This document shows, one piece after another, positions 1 through 52,288 of a stretch of 52,288 nucleotides of DNA (position 1 is the first letter of the stretch; every line of letters starts with the position of its first letter). The stretch lies in sequence record DRR723986_9343; one strand, given 5' to 3'. The position numbers and the translations under genes are program-made. Below the pieces are notes generated by a model. The model made no database searches. It was not told the origin of the DNA and was given only the letters and a program-made list of their open reading frames with translations.

Positions 1-1
1 T

Positions 2-2497
2 CAGCACGATTCGAGGAAGAAGGACCGCGAGCTCGACCTCACTCAATCCTCGCAGCGAACGCAGGCTGAGCCGATTGGTCTGCCGTCCACTTCCGCCGTG
101 CCTCAACCGCTTGTTCGTGCGAACAACGAACTCGTTGGCGACACGAGCCCAAGCTATGATGCTGGCTACGCCGATTTCTCAGACACAAGTGAAAGCTCTG
201 GCAATCCACTTCGTGGGTCCCAGGTCGTGCTTGCAAGCGCCGACGAGGCCGTAGGTGGAGGCTATTCAACTGGATCAGGGCTCCCACCTGCACTACCAGT
301 AGCACCAACACAGGGTGCAAGCAGTGGAGTCTCGTCGGGTATGCCAGCCATACCAGCACAGTCGTTACCGCACAGCATGCCTGCCCAAGCACCGCCACCA
401 ATCGGCTCTGGGCTGCCAACCATGCCGACTTCAGCACCTGAGAACGCGCTTCCAAGTGCTCCGCCGCCTCAGTTTCCTGCTAGCGGTAGCTTGAATGACT
501 CCACGCCGGCTACCTTGCCTGCTTACCAAGGTGCGGTCGGCGCGTTGTCCGATAGCACCCCAGCAAGCCCGGTTGCATTCAACCAAGAGGCGACGCCAGG
601 GGCTCCTGCCGACGATGGGTATTCAAACGCTCCATCGACACCAGGTGGAGCGTACCCGACGGCTTCGATCCCGGCACAAACAAACAACGAAAGTGCACTA
701 CCAAGCATTCCAACCGGCACGCGACCACCAACTAGCAGTCTGTCCGACACACAACGCCCTGCGGTTCCCATGACGGATCTGTCGGCTCAGCAGCCCAGTG
801 GAGCGCCTAATCCAAGTTCACGGTTTTCCGGCGCGACTTCACCCGCTCCCGATCGATTTGGCGCGACAGGCACGAGTCCAGCTCGTTCGTTGTCAGGTGC
901 AAATCCAAGTAACGGTGGACCCGGTGGTTACTCACAGCAATCATTACCGACTGGCATGGGCCGTTCTCAGAGTGGTTCCACACAGGATAGCTTTACAAGT
1001 GCAAGCCCTGCACAGCGTGGCTCCACAATGCGGACCGCGTCAGGTGCAAGCAACGCGGCTTCGATGGTCGGACTCGCATCGCTCGTTAGCGATCAGCCCG
1101 GTAATCGCTATCTTGATGGCCAGCAACGCCCAGACGTTTCCATTGAGATTCGACCACCGGCTGAAGAAATTCAAGTCGGTAAGAAGGCTACGTTCATGAT
1201 GATGGTGACAAATCATGGCGGTGCCGACGCGCTAAACGTTCGCGTCGTCGACAAGATTCCTCAGGGAACACGATTTTCTGGTAGTGAGCCGGAAGTGAAT
1301 CCGAATGCAGATGGTTTGCTGGTTTGGGACCTTGGAACCGTGCCTGCTGGCGAAGAGCGACTGATCCGCATCAATCTCATTCCCGAGGTTGAAGGCGAGA
1401 TTGGCAGCATGGCCAGCGTTATGTTTGCGGCTCAAGCAAGTGTTCGGACACTAGCGACGAAGCCCAAGCTGGAGATCGAGATCGATGCTAGCCCGAGTGT
1501 AATGATTGGCTCGGACTTCCAGCCTCGAATGACAATTCGAAACGCTGGAACCGGAGTTGCGAGGAATGTAACTTTGGAAGTTGACGTGCCTAGCAATCTG
1601 TCGCACCCGGGTGGTAGTACCATTGGTGCTGATCTAAACAACCTCTACCCGAGCGAATCGCGTCCAATCGACGGCCTAGTATTTGCCGCCGCCGCCGCTG
1701 GACAAGGCCAATGTGTCGTCAGGGCGCTTACCGAAGATGGTGTCCAGTTTGAAAAGATCATCAATGTTGAAGTGAAGGCACCGAAGCTGGTCGCCCGAAT
1801 CCAGGGCCCCCGTGAGCGCTACCTGCAACGCGAAGCGGCGTACACCTTGGCAGTGATGAACAACGGCACTGCTCCAGCGACCAACTTGGATTTCGCCGTC
1901 CACTTGCCCGCTGGATTGAAGTACGTTGGCTGTAGTCTTGCTCAAGCAGAATACGATCGTGCCCAACATATTCTGCACGTTGGTTTGACAGAACTTCCCG
2001 CTGGTACGCCTGCTGAATTCCAAGTCAGATTGCTGCCTGTCGAGCTAGGCCCACAGTCCTTTACACTCAAGGCCAACGGAGACTTGGGAGCAACGGCAGA
2101 AGCGATCACACAAGTTGACGTGAACGGTCGTGCGGAACTCGAATTCCTAGTTCGCCAAGACGATGGAGTGATCGAAGTCGGTGCTACGAAGACTTACGAA
2201 GTACGTGTGCTCAACAAGGGCGATAAACCGGATCGCAACGTTCGTCTGCAGATCACGCTCCCAGAAGGTGCGCGACTAGTGAACGTGAATCCGCAAGTGA
2301 AGTATCGTCAGCAAGGCAATACGATCGACTTCGAACCGATCGCCGAAATGCCAATTCGCGATACTCGCATGTATAGCTTTGAAATCGAACACAATCGCAA
2401 GGGCACTCAACTGGTCAAGACTCGCATCATCAGCGAAAACTTGAACGTTGGTGTGTTGAAAGAGATTCCGACTTTCGTTTACGACGATAACGAATAA
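2..2497 (+). CDS. DUF11/OmcB-like repeat protein with long Pro/Ser/Ala-rich N-terminal region; 5'-truncated by the window edge
   Basis: Frame is open from base 2 (QHDSRKKDRELDL...) into the listed ORF at 98. The C-terminal ~460 aa has repeated Ig-like DUF11-type units (VGKKATFMMMVTNHGGADALNVRVVDKIPQG; YTLAVMNNGTAPATNLDFAVHLPAGLKYV; VGATKTYEVRVLNKGDKPDRNVRLQITLPEG). Confidence 0.8.
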   Translation, partial: QHDSRKKDRELDLTQSSQRTQAEPIGLPSTSAVPQPLVRANNELVGDTSPSYDAGYADFSDTSESSGNPLRGSQVVLASADEAVGGGYSTGSGLPPALPVAPTQGASSGVSSGMPAIPAQSLPHSMPAQAPPPIGSGLPTMPTSAPENALPSAPPPQFPASGSLNDSTPATLPAYQGAVGALSDSTPASPVAFNQEATPGAPADDGYSNAPSTPGGAYPTASIPAQTNNESALPSIPTGTRPPTSSLSDTQRPAVPMTDLSAQQPSGAPNPSSRFSGATSPAPDRFGATGTSPARSLSGANPSNGGPGGYSQQSLPTGMGRSQSGSTQDSFTSASPAQRGSTMRTASGASNAASMVGLASLVSDQPGNRYLDGQQRPDVSIEIRPPAEEIQVGKKATFMMMVTNHGGADALNVRVVDKIPQGTRFSGSEPEVNPNADGLLVWDLGTVPAGEERLIRINLIPEVEGEIGSMASVMFAAQASVRTLATKPKLEIEIDASPSVMIGSDFQPRMTIRNAGTGVARNVTLEVDVPSNLSHPGGSTIGADLNNLYPSESRPIDGLVFAAAAAGQGQCVVRALTEDGVQFEKIINVEVKAPKLVARIQGPRERYLQREAAYTLAVMNNGTAPATNLDFAVHLPAGLKYVGCSLAQAEYDRAQHILHVGLTELPAGTPAEFQVRLLPVELGPQSFTLKANGDLGATAEAITQVDVNGRAELEFLVRQDDGVIEVGATKTYEVRVLNKGDKPDRNVRLQITLPEGARLVNVNPQVKYRQQGNTIDFEPIAEMPIRDTRMYSFEIEHNRKGTQLVKTRIISENLNVGVLKEIPTFVYDDNE

Positions 2498-2695
2498 GGC
2501 CACTTGCTTCCATTGCCGCAAGAATTGATGTGGCTTTGGTTTGAATCTAAATGAATCAGTGGTACCGCTAGGTTTGGGCCGCGGCCACCACTGAACCTTT
2601 GGGAGTCGCTCCGAAAATCAGCGAACCCGTTCGACTGGGACGTGTCCAGGTGTCTTGTCTGAACCGCTTCCTTTCTGCGCTGAGTGAACGATTGT

Positions 2696-4213
2696 ATGTC
2701 TGCCAATTCCGATGAAGGCCCCAGCGCTTTCGAGGATGTCCTTCGGTATGAATCCGAGGGTATTTCCACGCTGGACGTCGGGAATGAGTGTAGCCCGATC
2801 ACCGTCATCGCTAATGATCAGATTCGTTCTGGTTTCAGCGACGAATGCTTGCAGCAGGCGATCAATGCCAGGCTAGCTCCGGGAGTTTCGGACGTGATCA
2901 TCAATCCCGATGCTCACGTTGGTTATGGAGCTCCTGTCGGATGTGTGATGGTCTCGCCTAACCATATCTACCCAGGGCCAGTTGGCGTGGACATCAAGTG
3001 TTCGATGAGTCTCCTGCAGACGGACTTGCCCGCAAGTGAAATTGAATCACCAAAGACCCGCAAGGAGCTGATCAAAGCGATCTGCAGCCGCATCCCAACG
3101 GGTACCGGCCGAGGGCAAAGGGCTGCCCCCAAGGCGCGTCAGATTGACCAAAGATTGGGCGTCGCTGCAGCCTGCTACGGTGCAAGCAAAAATGTTCTGC
3201 GGAAACTTGGTATTCCCAAGGAGTGGGCACGGCAGTGCGAAGACGCTTCGCACACTGGCATCGATGGTAGCCCGGAGACGCTTCAGTTTCGTCTCGAGCG
3301 AATGATTGATGGACGCAAGCTTGAGCGTTTTGCCTTGCAAGCACAGCAGCTCGGTTCCTATGGCGGTGGCAATCACTTTGGCGAATGTGAAATCGTCGAA
3401 TTGGCACAAGATCCAGACGCAGCGAGAGTCGCTGAAGGTTTTGGTCTGAAGAATAACCACGTAGCCTTCTTATCACACTGCGGTTCACGTGGGTTTGGGC
3501 ACACGCTCGCCTCACGTCAGTTCAAATCACTTCGGAAAGTGTTTCAAAAGAAGGGCTTGGCATATCCAGCGGGAGATCGCGATCTTGTTTACGCCGAAAT
3601 TAGCACTCCGGAAGCAGACGCCTATCTGGTCGACATGGCTCTTGGTGCGAACTTTGCCACCGTAAATCATCTCCTGATCAATCAGCTTGTACTCGAAGCA
3701 TTTCAGCAGGTTGTGCCGGGAACACGCGGCGAGCTGATCTACTTCATCAGTCACAACATCGCTCGCCAAGAACAAATTGCAGACCGCGTGCAGTGGGTGC
3801 ACCGCAAGGGCGCTACGAGAGCTCTGCCAGGTGGGCATCCAGAGTTGATAGGCACTCCGTTCGAATCAACCGGGCATCCAATTCTTTTACCTGGCAATCC
3901 GCGTGATGGTTCGAGCGTCATGGTAGCTCGGCCAGGTGCCCGCCGCAGTGCATATAGCATCAACCACGGGGCAGGCCGAAGTATGTCTCGGCGACAAGCA
4001 AAATTGCGGCTTGATCAGAATCGAATCGATCAAGAGTTTGCCGACTTGGATATCATGAGCAACTGCAAGTTTTATCCAAAGGACGAAGCACCGTCGGCGT
4101 ACAAAGACTTTCGTCAAGTTCTCGAAAGCGTCTCGCAAGCAGGTCTGGCAGACGAGGTCGCACGTCTGAAAGCTAAGTTCGTCATCAAGGACGGCTCTGA
4201 CCCGGACGATTAG
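2696..4213 (+). CDS. rtcB: RtcB family RNA 2',3'-cyclic phosphate/3'-phosphate-5'-OH ligase
   Basis: RtcB motifs PDAHVGYGAPVG, VGVDIKCSM, GGGNHFGE, SHCGSRGFGH, SHNIA, HRKGAT, SINHGAGR, DEAPSAYKD. ATG at 2696 preferred over GTG at 2684. Confidence 0.93.
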   Translation: MSANSDEGPSAFEDVLRYESEGISTLDVGNECSPITVIANDQIRSGFSDECLQQAINARLAPGVSDVIINPDAHVGYGAPVGCVMVSPNHIYPGPVGVDIKCSMSLLQTDLPASEIESPKTRKELIKAICSRIPTGTGRGQRAAPKARQIDQRLGVAAACYGASKNVLRKLGIPKEWARQCEDASHTGIDGSPETLQFRLERMIDGRKLERFALQAQQLGSYGGGNHFGECEIVELAQDPDAARVAEGFGLKNNHVAFLSHCGSRGFGHTLASRQFKSLRKVFQKKGLAYPAGDRDLVYAEISTPEADAYLVDMALGANFATVNHLLINQLVLEAFQQVVPGTRGELIYFISHNIARQEQIADRVQWVHRKGATRALPGGHPELIGTPFESTGHPILLPGNPRDGSSVMVARPGARRSAYSINHGAGRSMSRRQAKLRLDQNRIDQEFADLDIMSNCKFYPKDEAPSAYKDFRQVLESVSQAGLADEVARLKAKFVIKDGSDPDD

Positions 4214-4292
4214 CGCACCGCGACATGCGAGGTTCGAACACTTACTAGGTGTTGCGACATCTGCGAGCTGGTGCCATCTACGCGGAGTCAAT

Positions 4293-6959
4293 CTACACGG
4301 AGTCACTTGTAAGAGTGTGTAGCGTCAGGCCAGAGAGCTCTTTCTCCGAGCCTCCGCACAGTATGCTGGTGATGTATCCGCAGGAGAAGCATGTCGCGAT
4401 GCCACAAGCGGTGTAAAGATAGCCACTCAAAGAGCTCCACATCCACAGGCTGAACATCACTGCGGCTCCGGTGATCGCGCCGACGAGAGCTCCGGTCGCG
4501 TTGGCCCGCGTCGAGAGCGCGCCAAGGCAAAAGAGCCCTCCTAGTACGCCCATAAATAGACCTATCACCACGATGAATGCATCAAACAGCGACTTGATTT
4601 CTGGATTGACGAAGAGCAGTCCGAGTAGCGTTCCAGCGGCTCCGACGAATCCGGTGATCCAGCGAGCCGCCTTGAGATAAGAGCCGTCGCTTGCAAAGCG
4701 GTTCAACGGACGCAGGAAGTCTACAACGATGGTGGTCGAGATCGAGTTCATGCTGGTTGAGACGGTTGATTGTGCCGCAGCGAAAATGCCTGCAACGATC
4801 AATCCTGCTAGTCCGATCGGTAACTCGCGAGCGATGAAGAGTGGGAAGACTTGGTCCGTATTCATCGTTGGATCAAGCCGCTCTGGATGTGATTTGTAGA
4901 AGGCAAACAGAGCGGTACCAATTCCGAAGAACAAAACAGTAGCCGGAATTGAGAGCACAGCGTTGGTCCAGATAGACTTGGACGCATCCGATTGGTCTGG
5001 TGTGGTCATGTACCTCTGAACAACCGCTTGATCCGAAGTGTAGGAAGAGATGTTCTGAGCGATCGCCCCGATGACGATGACCCACAGGGCAATTTGCGTG
5101 CTGAAAGGGTCAACATGCCAATTGGCCAATCGCATCTTGTCGGCATCCTGCGCGGTCGCCCAAGCTCCGGAAAAACCGCCCTCGGTACCCTGAACCAGAA
5201 ATACCAGGGCGCAAGCAGCCCCGCCTAGCAGCACAACCGCCTGAACGGTGTCTGTCCATATCACTGCTTCGATTCCACCCATTGTGCAGTAAACAATACT
5301 GAGTATCCCCATGACCATGACGGCTTGCGGTGGAGTCAGCGGCGTAGCCACGGCAAGCGCCAGGCCGGTTAGCGAGAGAACGACCGCCATGCGGAAGACA
5401 TGAAACAGAGTGAAGCACATGCTGCCAAACAAGCGGACACGCCTCGAAAACCGCTTCTCTAGATACTCATAGGCACTTGTCGCGTCGATGCGGCGAAAGA
5501 ATGGCATCGCAACGTAGACCGCTGCAAAAGCGCTGACCGGTATCATGAAGTTGCCAATCGAGTACACCCAGTCCTGTGCGTAAGCTTTCGAGGGAAGGCC
5601 TGTAAAAGTGAGAGAGCTGAGCATGGTTGCGAAAATACTGCAGCCAGCCGCCCACCAGGGGATCTTCTTGCCGCCTCGAAAGTAGTCGTCGGCATTCTTG
5701 TTCCGTCTGGCGAAGAAGATGCCGATACCAACCATGGCGAGTAGATAACCGGTCAAGACAAGATAGTTGATGAATCCAAAACTCTCCGTTCTCTCCAGTG
5801 GTTGAATCGCCCAGACTTCGGGGCTTCGAACTCTGGGGCGGATCTCACCGCTTGCGACGATGACGTCATCCTGCCAGCGGACGGCCGTTGTTGTCACGTG
5901 GTTTTGAGGAGTCTTGCCGGCTGAAGTCCAGGTATCCGTGATCGTGTGGTAAGCGAAGGCTTCTCGCGGAAAACCTGGATGGTCGTCCTTTAGCTCGTCG
6001 GCACGTCCGAATAGCGAGCCATCGTCTCCACCAAGAATCAGGATGTGGCTCTGTCCTAGATCAATCCCGGAGCCCGCCATGAAGCACTGAGGTGCATCGG
6101 CACGTTGCCGCCATTGTTGTTTGCTTGGTGAAAACTCCCATACATCTCGCAAGAACTGTGGCTTTCCATCAGCCAGGCATCTGCCGCTAATTACGTACAG
6201 ACAGCGCTCAAATCCATTGTGTTGGGTTGCGACGATGGGAAACGCACGAGGTGGACCTGGAACCGGTGGAAGGACTTGCCATCCCCACGAACCGTCTGCG
6301 GTCGATTGTCCTGCCTTAAGTTTGTCCGCATTGAAGTCGCCAAGATTTAGCGACCAGAGCGTGTTGGTTGACGATTCCAGTTCAGCTCCCGATTGTCCAC
6401 ATGTTACGTAGACTGTTGGCCCAATCAATCCACCGCCTGCATAGGCACGAGGTTCAGGAAGGCTGGGAAGGTCGGTTATGGAAAGCGAGTCAGATTTCGG
6501 CGGTATCGCCAGTAGTGAGACGCTCGCAAACGTTGCTTGGCCATCATTTCCGCCGGCGCACACAACACCATGGCGCGTCGAAACGCTCACGCCGTATGCA
6601 ATCCGCCGCGGGAGATCGCCAGCATTTTGCCAGGAAATTCCTTCGCTAGTCCGGACACCCGCGTAGATTTTGTCGTGCCACTGCTTTTCGCTTTCCCAAA
6701 TCGGCAGTGGGAAATTTGCTCCACCTGCGACAATCAACTTCTTGCCGTGGACGCCCACAAACGGTCCCGCAACACCAAGCGGATCAGGGATGTCCCCTAG
6801 ATCGTTCCATTGAAGCCAATCTGTATCGTCCGTTGCCTCCTGGCCATTGTCGCCAGAGCTCGCTGTTTGGGCATAGCAAGATGCGGTGAGCACGAATGCC
6901 ATCAGGGCAGCCATCGGCAAGTGGTTCGTCAGCACGCTGAGTGGTTGGATTGACTTCAT
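4293..6959 (-). CDS. Fusion of a signal peptide, a Kelch-repeat NanM-like (mutarotase-like) domain and a sodium:solute symporter (SiaT-like), probable sialic acid uptake
   Basis: N-terminal Kelch repeats ([46 protein letters not shown]) at about 5800-6820. SSS domain at about 4293-5780 ([71 protein letters not shown]). Lies 7 bp downstream of nanA. Confidence 0.88.
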
Positions 6960-6966
6960 GAGTTTG

Positions 6967-7872
6967 TTATCTCGACCAATCGAAGAAACCGATTGCCTTG
7001 AGCTCGCTCTCGAGATGCTGGACTTCGTCGGGCGTCAAATTTCCTTGTGGCAGGCGGCATGGTCCGCTTGGAATTCCACGCATGCTCAATACGGATTTTA
7101 CGGCTGCATGGAAAGGGAATTGATTCAGTGTTCTGACGAGCTGTACGCTCTTAAGCTGAAGAGCCTGTGCCTGCGGGATGTCTCCTGCTTCGAAAGCTTT
7201 GATCAAATCCAGGTACAGCTTGGGAGCAACATTGTAAGTGCTACCGATTGCAGCCTTCGCGCCGCTCGATAACGCGCCCAATAACATCTCATCGCACCCC
7301 CAGACTGCATCGTACTGACTGTTGCAGACCGACAGGCACTCTTGAAATTCGAACAGCTTTGTATCCGTATACTTGATACCAGCGAGATTCGGGATGCGCT
7401 CACTTGCAGCTTGCATTAGCATCGATGGGTTTATCGTTGAGCCAGTGAAAGCTGGAATATGGTAGTAGTAGAATGGTGTCGTCCCACAAGCACTTGCAAT
7501 CTCTCCAATGGACTGTAGCAGCAGTTCTTGATCTTGAAGAGGGAAATAGGATGGACAAGTCGCCGAGACCGCAGCGGCTCCAGAAGCGACTGCGTGTTTA
7601 GCAAGAGATGCTGCGTCACGAAGGCTGTTGTGGCCGACTTGAACGATGACGGGAATTCTGCCTCCAGCGGCTTCGATGTAAGCTTCGGCGGTGCGTCGGC
7701 GTTCGTCGCAAGTCATTGACATGCCTTCGCCGGTGCTTCCGCAAACATATAGGCCTGAGATTGCCCCGGCGATTAAGTGTTCCACCATGGGGGCAACTGA
7801 ATCGAGTGCAAGCTCCCCTGCCCCATCCAGCGGTGTGTAGGTTGCAGCTATGAGTCCGCTAAGTCGTTCCAT
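6967..7872 (-). CDS. nanA: N-acetylneuraminate lyase (DHDPS/NAL family)
   Basis: [22 protein letters not shown], Schiff-base [13 protein letters not shown] and AIGSTYN; the GxDE and GSTYN motifs are typical of NAL rather than DapA. Confidence 0.85.
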
Positions 7873-8143
7873 GGCTTCGGTTTCAAATCGAGATAGCCGC
7901 GTTCCGCGACCAGAGGTTGTTTACTTTGAATAGACACGCCGTCCCGTTCGTGTTGACGGTATCGGAGTATCGATAAAATGGCCGTGATTGTAGCCGATAC
8001 CGGATCCCTAGTTCTGGCTTGTGCTCAAAGTACGCTCCTGGAGTGCGAAGATTTCGAGAATATCTGCCGCATCACCTTTGTCGGACAAATGCCATTGCCG
8101 GGTTGTCGTTACGATTGACCAGTTAAGAACTGTGTCGAAAACC

Positions 8144-9280
8144 ATGAAGGAACAAAATACGATGAGACGATCTACTTGCTTCTTGTGGTGCGGCGTATTG
8201 CTAAGCGTCGCGAGCTTCGCACAACCGATTTGCGGTCAGGAAAGGGCTGCTCAAACAAGGGGGGAAAGCACGGTGGATGACGTGTCGGACAAGGCAACTG
8301 CTACTGAGCCGCATCGATCCGCGAAGCCAATCGTCATTGCTCACCGCGGTGCGAGTGGCTATGTGGCCGAACACACTGAGGCGGCCAAAGTGCTCGCTAT
8401 TGCTCAGGGGGCTGACTACGTCGAACAAGACTTGGTTCTGAGCAAAGACTTGCAACTAATCGTAGCCCATGATATCCATCTTGACGCCACCACAAACGTA
8501 GGTGATTTCTTCCCGGAGCGGCGTCGCGAGGATGGCAAGTATTACTATGCCGACTTCACTTGGGCGGAGTTGCGGCGGCTATCTGTGGGCGAGCGAACGA
8601 TTGGCGTCGCCAAGTACGCGGGCCGATTCGACCAGCAGTTGGACCAGCACATGATGCGGTTCGTTGACGAAGTGAAGCTGGTGCAGGGGCTAAATCGCAC
8701 TCTTGGAAAGCAAGTTGGATTGCATGTTGAGCTGAAACGTCCCGCTTGGCATCTGGAGAACTTCGGAATTCATCCCGCCGAGAAGCTCCTGCCGATTCTG
8801 AAACAGTTTGGTTACAGCGAGCCGGACGATAGATGCTTCATACAGTGTTTTGAATCTGAGGAGCTGAAGTTTCTCCGAAGTCAAGGCTGTCGACTGAAGT
8901 TGATTAAGCTCTGCGGCAGTTCACTCGGAGAATTGTTGGCCGAGGATGACACCGAGCGTGACCGCCTTGAAAAAGTTAGTGATGCGCTGTCTGCAGTGCG
9001 CGAATATGCAGACGGCATCGGGCCGCCACTTAGTCTTTTGGCCGAAAAGGAAGGAGGCAGCTTGCGTTCAACTGTGCTCGTCAAAGCGGCTCGCAAGGCT
9101 GGGCTCGTCGTCCATCCCTACACCGTCCGCGCGGATGACTTGCCAAGTTGGGCTGAATCGACTGATCAACTGCACCAATTTCTAATTCAGGAGCTTCAGG
9201 TGGATGGCTTCTTCACCGATTTTCCCGACTTAGGACGCAAGGCCGTCGACAAACTTAGCTTGATGCCAGCCGCACGATAG
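8144..9280 (+). CDS. glpQ: Periplasmic glycerophosphodiester phosphodiesterase
   Basis: VIAHRGASGYVAEHT, GADYVEQDLVLSKD, AHDIHLD, HVELK, FIQCF, VHPYTVRAD, VDGFFTDFPD. Signal peptide follows Met at 8144 or 8162; start uncertain. Confidence 0.88.
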   Translation: MKEQNTMRRSTCFLWCGVLLSVASFAQPICGQERAAQTRGESTVDDVSDKATATEPHRSAKPIVIAHRGASGYVAEHTEAAKVLAIAQGADYVEQDLVLSKDLQLIVAHDIHLDATTNVGDFFPERRREDGKYYYADFTWAELRRLSVGERTIGVAKYAGRFDQQLDQHMMRFVDEVKLVQGLNRTLGKQVGLHVELKRPAWHLENFGIHPAEKLLPILKQFGYSEPDDRCFIQCFESEELKFLRSQGCRLKLIKLCGSSLGELLAEDDTERDRLEKVSDALSAVREYADGIGPPLSLLAEKEGGSLRSTVLVKAARKAGLVVHPYTVRADDLPSWAESTDQLHQFLIQELQVDGFFTDFPDLGRKAVDKLSLMPAAR

Positions 9281-9320
9281 TTCGGGTGCAGATTGCTGCG
9301 GTGAGAGTTCGTACGAACGG

Positions 9321-9668
9321 TTATGGTCTTGATCGGAGCATTGTTTCGACAGCATCTTTACCGAGCATTCCCGTCCGAACGCCGACCGCCTCTGCTTGAG
9401 GCGTGACACCAACGATACGAGCCTCCAGGAGATCTTCTGGAGTGACCAGCGGGTTCTCTGGTGTGCCCTTTGCGATCGCGATGGCCTGCCCAAATTCAGC
9501 GGCCGTCGCCAGATCATAGATTCCACACCCGACGATGCCCGCCTCAGTCAGGATGGAACAATACTGTCCACCGTTCCAGAGTTGCCAGGTGCCGATCGCA
9601 GATCCAGCATTGAAGCTCATCAATTTTCGATTGGCTTGAGGTAGCGACGCTGCCGGTTGGTTTGACAT
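9321..9668 (-). CDS. YunC/DUF1805 family protein
   Basis: GIVGCGIYD...AIAIAKG...EDLLEARIVGVTPQAEAVGVRTGMLGKDAV pattern; ATG at 9668 chosen. Confidence 0.75.
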   Translation of the reverse strand: MSNQPAASLPQANRKLMSFNAGSAIGTWQLWNGGQYCSILTEAGIVGCGIYDLATAAEFGQAIAIAKGTPENPLVTPEDLLEARIVGVTPQAEAVGVRTGMLGKDAVETMLRSRP

Positions 9669-9758
9669 CTTGATCTCTATTCTTGAAGCCTGGAGATTCA
9701 ACCCGTTGCTGTTAGGTTACTCGCCAACGCAAAGTATTCAACTTCACAGGATTCACTT

Positions 9759-10916
9759 TCACATGCCATCGACCGGGTATGCCCCATAGTATCCCGAGTT
9801 ACAGCCATAACCTCCTGCAATGACTCCCGGCGTGGAATCCCACGATCCGGGCTGCTGCCAAGCTCGATCTCGCGACACGGGCAGCAGACACGGCTTCTCG
9901 CGCTTGATCAACATCTCCAGGTACGCCTCGACCTCGAGTTGAGTTTGATAGGGAGCAGACACTGTCAGTAGCAACTGGGAGTTCGTTGCCTGCACCGTAA
10001 TGGTGCTTTCTCCACCTGCTGAGATCCAATCGTCTGGCGATATGTGCATTGTGATACTATGCCGAACCGAGTCTAGAGTGTCAAAGGATTCGAGTGGCGA
10101 CAAGTCAAAGGATCGCAAGGTCGGACGTGAATGTGCCGAGTCGAGAGTCTCGATGCGCAGGAGGTTGTTCTTGATCTGAAAAGCCAAATCAAGCTGATGA
10201 AGGCATGCATTCAGTTTCTGCAAGACCGTTCCTTCGGGAATAGAGCCTGCAAGCTTGGTGTCCTGAAATATTTCGTAAATTTCGAGTTCGGATTCTTCGC
10301 AGTGTGTAGGTGTAATGGTGTTCAGGTGATGAATGAGGTCCGCGATTGTGAATCCTTCCCAGGATGTATCGTCATGTTGTTGTAATCGCTGCAGTATTAC
10401 TCTCTCTTGATCCGTGGTCATTTGCGAGTCGATACAGAAAGATACAAGCCGTTTGCCGGCTTCTGACCGCATCGGTGCGGCGGCGGATGTATCCGTAGTT
10501 CGTTGGTAGTCGATAAGTGCAACTGCGAAAAGCAATCCACCGAGCAAAATGCAACACGTGGTGCAAATCAAGACGTTTGCATTGTCCGTAAGCAGACGCC
10601 GAATTCCCCTTGGGCCATAAGGAGGAAGGCGTCGGGTATCTCGTAAGTTACGTGCGCTCGGCGCATCGTTCCGCGCAATCTGTGCCGCCGGTTCCCAAGT
10701 GCAGTGGTCGTTAGCACCGTGATGTGCTGCATTGACTCGACTAGTGAACAATCTTGATGTCCTGGCCACTACTTCCTCTCCTGTTCGCTTGTGGAATTCC
10801 CAGTCAGGCCAATGAGCAAGCACTGTGCCAAAGTGCCGCCGATTGAGGATTGGTATGCAGTTTGCTAAAATCCCGAGTTCGTTCGCCGCGTGATGCGTCG
10901 AAAATGTAGTTACCAC
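9759..10916 (-). CDS. Hypothetical membrane-anchored protein with a secretin-N/STN-like planctomycete module; true start probably well downstream of 10916
   Basis: Hydrophobic segment CCILLGGLLFAVALI followed by LDLAFQIKNNLLRIET...LRSFDL...ITMHISPDDWISAGGESTI...LLTVSAPYQTQLEVEAYL. The N-terminal ~110 codons look non-protein-like and would leave only 17 bp before the listed start of the divergent gene. Confidence 0.55.
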   Translation of the reverse strand: MVTTFSTHHAANELGILANCIPILNRRHFGTVLAHWPDWEFHKRTGEEVVARTSRLFTSRVNAAHHGANDHCTWEPAAQIARNDAPSARNLRDTRRLPPYGPRGIRRLLTDNANVLICTTCCILLGGLLFAVALIDYQRTTDTSAAAPMRSEAGKRLVSFCIDSQMTTDQERVILQRLQQHDDTSWEGFTIADLIHHLNTITPTHCEESELEIYEIFQDTKLAGSIPEGTVLQKLNACLHQLDLAFQIKNNLLRIETLDSAHSRPTLRSFDLSPLESFDTLDSVRHSITMHISPDDWISAGGESTITVQATNSQLLLTVSAPYQTQLEVEAYLEMLIKREKPCLLPVSRDRAWQQPGSWDSTPGVIAGGYGCNSGYYGAYPVDGM

Positions 10917-10969
10917 AATCGTGCGAATTCTGCGTGCGATTACATGTTATTGCTTCTGAGGAGCTGGGT

Positions 10970-12652
10970 TTGTTGCGATTCAGTCACTGCTTGTTGGCAC
11001 TCGTGTGCACAGCCCAAGTTGCGTTCACGTCAGCGGTTGCCGCTGCAGGCGAGACGGGCGATTCTTCCAGGTCGCCGCGACCAAACATTATCGTGATCTT
11101 GGTCGACGATATGGGCTACTCGGACGTCGGTTGCTATGGAGGTGAGATTGAAACTCCAAACATTGATGCGCTGGCTTCAGGCGGGCTCCGATTCACGCAG
11201 TTTTATAATTCTGGAAGATGTTGCCCAACGCGAGCCAGTTTGATGACTGGATTGCATCCGCATCAGGTCGGTATTGGTCACATGACTGAACCGCCAGAAC
11301 AGCCGCTTGGATTTGATGGAGCCTATCAGGGATACCTAAACGACAAGTGTACGACCATCGCCGAAGTTCTCCGCGGTGCGGGTTATCGAACGCTGATGAC
11401 CGGCAAGTGGCATTTGGGGTACAATCGTCGAGACTGTTGGCCTCTGCAGCGTGGGTTTGAAAAGTTCTACGGCTGCTTGGCTGGTGGCTTCAACTATTTT
11501 CACCCGGATGGCAATCGCGGGATCTATGAGGGCAATACGCCCGTCGAGGTTGGTGACGATTTCTACGCAACCGACACGCTTACTGACGTAGCATGCCAGT
11601 ACATCGAAGAACTGGAATCGGATGATGACAGTCCATTTTTTCTCTACTTGGCCTACAACGCTCCGCACTGGCCATTGAATAGTAAATGGGAAGAGTTTCA
11701 GAAATACCGTGGAAAGTATCGAGGCGGCTGGGATGAACTGATTCAATCGCGTTGGAAAAGGCAGCAGGAACTGGGGCTGTTCAACGACGTGACGCCGGCC
11801 ATTCATGAAGGCCCCGAATGGAGTAGCCTTAACAAAAAGCAACGCGACCGGCTTGATGCTGTCATGGCAGCGTACGCTGGGTGCATCGATTCGATAGATC
11901 AGAACGTTGGCAAGCTTGTCGCCAAGTTGGAAGTTGCTGGCGAGCTGGATAACACTCTGATCTGCTTCCTGAGTGACAATGGCTCTTGCCAGGAAGGCGG
12001 TACACTCGGCAGGGGCGATGAGGCGATGGTGAAGAATCCGCCCGGCGGTGTCGCTGGTGTTCGGCTTGGACGCGCCTGGGCCGGGGCAAGCAACACTCCT
12101 TTCCGGCTGTATAAGCATTTCGTCCACGAGGGCGGAGCGTCGACTCCAATGATCGCTCACTGGCCAAGCGGGATTCCTAAAGCTAAAGATGGCGGCTTTG
12201 TTAGGCAGTTCGCTTACTTGCCCGATTTCATGGCTACATTCATTGAACTATCCGGAGCGGAGTATCCCGCTGAACTTCCTAGTCCGGTCGGAAACTCCTT
12301 CGCACATGTGCTCAACGGAAGCGACGATCCGATTCATGAAAGTGCTATTTACTGGGAGCATGAAGGCAACGCAGCAATGCGTGACGGCGATTTCAAACTG
12401 GTGCGTGAGTACAACAAGCCGTGGGAGCTATTTAACCTCGCTGAAGATCGTACTGAAATGGTGAATCTGGCAACGGCAATGCCCGATCGCCGCGACGCGA
12501 TGGTCGCCGCCTGGGAGGCATGGGCCAGCGAAAATGATGTCGCGTTCCCAAAGCGATTCAATATGTACGAATACTTAAAGAAGAAAGACGATCCTGGCAA
12601 GAAAGCGGACGCGAAAAAAAACGCATCGGCTGCCGGAGTTATAAAGAAATAG
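10970..12652 (+). CDS. Arylsulfatase (formylglycine-dependent, AtsA-like)
   Basis: PNIIVILVDDMGYSD, CCPTRASLMTG (CxPxR), MTGKWHLG, YNAPHWP, FLSDNG, YKHFVHEGG. GAGGAG at 10958-10963 supports a TTG start at 10970. Confidence 0.92.
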   Translation: MLRFSHCLLALVCTAQVAFTSAVAAAGETGDSSRSPRPNIIVILVDDMGYSDVGCYGGEIETPNIDALASGGLRFTQFYNSGRCCPTRASLMTGLHPHQVGIGHMTEPPEQPLGFDGAYQGYLNDKCTTIAEVLRGAGYRTLMTGKWHLGYNRRDCWPLQRGFEKFYGCLAGGFNYFHPDGNRGIYEGNTPVEVGDDFYATDTLTDVACQYIEELESDDDSPFFLYLAYNAPHWPLNSKWEEFQKYRGKYRGGWDELIQSRWKRQQELGLFNDVTPAIHEGPEWSSLNKKQRDRLDAVMAAYAGCIDSIDQNVGKLVAKLEVAGELDNTLICFLSDNGSCQEGGTLGRGDEAMVKNPPGGVAGVRLGRAWAGASNTPFRLYKHFVHEGGASTPMIAHWPSGIPKAKDGGFVRQFAYLPDFMATFIELSGAEYPAELPSPVGNSFAHVLNGSDDPIHESAIYWEHEGNAAMRDGDFKLVREYNKPWELFNLAEDRTEMVNLATAMPDRRDAMVAAWEAWASENDVAFPKRFNMYEYLKKKDDPGKKADAKKNASAAGVIKK

Positions 12653-12725
12653 GTGCTGTCTCGATGAAGAACAAGAGTCAAGGCTCTGAAGCGTTCCGAT
12701 TGCTCGCTCCCCCACGAGGCCAGCG

Positions 12726-13442
12726 ATGAGTGAAGCGGCCGAACAAAATGACGAAGTGCGGGCAACCAATGGCACGCATTTTACCGCCGAGCCGCTGCGT
12801 GGATACGACTCGCCGGCTGGGGAGGACGAGCTAACGCGCGCCTCGGAGGAATTCTATAAATTGGCAAGTCGCCGGCGTTCGGTTCGAGATTTTTCTCCTG
12901 AGCCAATTCCAGAGGCTGTCATTCGCAATTGCATTGCAGCGGCGGGCTCGGCGCCCAGTGGAGCCAACTTGCAGCCCTGGCATTTTGCTGCGGTCAGTTC
13001 ATCGGAAACCAAGCGGAAGATCCGAATCGCGGCGGAGGCAGAAGAGCAAGAATTCTATAACAATCGCGCGCCTCGGGAGTGGTTAGATGCACTTCGCGCG
13101 TTGGGCACAACAGAGAAGAAACCATTCTTGGAAATAGCCCCCTGGTTGATCGCGGTCTTCGCTCGAAGCCATGGTCTGACCGACTCGGGCGAAACGGTGA
13201 AGCACTACTATGTATCGGAGTCGGTTGGCATTGCGACTGGGGTGTTGATCTCTGCCCTCAATCACTGCGGCATCGCGACCCTAACACATACACCCAGCCC
13301 GATGCGGTTTTTGAATGAGATCGTTGGTCGTCCTGCCAATGAACGCCCTTTCCTGCTTCTCGTTGCTGGCTATCCAGTTGAGGGTTGTACCGTCCCAAAC
13401 ATCACACGCCACCCTGTCGACGACATCAGCAGTTTCCATTGA
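12726..13442 (+). CDS. Nitroreductase superfamily, iodotyrosine deiodinase (IYD)-like
   Basis: RRSVRDFS, SAPSGANLQPWHF, IRIAAEAEEQEFY, EWLDALRALGT, KPFLEIAPWLI, ESVGIATG, LTHTP, GRPANERPFLLLVAGYP. Confidence 0.85.
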   Translation: MSEAAEQNDEVRATNGTHFTAEPLRGYDSPAGEDELTRASEEFYKLASRRRSVRDFSPEPIPEAVIRNCIAAAGSAPSGANLQPWHFAAVSSSETKRKIRIAAEAEEQEFYNNRAPREWLDALRALGTTEKKPFLEIAPWLIAVFARSHGLTDSGETVKHYYVSESVGIATGVLISALNHCGIATLTHTPSPMRFLNEIVGRPANERPFLLLVAGYPVEGCTVPNITRHPVDDISSFH

Positions 13443-13601
13443 GCTAAAGATTCGAGCCCACGGAAACCGAACTTGCCTATACGACCGAAAAAGGACTGCA
13501 TATTTTTCGGTTCGAAAGTAATTCGCGTAGCCGATCCTACCTGCTTGTAACGCAGCCAGCTTCGCGTAAAATGTTGCGACGAGATAATCGTGACCAACGT
13601 C

Positions 13602-13686
13602 GGATGGGTGGCAGAGTGGTCGATTGCGGTGGTCTTGAAAACCATTGTACCGAGAGGTACCGGGGGTTCGAATCCCTCCCCATCCG
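13602..13686 (+). tRNA. tRNA-Ser (anticodon TGA), CCA not encoded
   Basis: Acceptor stem GGATGGG/CCCATCC with discriminator G, D-arm GCAGAGTGGTCGATTGC, anticodon arm GTGGT-CTTGAAA-ACCAT, long variable arm GTACC-GAGA-GGTAC, T-loop TTCGAAT. Confidence 0.95.
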
Positions 13687-13882
13687 CACTTTTTCTTATC
13701 GAAGTGCCAATTGAGATGTCGACGCTCGGCAGCGATTTGCCCGTCCCGCAGACGTCTTGCTAGTTCGCCAATGCGTGGCTTCGTTTGGTCCAAAATGCCC
13801 TTCTAGTGCCTCAGGCTTGGCCACGCTGCTAAGCTAAGGAAGCTTCGAATCCAACCCGTGTAACTCCTCCGGAAGTCCTGAA

Positions 13883-14509
13883 GTGAGTACTACAACCGCG
13901 GTCCAGCATCCCCTGATTCTGCACCATCTCTCGATTCTGCGTGATAAACAAACGCCGCCAGCACTTTTTCGGCAGCAGGTGCAAAGGCTGGCTTCATTAA
14001 TCGCGTTCGCAGCAACGGAAGACTTGGAAGTTGAAAGCACACCGATCGAGACGCCGATGGTCAAGACCGATGGACGCCGAATCAAGTCAACTGTCGGGTT
14101 GGTTCCCATCTTGAGAGCCGGACTCGGAATGGTCGAGCCGCTGCAGGATTTACTGCCCGACGCCGAAGTTTGGCACTTGGGGATGTACCGTGATGAAGCG
14201 ACCAGCCAACCGGTCGAATATTACAGCAAGTTGCCGCCGGGACGTCCCTGCGAGGTTGCGTTCGTCTTGGATCCTATGTTGGCTACGGGCGGTAGTCTCG
14301 TTTCCGCAATCGAAGCATTGCAAAAGTGGGGATGTCCAGACATTCGTGTATTGAGTTTAATCGCATCGGAGCCGGGAACACGCCGTATGGCGGAAGAGCA
14401 TCCTGATGTAAAGATTTATGTTGCCGCAATTGATCCAGAGTTGAACGACGTGAATTTCATTGTTCCTGGACTAGGTGATGCTGGCGACCGGATTTTCAAC
14501 ACTCCCTGA
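13883..14509 (+). CDS. upp: Uracil phosphoribosyltransferase
   Basis: HPLILHHLSILRD, LVPILRAGLGM, MYRDEAT, VLDPMLATGGS, FIVPGLGDAGDRIFNT. Confidence 0.96.
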   Translation: MSTTTAVQHPLILHHLSILRDKQTPPALFRQQVQRLASLIAFAATEDLEVESTPIETPMVKTDGRRIKSTVGLVPILRAGLGMVEPLQDLLPDAEVWHLGMYRDEATSQPVEYYSKLPPGRPCEVAFVLDPMLATGGSLVSAIEALQKWGCPDIRVLSLIASEPGTRRMAEEHPDVKIYVAAIDPELNDVNFIVPGLGDAGDRIFNTP

Positions 14510-14792
14510 TTCTTTGCAGTGGGGATTCTTTGCGTAGGGCGTGGCATTTCGATCGTACGCCAAAGTAGCTCAAAGCTTTGGATTGGAGTACGTGGTCGTT
14601 CGTAATTAGAACGGTGGTGCGCCCTGTAATCGAAGTCCGCAGGTTAAGCCTGCATGCTGGCAACTACGATCTTTTTCACCGACTGGGAATGCAGCGCCTA
14701 GCACCCAGGAAAACGCGGCCGTTTAATGTCGGTAGAGTGGACTTTCCTGCAGATGGTGCTCGGCCCAGATTTGCTTGGCCTGAGGCACGAAA

Positions 14793-15242
14793 TTGGTTTG
14801 GGAGTTGATTGGTGTGAGCAGAATCAAGTGTGCTACGCAATTGGCGTTCCTCCTGTTAATTGGCATAGTGCCACTTTCGGGGTGTACCGAGGGCTTACCT
14901 GACATGCCCGACGCAAATTCTGGCGGTGGCGCTACGGTTTCGAGTGGTTGGCTAGGGATCCCTTCGGCAGTTAACAAAGTTATTGTCTTCATCCACGATG
15001 GCACTGGGATGCTGCTTCACAGAAGCGAGGTGGACATCAAGAAGCTTGGGGACGTCGAACAGGTAGATGGCGGTTGGCAGGCCGAATTCTCAATTAAGGT
15101 GGAGTACGGCGGTGAGTCGTTTGAGACGTCGGCGAAAGGCGTGCCATGCGATGAGCTGGGGATCCCGACCGAGGATTCAGTAGATTTGCTGAGGAATGCC
15201 GTCGAAGAGATCAAAGACAAAATGTCCAGGATGCAGCTCTAG
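14793..15242 (+). CDS. Hypothetical lipoprotein
   Basis: Hydrophobic stretch LAFLLLIGIVP followed by lipobox-like LSGC; start codon uncertain. Confidence 0.6.
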   Translation: MVWELIGVSRIKCATQLAFLLLIGIVPLSGCTEGLPDMPDANSGGGATVSSGWLGIPSAVNKVIVFIHDGTGMLLHRSEVDIKKLGDVEQVDGGWQAEFSIKVEYGGESFETSAKGVPCDELGIPTEDSVDLLRNAVEEIKDKMSRMQL

Positions 15243-15408
15243 GCTGTTTTGCCCTGCTTTGGCGCGGGGGGCCGCCTTTATCGCAATTAACAGGCGAGGA
15301 AAGCTCCCATCTGATTACCTTCCTGGTAAACTATGACGCTTGTAGTGTTTGCAGCGGCTATTCGGCTGCTGCTTGCGAGGTCCATTATGTTTACCAGGAG
15401 CTGGCTCC

Positions 15409-17043
15409 ATGCCACGTCTGCTCAAGTTGGCCGGTTGTACGCTGGCCTCTGTATCGCTCGTTTCGGTCACAAATGCCGATGATACAAAGGTTTTACCGCC
15501 TCATTCTCAGGGGCAAACGGTCTTAATCTCCAGCGGCATTGAAGGCCTACAGCCGGCTATCCAGCCTGCAGTAGCCCAGCCTGCAGTGACTCAGGCAGTT
15601 AGCCAACCCAAGGCGACTCAACCTAGCAGGGTCGTTGTTCGCGATGTCAGCATTGTCGCCAGGGCGCAGCAGAAGCCAGCGACTGTGGCGAAAGTAACTG
15701 AGGTTGCAGCACAGCAGCAACGCCGGCAAACGATTCGCGAACAGTTGCCGCCGAAGCCACCTCGCCCACCGCAGCCCCAGCAACAGACCAAGGGCGGCCC
15801 CAAGACAACCAAGATGGCAACTCCACGAGGTCGGGTGACCGATCGAGCTCCAGCCAATCGGCCCGCTCCGCAAGGATTGCGTTCTGCAGCAGGCCCCCGC
15901 GGTACCGCACGTCCGCAAACTGACCGACGTCCCGGCGACCGTCGCCCCAATCAGGGACGCGTACAGGCACAATCTAGGCCTGTGCCACAGAAGGACAGTC
16001 ACGACCATGCACACGGTGACCACGCCCATGGTGACCACGATCACGCGCACGGCGATCACGCGCACGGCGATCATGGGCACGGTGACCACGATCATGGTCA
16101 CGTCCATCATGATGCGGAAGTAAAGCGGAACGTCGTTGTCCGTGGCCGCGCACAAGGAATGAAGGCTGGAAGCGAAGAACGTCAAATTCGCGTTGAGGTT
16201 CGAGCTGAAAGCAAGAGCGAGGGCGAAGCTGTCGCAAGCCTTGATTCGCTGATGAAGATGGACGTTGTACGTGAGTACATTGAACTCCGCAGTCAAATCC
16301 TAGAATTGGAAGCGAAGCTAAAAGTCGCCAGCATTGAACACAAGGCTGAGATGGAGATTCAGCGCTTGAAGCTGGATCGTCGTGCCGCCGAATTGGAAGA
16401 CTACCAAGACGAATTGAAGAGAGCTGGCAGGGAGTTGGAGGAGCATGCCCGCGAAATGGAACATCGTGAGCGTGAGCTTGAAAAGCACGAAAACGAGTTG
16501 TCCGTGCATGAGCATGAGATTTCGGAGCATGCGGAGCGTCACGAGCAAGCTGTCGTGCGTGCAGAGCAAAAGTTGCGTGAAGTCATTGAGCAGGTTGAGC
16601 ATCTTGAAGCCGAGAAGGGGGAAATGGGCAAAGCCATCCGCCAGCGCGAGGAAAAGTTGCATGCCGTTAGCAAACTGCTTGAACAAGAAAAGAAGCGGAC
16701 CGCTGAAATGGCTCGCAAGTTCGAAGGTGCTCAGGTTCAATTGGACCGTTACAAAGCGATGAAGTCGGAGCTGCAGGCTGCGATGAAGAAAGAGGTCCAG
16801 GCGATCACTAAGAAGTACGAACAGCGTGCGGCCGATTCCGAGCTGAATGCAAAACGCGCCGCTGAGGCTCAGCATCGCCTTCGAGCGCTCGAAGCTCAAC
16901 TGAAGAGCAAGCAGCGTGAGGTGGAGAAAGTTGCGGCTGAAAAGAAAAAGGCTGCAGCCGAGAAGAAGGCCGCAGCAGAGAAGAAGAAAGCCGAAGAGAA
17001 GAAGCGACGATCCAAGAAAAAGGGCGACGGCAAGAAGGACTAG
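15409..17043 (+). CDS. Secreted protein with Pro/Gln/Arg-rich region, His-rich repeat and long coiled coil
   Basis: AGGAG upstream of ATG 15409, signal-peptide-like MPRLLKLAGCTLASVSLVSVTNA, HDHAHGD repeats, E/K/R/L heptad-rich C-terminal half and Lys-rich tail. Confidence 0.8.
   Translation: MPRLLKLAGCTLASVSLVSVTNADDTKVLPPHSQGQTVLISSGIEGLQPAIQPAVAQPAVTQAVSQPKATQPSRVVVRDVSIVARAQQKPATVAKVTEVAAQQQRRQTIREQLPPKPPRPPQPQQQTKGGPKTTKMATPRGRVTDRAPANRPAPQGLRSAAGPRGTARPQTDRRPGDRRPNQGRVQAQSRPVPQKDSHDHAHGDHAHGDHDHAHGDHAHGDHGHGDHDHGHVHHDAEVKRNVVVRGRAQGMKAGSEERQIRVEVRAESKSEGEAVASLDSLMKMDVVREYIELRSQILELEAKLKVASIEHKAEMEIQRLKLDRRAAELEDYQDELKRAGRELEEHAREMEHRERELEKHENELSVHEHEISEHAERHEQAVVRAEQKLREVIEQVEHLEAEKGEMGKAIRQREEKLHAVSKLLEQEKKRTAEMARKFEGAQVQLDRYKAMKSELQAAMKKEVQAITKKYEQRAADSELNAKRAAEAQHRLRALEAQLKSKQREVEKVAAEKKKAAAEKKAAAEKKKAEEKKRRSKKKGDGKKD
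15999..16112 (+). repeat. Degenerate in-frame tandem repeat encoding HDHAHGDHAHGDHDHAHGDHAHGDHGHGDHDHGHVHH
   Basis: Repeated CACGGTGACCAC / CACGGCGATCAC units, including an exact duplication of GATCACGCGCACGGC. Confidence 0.85.
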
Positions 17044-17075
17044 TTCTGCTGTAAAATCTAATCTGGAATTGCACG

Positions 17076-17108
17076 AGGTCGCCGGTTAAGCTGGCGGCCT
17101 TGTTTTTT
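17076..17108 (+). terminator. Rho-independent terminator
   Basis: AGGTCGCCGG-ttaag-CTGGCGGCCT stem (two G-U pairs) followed by TGTTTTTT, 32 bp after the stop at 17043. Confidence 0.7.
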
Positions 17109-17131
17109 GCACTGACATCGGAACTCTGCAC

Positions 17132-18175
17132 ATGCGAACCAATCATACCATTTTGGTTACCGGCGGCGCAGGGTTCATTGGAAGCCACTTGGTGACGGCT
17201 CTTCTTGAACAGAAGAAGCATGTCGTGTGTCTCGACAAATTGACTTACGCGGCAATCGCACCGCAGATCGACTCCGCCGACATCGATCTAGAGGTCGGAG
17301 ACATTTGCGACGCGGAAACCGTATCAACGGCACTGCGCAAATACGGCCCCGCGCAGATCGTTCATCTCGCTGCAGAGACCCACGTTGACCGGAGTATCGA
17401 TGCTCCGAGGGCATTCACACGGACAAACGTCTTCGGGACTCAAGTGTTGCTCGACGCGACATTGGACTACTGGAGAGAGCTAGACGCTACCTTGAAGCAA
17501 GATTTTCGCTTCGTCTACGTTTCCACCGATGAAGTATATGGTTCAATTCCGGTTGGTTCCGCAGCCGAGGATGCGACGCTTCTTCCGAATTCGCCATACG
17601 CAGCTAGCAAGGCGGCCGCGGATCACTTCGTGCGAGCCTACCAGGTTACCTTCGGGCTTCCGACCGTGACGCTGCGAACAACAAACAACTACGGACCGAG
17701 GCAGTTTCCTGAAAAGCTTATACCACTGATGCTTCTGAGTGCTATCCAGGGGCGTCGACTTCCGGTTTATGGGCAGGGGACGCAGCGGCGGTGCTGGCTG
17801 CACGTTGAAGATCATGTGCAGGGAATTCTTTCCGCACTCAAGCATGGTTCGAGCGGCTCGGTCTACAATCTGGGCTCTGCAGAAGAGAAAGATAACCTGC
17901 AAGTCGTCCAAGAACTCTGTGCAGTCGTCGATCGACTGCTACCGGAGGTCAACAATAGCCAGCGTCTGATTGAGTTCGTGCAGGACCGTCCGGGGCACGA
18001 CTTTCGGTATTGTGTAGACGATACGAAGGCGACTGCGGAACTCGGTTGGAAACCGAAAATACCCTTCGAGCAAGGGCTTGAGCAGACTGTTGCTTGGTAC
18101 TTGAGTAATCAAGAATGGGTTGCGGCGGTTTGTCAGAAAAGTGGCTATCGTGGTGGACGACTTGGAGCTCGATGA
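17132..18175 (+). CDS. rfbB: dTDP-glucose 4,6-dehydratase
   Basis: ILVTGGAGFIGS, DKLTYA, HLAAETHVDRSI, VSTDEVYG, PNSPYAASKA, NNYGPRQFPEKLIP, DRPGHDFRY. Confidence 0.95.
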   Translation: MRTNHTILVTGGAGFIGSHLVTALLEQKKHVVCLDKLTYAAIAPQIDSADIDLEVGDICDAETVSTALRKYGPAQIVHLAAETHVDRSIDAPRAFTRTNVFGTQVLLDATLDYWRELDATLKQDFRFVYVSTDEVYGSIPVGSAAEDATLLPNSPYAASKAAADHFVRAYQVTFGLPTVTLRTTNNYGPRQFPEKLIPLMLLSAIQGRRLPVYGQGTQRRCWLHVEDHVQGILSALKHGSSGSVYNLGSAEEKDNLQVVQELCAVVDRLLPEVNNSQRLIEFVQDRPGHDFRYCVDDTKATAELGWKPKIPFEQGLEQTVAWYLSNQEWVAAVCQKSGYRGGRLGAR

Positions 18176-18293
18176 CCGTCAAGAGCTTCCGTCGCAGGCG
18201 ATGGTTTGGGGGGGCTGCGTTCGATAAACGTGTTGGTGCAGCTCGGTGCAAATCCTTCCCGGTCGTGTGGATTCATCTGTCGAGGAGATGACT

Positions 18294-20969
18294 ATGTTTG
18301 CATTCAGACGCGTATTCACCATCGTTGTGTCGGTCGGCATCCTGCTTGGCGATTTGGTGCACGAAAACACGCTAGCGCAGGACCGCGTCGAAACCATAGC
18401 GGATGTAACGGCTGCTGGAGCGGAGCCGATTCTGAGCAGCGATGAGTTGGAGCTCACGCTTTTCGCCCGAGATCCTAAAATTGTGACTCCGATTGGCTTG
18501 GCCATTGATGATCGCGACCGGCTTTTCGTCATTGAATCTCACACACACTTGCGGCCAAGCAACTATTCAGGGCCATCCTCCGATCGCATCAAGGTCTTCG
18601 TCGACGAGGATGGTGACGGAATTTCCGATCGAGTTGAGGTGTTTGCGGATGGGCTAACCGAGGCGATGAACTTGGCATTCGGGCCCGACGGAGATCTTTA
18701 CGTAGTGTGCGCACGTGAAGTCGTACGCTTTGCCGCCCCAAACGGTGGGCTGAGCGCCCAATCTCGCTCGACAATTGCAACGCTAAGAACGCGGGAACGC
18801 TACGCGCATAATTCTTTGCTGGGCGTTACCGTCGCAAGCGATGGCAGCGTTTTCATCGCTCGAGGCAACACTGGCAGCAATGCGTATGAACTGGTTGGTT
18901 CGGATGGGTCGAGTGTTTCTGGCTATGGCGATGGTGGAAGTGTTATTCGCATGGACCCAGGTGGCGAGAACGTCGAAGGGGTCGCGACGGGATTCTGGAA
19001 TCCTTTCGATCTGAAGTGCGACCACCGTGGCCGCCTATTACTCGTCGACAACGATCCGGATGCTCGTGGTCCGAATCGGTTGCTGCAAGTCCTGCGGGGA
19101 GGTGATTACGGGTACAAGTCGATGTATGGGGGCAGCGGTACGCACCCGTTCCAAGGCTGGAATGGAGAGTTGCCTGGTACGCTGCCCTACATTGCTGGTT
19201 GTGGCGAAGCACCCAGCGGGCTCATCGACTTGGCGTTTACCAATTTCGGAAAGACCGGGCCAAGCACCACCGACGTGCTGGTGACGATTTGGAATGAAAA
19301 CAGTCTGGAGCGATTTTCCGTAACAGATGCCGATGATGGGCTAAGCGCCACCAAGTCGGTGTTCTTGAAGGGCGGAAAAGACTTTCGCCCCGTTGCCATG
19401 GCGGCAGACAGCAAGGGGAACTTGTTCATCACCGACTGGGTGAAAGTTGATTATCCCAATCATGGTCACGGAAAGATTTGGCGAGTTGCGGCCCGCGATC
19501 GAAGCAAGCAGGTACATCTTGCTGCTACAGAAAATTCTGCAGATGAATACCGACCTCTTCCAGATGCATTGCTCATGGAGGAGCTGGTAAGTACGAACCC
19601 GTACAAGCGACACCGCTTGATCCAGGAGCTGGCGAACCGACCGAACGTGCTCGCAGTAGCGATGTCAAGCGAGTTGCCTGAGGTGCGCCGAGCCGCATTT
19701 CTAGCCTCTCAAAGAAGTGAACCTGGAAACCTGGCTTGGCTACGTCGTGGCTTGGCGGACGAGGATTCCGAGATCCGAACGCAGTGCTTGATCTGGGCGG
19801 CGGAGAGGTTTGAGCCGACGCTTGCACAGGACTTGGATCAAGTGCTTGATCAAGCAACCCTTGATCCTGTTGAATTTCGAATTTGGTACGAAGCCAAACG
19901 AAATCTTCAAGTTGCGTTTTGCAAGCTAGTGAAACAACGTGGGCCGTCGAAGGCGAATAAGCTAGAGCGACCAGAGCTTCCGGACCTACTCGTGCAAGTC
20001 ATCGTTGACGAATCGCGGGCGGCGGCTGTGCGTGCGATGGCGATTGAGATCCTGCCACCGCAGGCACTGGTTGATCAGCCAGAGCTCTTGCCGCCGCTTT
20101 TGCTGTCGAGCGAGTTCGAACTGGTGAAGGCTAGCGTTAAGCGGTTGGCCGATGACAGCAGGCTGCTTGATGATGAGAAGTTGACGCGGCTTCTACAGCG
20201 CGTAGCTACTGACGAGTCGATGCGAGTGGATGTTCGTTCCGAAGCAATCCTTGCGCTGGGTGAAGTTCGACTTGAGAATTGGTCTTTCCTGGAGCCAATA
20301 GTGCTCGAAGGACGCGAGCAAATTCGCTACGCCGCGGCTCGTGGCTTGCGAACCGCTGCGCGTCGGAACGCAAGTGCACGAGAGCTTGCGGCCGACTTGC
20401 TGTCGAAAACAGGAGAAGAGCGAGAGGCGAATGCTGCCGTTGCTGAGCAGTTGAATTTGGCTAGTGGTAAGGACGAAGCCCTCGTTCCGGCATCAGACAA
20501 ACTCACGCCCGCAGATTGGGCCGAGCGTTCAACGAGCCGTGGCGTTGCTTACCGCGGAAAAGCTGTCTTCTATGATTCGCAGCTAGGCTGCGTGGGCTGT
20601 CACCAACAAAACACCCGCGGGGAGACGCTTGGGCCGGATCTAACCAGCGTCAGAAAGAGCAAATCGCGGTCTCAAATTGCCGAGTCGATCATGAGGCCCA
20701 GTGCGGAGTTTCCACCTCAGTATCAGGCTTGGCAAGTTGTCGACGCGGACGGGATGGTTCACAACGGACTCCAGCTCGATCATAAAGCCAATGGAGCCAT
20801 TCAAATGATCGGCAGTGACGGACGCACATTGCGATTCGAGGCCGAGGATGTTATGGATTACCGAGCGTCGACCAGTTCACTCATGCCAAGCGGATTGGTG
20901 CAGAGAATGACGGTGCAGGAATTTGCGGATTTGATCGAGTATCTAGCCAGTAGACAAGAGACGGAGTAG
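18294..20969 (+). CDS. PVC-type membrane-bound dehydrogenase / heme-binding CxxCH protein (beta-propeller, HEAT-like repeats, cytochrome c)
   Basis: LELTLFARDPKIVTPIGLAIDDRDRLFVIE, DEDGDGISDRVEVFADGL, FRPVAMAADSKGNLFITDW, C-terminal GKAVF...CVGCH...GPDLT...SLMPSGL. GAGGAG at 18282-18287 supports ATG 18294. Confidence 0.87.
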   Translation: MFAFRRVFTIVVSVGILLGDLVHENTLAQDRVETIADVTAAGAEPILSSDELELTLFARDPKIVTPIGLAIDDRDRLFVIESHTHLRPSNYSGPSSDRIKVFVDEDGDGISDRVEVFADGLTEAMNLAFGPDGDLYVVCAREVVRFAAPNGGLSAQSRSTIATLRTRERYAHNSLLGVTVASDGSVFIARGNTGSNAYELVGSDGSSVSGYGDGGSVIRMDPGGENVEGVATGFWNPFDLKCDHRGRLLLVDNDPDARGPNRLLQVLRGGDYGYKSMYGGSGTHPFQGWNGELPGTLPYIAGCGEAPSGLIDLAFTNFGKTGPSTTDVLVTIWNENSLERFSVTDADDGLSATKSVFLKGGKDFRPVAMAADSKGNLFITDWVKVDYPNHGHGKIWRVAARDRSKQVHLAATENSADEYRPLPDALLMEELVSTNPYKRHRLIQELANRPNVLAVAMSSELPEVRRAAFLASQRSEPGNLAWLRRGLADEDSEIRTQCLIWAAERFEPTLAQDLDQVLDQATLDPVEFRIWYEAKRNLQVAFCKLVKQRGPSKANKLERPELPDLLVQVIVDESRAAAVRAMAIEILPPQALVDQPELLPPLLLSSEFELVKASVKRLADDSRLLDDEKLTRLLQRVATDESMRVDVRSEAILALGEVRLENWSFLEPIVLEGREQIRYAAARGLRTAARRNASARELAADLLSKTGEEREANAAVAEQLNLASGKDEALVPASDKLTPADWAERSTSRGVAYRGKAVFYDSQLGCVGCHQQNTRGETLGPDLTSVRKSKSRSQIAESIMRPSAEFPPQYQAWQVVDADGMVHNGLQLDHKANGAIQMIGSDGRTLRFEAEDVMDYRASTSSLMPSGLVQRMTVQEFADLIEYLASRQETE

Positions 20970-20974
20970 TGAGG

Positions 20975-21793
20975 ATGAGCGAATTTGAAGTCGGTTTCTT
21001 GGGTGGCGGAAAAATGGCGACGGCGCTTTGCAAAGGCTCGATTGCTGAAGGAGTCTTGCGAGAGGAAGCCGTCGTTCTGGCTGAGCCGAATGCCGCCCAG
21101 CGGAAACACCTGCAAGAACAGTTTCCAGCGGCGACGATTGTTGCCACGGCGGAGGAAATGATTCCGCGGACGAAACGCGTGATCTTGGCGGTGAAGCCAC
21201 AGGTCTTGACGGACATTGCTCCGCATCTAGCACAACTAGTCACGGAAGAACAATTGGTTGTGTCGATCATCGCGGGCATTGCACTAGCGGATCTTCAGGA
21301 CAAGCTAGAAACGAAGCGAGTTGTTCGCGTGATGCCGAACACGCCAGCTCAGGTTGGCTGTGGTGCGTCGGGTGTTTCGGCCGATGGGCACCTTGCGGAC
21401 GAGGATATGAAGTGGGTGCAGAGCCTGATGTCGAGCGTCGGAACCTGCTACCGCGTGCCTGATAAATTGCTGCATGCGGTAACGGCGGTTTCTGGATCGG
21501 GGCCAGCCTATGTCTACATGATAATCGAGGCGCTTAGCGACGGCGGCGTTGCGATGGGACTGCCCCGAGAGATGGCAACCGAGCTGGCTGCCCAGACGTT
21601 GCTTGGAGGGGCAGAGATGGTTCTACAAACCAGAAAACATCCGGGTGCACTCAAGGACGAAGTGACGAGTCCGGGGGGGACGACCATTGCCGCGATCCGG
21701 ACACTCGAACAGGGCGGGCTACGAAGTACACTGATGGAAGCCGTCGCTACGTGTTACAAAAAGAGCTGCGAGCTCTCCGGTGCAGAAAAGTAG
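20975..21793 (+). CDS. proC: Pyrroline-5-carboxylate reductase
   Basis: VGFLGGGKMA, LAVKPQ, VRVMPNTP, TAVSGSGPAY, LKDEVTSPGGTT. Confidence 0.96.
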   Translation: MSEFEVGFLGGGKMATALCKGSIAEGVLREEAVVLAEPNAAQRKHLQEQFPAATIVATAEEMIPRTKRVILAVKPQVLTDIAPHLAQLVTEEQLVVSIIAGIALADLQDKLETKRVVRVMPNTPAQVGCGASGVSADGHLADEDMKWVQSLMSSVGTCYRVPDKLLHAVTAVSGSGPAYVYMIIEALSDGGVAMGLPREMATELAAQTLLGGAEMVLQTRKHPGALKDEVTSPGGTTIAAIRTLEQGGLRSTLMEAVATCYKKSCELSGAEK

Positions 21794-21802
21794 GTCAGGC
21801 GG

Positions 21803-24800
21803 TTACTCTTCCTCTGAATCGTCTTCCGCGACCGTTGTCGTCGTGTTGGCGGAAGCTTTGGGGGCCTTGAACTGACGCAGTGTTACCAGGCAATCGTAGC
21901 CCCAGATGGCAGCCACCAAGAGTGCCGCAAAGGTTGCGATCAGGCCGATGTTCAGGCTCAGTCCATTGATCGAGAGGAGTACGCCAGCAACGATTGCTCC
22001 CGTCAACGCGACGCCCGCTTTCATGCTCAGGGACGTGATTACCCTACGGCGGTTGCTCTTGCTGATCGCTGTTCGTGCCGAGCTATTGGCAATTTCTCGC
22101 ATCGCCGCAAGCTGGTCGGCTGACTGGGGATTTCGCCGCAGGCGAGCAGCTTGCTGCTCTTTTTGAGCTAGGACGGCAATTTGTTCCGGGGACAGGCCTG
22201 CCGACTCAGAACTTGTCTGGTCCTCAGGTGTATCGCTTGCGGTTCCATTTGATGGGTTCTCAACCGCGGCGGAAGCGGTAGCGAACGAGTTACTCACGCC
22301 AGCGTCCGTCGAGGCAGGAGCGGCGCCCGAAGTTGGCTCTTCGGAGACTGGTTCTGGTGCAGGTGCCGGTGCAGTCGTCTGCTTCTCGGACGCCGCTTTG
22401 GGTGCTTCGGGTTGTGATTCTGTCTCGTCTCCACGCATGCGGGCGAGGAGCCGTTGCATGTAGGCTTCTACGCTCTCTTCTTCTCCTTCGCCATCGTTTT
22501 GAGCGTCGGCTTCATTGCTTTCACCGGTTGAACTGGCATCGGCGGTTGATGCAGCTTCGGCAGGCTGCCCTAGCTCGGATTCGACAGCCATTTCGACGCC
22601 AGAAAGCGAGGCGTCTAGGCGGTCGTCCAACGCCGCGGGAGAGTCTAAAGCGTCAGCGGTCTCGGCATTGGTGCCTGATTCCAAGGGCTCTTGGGCAGGC
22701 TGCTGGTCTTGAGCTTCAGCATCGCTGCCGATGAATTGTTGGAAGAGGTCCGTTGCCGCTTCACCAGTGCTGGTCGCCTCTTCGGACGCATCCGCGGCAG
22801 GGCCATCGCTGTCTTGGCCGAACCCGAAGAAGCTCTCCTCTGATTCTGCTTCTGGGGCAGAATCTATCGCTTCATCGTTCTCAACTGCTGCACTTACAGA
22901 CGCATCGACGTGGAGAACTGCGGATGTGTTCTCAGTGGGCTCTTCGATCGTACTTGTGCCTACTGCTGGGCTCTCAAGAATCTGCTCAGGCTCTGCCCGT
23001 TGCTCGATCGGGAGGTCTGGTGTTGGCTCTGGTTCTGCAAAGCGAAATTCTGTAGATGCTTCTGCATCACCAACGGGTTCGTCGAAAGCAGGTGCGTCAA
23101 CGATTGGATCTTGGGCAAACGAATTGCCTAAGTCGCTGGACTCGATTTGAGAGGCCTCAGGCGATCCGAACTCATCGGACGAGTTACTTCCGGCAGGCGT
23201 TGATTCTTCATCCCACCAAGACGGCAGGCTCGACACCGACTCTTCGCGCTCTTCTGAATCCGTAGGTGCATTCACGGAATCCGTCGGTGCATCAAACAGC
23301 TTTGTCGCTGCTTCGAGAGTTGGGAACTGACCGAAATCCTCGAATTCTGACGATGCAAGCTCTGCTTGCTCGGGCTGACTAACCTGATTCTGCTCCGGCA
23401 ATTCGTCGTGCGAGGCCTGTTGATCGACATCAACGAAGCTGGCGTTGCTCGAATCGACTACTGATGTACCAATCTCTTCGTGAGAAGCAGTTTGTTCGCT
23501 GTCTTGGTAGCTGGGCGTCTCGGTCGCGTCGCGGTCTCGGAAAATCGCCTCAGGGCTGTCTTCGGGCGGCAAGCTGCCAAGCCCAAAGAACTCATCTTCC
23601 GAACCAGCAGCGTTCTCCTCATCGGCTGCGTCTTGCCCCAATCCATCAATGTCTGATGAAGTCGACTCAGCGGGAAGTTCATCCCATTGTGAAAGGCCGA
23701 GTGCTTCCGTGAATGGAATAGCAGGAGGAGGAACCGGGGCGTCCTCCAATCTCTTTTCGAGTTCAGGTGCAGTTTGAGGTAGTGGTTCCTGGGGCACAGG
23801 TTCCTGTTCCTGCGAAACAGGTTCCTGGTTCACAGATTCTTGTGCGAGTTCACCTTCAGAGGACGCCACACTCTCTGACTCGATTTCGGGCCCAGGGGCC
23901 GGTCCGTCTGCTACCTCGGGAGCCTCTAATTGCCCAGCATCTTCTAGCTGCCCAGCATCTTCTAGCTGCCCAGCGGCTTCCAGGGACCATGGATCGATGG
24001 CTGCTTCGGCTTGGGGCTCTGCAACGGCGTTGAGCTGAGTCTCGTCGGCTGCCAATTGATTCTGAGTCGCGATCAGCTCACGCAGTTCCTCTTCGGGGGC
24101 GGGGGGGAGCTCAGCGACTTCAGCATCATCGCTCGCGATGTTTTCTTGTGGCGATGCGACAGCACCAGCGGCTGAGTCGCCAACACTCTCTGCAGCGGTC
24201 GTGGCATTCGCTTCGACCGACGTCTGGTTCGCATTCAACTGCTCGAACCACTCCGGCGACGCAAACGACTCAACGCTCATTTGTGAGGTCGGAGAGTCAC
24301 CTTCGTGCAATTCCGGTTGATCGACGATGCACAACGAGCTGTGTGGAACCATCTCGTTTAGATCAAGGTCATGCTCCCGAACGGTCGCTGCCATGACGCT
24401 GTGCGAGTCTGCGATTTCTTGGCTGTAACGCTGCAATTCAGACGGGTCGAGCTGGTGGGCGGTTTCTTGCGATTTCTGGTGCAGTTCGCCAATGGATTTC
24501 TCAAGTGTGTCCAGTTTCTCTTGGACGCCCGTCTTCCACTCCCGCTCGTTCTCTTCGGTTCGCGTTCGGGACTCATTCAGGTCCTTGAGCGCATCGGTGA
24601 CCGCGACAAATCCCTGCTGCAACTGTTCGATTGAGGAATTCTGGACCTCAAGCTGATTGGTGACAACTTCTAGCTCCGCTGGGCTGTCAGACTGTTCGGC
24701 ATTGACAAGCCGCTCAATTGTACTGAGCTGTTGGTTGACGTCCGAAATGCGTTCGGTGATGACTTCCATTGCCGCCGATTGGCGTACAGTGACTGTTTCG

Positions 24801-25567
24801 ATTTGCGTACGCAGTTCATTGGCGATGTCGGCGTCCAGCTTTGGCGCGTCCTGATCCGTCACGTTCTGTTCTGCGGAGACAGGCAAGTCGTTTCCGCCCT
24901 CGCTAAAGGCGAGTCGGCGAGAACGTTTGCGGAGTCTGCGCTGTGCTTTTGCTTCGTCCTGGAGCTCACTGATTGGTCCGACTACTTCACCAAGTCGCTT
25001 TTCAAGCGGGGCGACTGCTTCGCGAACCAGTTCGGACACCCACTGCGAAGTGGTGCGATCAGGTGCAGAGTCCGCCAGCGGACGCAGTGAACTTGAGGAT
25101 GTACTGGTAACGATCGACGGTGAAGGCGGAGTGGATGTTGTTAGGGGCCGTGCGAGGGCGAAGCTCATCCGCTTCTTTGCCTGCGGAGAATTGCTCTCAG
25201 GTTCCTGTCCGCCTCGCAAGAGTTCAAATTTGTGCCCGGCGATCTCAAACTGGCCGATGTCGCCGACGAGAAGGATTTCGGTGACCGGTGTACCATCGCG
25301 AGTGACGCGGGGCGCAAGGGCGCGAATGAAACTTTGTCGTGCACCCAGAACGATCAATGCATGGTAAGGTGCAATGCCAGGGAGATCACAGCGCAGGGGG
25401 CAATCGGAGGCCGAGCCCAGGGTGTATTTCTTGCCCTTGATGAGCCATTGCTGAACAGTCTGTCCTCCAGCCCCTCGAACAGCCAGCTTGGCGGATGGAT
25501 TTCCGGACTGGGTTGGAATGACTAAAGGGAACTGGGGCACGGTCCCGGAATTTACTTGCGACGTCAT
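21803..25567 (-). CDS. Large acidic low-complexity protein with N-terminal FHA-like domain, coiled coil and two C-terminal TM helices
   Basis: KYTLGSASDCPLRCDLPGIAPYHALIVLG (FHA-like), heptad region around ITERISDVNQQLSTIERL, ~700 aa of E/S/A/P-rich sequence, EESVEAYMQRLLARMRG, two hydrophobic helices at the end. Start uncertain (ORF open to 25702). Confidence 0.75.
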   Translation of the reverse strand: MTSQVNSGTVPQFPLVIPTQSGNPSAKLAVRGAGGQTVQQWLIKGKKYTLGSASDCPLRCDLPGIAPYHALIVLGARQSFIRALAPRVTRDGTPVTEILLVGDIGQFEIAGHKFELLRGGQEPESNSPQAKKRMSFALARPLTTSTPPSPSIVTSTSSSSLRPLADSAPDRTTSQWVSELVREAVAPLEKRLGEVVGPISELQDEAKAQRRLRKRSRRLAFSEGGNDLPVSAEQNVTDQDAPKLDADIANELRTQIETVTVRQSAAMEVITERISDVNQQLSTIERLVNAEQSDSPAELEVVTNQLEVQNSSIEQLQQGFVAVTDALKDLNESRTRTEENEREWKTGVQEKLDTLEKSIGELHQKSQETAHQLDPSELQRYSQEIADSHSVMAATVREHDLDLNEMVPHSSLCIVDQPELHEGDSPTSQMSVESFASPEWFEQLNANQTSVEANATTAAESVGDSAAGAVASPQENIASDDAEVAELPPAPEEELRELIATQNQLAADETQLNAVAEPQAEAAIDPWSLEAAGQLEDAGQLEDAGQLEAPEVADGPAPGPEIESESVASSEGELAQESVNQEPVSQEQEPVPQEPLPQTAPELEKRLEDAPVPPPAIPFTEALGLSQWDELPAESTSSDIDGLGQDAADEENAAGSEDEFFGLGSLPPEDSPEAIFRDRDATETPSYQDSEQTASHEEIGTSVVDSSNASFVDVDQQASHDELPEQNQVSQPEQAELASSEFEDFGQFPTLEAATKLFDAPTDSVNAPTDSEEREESVSSLPSWWDEESTPAGSNSSDEFGSPEASQIESSDLGNSFAQDPIVDAPAFDEPVGDAEASTEFRFAEPEPTPDLPIEQRAEPEQILESPAVGTSTIEEPTENTSAVLHVDASVSAAVENDEAIDSAPEAESEESFFGFGQDSDGPAADASEEATSTGEAATDLFQQFIGSDAEAQDQQPAQEPLESGTNAETADALDSPAALDDRLDASLSGVEMAVESELGQPAEAASTADASSTGESNEADAQNDGEGEEESVEAYMQRLLARMRGDETESQPEAPKAASEKQTTAPAPAPEPVSEEPTSGAAPASTDAGVSNSFATASAAVENPSNGTASDTPEDQTSSESAGLSPEQIAVLAQKEQQAARLRRNPQSADQLAAMREIANSSARTAISKSNRRRVITSLSMKAGVALTGAIVAGVLLSINGLSLNIGLIATFAALLVAAIWGYDCLVTLRQFKAPKASANTTTTVAEDDSEEE
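23928..23980 (-). repeat. 18-bp in-frame tandem repeat, about 3 copies (AGQLED)
   Basis: Plus strand TGCCCAGCATCTTCTAGC twice, then a partial third copy TGCCCAGCGGCTTC; protein reads EAAGQLEDAGQLEDAGQLEA. Confidence 0.85.
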
Positions 25568-25908
25568 GTCGATCCGACTCCATTTCGCCCCGGCGTGGTA
25601 AACCATAAGGGTGCCGGGCACAGTTGCGGGCAAACGTGAATTTCCTCTGACCAAAACACTTGACCCACCACAGAGTGGTTGGAATGTCCAGAGCGAGGTC
25701 AAAACGAAATCCTCTCGTCATCGCCTATCGGCACTTCATTCTGGTATCTAGTCCGCAAGCGATCTTTTCGCGTGGACATTCTTCCGCATGGAACTCGTAT
25801 GTTGGATGTTCCGTTTTGGCAGGTGGACAGAAGAATTGTGGTGGTTAAACCGTGTTTCTGCTAAAGTACCGCCGCGCTCCATTTGATTCTTTTTCTACGG
25901 CGGTGAGT

Positions 25909-26514
25909 ATGACGATTAGGACAATAGATCTGCCTGTTGGCGCACCGCCGGAGATCGTTCAGCCGTGGCTGAGGGACTGCAGAGCGCGAATCGAACTTTA
26001 CTGGGATTCGTTTCCTTCCAAGCCTCTGCCCCAGTACGTTGAAAGTGATTTTGATTCGGTCGCCTCAGCGATGCAGATCTGCCTAGAGAACTCGATGGTG
26101 GATGGCAATTTGTTCTGCGAGTGGGGCGCTGGATTTGGAGTGATAACGGGTATCGCCGCGCTGTTGGGGATGGACGCCGTTGGCATCGAAGCGGAGAGTT
26201 TTCTTTGCGAACAGGCAGAGAAGCTGTTTGAAAAACACGATATCACTGCCGAAATGTGGCAGGGAAACTTCTTACCCGGCGGATCACGGGACCTCGCTAT
26301 AGATGAAGACCCGCTGGTCAGTCTCACTCATGACATTCCGCCGGCGTACGATAGCAGAGATGTGAAGATCGATGATTTTGCAATGATCTTTGCCTATCCT
26401 TGGCCTGGCGAAGAGCATTTTCTGAGGTTGGTGTTTGACCGATTTGCTCGGAGCGGTGCAGTCATGGTCATGCATCGGGGCCCCAATCACGTTGAAGCCA
26501 TAACCAAGACGTAG
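25909..26514 (+). CDS. Class I SAM-dependent methyltransferase-like protein
   Basis: FCEWGAGFG (motif I-like), AVGIEAE, WQGNFL, IFAYPWPGE; ATG at 25909 chosen. Confidence 0.7.
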   Translation: MTIRTIDLPVGAPPEIVQPWLRDCRARIELYWDSFPSKPLPQYVESDFDSVASAMQICLENSMVDGNLFCEWGAGFGVITGIAALLGMDAVGIEAESFLCEQAEKLFEKHDITAEMWQGNFLPGGSRDLAIDEDPLVSLTHDIPPAYDSRDVKIDDFAMIFAYPWPGEEHFLRLVFDRFARSGAVMVMHRGPNHVEAITKT

Positions 26515-26584
26515 AGGCTAAGCGAGAGCTCTCTCGTGCTCAAGCAAGCTAGTAGTTATCGCAAAAAGAGGCCCTTACGGGGCG

Positions 26585-27595
26585 TTACTGCGTCTTCTCA
26601 ACTAGCCGTTTGCCATCGAACACGACGCTGGCGTTTTTGCGTTGCGTAGTTCGCCGCTTGTCGACGAAAACAGTGCCAACTGGAATCGAATACTCACTCA
26701 ATTCGAAACGGCTCGGTGCAACTGACTGATTCACTTCGAACGAGTCGTACTCTACCTTGGTCGTCAACTTAGAAATGACCTCGGGCTCGTCCGTGATCGA
26801 ATTTACTCGAGTCTTGGTGACCGTGTTAATAAATTCAGTCAGATAGTGGTTCTCACCGTCGGTTTCCCAACGCAAGTTGTATTCGCGAATGGGAATGCCA
26901 TTGTCGGTTCGTTGAGTGCTGACGCGTCGAAGGTCATAGCCAAACTGATCGAAGACAAAAAACTTCGTGTCGTAGGATGTCATCGTTTCGACGGCCTTAA
27001 AGCCACCGCCGACCAGTGGAGTGACTTGGGTGCGCGACGGTTTCACACGGCTTATGTTGAGAGCGTCTTTCCAGATGTAAACTGGGTGTTCAAACGGAAA
27101 GCCCGCTGATCTCAATACCGCTTGCCTGGCAAAAGCAAAATAGATTTCTCCGGTGCAATTGCCCTCTCTGTCCCACTGAGCATGATAGAGCGCTTCGCCG
27201 TCAAAGATGATCAGCTCTTGAGAGACGCCGGCATCCAGCCAAGGCATCGCCCACTGTTTGTCGTCCTCTCTCTTGGCTCGCAGTCTGGTACGATTGACGA
27301 TCTTGATCGCAAACTTCGGTGAATCGTAATGCAAATCTAGAGTGGCGTCGGTCAGTTGAAGCGGGCCTGGCTGTGAAGACTCTTGCAGATGGACCGAGAG
27401 AGTGCCTGAACCAGTGGCCCTCTTCAGCCGCTGTTCGACATCAAGTCTTGCTGCATCGGCTTTGGCGAGTCTGCTTTGAACCGTCTTTTCAATTGGATCA
27501 GCGCAGTGTGCGGCGGGGCCGCTAGCACCAAACGCAATTGTCGCGATGGCGAAGCAGAGCGAATTCGTCACGTTTCGAGACTGAGTTGATCGCAC
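26585..27595 (-). CDS. Hypothetical secreted protein (beta-rich, possibly LolA-like fold)
   Basis: Signal-peptide-like SLCFAIATIAFGASGPAAHCA; LIIFDGEALY and KVEYDSFEVNQSVAPSRFEL resemble carrier-fold termini. The fold is an inference. Confidence 0.6.
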   Translation of the reverse strand: MRSTQSRNVTNSLCFAIATIAFGASGPAAHCADPIEKTVQSRLAKADAARLDVEQRLKRATGSGTLSVHLQESSQPGPLQLTDATLDLHYDSPKFAIKIVNRTRLRAKREDDKQWAMPWLDAGVSQELIIFDGEALYHAQWDREGNCTGEIYFAFARQAVLRSAGFPFEHPVYIWKDALNISRVKPSRTQVTPLVGGGFKAVETMTSYDTKFFVFDQFGYDLRRVSTQRTDNGIPIREYNLRWETDGENHYLTEFINTVTKTRVNSITDEPEVISKLTTKVEYDSFEVNQSVAPSRFELSEYSIPVGTVFVDKRRTTQRKNASVVFDGKRLVEKTQ

Positions 27596-27778
27596 GAGAG
27601 CGGGGACGCCTGATGACGTAAGCTAAGAAAGGGAAGGTGGTCGGCGGGGAAGCGGCCGGGCTGCCGCTCAACGCTATAGCTTATCTGCTGCGAACCGAAG
27701 ATGCCATGATGTTCGCCGCAAGTGTGCAAAACGCGGAGCTGAAACTTGCGGTCAGAGCTGCCGGCACGTCGCAGAAGC

Positions 27779-29833
27779 CTATTCCGCTGTGTCCAAATAA
27801 GGATCTTGGCCGATCTCACGCTGCATTTTCGTGCGTTCTCGTTCGTGGTGCAGCAGCATCATCCGATCTCGGAAATGCTTCCTCTCGACGCGTCGTTGGG
27901 CTTTTCGAAACAATGGGGCCCAAGAGTGAAACGGACCGGCGCTGTTCCGCCCTTGTTCGGCGTACGCTTCTGCCTTTCGATTGCCATATCCTCCGCGAAG
28001 GATGTCGTCATCGAGTGAAAGGAATTGTCGATAACTACCCGGGTCGCCTTGACGTCCACAGCGTCCGATCAACTGCCTGTCGATTCGAGCGGCATCGTGA
28101 AGTTCGGTGCAGATGACATGCATCCCGCCGATCTCTCGGATGTCATCTTTGAGCTTCACGTCCGTTCCTCGACCGGCCATATTGGTCGCGACGGTCACCC
28201 GTCCGCGCTTGCCCGCTTCGGTAACAATCTCGGCCTCACGCTCGACTTCGTTCGCATTGAGCACCTGGTGTTTGATACCAGCGTTCTCGAGCATCTTGGA
28301 CAGCACCATCGACTTGTCGATCGAGCGCGTTCCGATCAGGACGGGCCGGCCTTGTTCGTTCATCTCACGAACTTCTTCGACGATTGCCTCAAACTTTTGC
28401 TCCATCGTGCCAAAGACTTGGTCCTTCAAACGTTTCCGCTGTGGCGGGCGGTTGGTCGGCACTTCCACGACGGGCGTCTTGTAGATCTTTCGTAGTTCAG
28501 GAGAACTGGTTGAGGCGGTACCGGTCATTCCAGCCAAGTGGCGGTAGCGCTGGAACAAGTCCTGCACCGTGATTCTCGCCGCTTGCCCTGTCGGCACGCT
28601 GACCTCGATTCCCTCTTTCGCTTCGATGGCTTGGTGGATTCCATCTCGCCACTTCCGGCCCTCTGCCAATCGACCAGTAAACTCATCGACGATCACGATT
28701 TCGTCATCGCGAACCACGTACTGTCTGTCGCGGATAAACTCAGTGTGAACTTTGATGGAGCGTTCGATGTAGTCATACAAATCTACAAGTGGAACGACTC
28801 GCATGACATCCTCGCGTGGAAGTGCTCGCACAAGCGAGCGGCCTCGGGAGGTAAGTTCAATTTTGCGGGTGTCGTCTTCCAGGGTGTAATGTTCTGCGAA
28901 GTCAAACTTGTCAGCATGTTCGCTGGCCCATCGAAATGTCGCGATGACTGTGTCCCGCGTTTCGTCGCCTAGGGACCCAATGATCAACGGTGTCCGGGCT
29001 TCGTCAATTAGAATACTGTCTGCTTCATCGACTAGAGCAAAGTGCATTGTTCTTTGAACAGGCTCATCGCCAGAGCTGCTCCAGCGTTCCATGCTGCCTT
29101 CCCCGAGGAAGTCGCTTTGGATTCGGCCCTGGGCACGCAGGAGCAAGCGGTCACGCAGGAAGTCGAAACCGAATTCTTTGGCAGTCCCGTAAGTGATGTC
29201 GCAAGCGTAGGCCTTGCGGCGATCGTCCTGCGAGCTGTCGGTTAAGACAATTCCGACCGTTGATCCCAGTGTTTCATAAAGCGGGCGCATCCAATCGGCG
29301 TCCCGTTCGGCAAGGTAGTCATTCACCGTGGAAAGGTGGGCACCGTGTCCGGCAAGCGAGTGGAGATACAGTGGCAGGGTCGCCGTTAGAGTTTTACCTT
29401 CCCCGGTTTGCATCTCGGTAATGCAGCCATCGTACAGAGCTGCGCCGCCGGTGATCTGCACATCAAAGTGACGCATCCCGAGTGATCGTCGTCCTGCCTC
29501 GCGGACGAGCGCAAACGCCTCAGGGAGAATGTCCCCGAGCGACTCACCGCTCATCGCGCGGTAGCGGAGCGAACGACTCTCCTTTTTGAGTTCACCCGGT
29601 GTTAGCTCGCGAGTCCGCGCCTCGAGCGATGCGACTTTTTGTAAAGCTGCTAGCCAGCGGTTGAGTCGTATTTGGCCGGCACCTGGAACTGCCCAACCGG
29701 CCGCGATACGAGGCTTATTGGGAAGGCGACCACTGTCGGAGGGAATGGGAGCTGCCATGGCTGCCGCAACTTGATCGGCAACGACCGGGTCTGTTGGGTC
29801 AGTATCGGTATGCGCGGTAGATAACTCGTTCAT
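27779..29833 (-). CDS. Secondary SecA-like ATPase (SecA_DEAD), C-terminally shortened
   Basis: EMQTGEGKT (Walker A), TVNDYLAERD, FGFDFLRDRL, VDEADSILIDEARTPLII, IVDEFTGR, GMTGTA, VATNMAGRGTD, RIDRQLIGRCGRQGDPG. Only 684 aa, ending about 85 aa after the GRQGDPG motif. Confidence 0.92.
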   Translation of the reverse strand: MNELSTAHTDTDPTDPVVADQVAAAMAAPIPSDSGRLPNKPRIAAGWAVPGAGQIRLNRWLAALQKVASLEARTRELTPGELKKESRSLRYRAMSGESLGDILPEAFALVREAGRRSLGMRHFDVQITGGAALYDGCITEMQTGEGKTLTATLPLYLHSLAGHGAHLSTVNDYLAERDADWMRPLYETLGSTVGIVLTDSSQDDRRKAYACDITYGTAKEFGFDFLRDRLLLRAQGRIQSDFLGEGSMERWSSSGDEPVQRTMHFALVDEADSILIDEARTPLIIGSLGDETRDTVIATFRWASEHADKFDFAEHYTLEDDTRKIELTSRGRSLVRALPREDVMRVVPLVDLYDYIERSIKVHTEFIRDRQYVVRDDEIVIVDEFTGRLAEGRKWRDGIHQAIEAKEGIEVSVPTGQAARITVQDLFQRYRHLAGMTGTASTSSPELRKIYKTPVVEVPTNRPPQRKRLKDQVFGTMEQKFEAIVEEVREMNEQGRPVLIGTRSIDKSMVLSKMLENAGIKHQVLNANEVEREAEIVTEAGKRGRVTVATNMAGRGTDVKLKDDIREIGGMHVICTELHDAARIDRQLIGRCGRQGDPGSYRQFLSLDDDILRGGYGNRKAEAYAEQGRNSAGPFHSWAPLFRKAQRRVERKHFRDRMMLLHHERERTKMQREIGQDPYLDTAE

Positions 29834-30170
29834 TCGACTCTTTGTTGGCTGCTAAGGGACTGTCTGAGATCTCTGCCCGTGGGCAAACAACTCTCTGCAA
29901 GGGGCATTGCTCAGCGATGCGTCACCAGCTTTCGACGTTTAGCTCTGACTTCATGTTACCCGAGGAGGGGGAATTCTATACAGACACTGGCTTTGGAAAC
30001 CCTCTTTCGCAGCCGAAAAGCATGACGATTTTGCTCGTCGTTCCGGCATTGTGAATTTAGGAGGTTTGAGTTGAGTGTGCCGGAAGTGCATTTTTTGCTC
30101 GAAGTACGGACCATGCTGGCCGATCTACGATTAACGACCCTGACGCTTGATCCGTCCAGCGAGATACAAA

Positions 30171-31517
30171 ATGAAAATCACGAATCTACTGTTTTCTCTA
30201 ACCTTGGCGGGTTTCTGCTTCCAGCAAGCGTCCGCTCAGGTATCCCATCCACAAGCTCCCGCACCGAGTGCTGCACGGCACATTGGCGACGGGGTCCGCA
30301 GCATCGGCGACACCAATCGCTATGTCGCTGGATCAGAAGATGTTCGGCCTGCCGAGTTCATTCCTGATGAAGACAGCCGGGCGGTCCGTCCTGCTGGCGC
30401 CTTCAATCTAGGGATGCTGGCACCAACGGCCTCATCTTCTCGGTATCGATCAAAGGCGGCCTGCAAGAGCCGAAACGGCTGGTTGACGGCCGAGTCGCTG
30501 TTGTGGTTCAGCGAGCAGCAAAGTGCTCCTGCACTTGTGACCACCTCCGCAACGGGTGTCCTTCCAATCGCCGGAGCAGCAGGTGTAACCACCGCTTTCG
30601 GCGGGCCAGATGGAATTGATCGCGGGATCATTCCTGGCTATCGCCTGGAAGGCGGCATGTTCATCGACGACGATGAAAAGATCGCTGCAGTTGGACGCGT
30701 CTATGGGATCTTCCAAGACGAGGCCTCCTACTCTGCCGCAAGTGCTGGTGGCGATCCGAGCCTTGGTCTGCCTTACTTCAATCTACAATCGCAGCAGCCT
30801 GACGCGTTCTTGGTCGGCTTCCGCAATGGTGGCGGAGTTCTGGTATCAGAGGGTACCGTGGAAGCTCGCAGCGATCTGCAAATGATTGGTGCCGAAGGAA
30901 GCTTGCACGTACTGCTGAGCCGATCCAACAAGCACCGAGCCGACTTGCTGATGGGTTATACGTTCAACCGACTCAACAACTCAGTCGGTGTGGTTTCTCA
31001 GTCGACCAACCGTGCACCTGGCGACGGCATTCCTGACGGAACTGTCTTCGATATCAATGACTTGTTCTCGACCGAGAACATCTTCCACGGTGCTCACCTG
31101 GGCGTTCTCAGCAGCGTTACTGCACAGCAAATCAGCCTGACGACTCTAGCGAAGGTCAGCTTCGGTAGTATGAATCAATCGGCTGCTGTGAGCGGATTCA
31201 CCACAGAGACTCTTGGTGCTGCGTCATCAACGTCCGCAGGCGGTATCCTGACTCAAGCTAGCAACATTGGAATGCAAGAGCGAAACCAGTTCGCTTTCAT
31301 CCCAGAGTTGGGCGTCAAGCTTGGCTACCAAGTCAACGATCACGTCAACTTCACCGTTGGCTACACATTCATGTTCTGGTCCAGTGTTGCACTAGCGGGT
31401 GATCAAATCGACTCGACCGTCGACCTGACTCAGGCTGCTGCACGACCGCAACCAATGTTCGAGGATTCGACATTCTGGATGCAAGGTGTTGACCTTGGCC
31501 TGTCGATCGACTGGTAA
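30171..31517 (+). CDS. Outer-membrane beta-barrel protein, BBP7-like (planctomycete)
   Basis: Signal peptide MKITNLLFSLTLAGFCFQQASA; WLTAESLLWF, DLFSTENIFHGAHLG, FIPELGVKLGYQV...VGYTFMFWSSVALAGDQID, and C-terminal FWMQGVDLGLSIDW beta-signal. Confidence 0.82.
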   Translation: MKITNLLFSLTLAGFCFQQASAQVSHPQAPAPSAARHIGDGVRSIGDTNRYVAGSEDVRPAEFIPDEDSRAVRPAGAFNLGMLAPTASSSRYRSKAACKSRNGWLTAESLLWFSEQQSAPALVTTSATGVLPIAGAAGVTTAFGGPDGIDRGIIPGYRLEGGMFIDDDEKIAAVGRVYGIFQDEASYSAASAGGDPSLGLPYFNLQSQQPDAFLVGFRNGGGVLVSEGTVEARSDLQMIGAEGSLHVLLSRSNKHRADLLMGYTFNRLNNSVGVVSQSTNRAPGDGIPDGTVFDINDLFSTENIFHGAHLGVLSSVTAQQISLTTLAKVSFGSMNQSAAVSGFTTETLGAASSTSAGGILTQASNIGMQERNQFAFIPELGVKLGYQVNDHVNFTVGYTFMFWSSVALAGDQIDSTVDLTQAAARPQPMFEDSTFWMQGVDLGLSIDW

Positions 31518-31534
31518 TCAGTCACCGAACTGCT

Positions 31535-31580
31535 AAAAAATTGAAGGGCTGGGAGTCAATGACTTCCAGCCCTTCTTTGC
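31535..31580. terminator. Bidirectional Rho-independent terminator between convergent genes
   Basis: GAAGGGCTGGGAGTC...GACTTCCAGCCCTTC stem (31543-31575) with an A-run upstream and TTT downstream. Confidence 0.8.
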
Positions 31581-31637
31581 GTTTTGAGTGCTTGATTTTG
31601 GCAGTAGGTCGCGGTGAATTGCGATCGGGGCCTGCAT

Positions 31638-32432
31638 CTATACCGTTTGGCCATCTTTTAAGTGAACAACCGCATCGCAGTCATCTGCGATCGCTTCGTC
31701 GTGTGTGACCATCACGATCGTAAGGTCGTCATCTCGATTTAGCTCTCCAAGCAATTGCAGGATCTGTTCTCCGTTTTCACGGTCCAGATTGCCCGTTGGT
31801 TCATCGGCTAGCAATAGTTCTGGATCTGAAATCAGTGCTCGGGCGATTGCCGTTCGCTGCATTTCACCACCAGAGAGTTCGCGTGGCTTGTGATGCATGC
31901 GATGTTTCAGGCCGACGCGGTCGAGTAGTTCGATGGCTCGATTGCGAAGGGCATGTCGGTTTCGAAAATAGCTTAAGAAGCCGTTGCGGATCATCAGCGG
32001 CATTAAGACGTTCTGCAGGGCCGTTACTTCTGGGAGCAGGTGATAAAACTGGAAGATCATTCCCAGTTTTTCATTTCTAAAGAGATCTCGCTTCCTGCGC
32101 GTCAGATTGTCGATCCGCTCACCCGCGAAGGAAATCTCTCCCGAATCGGGGGCGTCGAGCGTTCCGAGTAAGTGGAGCAGCGTGCTCTTCCCAGAACCGC
32201 TTTGCCCAAGGATTGCGGTCGTCTTGCCCTGAACCGCCGTGAAATCACAGCCCTTCAGAACGGGGACTTCCAAGTTGTTTTGCCGGTACGACTTGCAAAC
32301 GTTAGTCGCCTCAAGCAAATACGGCTTGGCAACACGAAGCGTCGTTGCGTCACCGCTGGTCTGCAGATTGTCTGTGGGGACTCTGCGCCGCGGGCGATTG
32401 GGCGTTTCAGCAGTGGGGCTGGTAACATTCAT
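31638..32432 (-). CDS. lolD: Lipoprotein-releasing ABC transporter ATP-binding protein
   Basis: GQSGSGKSTLLHLLGTLDAPDSG, IFQFYHLLPE, LSGGEMQR, LADEPTGNLD, VMVTHD; directly downstream of a LolC/E-type permease. Confidence 0.85.
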   Translation of the reverse strand: MNVTSPTAETPNRPRRRVPTDNLQTSGDATTLRVAKPYLLEATNVCKSYRQNNLEVPVLKGCDFTAVQGKTTAILGQSGSGKSTLLHLLGTLDAPDSGEISFAGERIDNLTRRKRDLFRNEKLGMIFQFYHLLPEVTALQNVLMPLMIRNGFLSYFRNRHALRNRAIELLDRVGLKHRMHHKPRELSGGEMQRTAIARALISDPELLLADEPTGNLDRENGEQILQLLGELNRDDDLTIVMVTHDEAIADDCDAVVHLKDGQTV

Positions 32433-32502
32433 ATTTCAATTCCCAAATGGATGGGGACATGCTGATTTAGCAATTCGTTGTTTTCGACGAGCGACAAATC
32501 TT

Positions 32503-34239
32503 CTACTCGTATCGCAGGGCTCGCACGGGATGCATTCTCGCAGCTCGAATCGAAGGCAGAACACTAGCTAGCACTGCAATGCCAACGGCTCCGACCATGA
32601 CCCAAAATACCATCCAAGGGTGAACAATTGTCGGAATCGAATCAAAGTAGTACACCGTTGGGTCGAAGACCTCTTGACCGGTGACAACTTCCAGCAGGTC
32701 GGCAACTTCGTTGATTTTTGCGACGAAGATCAAACCGGCCACTGCACCGACGCCTGCACCGAAGGTGCCCAGCAGGACTCCGTAGCCGATAAACACAGAA
32801 GCAACGCCTTGGCCACTCGCCCCTAGGCTCTTGAGGATACCGATGTCTTTGGTCTTCTCCACGACGATCATGAAGAATGTTGCCAAGATGCCAAATCCTG
32901 CGACGGCGATGATCAGGAACAACAAAATGTTCAAGATGGTCGTTTCCATTTGGACGGCAGCCAAGAGTGGCCCTTGAAGGTCGCGCCAGGTGTTGATGCT
33001 CAGGCCGGTTTCCCGCGCCGGGTACGCTCGCCGAAGCGTATCGCGTACTAGATCAAGATCTGCGCCTTCTTTCAGTTTGAGTTGGATTGAGCTGATTCCG
33101 TCCTGCATGCCCCGAGCGGCTTGCAGACGCTCAAGTGGAACGAAGGCGAAGGAGGAATCATATTCGCTCATCTGGCTTTCGTAAAAGTCGACAACCGTGA
33201 AGCTCTCAAAGAGTGCCTCCGGACGAGAGCCCGCCGACGGGAACGTGATTTGAACGTCGTCACCAGGTCGAGCGAAATAGTGGTCTACGACTTCGCCGTC
33301 CATGCGATAACGCGTCGAAGCGATGCTGATTCCGAGAACGACGCCCGTGTGTTGCGTCGTTTCTGGATCAAAAATTGCAGCCGCTTCTTCCTCGGCAGAG
33401 ATGACTTGGTCGAATGCCGGAGCAGAATTGTTGCTCCCGACGGACACACCTGAGCTTGTACCAGAGGCAAGCGTGCCGACCCCGGAGCTGCCCGTTGGGT
33501 CGTCTTGATAGGGTGACGGTGGAAAGGCGAGGGTGTTGTCTTGGCTACCGTCTATCGCGGCCGTATCTGCAGAAGTTGGTAACGCAGATGCTAGCGGTTG
33601 TTGTAGTGTTGAGGCTGCATCAGTGGCCATGACCGGTGGCTGTTGAGGCATTTGGGCCTGCTTCTGCATGGACGCATCGATGGATGCCTGGAGTCGCTCG
33701 TTCCGCTCCATGACTTCGCGGATTCGCTTCTGCTGTTTGGCTTTGATGCGGCGGAACGTCCACCCAGATGCTGGGAATTGATCTCTGCCAGGAGCGTAGC
33801 CACTATCGTGTAGCTCAAAGGAAATGTTCTCGCGGTTGTCCGGGTGTAGCAAATACTGGCGGAAATCGCTGACATCGGCGTACGTTTCAGTATCAATTCC
33901 GATCAGGTTGAGTGGCCGTGTGATTTGCTCACCTTGGTGATCGATGTTGATCATCGCGGGCACGTGGACGACGGTCGTCATTCCTGCCAATTGATCACCA
34001 ACGAGCTGGCGGATTCTTTGTTGGACCTGTTCGTGCTCTTGAAGGCCGCTTGAGGCATGGCTTTCGATAACGATGTCGGACAGAATTCCATGCATCCGCT
34101 CCTGCATCTGAGTCGTGAAGCCGTCCATGACGCTGTTGACGATAATCAGCGTAGCGACTCCCAGAGTCACGCTAACGACACTCGCCAGGGCGATGTAACG
34201 GGTGCGTAGATATCTCCAGCACAAGAGCCATCGATACAT
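32503..34239 (-). CDS. LolC/LolE-type (FtsX/MacB family) ABC permease with low-complexity insertion
   Basis: RYLRTRYIALASVVSVTLGVATLIIVNSVMDGF, LIIAVAGFGILATFFMIVVEKTKDIGILKSLGA, VYYFDSIP, RAARMHPVRALRYE. Confidence 0.88.
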   Translation of the reverse strand: MYRWLLCWRYLRTRYIALASVVSVTLGVATLIIVNSVMDGFTTQMQERMHGILSDIVIESHASSGLQEHEQVQQRIRQLVGDQLAGMTTVVHVPAMINIDHQGEQITRPLNLIGIDTETYADVSDFRQYLLHPDNRENISFELHDSGYAPGRDQFPASGWTFRRIKAKQQKRIREVMERNERLQASIDASMQKQAQMPQQPPVMATDAASTLQQPLASALPTSADTAAIDGSQDNTLAFPPSPYQDDPTGSSGVGTLASGTSSGVSVGSNNSAPAFDQVISAEEEAAAIFDPETTQHTGVVLGISIASTRYRMDGEVVDHYFARPGDDVQITFPSAGSRPEALFESFTVVDFYESQMSEYDSSFAFVPLERLQAARGMQDGISSIQLKLKEGADLDLVRDTLRRAYPARETGLSINTWRDLQGPLLAAVQMETTILNILLFLIIAVAGFGILATFFMIVVEKTKDIGILKSLGASGQGVASVFIGYGVLLGTFGAGVGAVAGLIFVAKINEVADLLEVVTGQEVFDPTVYYFDSIPTIVHPWMVFWVMVGAVGIAVLASVLPSIRAARMHPVRALRYE

Positions 34240-34449
34240 GAAATCTTCCTTGATTTCTATTGTCGCTTCACCGCAACTGCGGAAAGCATGATCACTTACG
34301 GAGCACTCAACTTACCGCGGCAAGCCAGTCGGATAGCCAGTACGGTAGTCCTCACGACATTAACGTTCTCCGCCACTCGTCGGAACCGCAATTCAATGCC
34401 AGCAATCCGTTCCGTAAGTCCTTAGACCTAGAGCCTCCAACAGGTACGC

Positions 34450-34848
34450 TCAGCGATTGTCTTCGACTCCCTGCGTTTCGCTGAACGATCGGCGGGCAGC
34501 CTCGGGGAGTGCATTTCGGTAGCTTGCTAGCGACGAGAAAGCGTCCAGCATCGCTAGCAAAACGCACAGCATCACCAATGCCATGATGCCGCACCAGAGC
34601 AGAATCCAAGCCTGACTGCCTTTGGTCCGCGGGACAAAAGCTGCCGAGAAGACCAGACAACCAATCAGTCCTACGAGGCAGTTGTTTGCAAACCGGACGT
34701 ATCGCTGGAACTTTGTCCACCGAGCGATACTGCGCTGCGAATCCTCATGCATCGAATCGTCGCTCCACTGGGGAATGCGAAGACGCGAGAGGGCAAAACT
34801 GGCACCGACCAGGAGAATGCCGACGGTGATGCAGGCGAATTCCAACAC
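34450..34848 (-). CDS. Hypothetical membrane protein (about 3 TM helices)
   Basis: AAGGAG 9 nt upstream of GTG 34848; this start avoids overlap with the upstream sulfatase. Three hydrophobic segments. Confidence 0.65.
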   Translation of the reverse strand: MLEFACITVGILLVGASFALSRLRIPQWSDDSMHEDSQRSIARWTKFQRYVRFANNCLVGLIGCLVFSAAFVPRTKGSQAWILLWCGIMALVMLCVLLAMLDAFSSLASYRNALPEAARRSFSETQGVEDNR

Positions 34849-34924
34849 TAATTCAATCTCCTTGATTGCCGCCCAGAGAAACGTAGAGTCAAGAGAGCGA
34901 GAGCCGCGACTAGACGACAACGAA

Positions 34925-36475
34925 TTACTTGGGCGGATAAAACTTGTGCTCGCCACGCTTTGCCGCCAAGTGCGTTGACTTGAGGTCTTGCTCGCGTCCT
35001 GGGTCACCCTGCTCGACCATCCACTGGGTCAATTCTTTTGCCAAACGCTCTTTTGTGGAAGCGTACTCCGGGTCGTCGGAGAGGTTGTTCATCTCGAATG
35101 GATCATTCTTGATGTCAAACAACTGCTCCGGAGGACGCGTCGTATAGCGCTTTACAAGTTCATAGGTTCGTTGGTCAGTGGCTGAGTCCCAGACCCAGGA
35201 TTGCCAGTAGCGATTGTTGAGTTTGCCATCACCCTTGACACCCATCAAGTGTTTTTCGATGTAAATTTCGTCTGGCGTAAGGTTCTGGATCAAGTGATAA
35301 CGGCCATCGGTGATTGATCGAATCGGAAACGAGGGGCCTTCTGGAATGTTGTTGTGCATTCCATAAACATACTGACGTTTGCTTTCGGCACCGCTGAGCA
35401 GGACAGCTTTGAAACTCACGCCGTCGAATGGCAATCCCGCTAATTCCGACTCAGTCTCTCGTTCGACTGTGCTCGCTGACATTGCCAAATCAACTAACGT
35501 TGGAGCGACGTCTGCATACTGAATCAAAGCGTCGGTGCGGCCCGGTGAAACCTTGCCAGGCCACCGCACAGTAAAAGCAGTATGGACACCGGTGTCGAAG
35601 TTTGTCCACTTGCATCCTGGAAACTGTGCCCCCTGCTCTGACGTAAAAATGACAACCGTTTCATCGGACTTGCCAGACAGCTCGAGCGATTCGAGAATCT
35701 GGCCCACTTGACCGTCCATGTAGGTGATCTCCGCCAGGTAGCGGGCGTAACTCTCACGTGTTAGCGGAGTGTCCGCAGTGTTCGGCGGAAGCTCTATCTT
35801 CGCAGGTGGGTATTGACTCGGGTCGCCCATTACCCACGGCACGTGCGGTTCGACCAAGGCGACGACTAGGCAGAATGGATCGTCGTCACGTGTCATGAAT
35901 TCTTGGGCCGCAGAGATACTTAGTTCTCTTGTTGGATCTCGAACGCAGTTCTTTTCAAATCCCGAAACTTCTTCGAATGGAAACGCCTTCCGCGGTGTGA
36001 CGTGGACTTTTCCGGCAAGCCCCACGCGGTAGCCGAGTCTGCCAAGGTAGTGTGGCAAACTCTTGGTGCTTGGGCGGCTGGATGAATGATTCCAGGCGCA
36101 GCCGTTGCGCATTGGATACTGGCCGCTGTACAGTTCCGCGCGGCATGGTTGGCACATCGCTGAGCACAAGTACGCGCGGTCGAACACCAAGCTTTGACGA
36201 GCGAGTGCGTCTAGGTTGGGCGTTTTTGCATTGACACCGCCGTAAATCGGCAAATCGCTGAACGTGCAATCGTCAGCCATGATGATCAAGACATTGGGCG
36301 CTGCGGCCGAGCAAGGGCACGATGGTCCAACGACGTTACCGAATACGAACAATGCGGTGAGTAGAGAGGCGGTTGCTGAACGGTGCACTGGTGCCGCTTT
36401 CGATATTGGTGTTAGGCATCGAGCGAATGGCCGTGACAGAAAACGGCTCTGCAACGCGTATCTTACACCGAGCAA
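34925..36475 (-). CDS. Sulfatase, N-sulfoglucosamine sulfohydrolase-like
   Basis: PNVLIIMADD, AMCQPCRAELYSG (CxPxR), LAGKVHV, EPHVPW, YLAEITYMDGQVG, FPIRSI, PPEQLFDIKNDPFEMNNL; start uncertain. Confidence 0.88.
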   Translation of the reverse strand: MLGVRYALQSRFLSRPFARCLTPISKAAPVHRSATASLLTALFVFGNVVGPSCPCSAAAPNVLIIMADDCTFSDLPIYGGVNAKTPNLDALARQSLVFDRAYLCSAMCQPCRAELYSGQYPMRNGCAWNHSSSRPSTKSLPHYLGRLGYRVGLAGKVHVTPRKAFPFEEVSGFEKNCVRDPTRELSISAAQEFMTRDDDPFCLVVALVEPHVPWVMGDPSQYPPAKIELPPNTADTPLTRESYARYLAEITYMDGQVGQILESLELSGKSDETVVIFTSEQGAQFPGCKWTNFDTGVHTAFTVRWPGKVSPGRTDALIQYADVAPTLVDLAMSASTVERETESELAGLPFDGVSFKAVLLSGAESKRQYVYGMHNNIPEGPSFPIRSITDGRYHLIQNLTPDEIYIEKHLMGVKGDGKLNNRYWQSWVWDSATDQRTYELVKRYTTRPPEQLFDIKNDPFEMNNLSDDPEYASTKERLAKELTQWMVEQGDPGREQDLKSTHLAAKRGEHKFYPPK

Positions 36476-36540
36476 AGTTGCCGGATAAGTGCTCGGCGGC
36501 CCGCACTATAGCAATTGGGGGCTACCTCGCTTGATCGCGT

Positions 36541-38349
36541 CTAACGCGTGGCACCAAGATAGAAGCTGAAAATCTGGCGGTCGTCCGTGTCGGCCATCAG
36601 AACGGGATAAGCGAAGTCGAGTGCCAGTGGGGCTGGTCCAAGTGCCGGGACGCTCAATCGCAGCCCGGCTCCAAGGGAAAGCCGAATGTCATCGCTCGTG
36701 ATCGTAATGTCCCGTTCGACCGTTCCCGCGTCAGCAAACAACACGCCTCGGTAAGAGTCGTCGGGCGTAATCGAAAAACCATACTCAAGGCCACCCAAAA
36801 GCATGAATTCGCCGCCAACCTCAACATCCATGTCTCGAGGACTTGCACCTCGGAAGTCGAAGCCACGTAGTGAACTCAGGCCGCCTGCATAGAAGTTCTC
36901 AAAGATCGGTGTCTGCGAACCAGTCACACCCAGACGCACAAACGATGAAAGTGTTTGCAATCTTGCGCTGGGATCCGCCCGGTCGCTTCCAACGATTCGG
37001 TGGTTGCTCCAATTGATCTGGCCACGTGAAAAATCATACTCACCAAATACCTGATCAAAGACCAACTCCAGCAAACTGCCTTGTCGAGCCAAGAAGGGCG
37101 AGTCACGTGTGTCATGCGCTAACTTGAATCGGGCACGGTACACGTCGTTGCTTCCGAGAGCTGCATCCAGGTCCGCTACACCAGCCTGACTCGGGCGAAA
37201 GATGATAACATCTTCCATGCGAAGTTCAGAACTGAAAGACAAGTTTCGAGTAATCTCGGTTCCAAGCTGAATGCGACCTCCGCCACGTTGTTCGTCCCAA
37301 TTGCGGAGTTCACGCGTATAATAAAACCCGCCAAGGGAAAGGCTATACGGCAGGTTGCCGAATAGGTTTGGTTGGGTCCAATTCACGCTGTAACGCTGGA
37401 CTTCGTTCCCCGGTGTCAACTCAATGCGTAGAAGCTGCCCGCCGCCCAAGAAAAGGTTGGGTCCTGGGGTCCACTCCCGCCAATCAAAGTTGCGTTCTTC
37501 CAGAACGATTTGTCCGGCCACGCCAAGTTCGCTGTTGACCGTTCCGCCGAGCATGATTCGACCAGAACGTCGCTCTTGGAGATAGACATCAATTGGTGCA
37601 ATGCGTTCTCCGGGAGCCAACGGTTGTGGAACCGCACCTGGTGCCGCCGAGAATGCATTTGGATTCCCAGGTCCCGCCAGTGCGCCGGGAGCCAACAAAT
37701 TGTTAAAGTCACTTGGGCTCGTCTGGAATCCTGGTTGGAAACCTGGTTGGGGTTGAGCAAGTGGAGGTCCGAAGGCTTGCGGCGCGTTGTTGGGCACGAA
37801 TGTCTGATTGGGGAACTGCTGACCGGAAAACCGTTGGCCTGCAAACGGTTGAGGCTGTCCTGGGACAAATCCACCGACTTGCGGCTGATTCACCTGTGGC
37901 GGAACGCCATTGAAACCACCTTGACCGCCAAAGCTACCCGGCGGAACTCCACCGAACGGCTGCGCAGCCGCTCCCGGTGGTGAGAAAGGTGGCGCGGATT
38001 GAACCGGAGGAAAGCTCTGCACGCTTGGCGGTTGATAGCCGGCTGGTCGAACCCAGCCAATCGGCACGCCACCTCTGGAGGTTCCGCTTGCTGGCAGATT
38101 CGTGCCGGTATTCCGATTCGCACTTTGGCTACCGCCGAATGCTGGATAGTTCTGGGAAGGATTTTGATTCGCACCCGGCTCGGAAGCTCGCATCGGCGTG
38201 CGATATAAGTCGCTGGTCCCGGCGGTTTGATTGTTCCATTGACTTGGCTGCCCCGATCCCTGCTGCGCGCAGCACGCACCTGCACTGAATGCGAATGCAA
38301 ACAGTACAAACAAAGCAGTGCCTAGCAAACTAGCCCGTGATCTAGCCAA
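36541..38349 (-). CDS. Omp85 (BamA/TamA) family outer-membrane protein with low-complexity N-terminus
   Basis: Barrel motifs ERNFDW, GGGQLLRIELTPG, HDTRDSPF, FYAGGLSSLRGFDFRGASP, VGGEFMLLGGLEY, FADAGTV, PAPLALDFAYP, QIFSFYLG; signal peptide present. Confidence 0.87.
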   Translation of the reverse strand: MARSRASLLGTALFVLFAFAFSAGACCAQQGSGQPSQWNNQTAGTSDLYRTPMRASEPGANQNPSQNYPAFGGSQSANRNTGTNLPASGTSRGGVPIGWVRPAGYQPPSVQSFPPVQSAPPFSPPGAAAQPFGGVPPGSFGGQGGFNGVPPQVNQPQVGGFVPGQPQPFAGQRFSGQQFPNQTFVPNNAPQAFGPPLAQPQPGFQPGFQTSPSDFNNLLAPGALAGPGNPNAFSAAPGAVPQPLAPGERIAPIDVYLQERRSGRIMLGGTVNSELGVAGQIVLEERNFDWREWTPGPNLFLGGGQLLRIELTPGNEVQRYSVNWTQPNLFGNLPYSLSLGGFYYTRELRNWDEQRGGGRIQLGTEITRNLSFSSELRMEDVIIFRPSQAGVADLDAALGSNDVYRARFKLAHDTRDSPFLARQGSLLELVFDQVFGEYDFSRGQINWSNHRIVGSDRADPSARLQTLSSFVRLGVTGSQTPIFENFYAGGLSSLRGFDFRGASPRDMDVEVGGEFMLLGGLEYGFSITPDDSYRGVLFADAGTVERDITITSDDIRLSLGAGLRLSVPALGPAPLALDFAYPVLMADTDDRQIFSFYLGATR

Positions 38350-38581
38350 TCATCCGTCCGCAAAACGACTCGGGACCGAAACTTGAGAGAAAGTCGCAAG
38401 CAAGTAAGATTTTTCGCGACGAAGTCGTTTCTAGTAAATCAGCAGGCGGCACAGAAGGCTAAAACCGATAGCCGAAATGCTAGCGAATTGCATCTCGATG
38501 CCGAACCAGGGCGACAGAAGCCAAGAAATCCGGCAGAGAAAATCTGGCAAACGAACTACCTGGCAAAGCTGATAGACGGGG

Positions 38582-40507
38582 CTACGCGTCTTCTAGCTCG
38601 ACGCGGCCCGACTGCTCTTCTTCATCGTCGTCACTGGACGGTGGCTCAAATTCGAAACTCAGGTGTTCCGCAATCGAATCAGCCAGCGCGCCAATCTGCT
38701 GGCAGGTGAAGAAGGCGAGCACTGGCAGAAAGAATCCTCCAATGGCTGCTCCCACCGGGCCCGCACTCAACGTTAGGAACCACAGAAGCGTGGTCGAACC
38801 AAAAGCGATCAGCGTCTTCAAGTAGTAGCCGCCCCATGCCTCCGCAGCGTCGCTCATCGATCGAAAAACGGCTGAGGAGATGGGTTGGATAATGCTGCCA
38901 TTGTCCATCATGGAAAGTAGAAAGATTGGAAACAGTGCGAACGTGGTCGCCATGATGGCAGTGATCTGCACCGTCCCGCCAAGGGCCAACGTACGGCCCA
39001 TGAAGCTGCCGACAAAGAAGCCGGGCAGGATGGCGGCCGCCAAAGCGGCGACAATCAACACTACATCGCCCACATTATCGAACAAATTGAAGCCGGGCCA
39101 CTCACTTACCTTCGACTGACGATTTGCAACCGATTCAATCAGAGCGAGGCAACCGCTCAGCATCGGGAGTGCGAAAAGAAGGCCGACGACTGGTCCCACG
39201 ATCCCTACTAGCAGCACAAGCCCCTTGCCGAATGCACTGTCGGCTGAGGCCACCGCAACGGCTGCCACTGCGAAGATCGTTCCATAGACCAACCCATAAC
39301 CAATAATTTGAGCTACGCAAATTGGATCTCGAAAGCAACCAAACGTTCGGTGCAGGAAAGTGGTTGTATCGAATTCATCCGCGTAAAGCGCGTCGATATC
39401 ATCGTCCGAAATCTGTTGTTCGGCTTTCTCTAGCAAGTTGGCGGCTTGAGTCCGCTGACGTTGCTCTTGGGAGATAATACTCTCGTCGGCAGCGGCCAGG
39501 TTCACATCTGGTTCGCTGGAATAGGCAGGGGGGGGGTTCTTTTTCTTCTTCTTGGCCAATTGGGCCGGAGTCGGCGCTGGAACCTTGAAAACATCGTAGC
39601 AGTCGGGGCACTTGAGCGGAGTGCCCTGTTGGCTGAGACGCACATACTGAGCGGTGCCACAGGTTGAACAAGTGATGCGGTACTCGGGATTGGTGTCTTC
39701 TGGTTCGTCTTCGGCTACTAAGTTCAGCGCGTCGTCGCCGGATGAACCAAGCGATTCATCTAAGTCGCCTAGGTGTGCGGCCAGAACGTCTTCGACGTTA
39801 GATTTCGGTGGAGGTGCATCGGTTGGTTCGAGAGATTCAAGTTGCAGGTCGTCGTCAAAAATGCTCGGCAGCGGCTTGTCTTCCCCGGAATCTGCAGAAG
39901 CTGCTGGGCTCGTTTGCGCATCCATTGCACCGGCTTGCGTCGTGGATGGCTGCTTGTCAGCAAGGAAATCGTCAGGATCGCTGTCGAAAGGAATCGGAGC
40001 ATCCTCGTCCATCGACAGATTGTTCGAAGCCGACACGGATGCCGCTGGCGTACTCGCCGCTGGTGTACTCGCCCCTCCATTCTTGGGAGTGGCCGCGGTG
40101 GTGCCGGGTGGAGGAGGAGTTGCTTTCGATGCAGTGATTTGCTTCGGAGAGGATGAGCCGTCTTCTACGGGCGACTGACCGACGCGTTTTTTTCGCGTGC
40201 TGACTTCCTTCTTCCGTTTGAGCTCTTTCTGGTCACGAATCGACTTCGCTTCGTCGGTGCGTCGATCTAAATCACCAATAGCGGGAGCTCCCAAAGCCCC
40301 ATCTAGCGAAAGCCAGTCATCGTCCGCCTTCGGTGCAGCCGCCTTGACTCCAGGCACTCTCACGACAGATTTGCAGCCCGGACACTTGACTTTCTTTCCG
40401 GCGATTTCAGCGCCCGCTTTCAGACGCTTGTTGCATTGCGGACACTGGAATTCAAGCCGATTTTCCTTGGATTCGGGCACGTCAGCTAATACTCCAGAGT
40501 CCGACAA
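38582..40507 (-). CDS. Double zinc-ribbon membrane protein
   Basis: CPQC...CPGC and CSTC...CPDC pairs separated by an acidic/Pro-rich linker; C-terminal region with about 6 TM helices. Confidence 0.78.
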   Translation of the reverse strand: MSDSGVLADVPESKENRLEFQCPQCNKRLKAGAEIAGKKVKCPGCKSVVRVPGVKAAAPKADDDWLSLDGALGAPAIGDLDRRTDEAKSIRDQKELKRKKEVSTRKKRVGQSPVEDGSSSPKQITASKATPPPPGTTAATPKNGGASTPAASTPAASVSASNNLSMDEDAPIPFDSDPDDFLADKQPSTTQAGAMDAQTSPAASADSGEDKPLPSIFDDDLQLESLEPTDAPPPKSNVEDVLAAHLGDLDESLGSSGDDALNLVAEDEPEDTNPEYRITCSTCGTAQYVRLSQQGTPLKCPDCYDVFKVPAPTPAQLAKKKKKNPPPAYSSEPDVNLAAADESIISQEQRQRTQAANLLEKAEQQISDDDIDALYADEFDTTTFLHRTFGCFRDPICVAQIIGYGLVYGTIFAVAAVAVASADSAFGKGLVLLVGIVGPVVGLLFALPMLSGCLALIESVANRQSKVSEWPGFNLFDNVGDVVLIVAALAAAILPGFFVGSFMGRTLALGGTVQITAIMATTFALFPIFLLSMMDNGSIIQPISSAVFRSMSDAAEAWGGYYLKTLIAFGSTTLLWFLTLSAGPVGAAIGGFFLPVLAFFTCQQIGALADSIAEHLSFEFEPPSSDDDEEEQSGRVELEDA

Positions 40508-40763
40508 CTGGGCTGTGATCGGACAGTTGAAAAGTCAGGGGCAGAAAAGCGAATTGGTCACTCCAAGTTACACACTAGGACTTGGATTTGCCAGTATCCA
40601 CTGCTACGAAGGCCAGCGGATGTGGCCGACTTTTTGGGCGTAAAAGCTCCTGGTACCAAGTGGACGGTGCGGCCGAGCTGTTTTATTTACCAAAGAGCCG
40701 CAGGACGGCAAAAAAGCTTCCGTGGACGAGCCGCCGTGGTCGCAGCGCCCGACATCCGCACAC

Positions 40764-40800
40764 AAAAAAAGAACCGCAGAGGCCAAGACCTCTGCGGTTC
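40764..40800 (-). terminator. Rho-independent terminator of the DUF1571 gene
   Basis: Perfect 12-bp stem GAACCGCAGAGG-ccaaga-CCTCTGCGGTTC (40771-40800) followed on the minus strand by a T7 run. Confidence 0.85.
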
Positions 40801-40852
40801 AAAATTTTGTTCACGCCGGAATACGCTTCGAATGATTAGATTCTACGCACCG

Positions 40853-41737
40853 CTAAAAATTGTAGCGGGGATTGTTGCGGTCGAAATCTTTGTCCGTCAG
40901 GCCAACGTTGAGCTTGATGTTTTGATACGTGTACTCTTCCATAATCTGTCCCTTGGTGCTGCCAGGGGAAGTCGGCCAGTCGTAAGCACAGTAGCGAACG
41001 GGAATCTGGTACTCGTTGTCGATGAAGATTTCGGCTTGGTAGAAATCGAAGTACGACCGACGAACTGGGTGCTCTACTTTCAAAACGGTGCACTCACGAC
41101 GGCCAACTTTGGCACCTTGCAAGAATTCAACCTTGCACTCACCACGCTGCCTGTCTCGCTCACCCTTTTCGATCAGCTTGGCAACCAGATTTTCAATACC
41201 CACTTCAGTGATTGGGTAACGCTGGCCCCGCATCGCCATCATACCGTTCGGATCCAGATCAACGGTCGGCAGGAACTTTCCTCTCACACCGCCCTCGTGA
41301 GCGACCAACTTGCCGTTGTTCTGATTCTCGACATAGATTACTTCACGTCCCTTGACCGAGGCGGGCTTCAGGAACGTCATGTAGACGCTGAATGGAGTTT
41401 GGACGCGTCCGTTGACCGTTTTTCGGTTTCGGACCTTCACGCCCATATACTCGTATTCGCCGAGCGTTCCGCCTACAAGCTCTCGCTTGATCAGAATGGC
41501 CGTGTAGTCCTTAATGTTCGCTTGAACGTTCTTCAGACTGGCGTACGCGATTCGTAGTGCCGGATCAAGTGGGTGTTCTTGCTCGACACGAGGCGCACCG
41601 GAGGTACTCTTAGAAATACGTGCTACTGGTTCTGTCGTTCCTTGCGGTGGCTCTTGAGCCACTGCGGGCAAGGCCAGTGCAGCCGAACCGAAGGCGGCCG
41701 ATACGCTAAAGAATTTTCGACGGTCAAATGGCTTCAT
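40853..41737 (-). CDS. DUF1571 domain protein with Tat signal peptide
   Basis: DRRKFF twin-arginine leader ending AVA; IKDYTAILIKRELVGG, PFSVYMTFLKP...GREVIYVENQNNGKLVAHEGG, RYPITEVGIENL, EEYTYQNIKLNVGLTDKDFDRNNPRYNF. Confidence 0.85.
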   Translation of the reverse strand: MKPFDRRKFFSVSAAFGSAALALPAVAQEPPQGTTEPVARISKSTSGAPRVEQEHPLDPALRIAYASLKNVQANIKDYTAILIKRELVGGTLGEYEYMGVKVRNRKTVNGRVQTPFSVYMTFLKPASVKGREVIYVENQNNGKLVAHEGGVRGKFLPTVDLDPNGMMAMRGQRYPITEVGIENLVAKLIEKGERDRQRGECKVEFLQGAKVGRRECTVLKVEHPVRRSYFDFYQAEIFIDNEYQIPVRYCAYDWPTSPGSTKGQIMEEYTYQNIKLNVGLTDKDFDRNNPRYNF

Positions 41738-42225
41738 CGAATCGCCCTTCCTTGGGAACTGTATTCTGTATGGCCCGCTGCAGTCAGGAGTATCAAACGC
41801 TTACATGCTGCCGAGCGGGAGCTAATTTATCAAAGTGCTTATCGAACCAGAATGCTTGGCAGCGCCAGCGATCCTGTGAGGGGCCGATTCATGATCAAAG
41901 TTGTCATATCTGGAATTGCTATCAAAGCTTGTTGTGGTCGCACCTGCCAGAGTAGCAAGCTTTTCGGTGCCGCCGCCATCCCAGTTGCTCATTTGCGGAG
42001 TTCCGCTGAACCGATGATTTCGACGAGCTTCGCGACCGACCATTTCCAATCGATTGCACTACGCATCTGAGACTTTGATTCGACATCGCACAGTCCGATT
42101 CCAGTGACCATAAACGTCAGCAAGTGGGATTTCGAAATTCAGTTACGCAGCCGTACTTTTATTCCGCACAAATCTCCTAGTTTGACACCTGCTTTCGGTC
42201 GAAGTTTGCAGGCATTCTGCAGGGT

Positions 42226-44505
42226 TTAGCCTGACGTCAGGTCGAATTTTTGTTTGAACAGCAGGAATTTGCGCCACAGCGCGGTAGCCGCGGAATGGTG
42301 CGACGCGGCAAAGGTAACGAAGCAGCGCTGGCCAGACTTGAGCATTTGGCTGCGTCGGTGGTCCAGGCTAATGTAGGCTTTCACGCAGGGCGATTCCAGT
42401 TCCGGATCGGCATCCGGACGTTGTACAACTGGAAGTGGACCACCCAGCATGGCAGACAAAGATTCATCTGGAATTTCGAGGCTGGCGCGTGATTCAAGAC
42501 GATCGATCGCATCATCCCAACGAACTTGCCCAGCGACATCCACGACGACCTTCAAAGAGTCTGGGGCGAAAGCCACCGGAGCCAATACTTCTGCGACGGC
42601 GTCTTCTTCCGTCGCAGTTGACGCATCAGAAGAGGCTTCCGACGCAAGCATACTTGCGGCTCGCAATTCTGTAACATGATTCGCTGGCATCGCCAACAAG
42701 ATTCGCTTACGGCTGTCGTCACCGACCACTGCTAACTCAGCACCAGCTTCGAAATAGCGACCTTGCATCTCTGAAAAGTTCCTCGCAACAACATGACCGT
42801 CGACCGGTGAACGAACCTGCAGTGATTGAAGACGCTTCTCAAGATTCGCTAAGTGTTCCGACAACGCTCCCAACTCAGCCTTGGCCGAGGAGCATTCGTT
42901 GGCATCTTTGCTCCACTGGGCTGCTAGCAGTCGCTGTTTTGCTTTCGCATGGTCGACCCGAGTTTTCGCGATTTCAAGGTGTAATTCTCTGTCTTGCATT
43001 TCCAGCAGCAAGTCTCCCGCTTGGACCCGACTACCGCTGCTCACAAAGACTCGACGTACAAAACCGTCCTCAGGAGCTCGAATGACCGCCGGTGGATCAA
43101 ACTGCACAACGCCCGCAATCGAGCCGCCGAGCTGGGGATCTATCAAACCGGCTGGCAGTAAAAACAGACTGGCGAAAGGTAGCAAGAACACCATTGATAG
43201 CCGCAAGAGTAACTTCCCAGGCTTCGGCGCTTCGGCAGATGACCTAACGTCGTCAATCAATCGTTGCAGTGGTCGAACTGCGAATAGATAGGCACCAACG
43301 GCAGCCACGATCCAGCCGAGTGGACCGAAGAGTACAACAGAAGCGGTTAGGATTCCGACCTGGAGCGCGGATCGACAGAAGGATGCACCGACCGCATAGA
43401 CGGGAATCCACTTTCGGTGTTGCCTAGGCATCTCGGGTGGTCTGGACGCGATTCCAAGAATATGTCGCTTTGCCCAATAAGCTAGATACTCGCGAGAACG
43501 ATCGTACAAATTGTCGACGCCAGTTAAATCGCTGAACGCGTAGTAGCCGTCGAATTTAAGCAGTGGGTTTAGGTTACACACCAGCGAGCTGACCGCCGCC
43601 ATTGCAACTAAGTCAACCAGTGCAACTCTCAGTGCAGGTGATTCGACCCAACCGAAGCCGATCGCGGCCAGTGAGGCCAAGAGTAACTCGCTGCTGACAC
43701 CTGCTAACGAAACATGCAATCGCTTCCATCGGCGATCGAAACGCCAGCTACTTGTCACGTCCACGTAGGCAAGCGGCATGAGGAATATGAACGCAAGTCC
43801 GGCATCCTTGACCTCTCCACCGTAACGTCGGCAAGCGGCTGCGTGTGACAATTCATGGATTGCCTTCAACAGAACCCAAATGCACAGGAGTTGGATGCCG
43901 CGACTGGGAGTTACCAAGAAAAAGTAGTCCTGCTTCAGCGAGCCGAAGCCGCTGGCAGCAAAACACCCGCCAATGAACAACAAGACTAGCTTCAATACTT
44001 CAGCCTGCCAGCTAAAGAGGCAGCCGATCGACGGCATTACCCTGTCGAGCAGTTTTGTGGGGTCGCCAAGGGGAAGTCGCCAGTAGAAAATCGTGCCAAC
44101 AGCGCCAACAAAACCGCCAACCTCGTGCGATTCTTGCTGCTGAGCGGCGGCCGATTCAATGGGGGATTCGATACTGCCGGCCTGCTCCGCATTCTCGCCG
44201 ACTGCCGCGGGCGCAACAATGTTTTGTTCAACTAACCAGCCCAGTAGTTGCTCTGCGGCGGCGAATTGATTCTGTTTCTTGGCGGCGTCTTGTCCTTGCT
44301 CAGCAAGCTCTTGCAGGAACGCTCCTTCCTTGGGGCCCAGCCGAAAATACTCACCCGTAGTGGTTTTCTCGACGTGCAGATTACCGCCGGACTGAGGATG
44401 CAGGCGAACATCGCGGGCAAGGGCTAGGCCGCGTCCTGAAGCAGACCGTTGCGTTCCAGGAGGTTCGGCAGCCAGGATTGGATTTGAAACGTTCTCTTGC
44501 ACCAT
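42226..44505 (-). CDS. PqqD/RRE-like domain, site-2 (M50) protease and HlyD/biotinyl-lipoyl membrane-fusion domain fusion
   Basis: N-terminal LHVEKTTTGEYFRLGPKEGAFLQEL; HELSH at 43843-43857; YVDVTSSW; NLNPLLKFDGYY; IRAPEDGFVRRVFVSSGSRVQAGDLL...VRSPVDGHVV. ATG 44505 overlaps the upstream stop (TAATG). Confidence 0.87.
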   Translation of the reverse strand: MVQENVSNPILAAEPPGTQRSASGRGLALARDVRLHPQSGGNLHVEKTTTGEYFRLGPKEGAFLQELAEQGQDAAKKQNQFAAAEQLLGWLVEQNIVAPAAVGENAEQAGSIESPIESAAAQQQESHEVGGFVGAVGTIFYWRLPLGDPTKLLDRVMPSIGCLFSWQAEVLKLVLLFIGGCFAASGFGSLKQDYFFLVTPSRGIQLLCIWVLLKAIHELSHAAACRRYGGEVKDAGLAFIFLMPLAYVDVTSSWRFDRRWKRLHVSLAGVSSELLLASLAAIGFGWVESPALRVALVDLVAMAAVSSLVCNLNPLLKFDGYYAFSDLTGVDNLYDRSREYLAYWAKRHILGIASRPPEMPRQHRKWIPVYAVGASFCRSALQVGILTASVVLFGPLGWIVAAVGAYLFAVRPLQRLIDDVRSSAEAPKPGKLLLRLSMVFLLPFASLFLLPAGLIDPQLGGSIAGVVQFDPPAVIRAPEDGFVRRVFVSSGSRVQAGDLLLEMQDRELHLEIAKTRVDHAKAKQRLLAAQWSKDANECSSAKAELGALSEHLANLEKRLQSLQVRSPVDGHVVARNFSEMQGRYFEAGAELAVVGDDSRKRILLAMPANHVTELRAASMLASEASSDASTATEEDAVAEVLAPVAFAPDSLKVVVDVAGQVRWDDAIDRLESRASLEIPDESLSAMLGGPLPVVQRPDADPELESPCVKAYISLDHRRSQMLKSGQRCFVTFAASHHSAATALWRKFLLFKQKFDLTSG

Positions 44506-45923
44506 TACCACCCAAACAGTCGGCGAAACATCAAGTATGGTTTTCGCAGCAGAATTGTTCCAACGGCGCGGTATCCGACGTCGATCTTGGCGTTCCCTCG
44601 CATGCCAGGGCGGATCTTGTGATCGGTGTTCTCAATCTCTACTTCACCGATAAATACACTGCTCTTATCACGAATTTCGCTACGCGGATGCAGGCGAGCG
44701 ATGTTGGCTGAGATGGTTTCGTTCGGCAGCGAGGTGAGATAGATTCTGGTCGGCGCCGAATCGTCTATGTCTGTGATCTCCTCTTCCGGGATGGCCAGTT
44801 CGACGCGTATTCTGTCCAGCGGAGCGATTTCGAAAAGCTCGTTGCCGATCGCCAACGACGCGCCTTGGATTCCGTGTAGATCTCCAGAAACGACAACCCC
44901 GTCAATGGGTGATCGGATTTCAGTTGCATCGATTTGCTGCTGAAGTTGTGTGATGACCTCTTGCAGTCTAGCGACCTCGAAGCGCTGGATTCCTGCCTCG
45001 GCAGCATCCCCTTGCGACAGTGCCGTGTGGTGCCGCTGTTTTGCCTGCAGCAACTCCGCTTCCGCCCCGGTAAGCTGGCTCTTCAAGTGATCCGAATCCA
45101 GCGTCGCCAGCAGGTCGCCTTTTGCGATGGATTGACCTGGCACGACGTAGGTCTTTGTTAGTCGCGAGTCGAAGGGTACACTGACGATTCTGCGGTTGGC
45201 CGGTTCACAAACGGCGTCACAGTTGAGTTTATACGGCCAAGGACAGGAACCCAGAAGACAACAGGCAATACAACCGATTGCGACTTTCTTAGCAGTAGAC
45301 AGATTGGCCAATTTCCACCAGGTTCGCGTGCTCTTGTTGGAAACAGCCTCGTTCTTACTGACGCTATCAGGCTGGCTTTCCAATTCTGAGATGCGCGCGT
45401 GGGCAACGAGAAGTGCCATGCGATTGGCGGCATTCTCGATGGTCGATTGAGGAAGCGACATGCTGCCGCCTGCGGCTGTCTGTTGTCGAACAAAGCTAAG
45501 CGTGGTGTCTGGTTCGAATGGTAGAACACGCGACACAACGACCAAAGACGGATCGCCGGTTAGAACGCGTGTCATTACGTTCTGCGTGCGAACGGCCACT
45601 TCGCAATTGTCTTCGATGTCCGCTGTCCAAGCGTCCTCGAGGACGTTGCTACGGTAAAGAAGCTTGATCGTCTCAGTGGCGGCATCGAATCGCCAAAGTG
45701 AAACTCCAAGAGCGCCGGCGTGCCTGGCTAAACGTTCCAGTTCACCTGAAAAGTCCAGGTTCTGAGTCACCGTCGTCGACGCGACTCCGCGCGGAGCGTC
45801 TGGTAGGCCGTTTTCTGATTCTTGTGTTGCGTTGATCCGCTCAAAGTAGGCCGATTTGCCATCTCGGTACGGATTGCCGGATGCCGGTGCATTCGTGCGT
45901 GTAATGGCTGATGGCATCGGCAT
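44505..45923 (-). CDS. HlyD-family periplasmic adaptor with N-terminal cytoplasmic GAF-like region
   Basis: One hydrophobic segment (VAIGCIACCLLGSCPWPY), then VSVPFDSRLTKTYVVPGQSIAKGDLLATLD, coiled hairpin, IRSPIDGVVVSGD, LFEIAPLD, IRPGMRGNAKI. The GAF-like call for the N-terminus is tentative. Confidence 0.85.
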   Translation of the reverse strand: MPMPSAITRTNAPASGNPYRDGKSAYFERINATQESENGLPDAPRGVASTTVTQNLDFSGELERLARHAGALGVSLWRFDAATETIKLLYRSNVLEDAWTADIEDNCEVAVRTQNVMTRVLTGDPSLVVVSRVLPFEPDTTLSFVRQQTAAGGSMSLPQSTIENAANRMALLVAHARISELESQPDSVSKNEAVSNKSTRTWWKLANLSTAKKVAIGCIACCLLGSCPWPYKLNCDAVCEPANRRIVSVPFDSRLTKTYVVPGQSIAKGDLLATLDSDHLKSQLTGAEAELLQAKQRHHTALSQGDAAEAGIQRFEVARLQEVITQLQQQIDATEIRSPIDGVVVSGDLHGIQGASLAIGNELFEIAPLDRIRVELAIPEEEITDIDDSAPTRIYLTSLPNETISANIARLHPRSEIRDKSSVFIGEVEIENTDHKIRPGMRGNAKIDVGYRAVGTILLRKPYLMFRRLFGW

Positions 45924-45974
45924 TTCAGGGTGAAGACAGAAAACTAGAGACGTGTGTCGAAATGGAATTGTGAC

Positions 45975-46056
45975 TTGCCCCGGACTTCATGTCCGGGGCA
46001 ATTGGAAGCCGAAGCGTCAGCGAGGTGGGGGGAGAATCTTTCTTCCTCGCTGACGC
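45975..46056. repeat. Two adjacent GC-rich inverted repeats (REP-like)
   Basis: TTGCCCCGGAC-ttcat-GTCCGGGGCAA (45975-46001) and GCGTCAGCGAGG-N19-CCTCGCTGACGC (46014-46056), both perfect stems. Confidence 0.75.
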
Positions 46057-46125
46057 GTTGAGTCCTTTAGTGAGTGAAAATTTGCCGCGTTAAAATCTAC
46101 CGTGCCAGACAGGCGTTATGCCGGC

Positions 46126-46977
46126 CTAGTGTTTCGTCGAAGCAAGCTCATGCTGCGGAGTGCTTTCGCCAGACTTGAGTGTGATTTGACAGCGACGGCC
46201 AGCGCTAAACTCACCTTGTTTGTTGTCGATCTGCACCCGTACTTCGATCGTATTGGTTTCTGCTTGAGGGTACGGAGCGATGAAGCTGACTTTGCCAGTG
46301 GTAACTCGCCCTGAGCTGATGAATTGGACTTCTACAGAGTCGTCCGCGCTGAGCGATTCTGCCGCGTGACTTGGAATCAAAAAGTCAACGCTAAGAACTT
46401 TCAGTTCGGCGACCGTGCACACATGTGGATCGGCTTGTCCAACCCATTCCCCTTTCTGTTTCGCAAAATCGATGACGACACCATCAAAAGGAGCCTTTAC
46501 AGAGAATTGCTCCGCCTGCGCAGCAAGCTTCCTGTACTCCGCTGCATACAATCTCTTTGCTTCGTGCGCTTCTTGCAAACGGGATTCAGCCTTCGCCAAC
46601 TCGGTCTCAGCGCGATCAACTTCGTCAATCGAAGCATGAGAGCGGTCTGCCAAGCCTTGCAGAATCTCCAGCCGGCGGGCTGCTGTGTTTAGGTCGACCT
46701 GGGCTCCGGTAAGTTTGGCGGAAGCTTCTGAACGTAAGCGAGCGATGTCCAGCCCCCGACTAAATACTTCGGAATCGATCTTGGCCAGCGACTGGCCTTC
46801 ACGAACGGTAGCGCCGGAGGCAACAATGTGCTCCAGGACAACGCCTGGATTCGACGCAGCGACTTTGGAAACACGATTTGGGCGACTGAAACCATCAACC
46901 ACTATTTCACAATGTGCCACCGAAGCAGCAAGCATCGCAGTTGTTAGTGAAACGGAATGGATGAGTCGGCTAGACAT
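46126..46977 (-). CDS. Efflux RND/HlyD-type periplasmic adaptor subunit (signal peptide)
   Basis: MSSRLIHSVSLTTAMLAASVAHC leader; VAASNPGVVLEHIVASGATVREGQSLAKID, VKAPFDGVV, GKVSFIAP, VRVQIDNKQGEFSAG. Confidence 0.85.
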   Translation of the reverse strand: MSSRLIHSVSLTTAMLAASVAHCEIVVDGFSRPNRVSKVAASNPGVVLEHIVASGATVREGQSLAKIDSEVFSRGLDIARLRSEASAKLTGAQVDLNTAARRLEILQGLADRSHASIDEVDRAETELAKAESRLQEAHEAKRLYAAEYRKLAAQAEQFSVKAPFDGVVIDFAKQKGEWVGQADPHVCTVAELKVLSVDFLIPSHAAESLSADDSVEVQFISSGRVTTGKVSFIAPYPQAETNTIEVRVQIDNKQGEFSAGRRCQITLKSGESTPQHELASTKH

Positions 46978-47246
46978 TCGAGTCTCCGCAGTAAGTACAC
47001 AGTCGAGGTTGCGGCCTCGGCAATGATTCGGTTTATTATGAGCACGGAGAAACGTAGACCTTTCTAAATAGAGTGGCGATTGCATGGAACGCGAGGGGCC
47101 GCTTTGGCGCAATACCGCCAGCGGGTGGTGCAGGTTATAGGAAGTTTGGCGATCGAGCTATCACAGGCATGAAGTGTCCAGGAGTACTGCGATTTGCCGC
47201 ACCAAGAAGGACGCGATGAGGTTCAAACGCTCCATCATTGTTTAGT

Positions 47247-47263
47247 TGCAGAGATGGTGCCAA
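47247..47263 (-). promoter_or_regulatory. Candidate sigma-54 (-24/-12) promoter upstream of the adaptor genes
   Basis: Minus strand TTGGCACCATCTCTGCA gives GG-N10-GC and differs by one base from TGGCAC-N5-TTGC; intergenic and oriented toward 46977. Confidence 0.5.
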
Positions 47264-47294
47264 CGTGAAAGAAATAAAACCGTAGTCTTGCGGC

Positions 47295-49313
47295 TTAGCG
47301 CGAGAAGCGAACCAGCGCACCGGTTGCGACTTGGACATTGATGACAGCGCGGTTGAGATCTGTCAGGGCGCTCAGGACGGCCTGCTCTTGCTGGAACAAT
47401 CGATCCTGCGTGCCGAGTAATTCGTCGAGTTGGAATTGGCTAATGTTTGGATCACCCTGCAGCTTTTTCCAACGAGCCTCCTGGTAATGCAACTCTTCGT
47501 TCACCGCTGCCAACGCCCGCTGACGAATGGCAGTTTCCTCTCGAGCCGCCTCAAGCCTTGCTAGCGCAGACTCAACTTCAGCCTGAACATTGGCTTGACG
47601 CTCTGCAATTAGATTCTCGATCTGGTGCAACTGCACGGCTTGTTGTCGCAAACGCGCCTCGGCCGCACGATTCTTATAGGGGACCTCAAATTCAAGACCA
47701 CCTGCGTAACCAGGTTGTCCTCGCGAAAACTGATCGGCCCACGCACGTGGCACATTGCTATTGCCTTGCAAGCCAGCAACGTAGCCTTCGATCACTAAAT
47801 CGAGCCGAGGTTTGACTTGATTCTTGGCTAGATCAAACTGCACGCGTGCGACGGAAAGCTGGTGTCTAAGCTGGGCGATTTCGGGATTCCGCTGGAGCGC
47901 GGCGGCGACTTCGGCATCGGCATTAAACTGCGGAACGTCAGCGGCGGCGGTCTGAACCGGAATAATCTCGAGGTGCGAGTTATCGCTGATTCCTGGTGTG
48001 TTGATTAGTGAACGAATCCTTGCTTCGGTGGAAGTGATTGAAGCGGCCACGCGAGTAATTGCGGCCTGCCGTGAGGCCTGAGCCACCTCGGCGCGTAAGA
48101 TCTGGCTCTTGCGGGAATCCAGAGCATCGCGAGCGTTCAAAGTCTTTGCAACTTCCTCGGCCCGTCGCAAGTGCTCATATCGCTGCAGCAGCGTGGCACG
48201 GTGAAAATATAGTTCCCAGTAGGCATCGCCGATTCTACCAAGCTGCGTAACCACGGCCGACATATATTCGGCGCGGGCAACGTCGGATTCGATGCGAGTG
48301 GTCAAAATCAGGCTTCGATTTTGGTCGATTTGGCGATTCCGCATCAGCGGCTGATTCCAAGCGACGCCAAGCCGCGCCGTACCCTGATCGTTCGGCGCTA
48401 TGAAAAGCGAGTTGCTGTTCAGGTGACCTAGTTGCTGACCGACGGAGTAGTCCGCACCAGTACTCGTTTGACCGCGAACACCAGCGTTCATCGACCATCT
48501 GTTTTCCAGTAACCTATTGGGACCACCAGTCGTTAGCTGGTCTCCAACGGGATCGCTGGTGTCATCGTACCTCGTATTCAAGAACAGAGTTGGATCCAGT
48601 CCCGCCTTAGCAGCCAGGTACTCTTCGCCACGAATCCACTGTGATTGCTCAACAGCCAGAACCCGTCTCGAATTGTGAACTGCCGATTGCATCAGTCCGC
48701 CTAGATCGACTTGAATCGACTCAGGTGCAGCCAATGGCTTGGTGACATGTTCGTTCCACCAGGGAGAAAACGCTGGTGGTGGCGTGACCGGAAGAGCTTC
48801 TTGGGGAACTGTTGCTAGGTCGTTAGGGAACGGTGTTCCAGTGATTGAGAGTTCTGGCGGTGACGATGGCAATGGCGTGTCGCCGCTGTGCTGCTCCAGG
48901 ATGGAACCACTGGGCGGATGCGGTGCAATCGACTCAAGCATTAGGCCCGGCTGTTGGGCCAACTGCAGGGTTGATTCCTGGCCTTGCTGTGGGCTCTCGC
49001 CGCTGGCCGGAATGCTGGAAACCGCTACGCTTGCTGGCCGGTACCAAGCTGGTACTTGCGGCAGGTCCAGCGGGTTGGTGGCGCTGTCACCGCTCTTGCG
49101 CAAGTTCCCTTGACGCAGGGGCTGTACGCGTCCAGCGCTGCCGCGTAGTCCGTGCGTTCCCTGACCACTTACTGGAAAGGGGGAATGACGGTTGCGGTCG
49201 GCCTCCTGCCCTTGAGCGTAGGGCAATACGCTCAATAGCAGTAGACTCATCATGATGTGTGTGGTTGCATTTCTGGGGCGGCGAAATGGTCTTAATACCA
49301 TTGCCAGGTCCAT
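47295..49313 (-). CDS. TolC family outer-membrane channel protein
   Basis: GGAGG RBS, signal peptide, Pro-rich extension, then LGVAWNQPLMRN, DAYWELYF, AALQRNPEI, AKNQVKPRLDL, GLEFEVPYKNRAAEA, VQVATGAL. Confidence 0.88.
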   Translation of the reverse strand: MDLAMVLRPFRRPRNATTHIMMSLLLLSVLPYAQGQEADRNRHSPFPVSGQGTHGLRGSAGRVQPLRQGNLRKSGDSATNPLDLPQVPAWYRPASVAVSSIPASGESPQQGQESTLQLAQQPGLMLESIAPHPPSGSILEQHSGDTPLPSSPPELSITGTPFPNDLATVPQEALPVTPPPAFSPWWNEHVTKPLAAPESIQVDLGGLMQSAVHNSRRVLAVEQSQWIRGEEYLAAKAGLDPTLFLNTRYDDTSDPVGDQLTTGGPNRLLENRWSMNAGVRGQTSTGADYSVGQQLGHLNSNSLFIAPNDQGTARLGVAWNQPLMRNRQIDQNRSLILTTRIESDVARAEYMSAVVTQLGRIGDAYWELYFHRATLLQRYEHLRRAEEVAKTLNARDALDSRKSQILRAEVAQASRQAAITRVAASITSTEARIRSLINTPGISDNSHLEIIPVQTAAADVPQFNADAEVAAALQRNPEIAQLRHQLSVARVQFDLAKNQVKPRLDLVIEGYVAGLQGNSNVPRAWADQFSRGQPGYAGGLEFEVPYKNRAAEARLRQQAVQLHQIENLIAERQANVQAEVESALARLEAAREETAIRQRALAAVNEELHYQEARWKKLQGDPNISQFQLDELLGTQDRLFQQEQAVLSALTDLNRAVINVQVATGALVRFSR

Positions 49314-49581
49314 GGATTCCTCCGGTTATGTGTTTCCTATAGGGGGATCGACATGCCCCAGCGGAAGAACCAGGAATCAAAACACCCGTCGTACAAACGC
49401 GCTAAGCCGCAAATCTTGCCCAGAAGTTTCGTCTTAGCCCGCGAAACCCCTCAAACCGCTTCCCCCGTTCGGGTTATTTAGCGTCCCGTCGCCGGGTGCT
49501 CGTCTCTCATCGCTTTTCAGAGCCAATAATTCGAACAGGGCATAAGAAGACGATTAGGCAGAATTCTTCAGGACAGTGGGC

Positions 49582-52288
49582 ATGGCTGGACTCGGGCAGC
49601 ATCTCAAGTGGTTATTTTCGGCAATCGATAAGGGCAATACGGACGCCACAGATAGGCCAGCCCAGCTCGATGTTGCCAAACTGGAAAAGCGCATTCTCTA
49701 CAGCGCCAATCCGCTGATGCAGCCTACCGAGCTCATTGATCATGCTGCTGTAGATAGCGCTGGCGCTGATTCTCCCAGTAGTGCTCAAACAGCGACCTTG
49801 CCCCCGCCGGTAGATTGTCCCGAGTGCCCAGAGGCGAATCAAGATGATTCCGACACCCCAGAAGAATTGCACGCTGTTCTTCCTCCGTCGGGTATCGGCA
49901 ATACATCGATAATATTCATCGATCCTGCGGTGGGCGACTACCAAGAATTAATCGACGGAGTGCTTGAGACACACGACGATCACAGTTCGTTGCGCATCGT
50001 GCTATTGGATGCCAATCGTGACGGCATAGAGCAGATATCTGAGGTCCTCGCCAACTCCTATAATGTCAATTCGGTGCACGTTTTTGCTCATGGAAGCTCT
50101 GGTAGTCTAACGCTTGGTGGGGCGACCCTAGATTCCACCACGCTGTCGAACTACTCAGGTGAACTGGCGCGTTGGGGCAACGCTCTCGACGCGGATGCGG
50201 ATATCCTGATCTACGGTTGTGATTTTGCCGACCAAGAAGGCGAGCTTCTTGTTGAGGCGATTGCAGAACTGACGGGAGCTGACGTTGCTGCGAGCGCCGA
50301 CTTGACTGGGCACGCGGAGCTCGGAGGCAACTGGGTGCTCGAAGTTTCGGCTGGGTCGATTGAAACCGATGTTGCAGTCAGTCTAGAAGTGCAGTCGCAG
50401 TGGCACAATGTTCTGGCAACCTACACAGTGACAACGACAACTCGCAATGTCGCCGGCTCGCTGGGTTGGGCAATTGCAGATGCTAATGCAAATCCTGGCC
50501 TCGATACGATCGTCTTCGATCTAGCAGGCACAGGAGTCCACACTTTCTACACGGGAAGCATCGGTTTGCCAAGCATAACCGACCCAGTAATCATCGACGG
50601 CACAACTGACGATAGCTTTGCGGCCAACGGTAACTCACCGGCAATCCTGGTCAATGGCGGTGCTTTTGCCAATACTGGCATCGAGCTAACCCCTGGAGCG
50701 AGCGGTTCAACCATTAGAGGCTTGGCCATCGGCAACTACTACCAGCTGCCTGCCATACATATCCACGCTGGATCCAACAACAACACCATTGTCGGGAACT
50801 ACATCGGGGAACTTGACGCCAACGGAGAGGCAAGCGCAGGGACGATTTACACCAGTGTTGGGGTCTTAATCGAAGGGGCCAACAATACCATCGGCGGAAC
50901 GACAGCCGCGGACCGAAATGTGATTTCAAGCAATCATGTTGGGGTAGAGGTTCATGGCAGTGCAGCGACGGGAAACCAGATCATTGGAAACTTTATCGGT
51001 ACAAATGCCCTCGGCAACGCGGCGGCGGAGAATGAGACCTACGGTGTGCATCTGCGTGTTGGCGCTCAAAACAATACGATCGGCGGTAGCGGTGCGGGCG
51101 AAGGGAACGTGATCTCTGGCAATGCTCAAATGGGAGTCTACATCTCAGGGGAAGACACCGATAACAATACGATTCAAGGAAACAAGATCGGTGTCAATGC
51201 AGCTGGCACTGATGTGCTTGCTAACGCATCAAGGGCAATTGGCATCGGTTATGGCCCTGATGGTACCCTGATTGGCGGCCCCACCTCCGATTCTGGAAAC
51301 TGGATCGCTGGTTCAGAAATGCAAATATTTATCTTCGGTGCTTCTACAGACACAGTTATTCAGAACAATACGCTCGGAACTGATTTAACTGGAACCGCCA
51401 ATTGGGGCGCAGCCGAATCTGGTATCTACATCGTAGATGTTAACGGTCGTTCGCCGCAAATTCAAATTCTGCAGAATACAATTGCCTTTAGTGGACAAGT
51501 TGGAGGACCTGGGGGCGACTCCGGCATCGCATTTTTTCAAACGGTGGGCAATGAACACACTATCCTCCAGAATTCGATTTACGGGAGTACCGGCTTAGGA
51601 ATCGACCTTGCCGAGGATGGAGTTACAGCGAACGATGAAGGGGACGGTGACTCGGGCCCGAACAATCGACAGAATTTTCCGGTTTTGAGTTCCGCAACCA
51701 CCATTGGGTCGGATACCGTCGTGGTCGGGAGTTTGAATTCTACCGCGTCGACATCGTATCGTATCGAGTTCTTTAGCAGTCCATCAGGACACTCTACGGG
51801 GCACGGTGGGGCGACAACGTATCTCGGATTCATCAATGTTACAACGGATGCGTCTGGGGACGCTACCTTTTCAACAACGCTGGCCGGTGTAGCGGTTTCG
51901 GCAGGCCACGCAGTAACCGCAACTGCGACGGTGGATTACGGTAACGGCAACTACGGAGGCACGTCAGAGTTTGCCGCCAACACTTTGGTGATCGCTGGAA
52001 ATGCCGCCCCTAGCGGAACACCGGCAATTGCAGGAACCGCAACCGAGAATCAAACACTGACGGTTGATACTTCGGCGATCAACGATGGCGACGGACTTGG
52101 AACGTTCAGTTATCAGTGGCTGCGTGACGGAGTAGCGATCACCGGTGCAACGAATTCGACTTATACACTTGGTGATGCTGACGTTGGTTCGCAGATCAGC
52201 GTTCAAGTTTCTTATACCGATGGTAATGGCAATAGCGAAGGGCCCCTAACTTCCGATCCAACCGCAGCGGTATCGAATGTCAATGATA
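49582..52288 (+). CDS. Giant extracellular protein (3'-truncated): LEPR-XLL-like leader, DUF4347, parallel beta-helix, Ig/cadherin-like module
   Basis: Hand translation from ATG 49582 stays open to the window end (902 codons): MAGLGQHLKWLF...KLEKRILYSANP...IIFIDPAVGDYQELI...VHVFAHGSSG...DILIYGCDFA...LTGADVAASADLTG...GGNWVLE...NNTIGGTTAADRNVIS...GLGIDL...NFPVL...YRIEFF...TENQTLTVDTSAINDGDGLGTFSYQWLRDG. Absent from the ORF track because there is no stop. Confidence 0.9.
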   Translation, partial: MAGLGQHLKWLFSAIDKGNTDATDRPAQLDVAKLEKRILYSANPLMQPTELIDHAAVDSAGADSPSSAQTATLPPPVDCPECPEANQDDSDTPEELHAVLPPSGIGNTSIIFIDPAVGDYQELIDGVLETHDDHSSLRIVLLDANRDGIEQISEVLANSYNVNSVHVFAHGSSGSLTLGGATLDSTTLSNYSGELARWGNALDADADILIYGCDFADQEGELLVEAIAELTGADVAASADLTGHAELGGNWVLEVSAGSIETDVAVSLEVQSQWHNVLATYTVTTTTRNVAGSLGWAIADANANPGLDTIVFDLAGTGVHTFYTGSIGLPSITDPVIIDGTTDDSFAANGNSPAILVNGGAFANTGIELTPGASGSTIRGLAIGNYYQLPAIHIHAGSNNNTIVGNYIGELDANGEASAGTIYTSVGVLIEGANNTIGGTTAADRNVISSNHVGVEVHGSAATGNQIIGNFIGTNALGNAAAENETYGVHLRVGAQNNTIGGSGAGEGNVISGNAQMGVYISGEDTDNNTIQGNKIGVNAAGTDVLANASRAIGIGYGPDGTLIGGPTSDSGNWIAGSEMQIFIFGASTDTVIQNNTLGTDLTGTANWGAAESGIYIVDVNGRSPQIQILQNTIAFSGQVGGPGGDSGIAFFQTVGNEHTILQNSIYGSTGLGIDLAEDGVTANDEGDGDSGPNNRQNFPVLSSATTIGSDTVVVGSLNSTASTSYRIEFFSSPSGHSTGHGGATTYLGFINVTTDASGDATFSTTLAGVAVSAGHAVTATATVDYGNGNYGGTSEFAANTLVIAGNAAPSGTPAIAGTATENQTLTVDTSAINDGDGLGTFSYQWLRDGVAITGATNSTYTLGDADVGSQISVQVSYTDGNGNSEGPLTSDPTAAVSNVND

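Follow-up and report, generated by a model that had tools for sequence, protein, structure and literature searches.

Gene organization of the cassette

The window analysed here, i.e. the whole stretch of 52,288 nt from record DRR723986_9343, contains at its end four minus-strand genes and a divergent plus-strand giant open reading frame (ORF). All five ORFs reported in the initial annotation are present, and the described order of TolC, adaptor, GAF-like adaptor and RRE/M50/adaptor fusion was confirmed. The relevant features are as follows:

42226..44505, minus strand: RRE-M50-HlyD fusion, 759 aa, from domain searches and fold matches
44206..44427, minus strand: RRE part of the fusion, a PqqD-like leader-binding domain, from a structural match
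44505..45923, minus strand: adaptor 2, 472 aa, with a TAATG junction to the M50 gene
46126..46977, minus strand: adaptor 1, 283 aa with its start ATG at 46977, HlyD_D23 with E 1e-20
47295..49313, minus strand: TolC/OEP outer-membrane channel, PF02321 with E 7e-17
49314..49581, no strand: divergent intergenic region, 268 nt, between the TolC gene and the giant ORF
49582..52288, plus strand: 5' part of the putative cargo, ATG at 49582, running off the window with 902 aa in view
49681..49707, plus strand: LEKRILYSA, a LEPR-XLL / Planc_extracel-type tag, residues 34-42 of the giant protein
49909..50415, plus strand: DUF4347 domain, E 4e-54, with His-Gly and Tyr-Gly-Cys motifs
27779..29833, minus strand: truncated SecA, 684 aa, with SecA_DEAD, PP_bind and P-loop, GEGKT and DEAD intact

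The coupling of the last two cassette genes lies at 44507-44503, where the stop codon of adaptor 2 overlaps the ATG of the M50 gene, exactly as first described. No sigma-70-like site was found in the intergenic region 49314..49581, promoter and terminator scans remained at chance level, and the GC content showed no island. The cluster itself contains neither a HlyB-type ABC nor an RND gene, as had been stated. The initial reading of the cluster had missed the truncated SecA, which is encoded in the same window on the same strand.

The RRE-M50-HlyD fusion

The fusion comprises a cytoplasmic RRE, about six transmembrane segments and a C-terminal periplasmic-adaptor domain. The RRE was matched to two leader-bound structures, TbiB1 (5v1u, Z 10.9, rmsd 1.9, 73 aligned residues) and lasso B1 (6jx3, Z 10.3, rmsd 1.6, 72 aligned residues), and PF05402 is listed for 4 of 48 homologues. 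The M50 domain matched RseP (7w6z, Z 10.4, rmsd 2.9, 131 aligned residues) and SpoIVFB (8vjl, Z 10.3). With HELSH at 217-221 and NLNPLLKFDG at 311-320, both zinc-ligand motifs of an M50 site-2 protease are found within an RseP/SpoIVFB-type membrane fold, and among 71 genome-derived fusions HExxH is kept in 70 and NxxPxxxxDG in 64. The closest NCBIfam model is the daptide RRE-protease NF041824 (E 3e-45, 155 bits, below the cut-off of 300), while a Foldseek search with the fusion was taken up by matches to the adaptor domain.

Since a leader-binding RRE fold is combined with an intact protease site, the data point to a protein that is more than a pore. For the inner-membrane component suggested in the initial annotation, a role as receptor and leader peptidase comes first, and a pore is only a possible function. 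To our knowledge, no M50 protein forms a protein-conducting channel, and a protein of about six transmembrane segments that keeps its protease site intact matches no channel design known to us. That the RRE binds the cargo tag and the M50 domain clips it is predicted with reasonable, though far from complete, confidence. The pore was also not a new idea: PMC4452313 had noted the missing ABC transporter and suggested M50 as the pore.

Adaptors and TolC

Adaptor 1 starts with a short hydrophobic, signal-peptide-like N-terminus and is probably a soluble periplasmic adaptor. In adaptor 2, a single divergent GAF-like domain is followed by a helix that probably spans the membrane and by an adaptor domain; the protein represents a short form compared to the usual 600-700 aa with two GAF domains. 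Its designation as GAF-like adaptor holds for the adaptor part, whereas the GAF assignment is weak in this copy: adaptor 2 itself gave no Pfam GAF match, and GAF profiles built from long homologues reached E 0.19 for adaptor 2 and 1.5e-4 for the two orthologues nearest to it. The modelled order of helices and strands is compatible with GAF, and the matches of a GAF fold search were taken up by the adaptor domain. TolC is 38-45% identical to the TolC proteins of three orthologous cassettes. A TolC gene within 10 kb was present at only 32 of 82 well-flanked fusion loci, which counts against the export reading.

The giant protein and its tag

The part of the putative cargo in view comprises the leader, DUF4347, beta-helix-like repeats and the first Ig-like repeats (repeat types read from sequence). 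As claimed before, it carries no hydrophobic Sec signal, the best 11-mer hydropathy being 0.59 compared to 2.72 for TolC. The term giant is derived from the lengths of its orthologues (2,246 aa, with cadherin-like repeats, and 2,277 aa), while only 902 aa lie inside the window. The protein gave no sequence match in the PDB. A scan restricted to the first 60 aa was needed for the LEPR-XLL model NF012209 to match, with 18.5 bits at residues 34-50 (cut-off 17); the full ORF (904 aa) showed no match at E 0.01.

In 13 of 19 domains, 42-43 residues separate the two dyad motifs of DUF4347. This His-Gly / Gly-Cys dyad may resemble that of a clan CD cysteine protease of caspase-like fold, which would make DUF4347 a candidate autoprotease; no protease structure was matched to DUF4347 by profile. 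DUF4347 as a mark of cassettes without SecA was rejected, since DUF4347 proteins also flank SecA-bearing cassettes.

The giant gene is followed by an HD-domain signalling gene in the genomes G161 (PAS-GGDEF-HD) and G147 (FHA-GAF-HD), and similar genes occur in G284, G088, G104 and G133. Together with the intact protease site, this would fit a processing or release device in which M50 clips or frees an adhesin exported otherwise, under GAF/c-di-GMP control, loosely like the c-di-GMP-controlled adhesin release by LapG/LapD. However, it is difficult to see what three adaptor domains and TolC would do if nothing were transported, and an RRE at the cytoplasmic N-terminus, as the predicted topology places it, would meet the tag before export, which makes such a device very improbable.

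Co-occurrence of fusion and tag

The association of fusion and LEPR-XLL proteins expected from the initial annotation was found in a phylum sample of 151 genomes, 43 of them with the fusion: NF012209 matched in 17 genomes, all among these 43. A profile of the xLExRxLLxA tag matched in 33 of the 151 genomes, 32 of them fusion-bearing, and outside the training set in 16 of 27 fusion-bearing genomes compared to 1 of 108 without fusion. The 11 of 43 fusion-bearing genomes without a tag-profile match count against the association. PF07595 was too insensitive (two of 151 genomes, both with fusion), and a loose ExLExRxxP DNA pattern did not exceed its reversed control in frequency, while a stricter tag pattern worked in the class sample. 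In this class, which we infer to be Planctomycetia, the module is nearly universal: 198 of 201 genomes carry the fusion, and among them is every one of the 57 that show the LxExLEDRxxP tag pattern. Gemmata-type genomes with tags but without fusion were thus not borne out in the class sample. At the family level, 200 of 201 genomes carry the fusion. In the protein table of T. immobilis no fusion was identifiable by Pfam labels, and a locus search of genome contigs with a single protein yielded one locus only.

Tagged ORFs lie within 10 kb of 30 of the 82 well-flanked loci. The tag motif was found in residues 1-130 of 24 out of 1,308 ORFs, compared to one in residues 201-330. Furthermore, the tag distance tracks the M50 tree distance (Mantel test, 33 neighbouring pairs, rho 0.49, 0 of 2,000 permutations). 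Since the genomes are related, neither the co-occurrence nor the Mantel counts are independent, and co-transfer of neighbouring genes accounts for the Mantel signal equally well.

No conserved exporter-type ABC was found near 151 fusion loci. An ordinary type I secretion system, with its HlyB-type ABC transporter encoded elsewhere or just past the window, is nevertheless to be considered, since the window ends at 52288 inside the giant gene. In addition, 4-8 ABC_membrane matches were found in each of five genomes without short SecA, a part of them within frames of 720-950 aa, and DUF4347 is also found in RTX-repeat proteins (PMC13723633). Against this, the next gene encodes a signalling enzyme and not an ABC transporter in the two orthologous loci with a complete giant gene, the 11 ABC ATPases found up to 10 kb from other fusions all lack an ABC_membrane match (four cut by locus ends), and the 902 aa in view, the C-terminus lying outside the window, contain no RTX nonapeptide. 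The ABC transporter of the window itself, 8-10 kb downstream, was rejected as the pump, since it is LolD/LolE-like (LolCE and LolD being the best models, below cut-off) and the cassettes have no conserved ABC neighbour. Type I secretion is therefore regarded as highly improbable here. The initial view of an ABC-less, TolC-linked export module with the tagged giant protein as cargo is supported by the co-occurrence and by the missing conserved ABC, and the cassette is likely to export tagged proteins.

The truncated SecA and the energy source

No wing/scaffold match was found in the 684-aa truncated SecA, whose gene lies 12,392 nt from the cassette, outside the operon; this lack counts against a role in pushing the chain. 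In all five relatives its orthologues are stand-alone and 122-690 kb from the nearest fusion, and in four of the five they adjoin a BBP7 gene. Based on this BBP7 linkage and distance, the SecA at 27779 was rejected as a conserved part of the cassette, and the proximity of 12.4 kb may reflect chance or possibly selection. The description of the cluster as pump-less is correct in that the cassette holds no motor gene, but it is weakened by this SecA and by the short SecA usual in the family.

A short SecA was found at 43 of the 82 fusion loci with at least 4 kb of flank on both sides, and in 81 of 82 loci with a SecA in the examined region it lies within 3.4 kb of the fusion. The orthologues of the present cassette have neither an ABC nor a SecA neighbour; the cassette is a SecA-less variant with one GAF-like domain. 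This genome and all five searched relatives encode short SecAs. Since the close relatives hold 6-9 fusions compared to only 3-5 short SecAs each, these would have to be shared if SecA drives all fusions. A single SecA gene was found in 14 of the 43 fusion-bearing genomes, nine of which were re-searched at E 0.001. Four single-contig genomes carry the fusion without a short SecA (G036, G122, G133 and G147), which indicates that the short SecA is not obligatory.

Two of these, G133 and G147, show the exact layout of the window with one SecA gene only. Moreover, loci with the short adaptor 2 tend to have no linked SecA (12 of 15 that could be scored, compared to 21 of 81 loci with the long form), and this state occurs in two separate clades of a midpoint-rooted FastTree phylogeny without clade test, from which 4 of the 151 fusions were omitted (too short or without HExxH). 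Both observations would fit an export without ATPase, in which the conduit through the inner membrane consists of the fusion and adaptor 2, with proton motive force or folding outside driving the transport. The channel argument given above, the 21 long-adaptor loci that likewise have no linked SecA, the short SecAs of this genome and its relatives, and the housekeeping SecA that could serve instead all speak against this explanation, and it is considered improbable, even though the M50 protease EpeP is thought to both cleave and export its peptide (PMC10885120).

The housekeeping SecA present in genomes without short SecA would also suit a two-step route, in which a short or housekeeping SecA and SecYEG carry the tagged protein across the inner membrane, the RRE-M50 part acts as dedicated signal peptidase, and adaptors and TolC serve only the outer-membrane step. 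The resemblance of adaptor 1 to a soluble periplasmic protein and, as far as we know, the missing precedent for an M50 channel agree with this. On the other hand, the tag offers SecY no hydrophobic core, and the position of SecA within 3.4 kb of the fusion in nearly all SecA-containing regions points to a dedicated partnership. The short SecA also lacks the wing/scaffold region, which PMC4452313 ties to the SecYEG contact. The two-step route is therefore rather unlikely.

For the one-step export, a SecA-type motor supplied in trans is slightly favoured, the stand-alone truncated SecA or a paralogue being the most likely candidate. In the T. immobilis proteome study (PMC8567305), the stand-alone short SecA of this species was detected only in the SDS-soluble fraction; this hint is weakened because E. 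coli SecA is likewise enriched in that fraction in the same dataset.

Proposed mechanism

The favoured mechanism, given a little more credit than doubt, is a leader-directed export in which M50 removes the tag and a SecA acts in trans as the motor, the cassette being an accessory, cargo-linked copy of the module. First, the cytoplasmic RRE of the fusion would bind the xLExRxLLxA tag while the giant protein is unfolded. Second, a SecA-type ATPase in trans may thread the chain, with the N-terminus leading, into a complex that the M50 fusion and adaptor 2 form in the inner membrane, this being the weakest step; the truncated SecA at 27779-29833 or a paralogue would most likely serve, and the housekeeping SecA in genomes without short SecA. 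Third, the zinc site of M50 would remove the tag, by analogy with the reported action of MpaP on daptide leaders and with the C39 domains that cut leaders in peptidase-containing ABC transporters. Fourth, judged by domain homology, three adaptor domains would bridge to TolC, and the cargo could fold into a surface adhesin or a matrix protein once outside the cell.

The tag marks many of the largest bacterial proteins, and an exporter for it was not found in the literature searched. It is carried by 8 of the 10 longest T. immobilis proteins, and 20 of 52 tagged proteins were detected there by proteomics, eight only in the SDS-soluble fraction (PMC8567305); tagged Chlorobium proteins comprise 36,806 and 20,647 aa and are transferred into a partner bacterium (10.64898/2026.03.19.712371). 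If the mechanism is true, the machine found in 198 of 201 sampled class genomes is the exporter of the tag, combining an intramembrane protease with leader recognition of the RiPP type, adaptors to TolC and a shortened SecA. A wider version is put forward only tentatively: the module would be a distinct one-step pathway and the missing LEPR-XLL/Planc_extracel exporter of Planctomycetia and other phyla, its core, an RRE-fused site-2 protease, would bind, cleave and conduct the cargo, the truncated SecA would be a shared or dispensable accessory, and cassettes like the present one would twice have lost the linked SecA together with one GAF domain. The SecA-less cassettes represent a natural experiment on what powers export. 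In the literature searched, no experiments on any module member were found.

Comparison with known systems

The N-terminal motif is the same as in LEPR-XLL (NF012209) and Planc_extracel (PF07595) proteins, e.g. Chlorobium chlorochromatii Cag_663/665 and T. immobilis surface proteins, to which no exporter is assigned in the parts of the literature examined. A LEPR-XLL-type motif was proposed as export signal by Studholme et al. 2004 (as cited in PMC8567305). The Chlorobium giants are said to lack known transport signals and are proposed to leave C-terminus first via SapC/TolC/HlyD, with M50 not mentioned in the preprint text (10.64898/2026.03.19.712371).

With type I secretion (HlyB-HlyD-TolC and exporters of giant adhesins) the cassette shares adaptors and TolC beside a giant repeat protein without Sec signal. 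It differs in its three adaptor domains, its SecA-like candidate motor and the absence of a HlyB-type ABC transporter from the cluster and three orthologous loci. In peptidase-containing ABC transporters the membrane component removes an N-terminal leader, as the fusion is predicted to do, but by C39 instead of a zinc intramembrane protease.

The RiPP site-2 proteases (MpaP/NF041824, EpeP) likewise place an RRE ahead of an intramembrane M50 domain, and the leader that MpaP reportedly cuts off has a conserved ELExMEAP motif (10.1101/2023.03.08.531785). In contrast to these, the fusion carries a periplasmic adaptor, stays at 155 of the 300 bits required by NF041824, and neighbours a protein of multi-thousand residues instead of a short precursor, with no modifying enzymes seen.

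The closest relative is the module described computationally by Kamneva, Poudel and Ward 2015, correctly cited in the initial annotation, comprising M50-HlyD, GAF-HlyD, HlyD and a short SecA, with or without TolC, but no ABC; SecA was proposed as ATPase and M50 as pore, and some members are encoded apart from SecA (PMC4452313). Methylobacterium extorquens AM1 and Ruegeria pomeroyi are among the organisms listed with the module. The three adaptor-bearing proteins, the optional TolC and the missing ABC are the same. The locus, up to 52288, holds the M50-HlyD and the HlyD/biotin-lipoyl protein, the adaptor part of GAF-HlyD is clearly homologous with a weak GAF match, and the SecA at 27779-29833 suits the short SecA without wing/scaffold region, which in the module lies no more than ten genes away or at another place in the genome. 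The differences are the absence of SecA, SapC and the cluster-5 gene from the cassette and the one GAF-like domain of adaptor 2 instead of two. Cargo, tag, RRE and protease activity are not named in the available text of that paper. The initial interpretation as a distinct secretion pathway is thus partly supported. Altogether, the cassette is a real copy of a widespread export module known computationally since 2015, which probably recognises and clips a short N-terminal cargo tag and, having no motor gene of its own, most likely borrows a separately encoded short SecA.

Gene content of the window

ORF and domain searches confirmed the five genes of the initial annotation in order and strand, together with the TAATG coupling between adaptor 2 and the RRE-M50-HlyD fusion, whose start was placed at 44505. 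From the sequence, the starts of adaptor 1 and of the divergent giant gene were refined to 46977 and 49582, respectively. As had been claimed, the giant ORF carries no hydrophobic signal. Residues 34-42 (LEKRILYSA) match the LEPR-XLL family NF012209 with 18.5 bits (cut-off 17; first 60 aa scanned), and the ORF contains DUF4347, while its reading frame continues past the window end. A 37-kb contig from another sequencing run is about 95% alike over 50236-52288, the 3' part of the giant gene, and ends at the same base as the window. Since short contigs also accumulate at 52071-52239, we infer an assembly break in repeats. Upstream, inside DUF4347, the 37-kb contig departs from the window, which together with the downstream likeness suggests shuffling among giant paralogues. 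The closest named homologue comes from Aureliella sp. (41%) and points to a planctomycete as the probable source organism.

In DUF4347 (49909-50415; domain alignment A5), His-Gly and Tyr-Gly-Cys motifs are spaced by 42-43 residues in 13 of 19 copies, with an invariant Cys; we take this pattern to resemble a clan CD autoprotease. PDB 9qpe_G is a DUF4347 protein.

Further features of the window are as follows:
9759-10916, minus strand: ORF of 385 aa, no Pfam family at E 0.001
15349-17043, plus strand: ORF of 564 aa, no Pfam family at E 0.001
21803-25702, minus strand: ORF of 1,299 aa, no Pfam family at E 0.001
25852-26514, plus strand: ORF of 220 aa, no Pfam family at E 0.001
26585-27595, minus strand: ORF of 336 aa, no Pfam family at E 0.001
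27779-29833, minus strand: truncated SecA of 684 aa with SecA_DEAD, PP_bind and P-loop, GEGKT and DEAD intact
31638-34239, minus strand: LolD/LolE-like ABC pair, both below NCBIfam cut-offs, permease with a long low-complexity insertion
36541-38349, minus strand: Omp85-family protein, N-terminal region long and rich in Pro/Gln, matched by the BamA model over the barrel only
40853-41737, minus strand: DUF1571 protein whose N-terminus carries RRKFF, similar to a twin-arginine signal; same strand as the fusion and 488 nt downstream of it

The truncated SecA, overlooked in the initial annotation, lies on the strand of the fusion at a gap of 12,392 nt, and no wing/scaffold match was found in its 684 aa. 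As a conserved cassette part it was ruled out: in all five relatives the orthologue (60-79% identical) is separated from the nearest fusion by 122-690 kb. With the BBP7 beta-barrel gene (30147-31517, plus strand) it forms a divergent pair, and the orthologues adjoin a BBP7 gene in four of the five. Where SecA occurred in the fetched region (82 loci), it was at most 3.4 kb from the fusion in 81, the window being the outlier. No homologue of the DUF1571 protein was found in the searched flanks of related loci.

With the LolD/LolE-like pair as the sole nearby ABC, the cluster itself holds none, as first noted. Within 10 kb of 82 fusion loci with at least 4 kb of flank on both sides, adaptor 2 was found in 75, adaptor 1 in 69, SecA in 43, TolC in 32, a tagged ORF in 30 and an ABC ATPase in 8. 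ABC_membrane had no match in any of the 11 ABC ATPases near fusion loci other than the window (4 of them truncated), and an ABC transporter acting in trans is regarded as very improbable.

Anatomy of the fusion protein

In an AlphaFold model (mean pLDDT 85.5), residues 26-101 match leader-bound RRE structures (5v1u, Z 10.9, rmsd 1.9, 73 aligned; 6jx3, Z 10.3), the membrane part matches RseP (Z 10.4) and SpoIVFB (Z 10.3), and residues 454-737 match MexA-type adaptors (Z 14.0). Both zinc-ligand motifs are present in the window's fusion, where the residues H, E, H, N, N, P and D show no variation among 43 aligned sequences. HExxH was found in 150 and NxxPxxxxDG in 144 of 151 fusion loci, 80 of which had been fetched with a pattern including the latter motif; the unbiased set gave 70/71 and 64/71. 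This conservation argues for a working protease. A processing or release device would employ the same site and is held to be very improbable. RRE-M50 without the adaptor part occurs in frames of about 1,130 aa (G058:C32:8001-9341; G054:C189:25580-26872), representing another fusion type.

Co-occurrence of tag and fusion

The joint occurrence of M50-HlyD fusions and LEPR-XLL proteins, raised in the initial annotation, was found genome-wide. A profile search placed the fusion in 43 of 151 phylum genomes (all best E < 1e-100; next 1.7e-53, then 3e-23 or weaker). All 17 genomes matched by NF012209 are among these 43 (p 3e-11, overstating independence, since the sampled genomes are kin). A 22-residue tag profile matched 33 of the 151, 32 of them fusion-bearing, and had no match in 11 of the 43; outside its building set, matches occurred in 16/27 genomes with the fusion compared to 1/108 without. 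DUF4347 was found in 17 of the 151, 15 also with the fusion. The fusion was present in 200/201 genomes of the nearest family and in 198/201 of the class, including 57/57 with the strict LxExLEDRxxP pattern. Over 33 pairs, tag similarity tracks the M50 tree with rho 0.49, which shows joint inheritance and is not evidence of binding.

Cassettes lacking a linked SecA

Orthologous cassettes of identical layout (TolC, adaptor 1, short adaptor 2, fusion, divergent DUF4347 protein) occur in genomes G284 and G161, with DUF4347 proteins of 2,246 or 2,277 aa carrying LEDRILYSA. G194 is the relative with the most similar SecA. No giant adjoins its cassette, and the genome's only DUF4347 match lies in a 14,624-aa frame about 66 kb upstream in divergent orientation. 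Some very long frames lie close to cassettes or are related to them:
G194:C9:89031, minus strand: 14,624 aa
G284:C1:2649610: 9,529 aa
G284:C1:5044844: 8,182 aa
G091:C7:98341: 7,068 aa
G136:C12: more than 7,822 aa

Layout also varies elsewhere: the giant gene is co-directional with TolC at G104:C1:385511, three tandem tagged DUF4347 genes (676-695 aa) lie within the cassette at G054:C403, and G033:C21 is a further variant.

The long adaptor 2 contains two GAF domains, the short one a single GAF-like domain. Among 147 fusions surveyed, 16 had a short and 97 a long adaptor 2, and 34 had no complete one. Linked SecA was absent in 12, present in 3 and unscorable in 1 of the short forms, compared to 21, 60 and 16 of the long forms (short form versus missing SecA, p 1.2e-4 for loci that are not independent). 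Two clades hold most of the SecA-less short forms. One (support 0.998) contains the window and is nested among SecA-bearing DUF4347 loci, and the other has support 1.0, so that two losses are likely. In both clades an HD-domain signalling gene lies directly 3' of the DUF4347 giant gene (L224:17645-19999; L062:17840-19447), of the type PAS-GGDEF-HD, as in G161, or FHA-GAF-HD, hinting at possible c-di-GMP control.

In raw counts, at least two SecA matches were found in 32/43 fusion genomes compared to 6/108 others. Since three of the 32 reflect one gene matched twice, a single SecA gene remains in 14/43, nine of which were re-searched. G036, G122, G133 and G147, each a single contig, combine the fusion with a single SecA gene, and the latter two share the window's layout. 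The window's close relatives carry 6-9 fusions versus 3-5 short SecAs. An M50 conduit working without any motor is judged improbable.

We lean slightly towards a route in which the RRE would bind the cargo tag, a SecA-type ATPase supplied in trans would feed the chain, and M50 would remove the tag, with export completed by the adaptors and TolC. This route starts from the observed parts, folds, motifs and co-occurrence, to which binding, cleavage, direction, motor and channel would be added. Two-step export of the giant via SecYEG appears unlikely.

Comparison with known systems

The tag was regarded as a possible export signal (Studholme 2004, as cited in PMC8567305), and the available text of PMC8567305 gives 52 tagged proteins for T. 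immobilis, 20 of them detected. According to the accessible part of a 2026 Chlorobium preprint (10.64898/2026.03.19.712371), two LEPRxLL giants are transferred into the partner cell, and a different export route is proposed. In the literature searched, which covers subscription journals thinly, neither an experimental study of the module nor a paper linking the tag to it was found.

The cluster is genuine and differs from a canonical type I system. The work of Kamneva et al. (2015; PMC4452313) on SecA_DEAD-linked genes had been cited correctly in the initial annotation: its available text describes the same gene set and states that ABC is absent. It also suggests that SecA is the ATPase and M50 the pore, so that the M50 inner-membrane component proposed in the initial annotation is not a new idea. 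C. chlorochromatii is in its genome list, and its available text names no cargo for the module. Added to this prediction are the tested tag link, the RRE with an intact protease site, the near-universality in the class and the genomes without short SecA. The window cassette is a variant of the module predicted in 2015, from which it differs by the missing linked SecA and the single, putative GAF-like domain.
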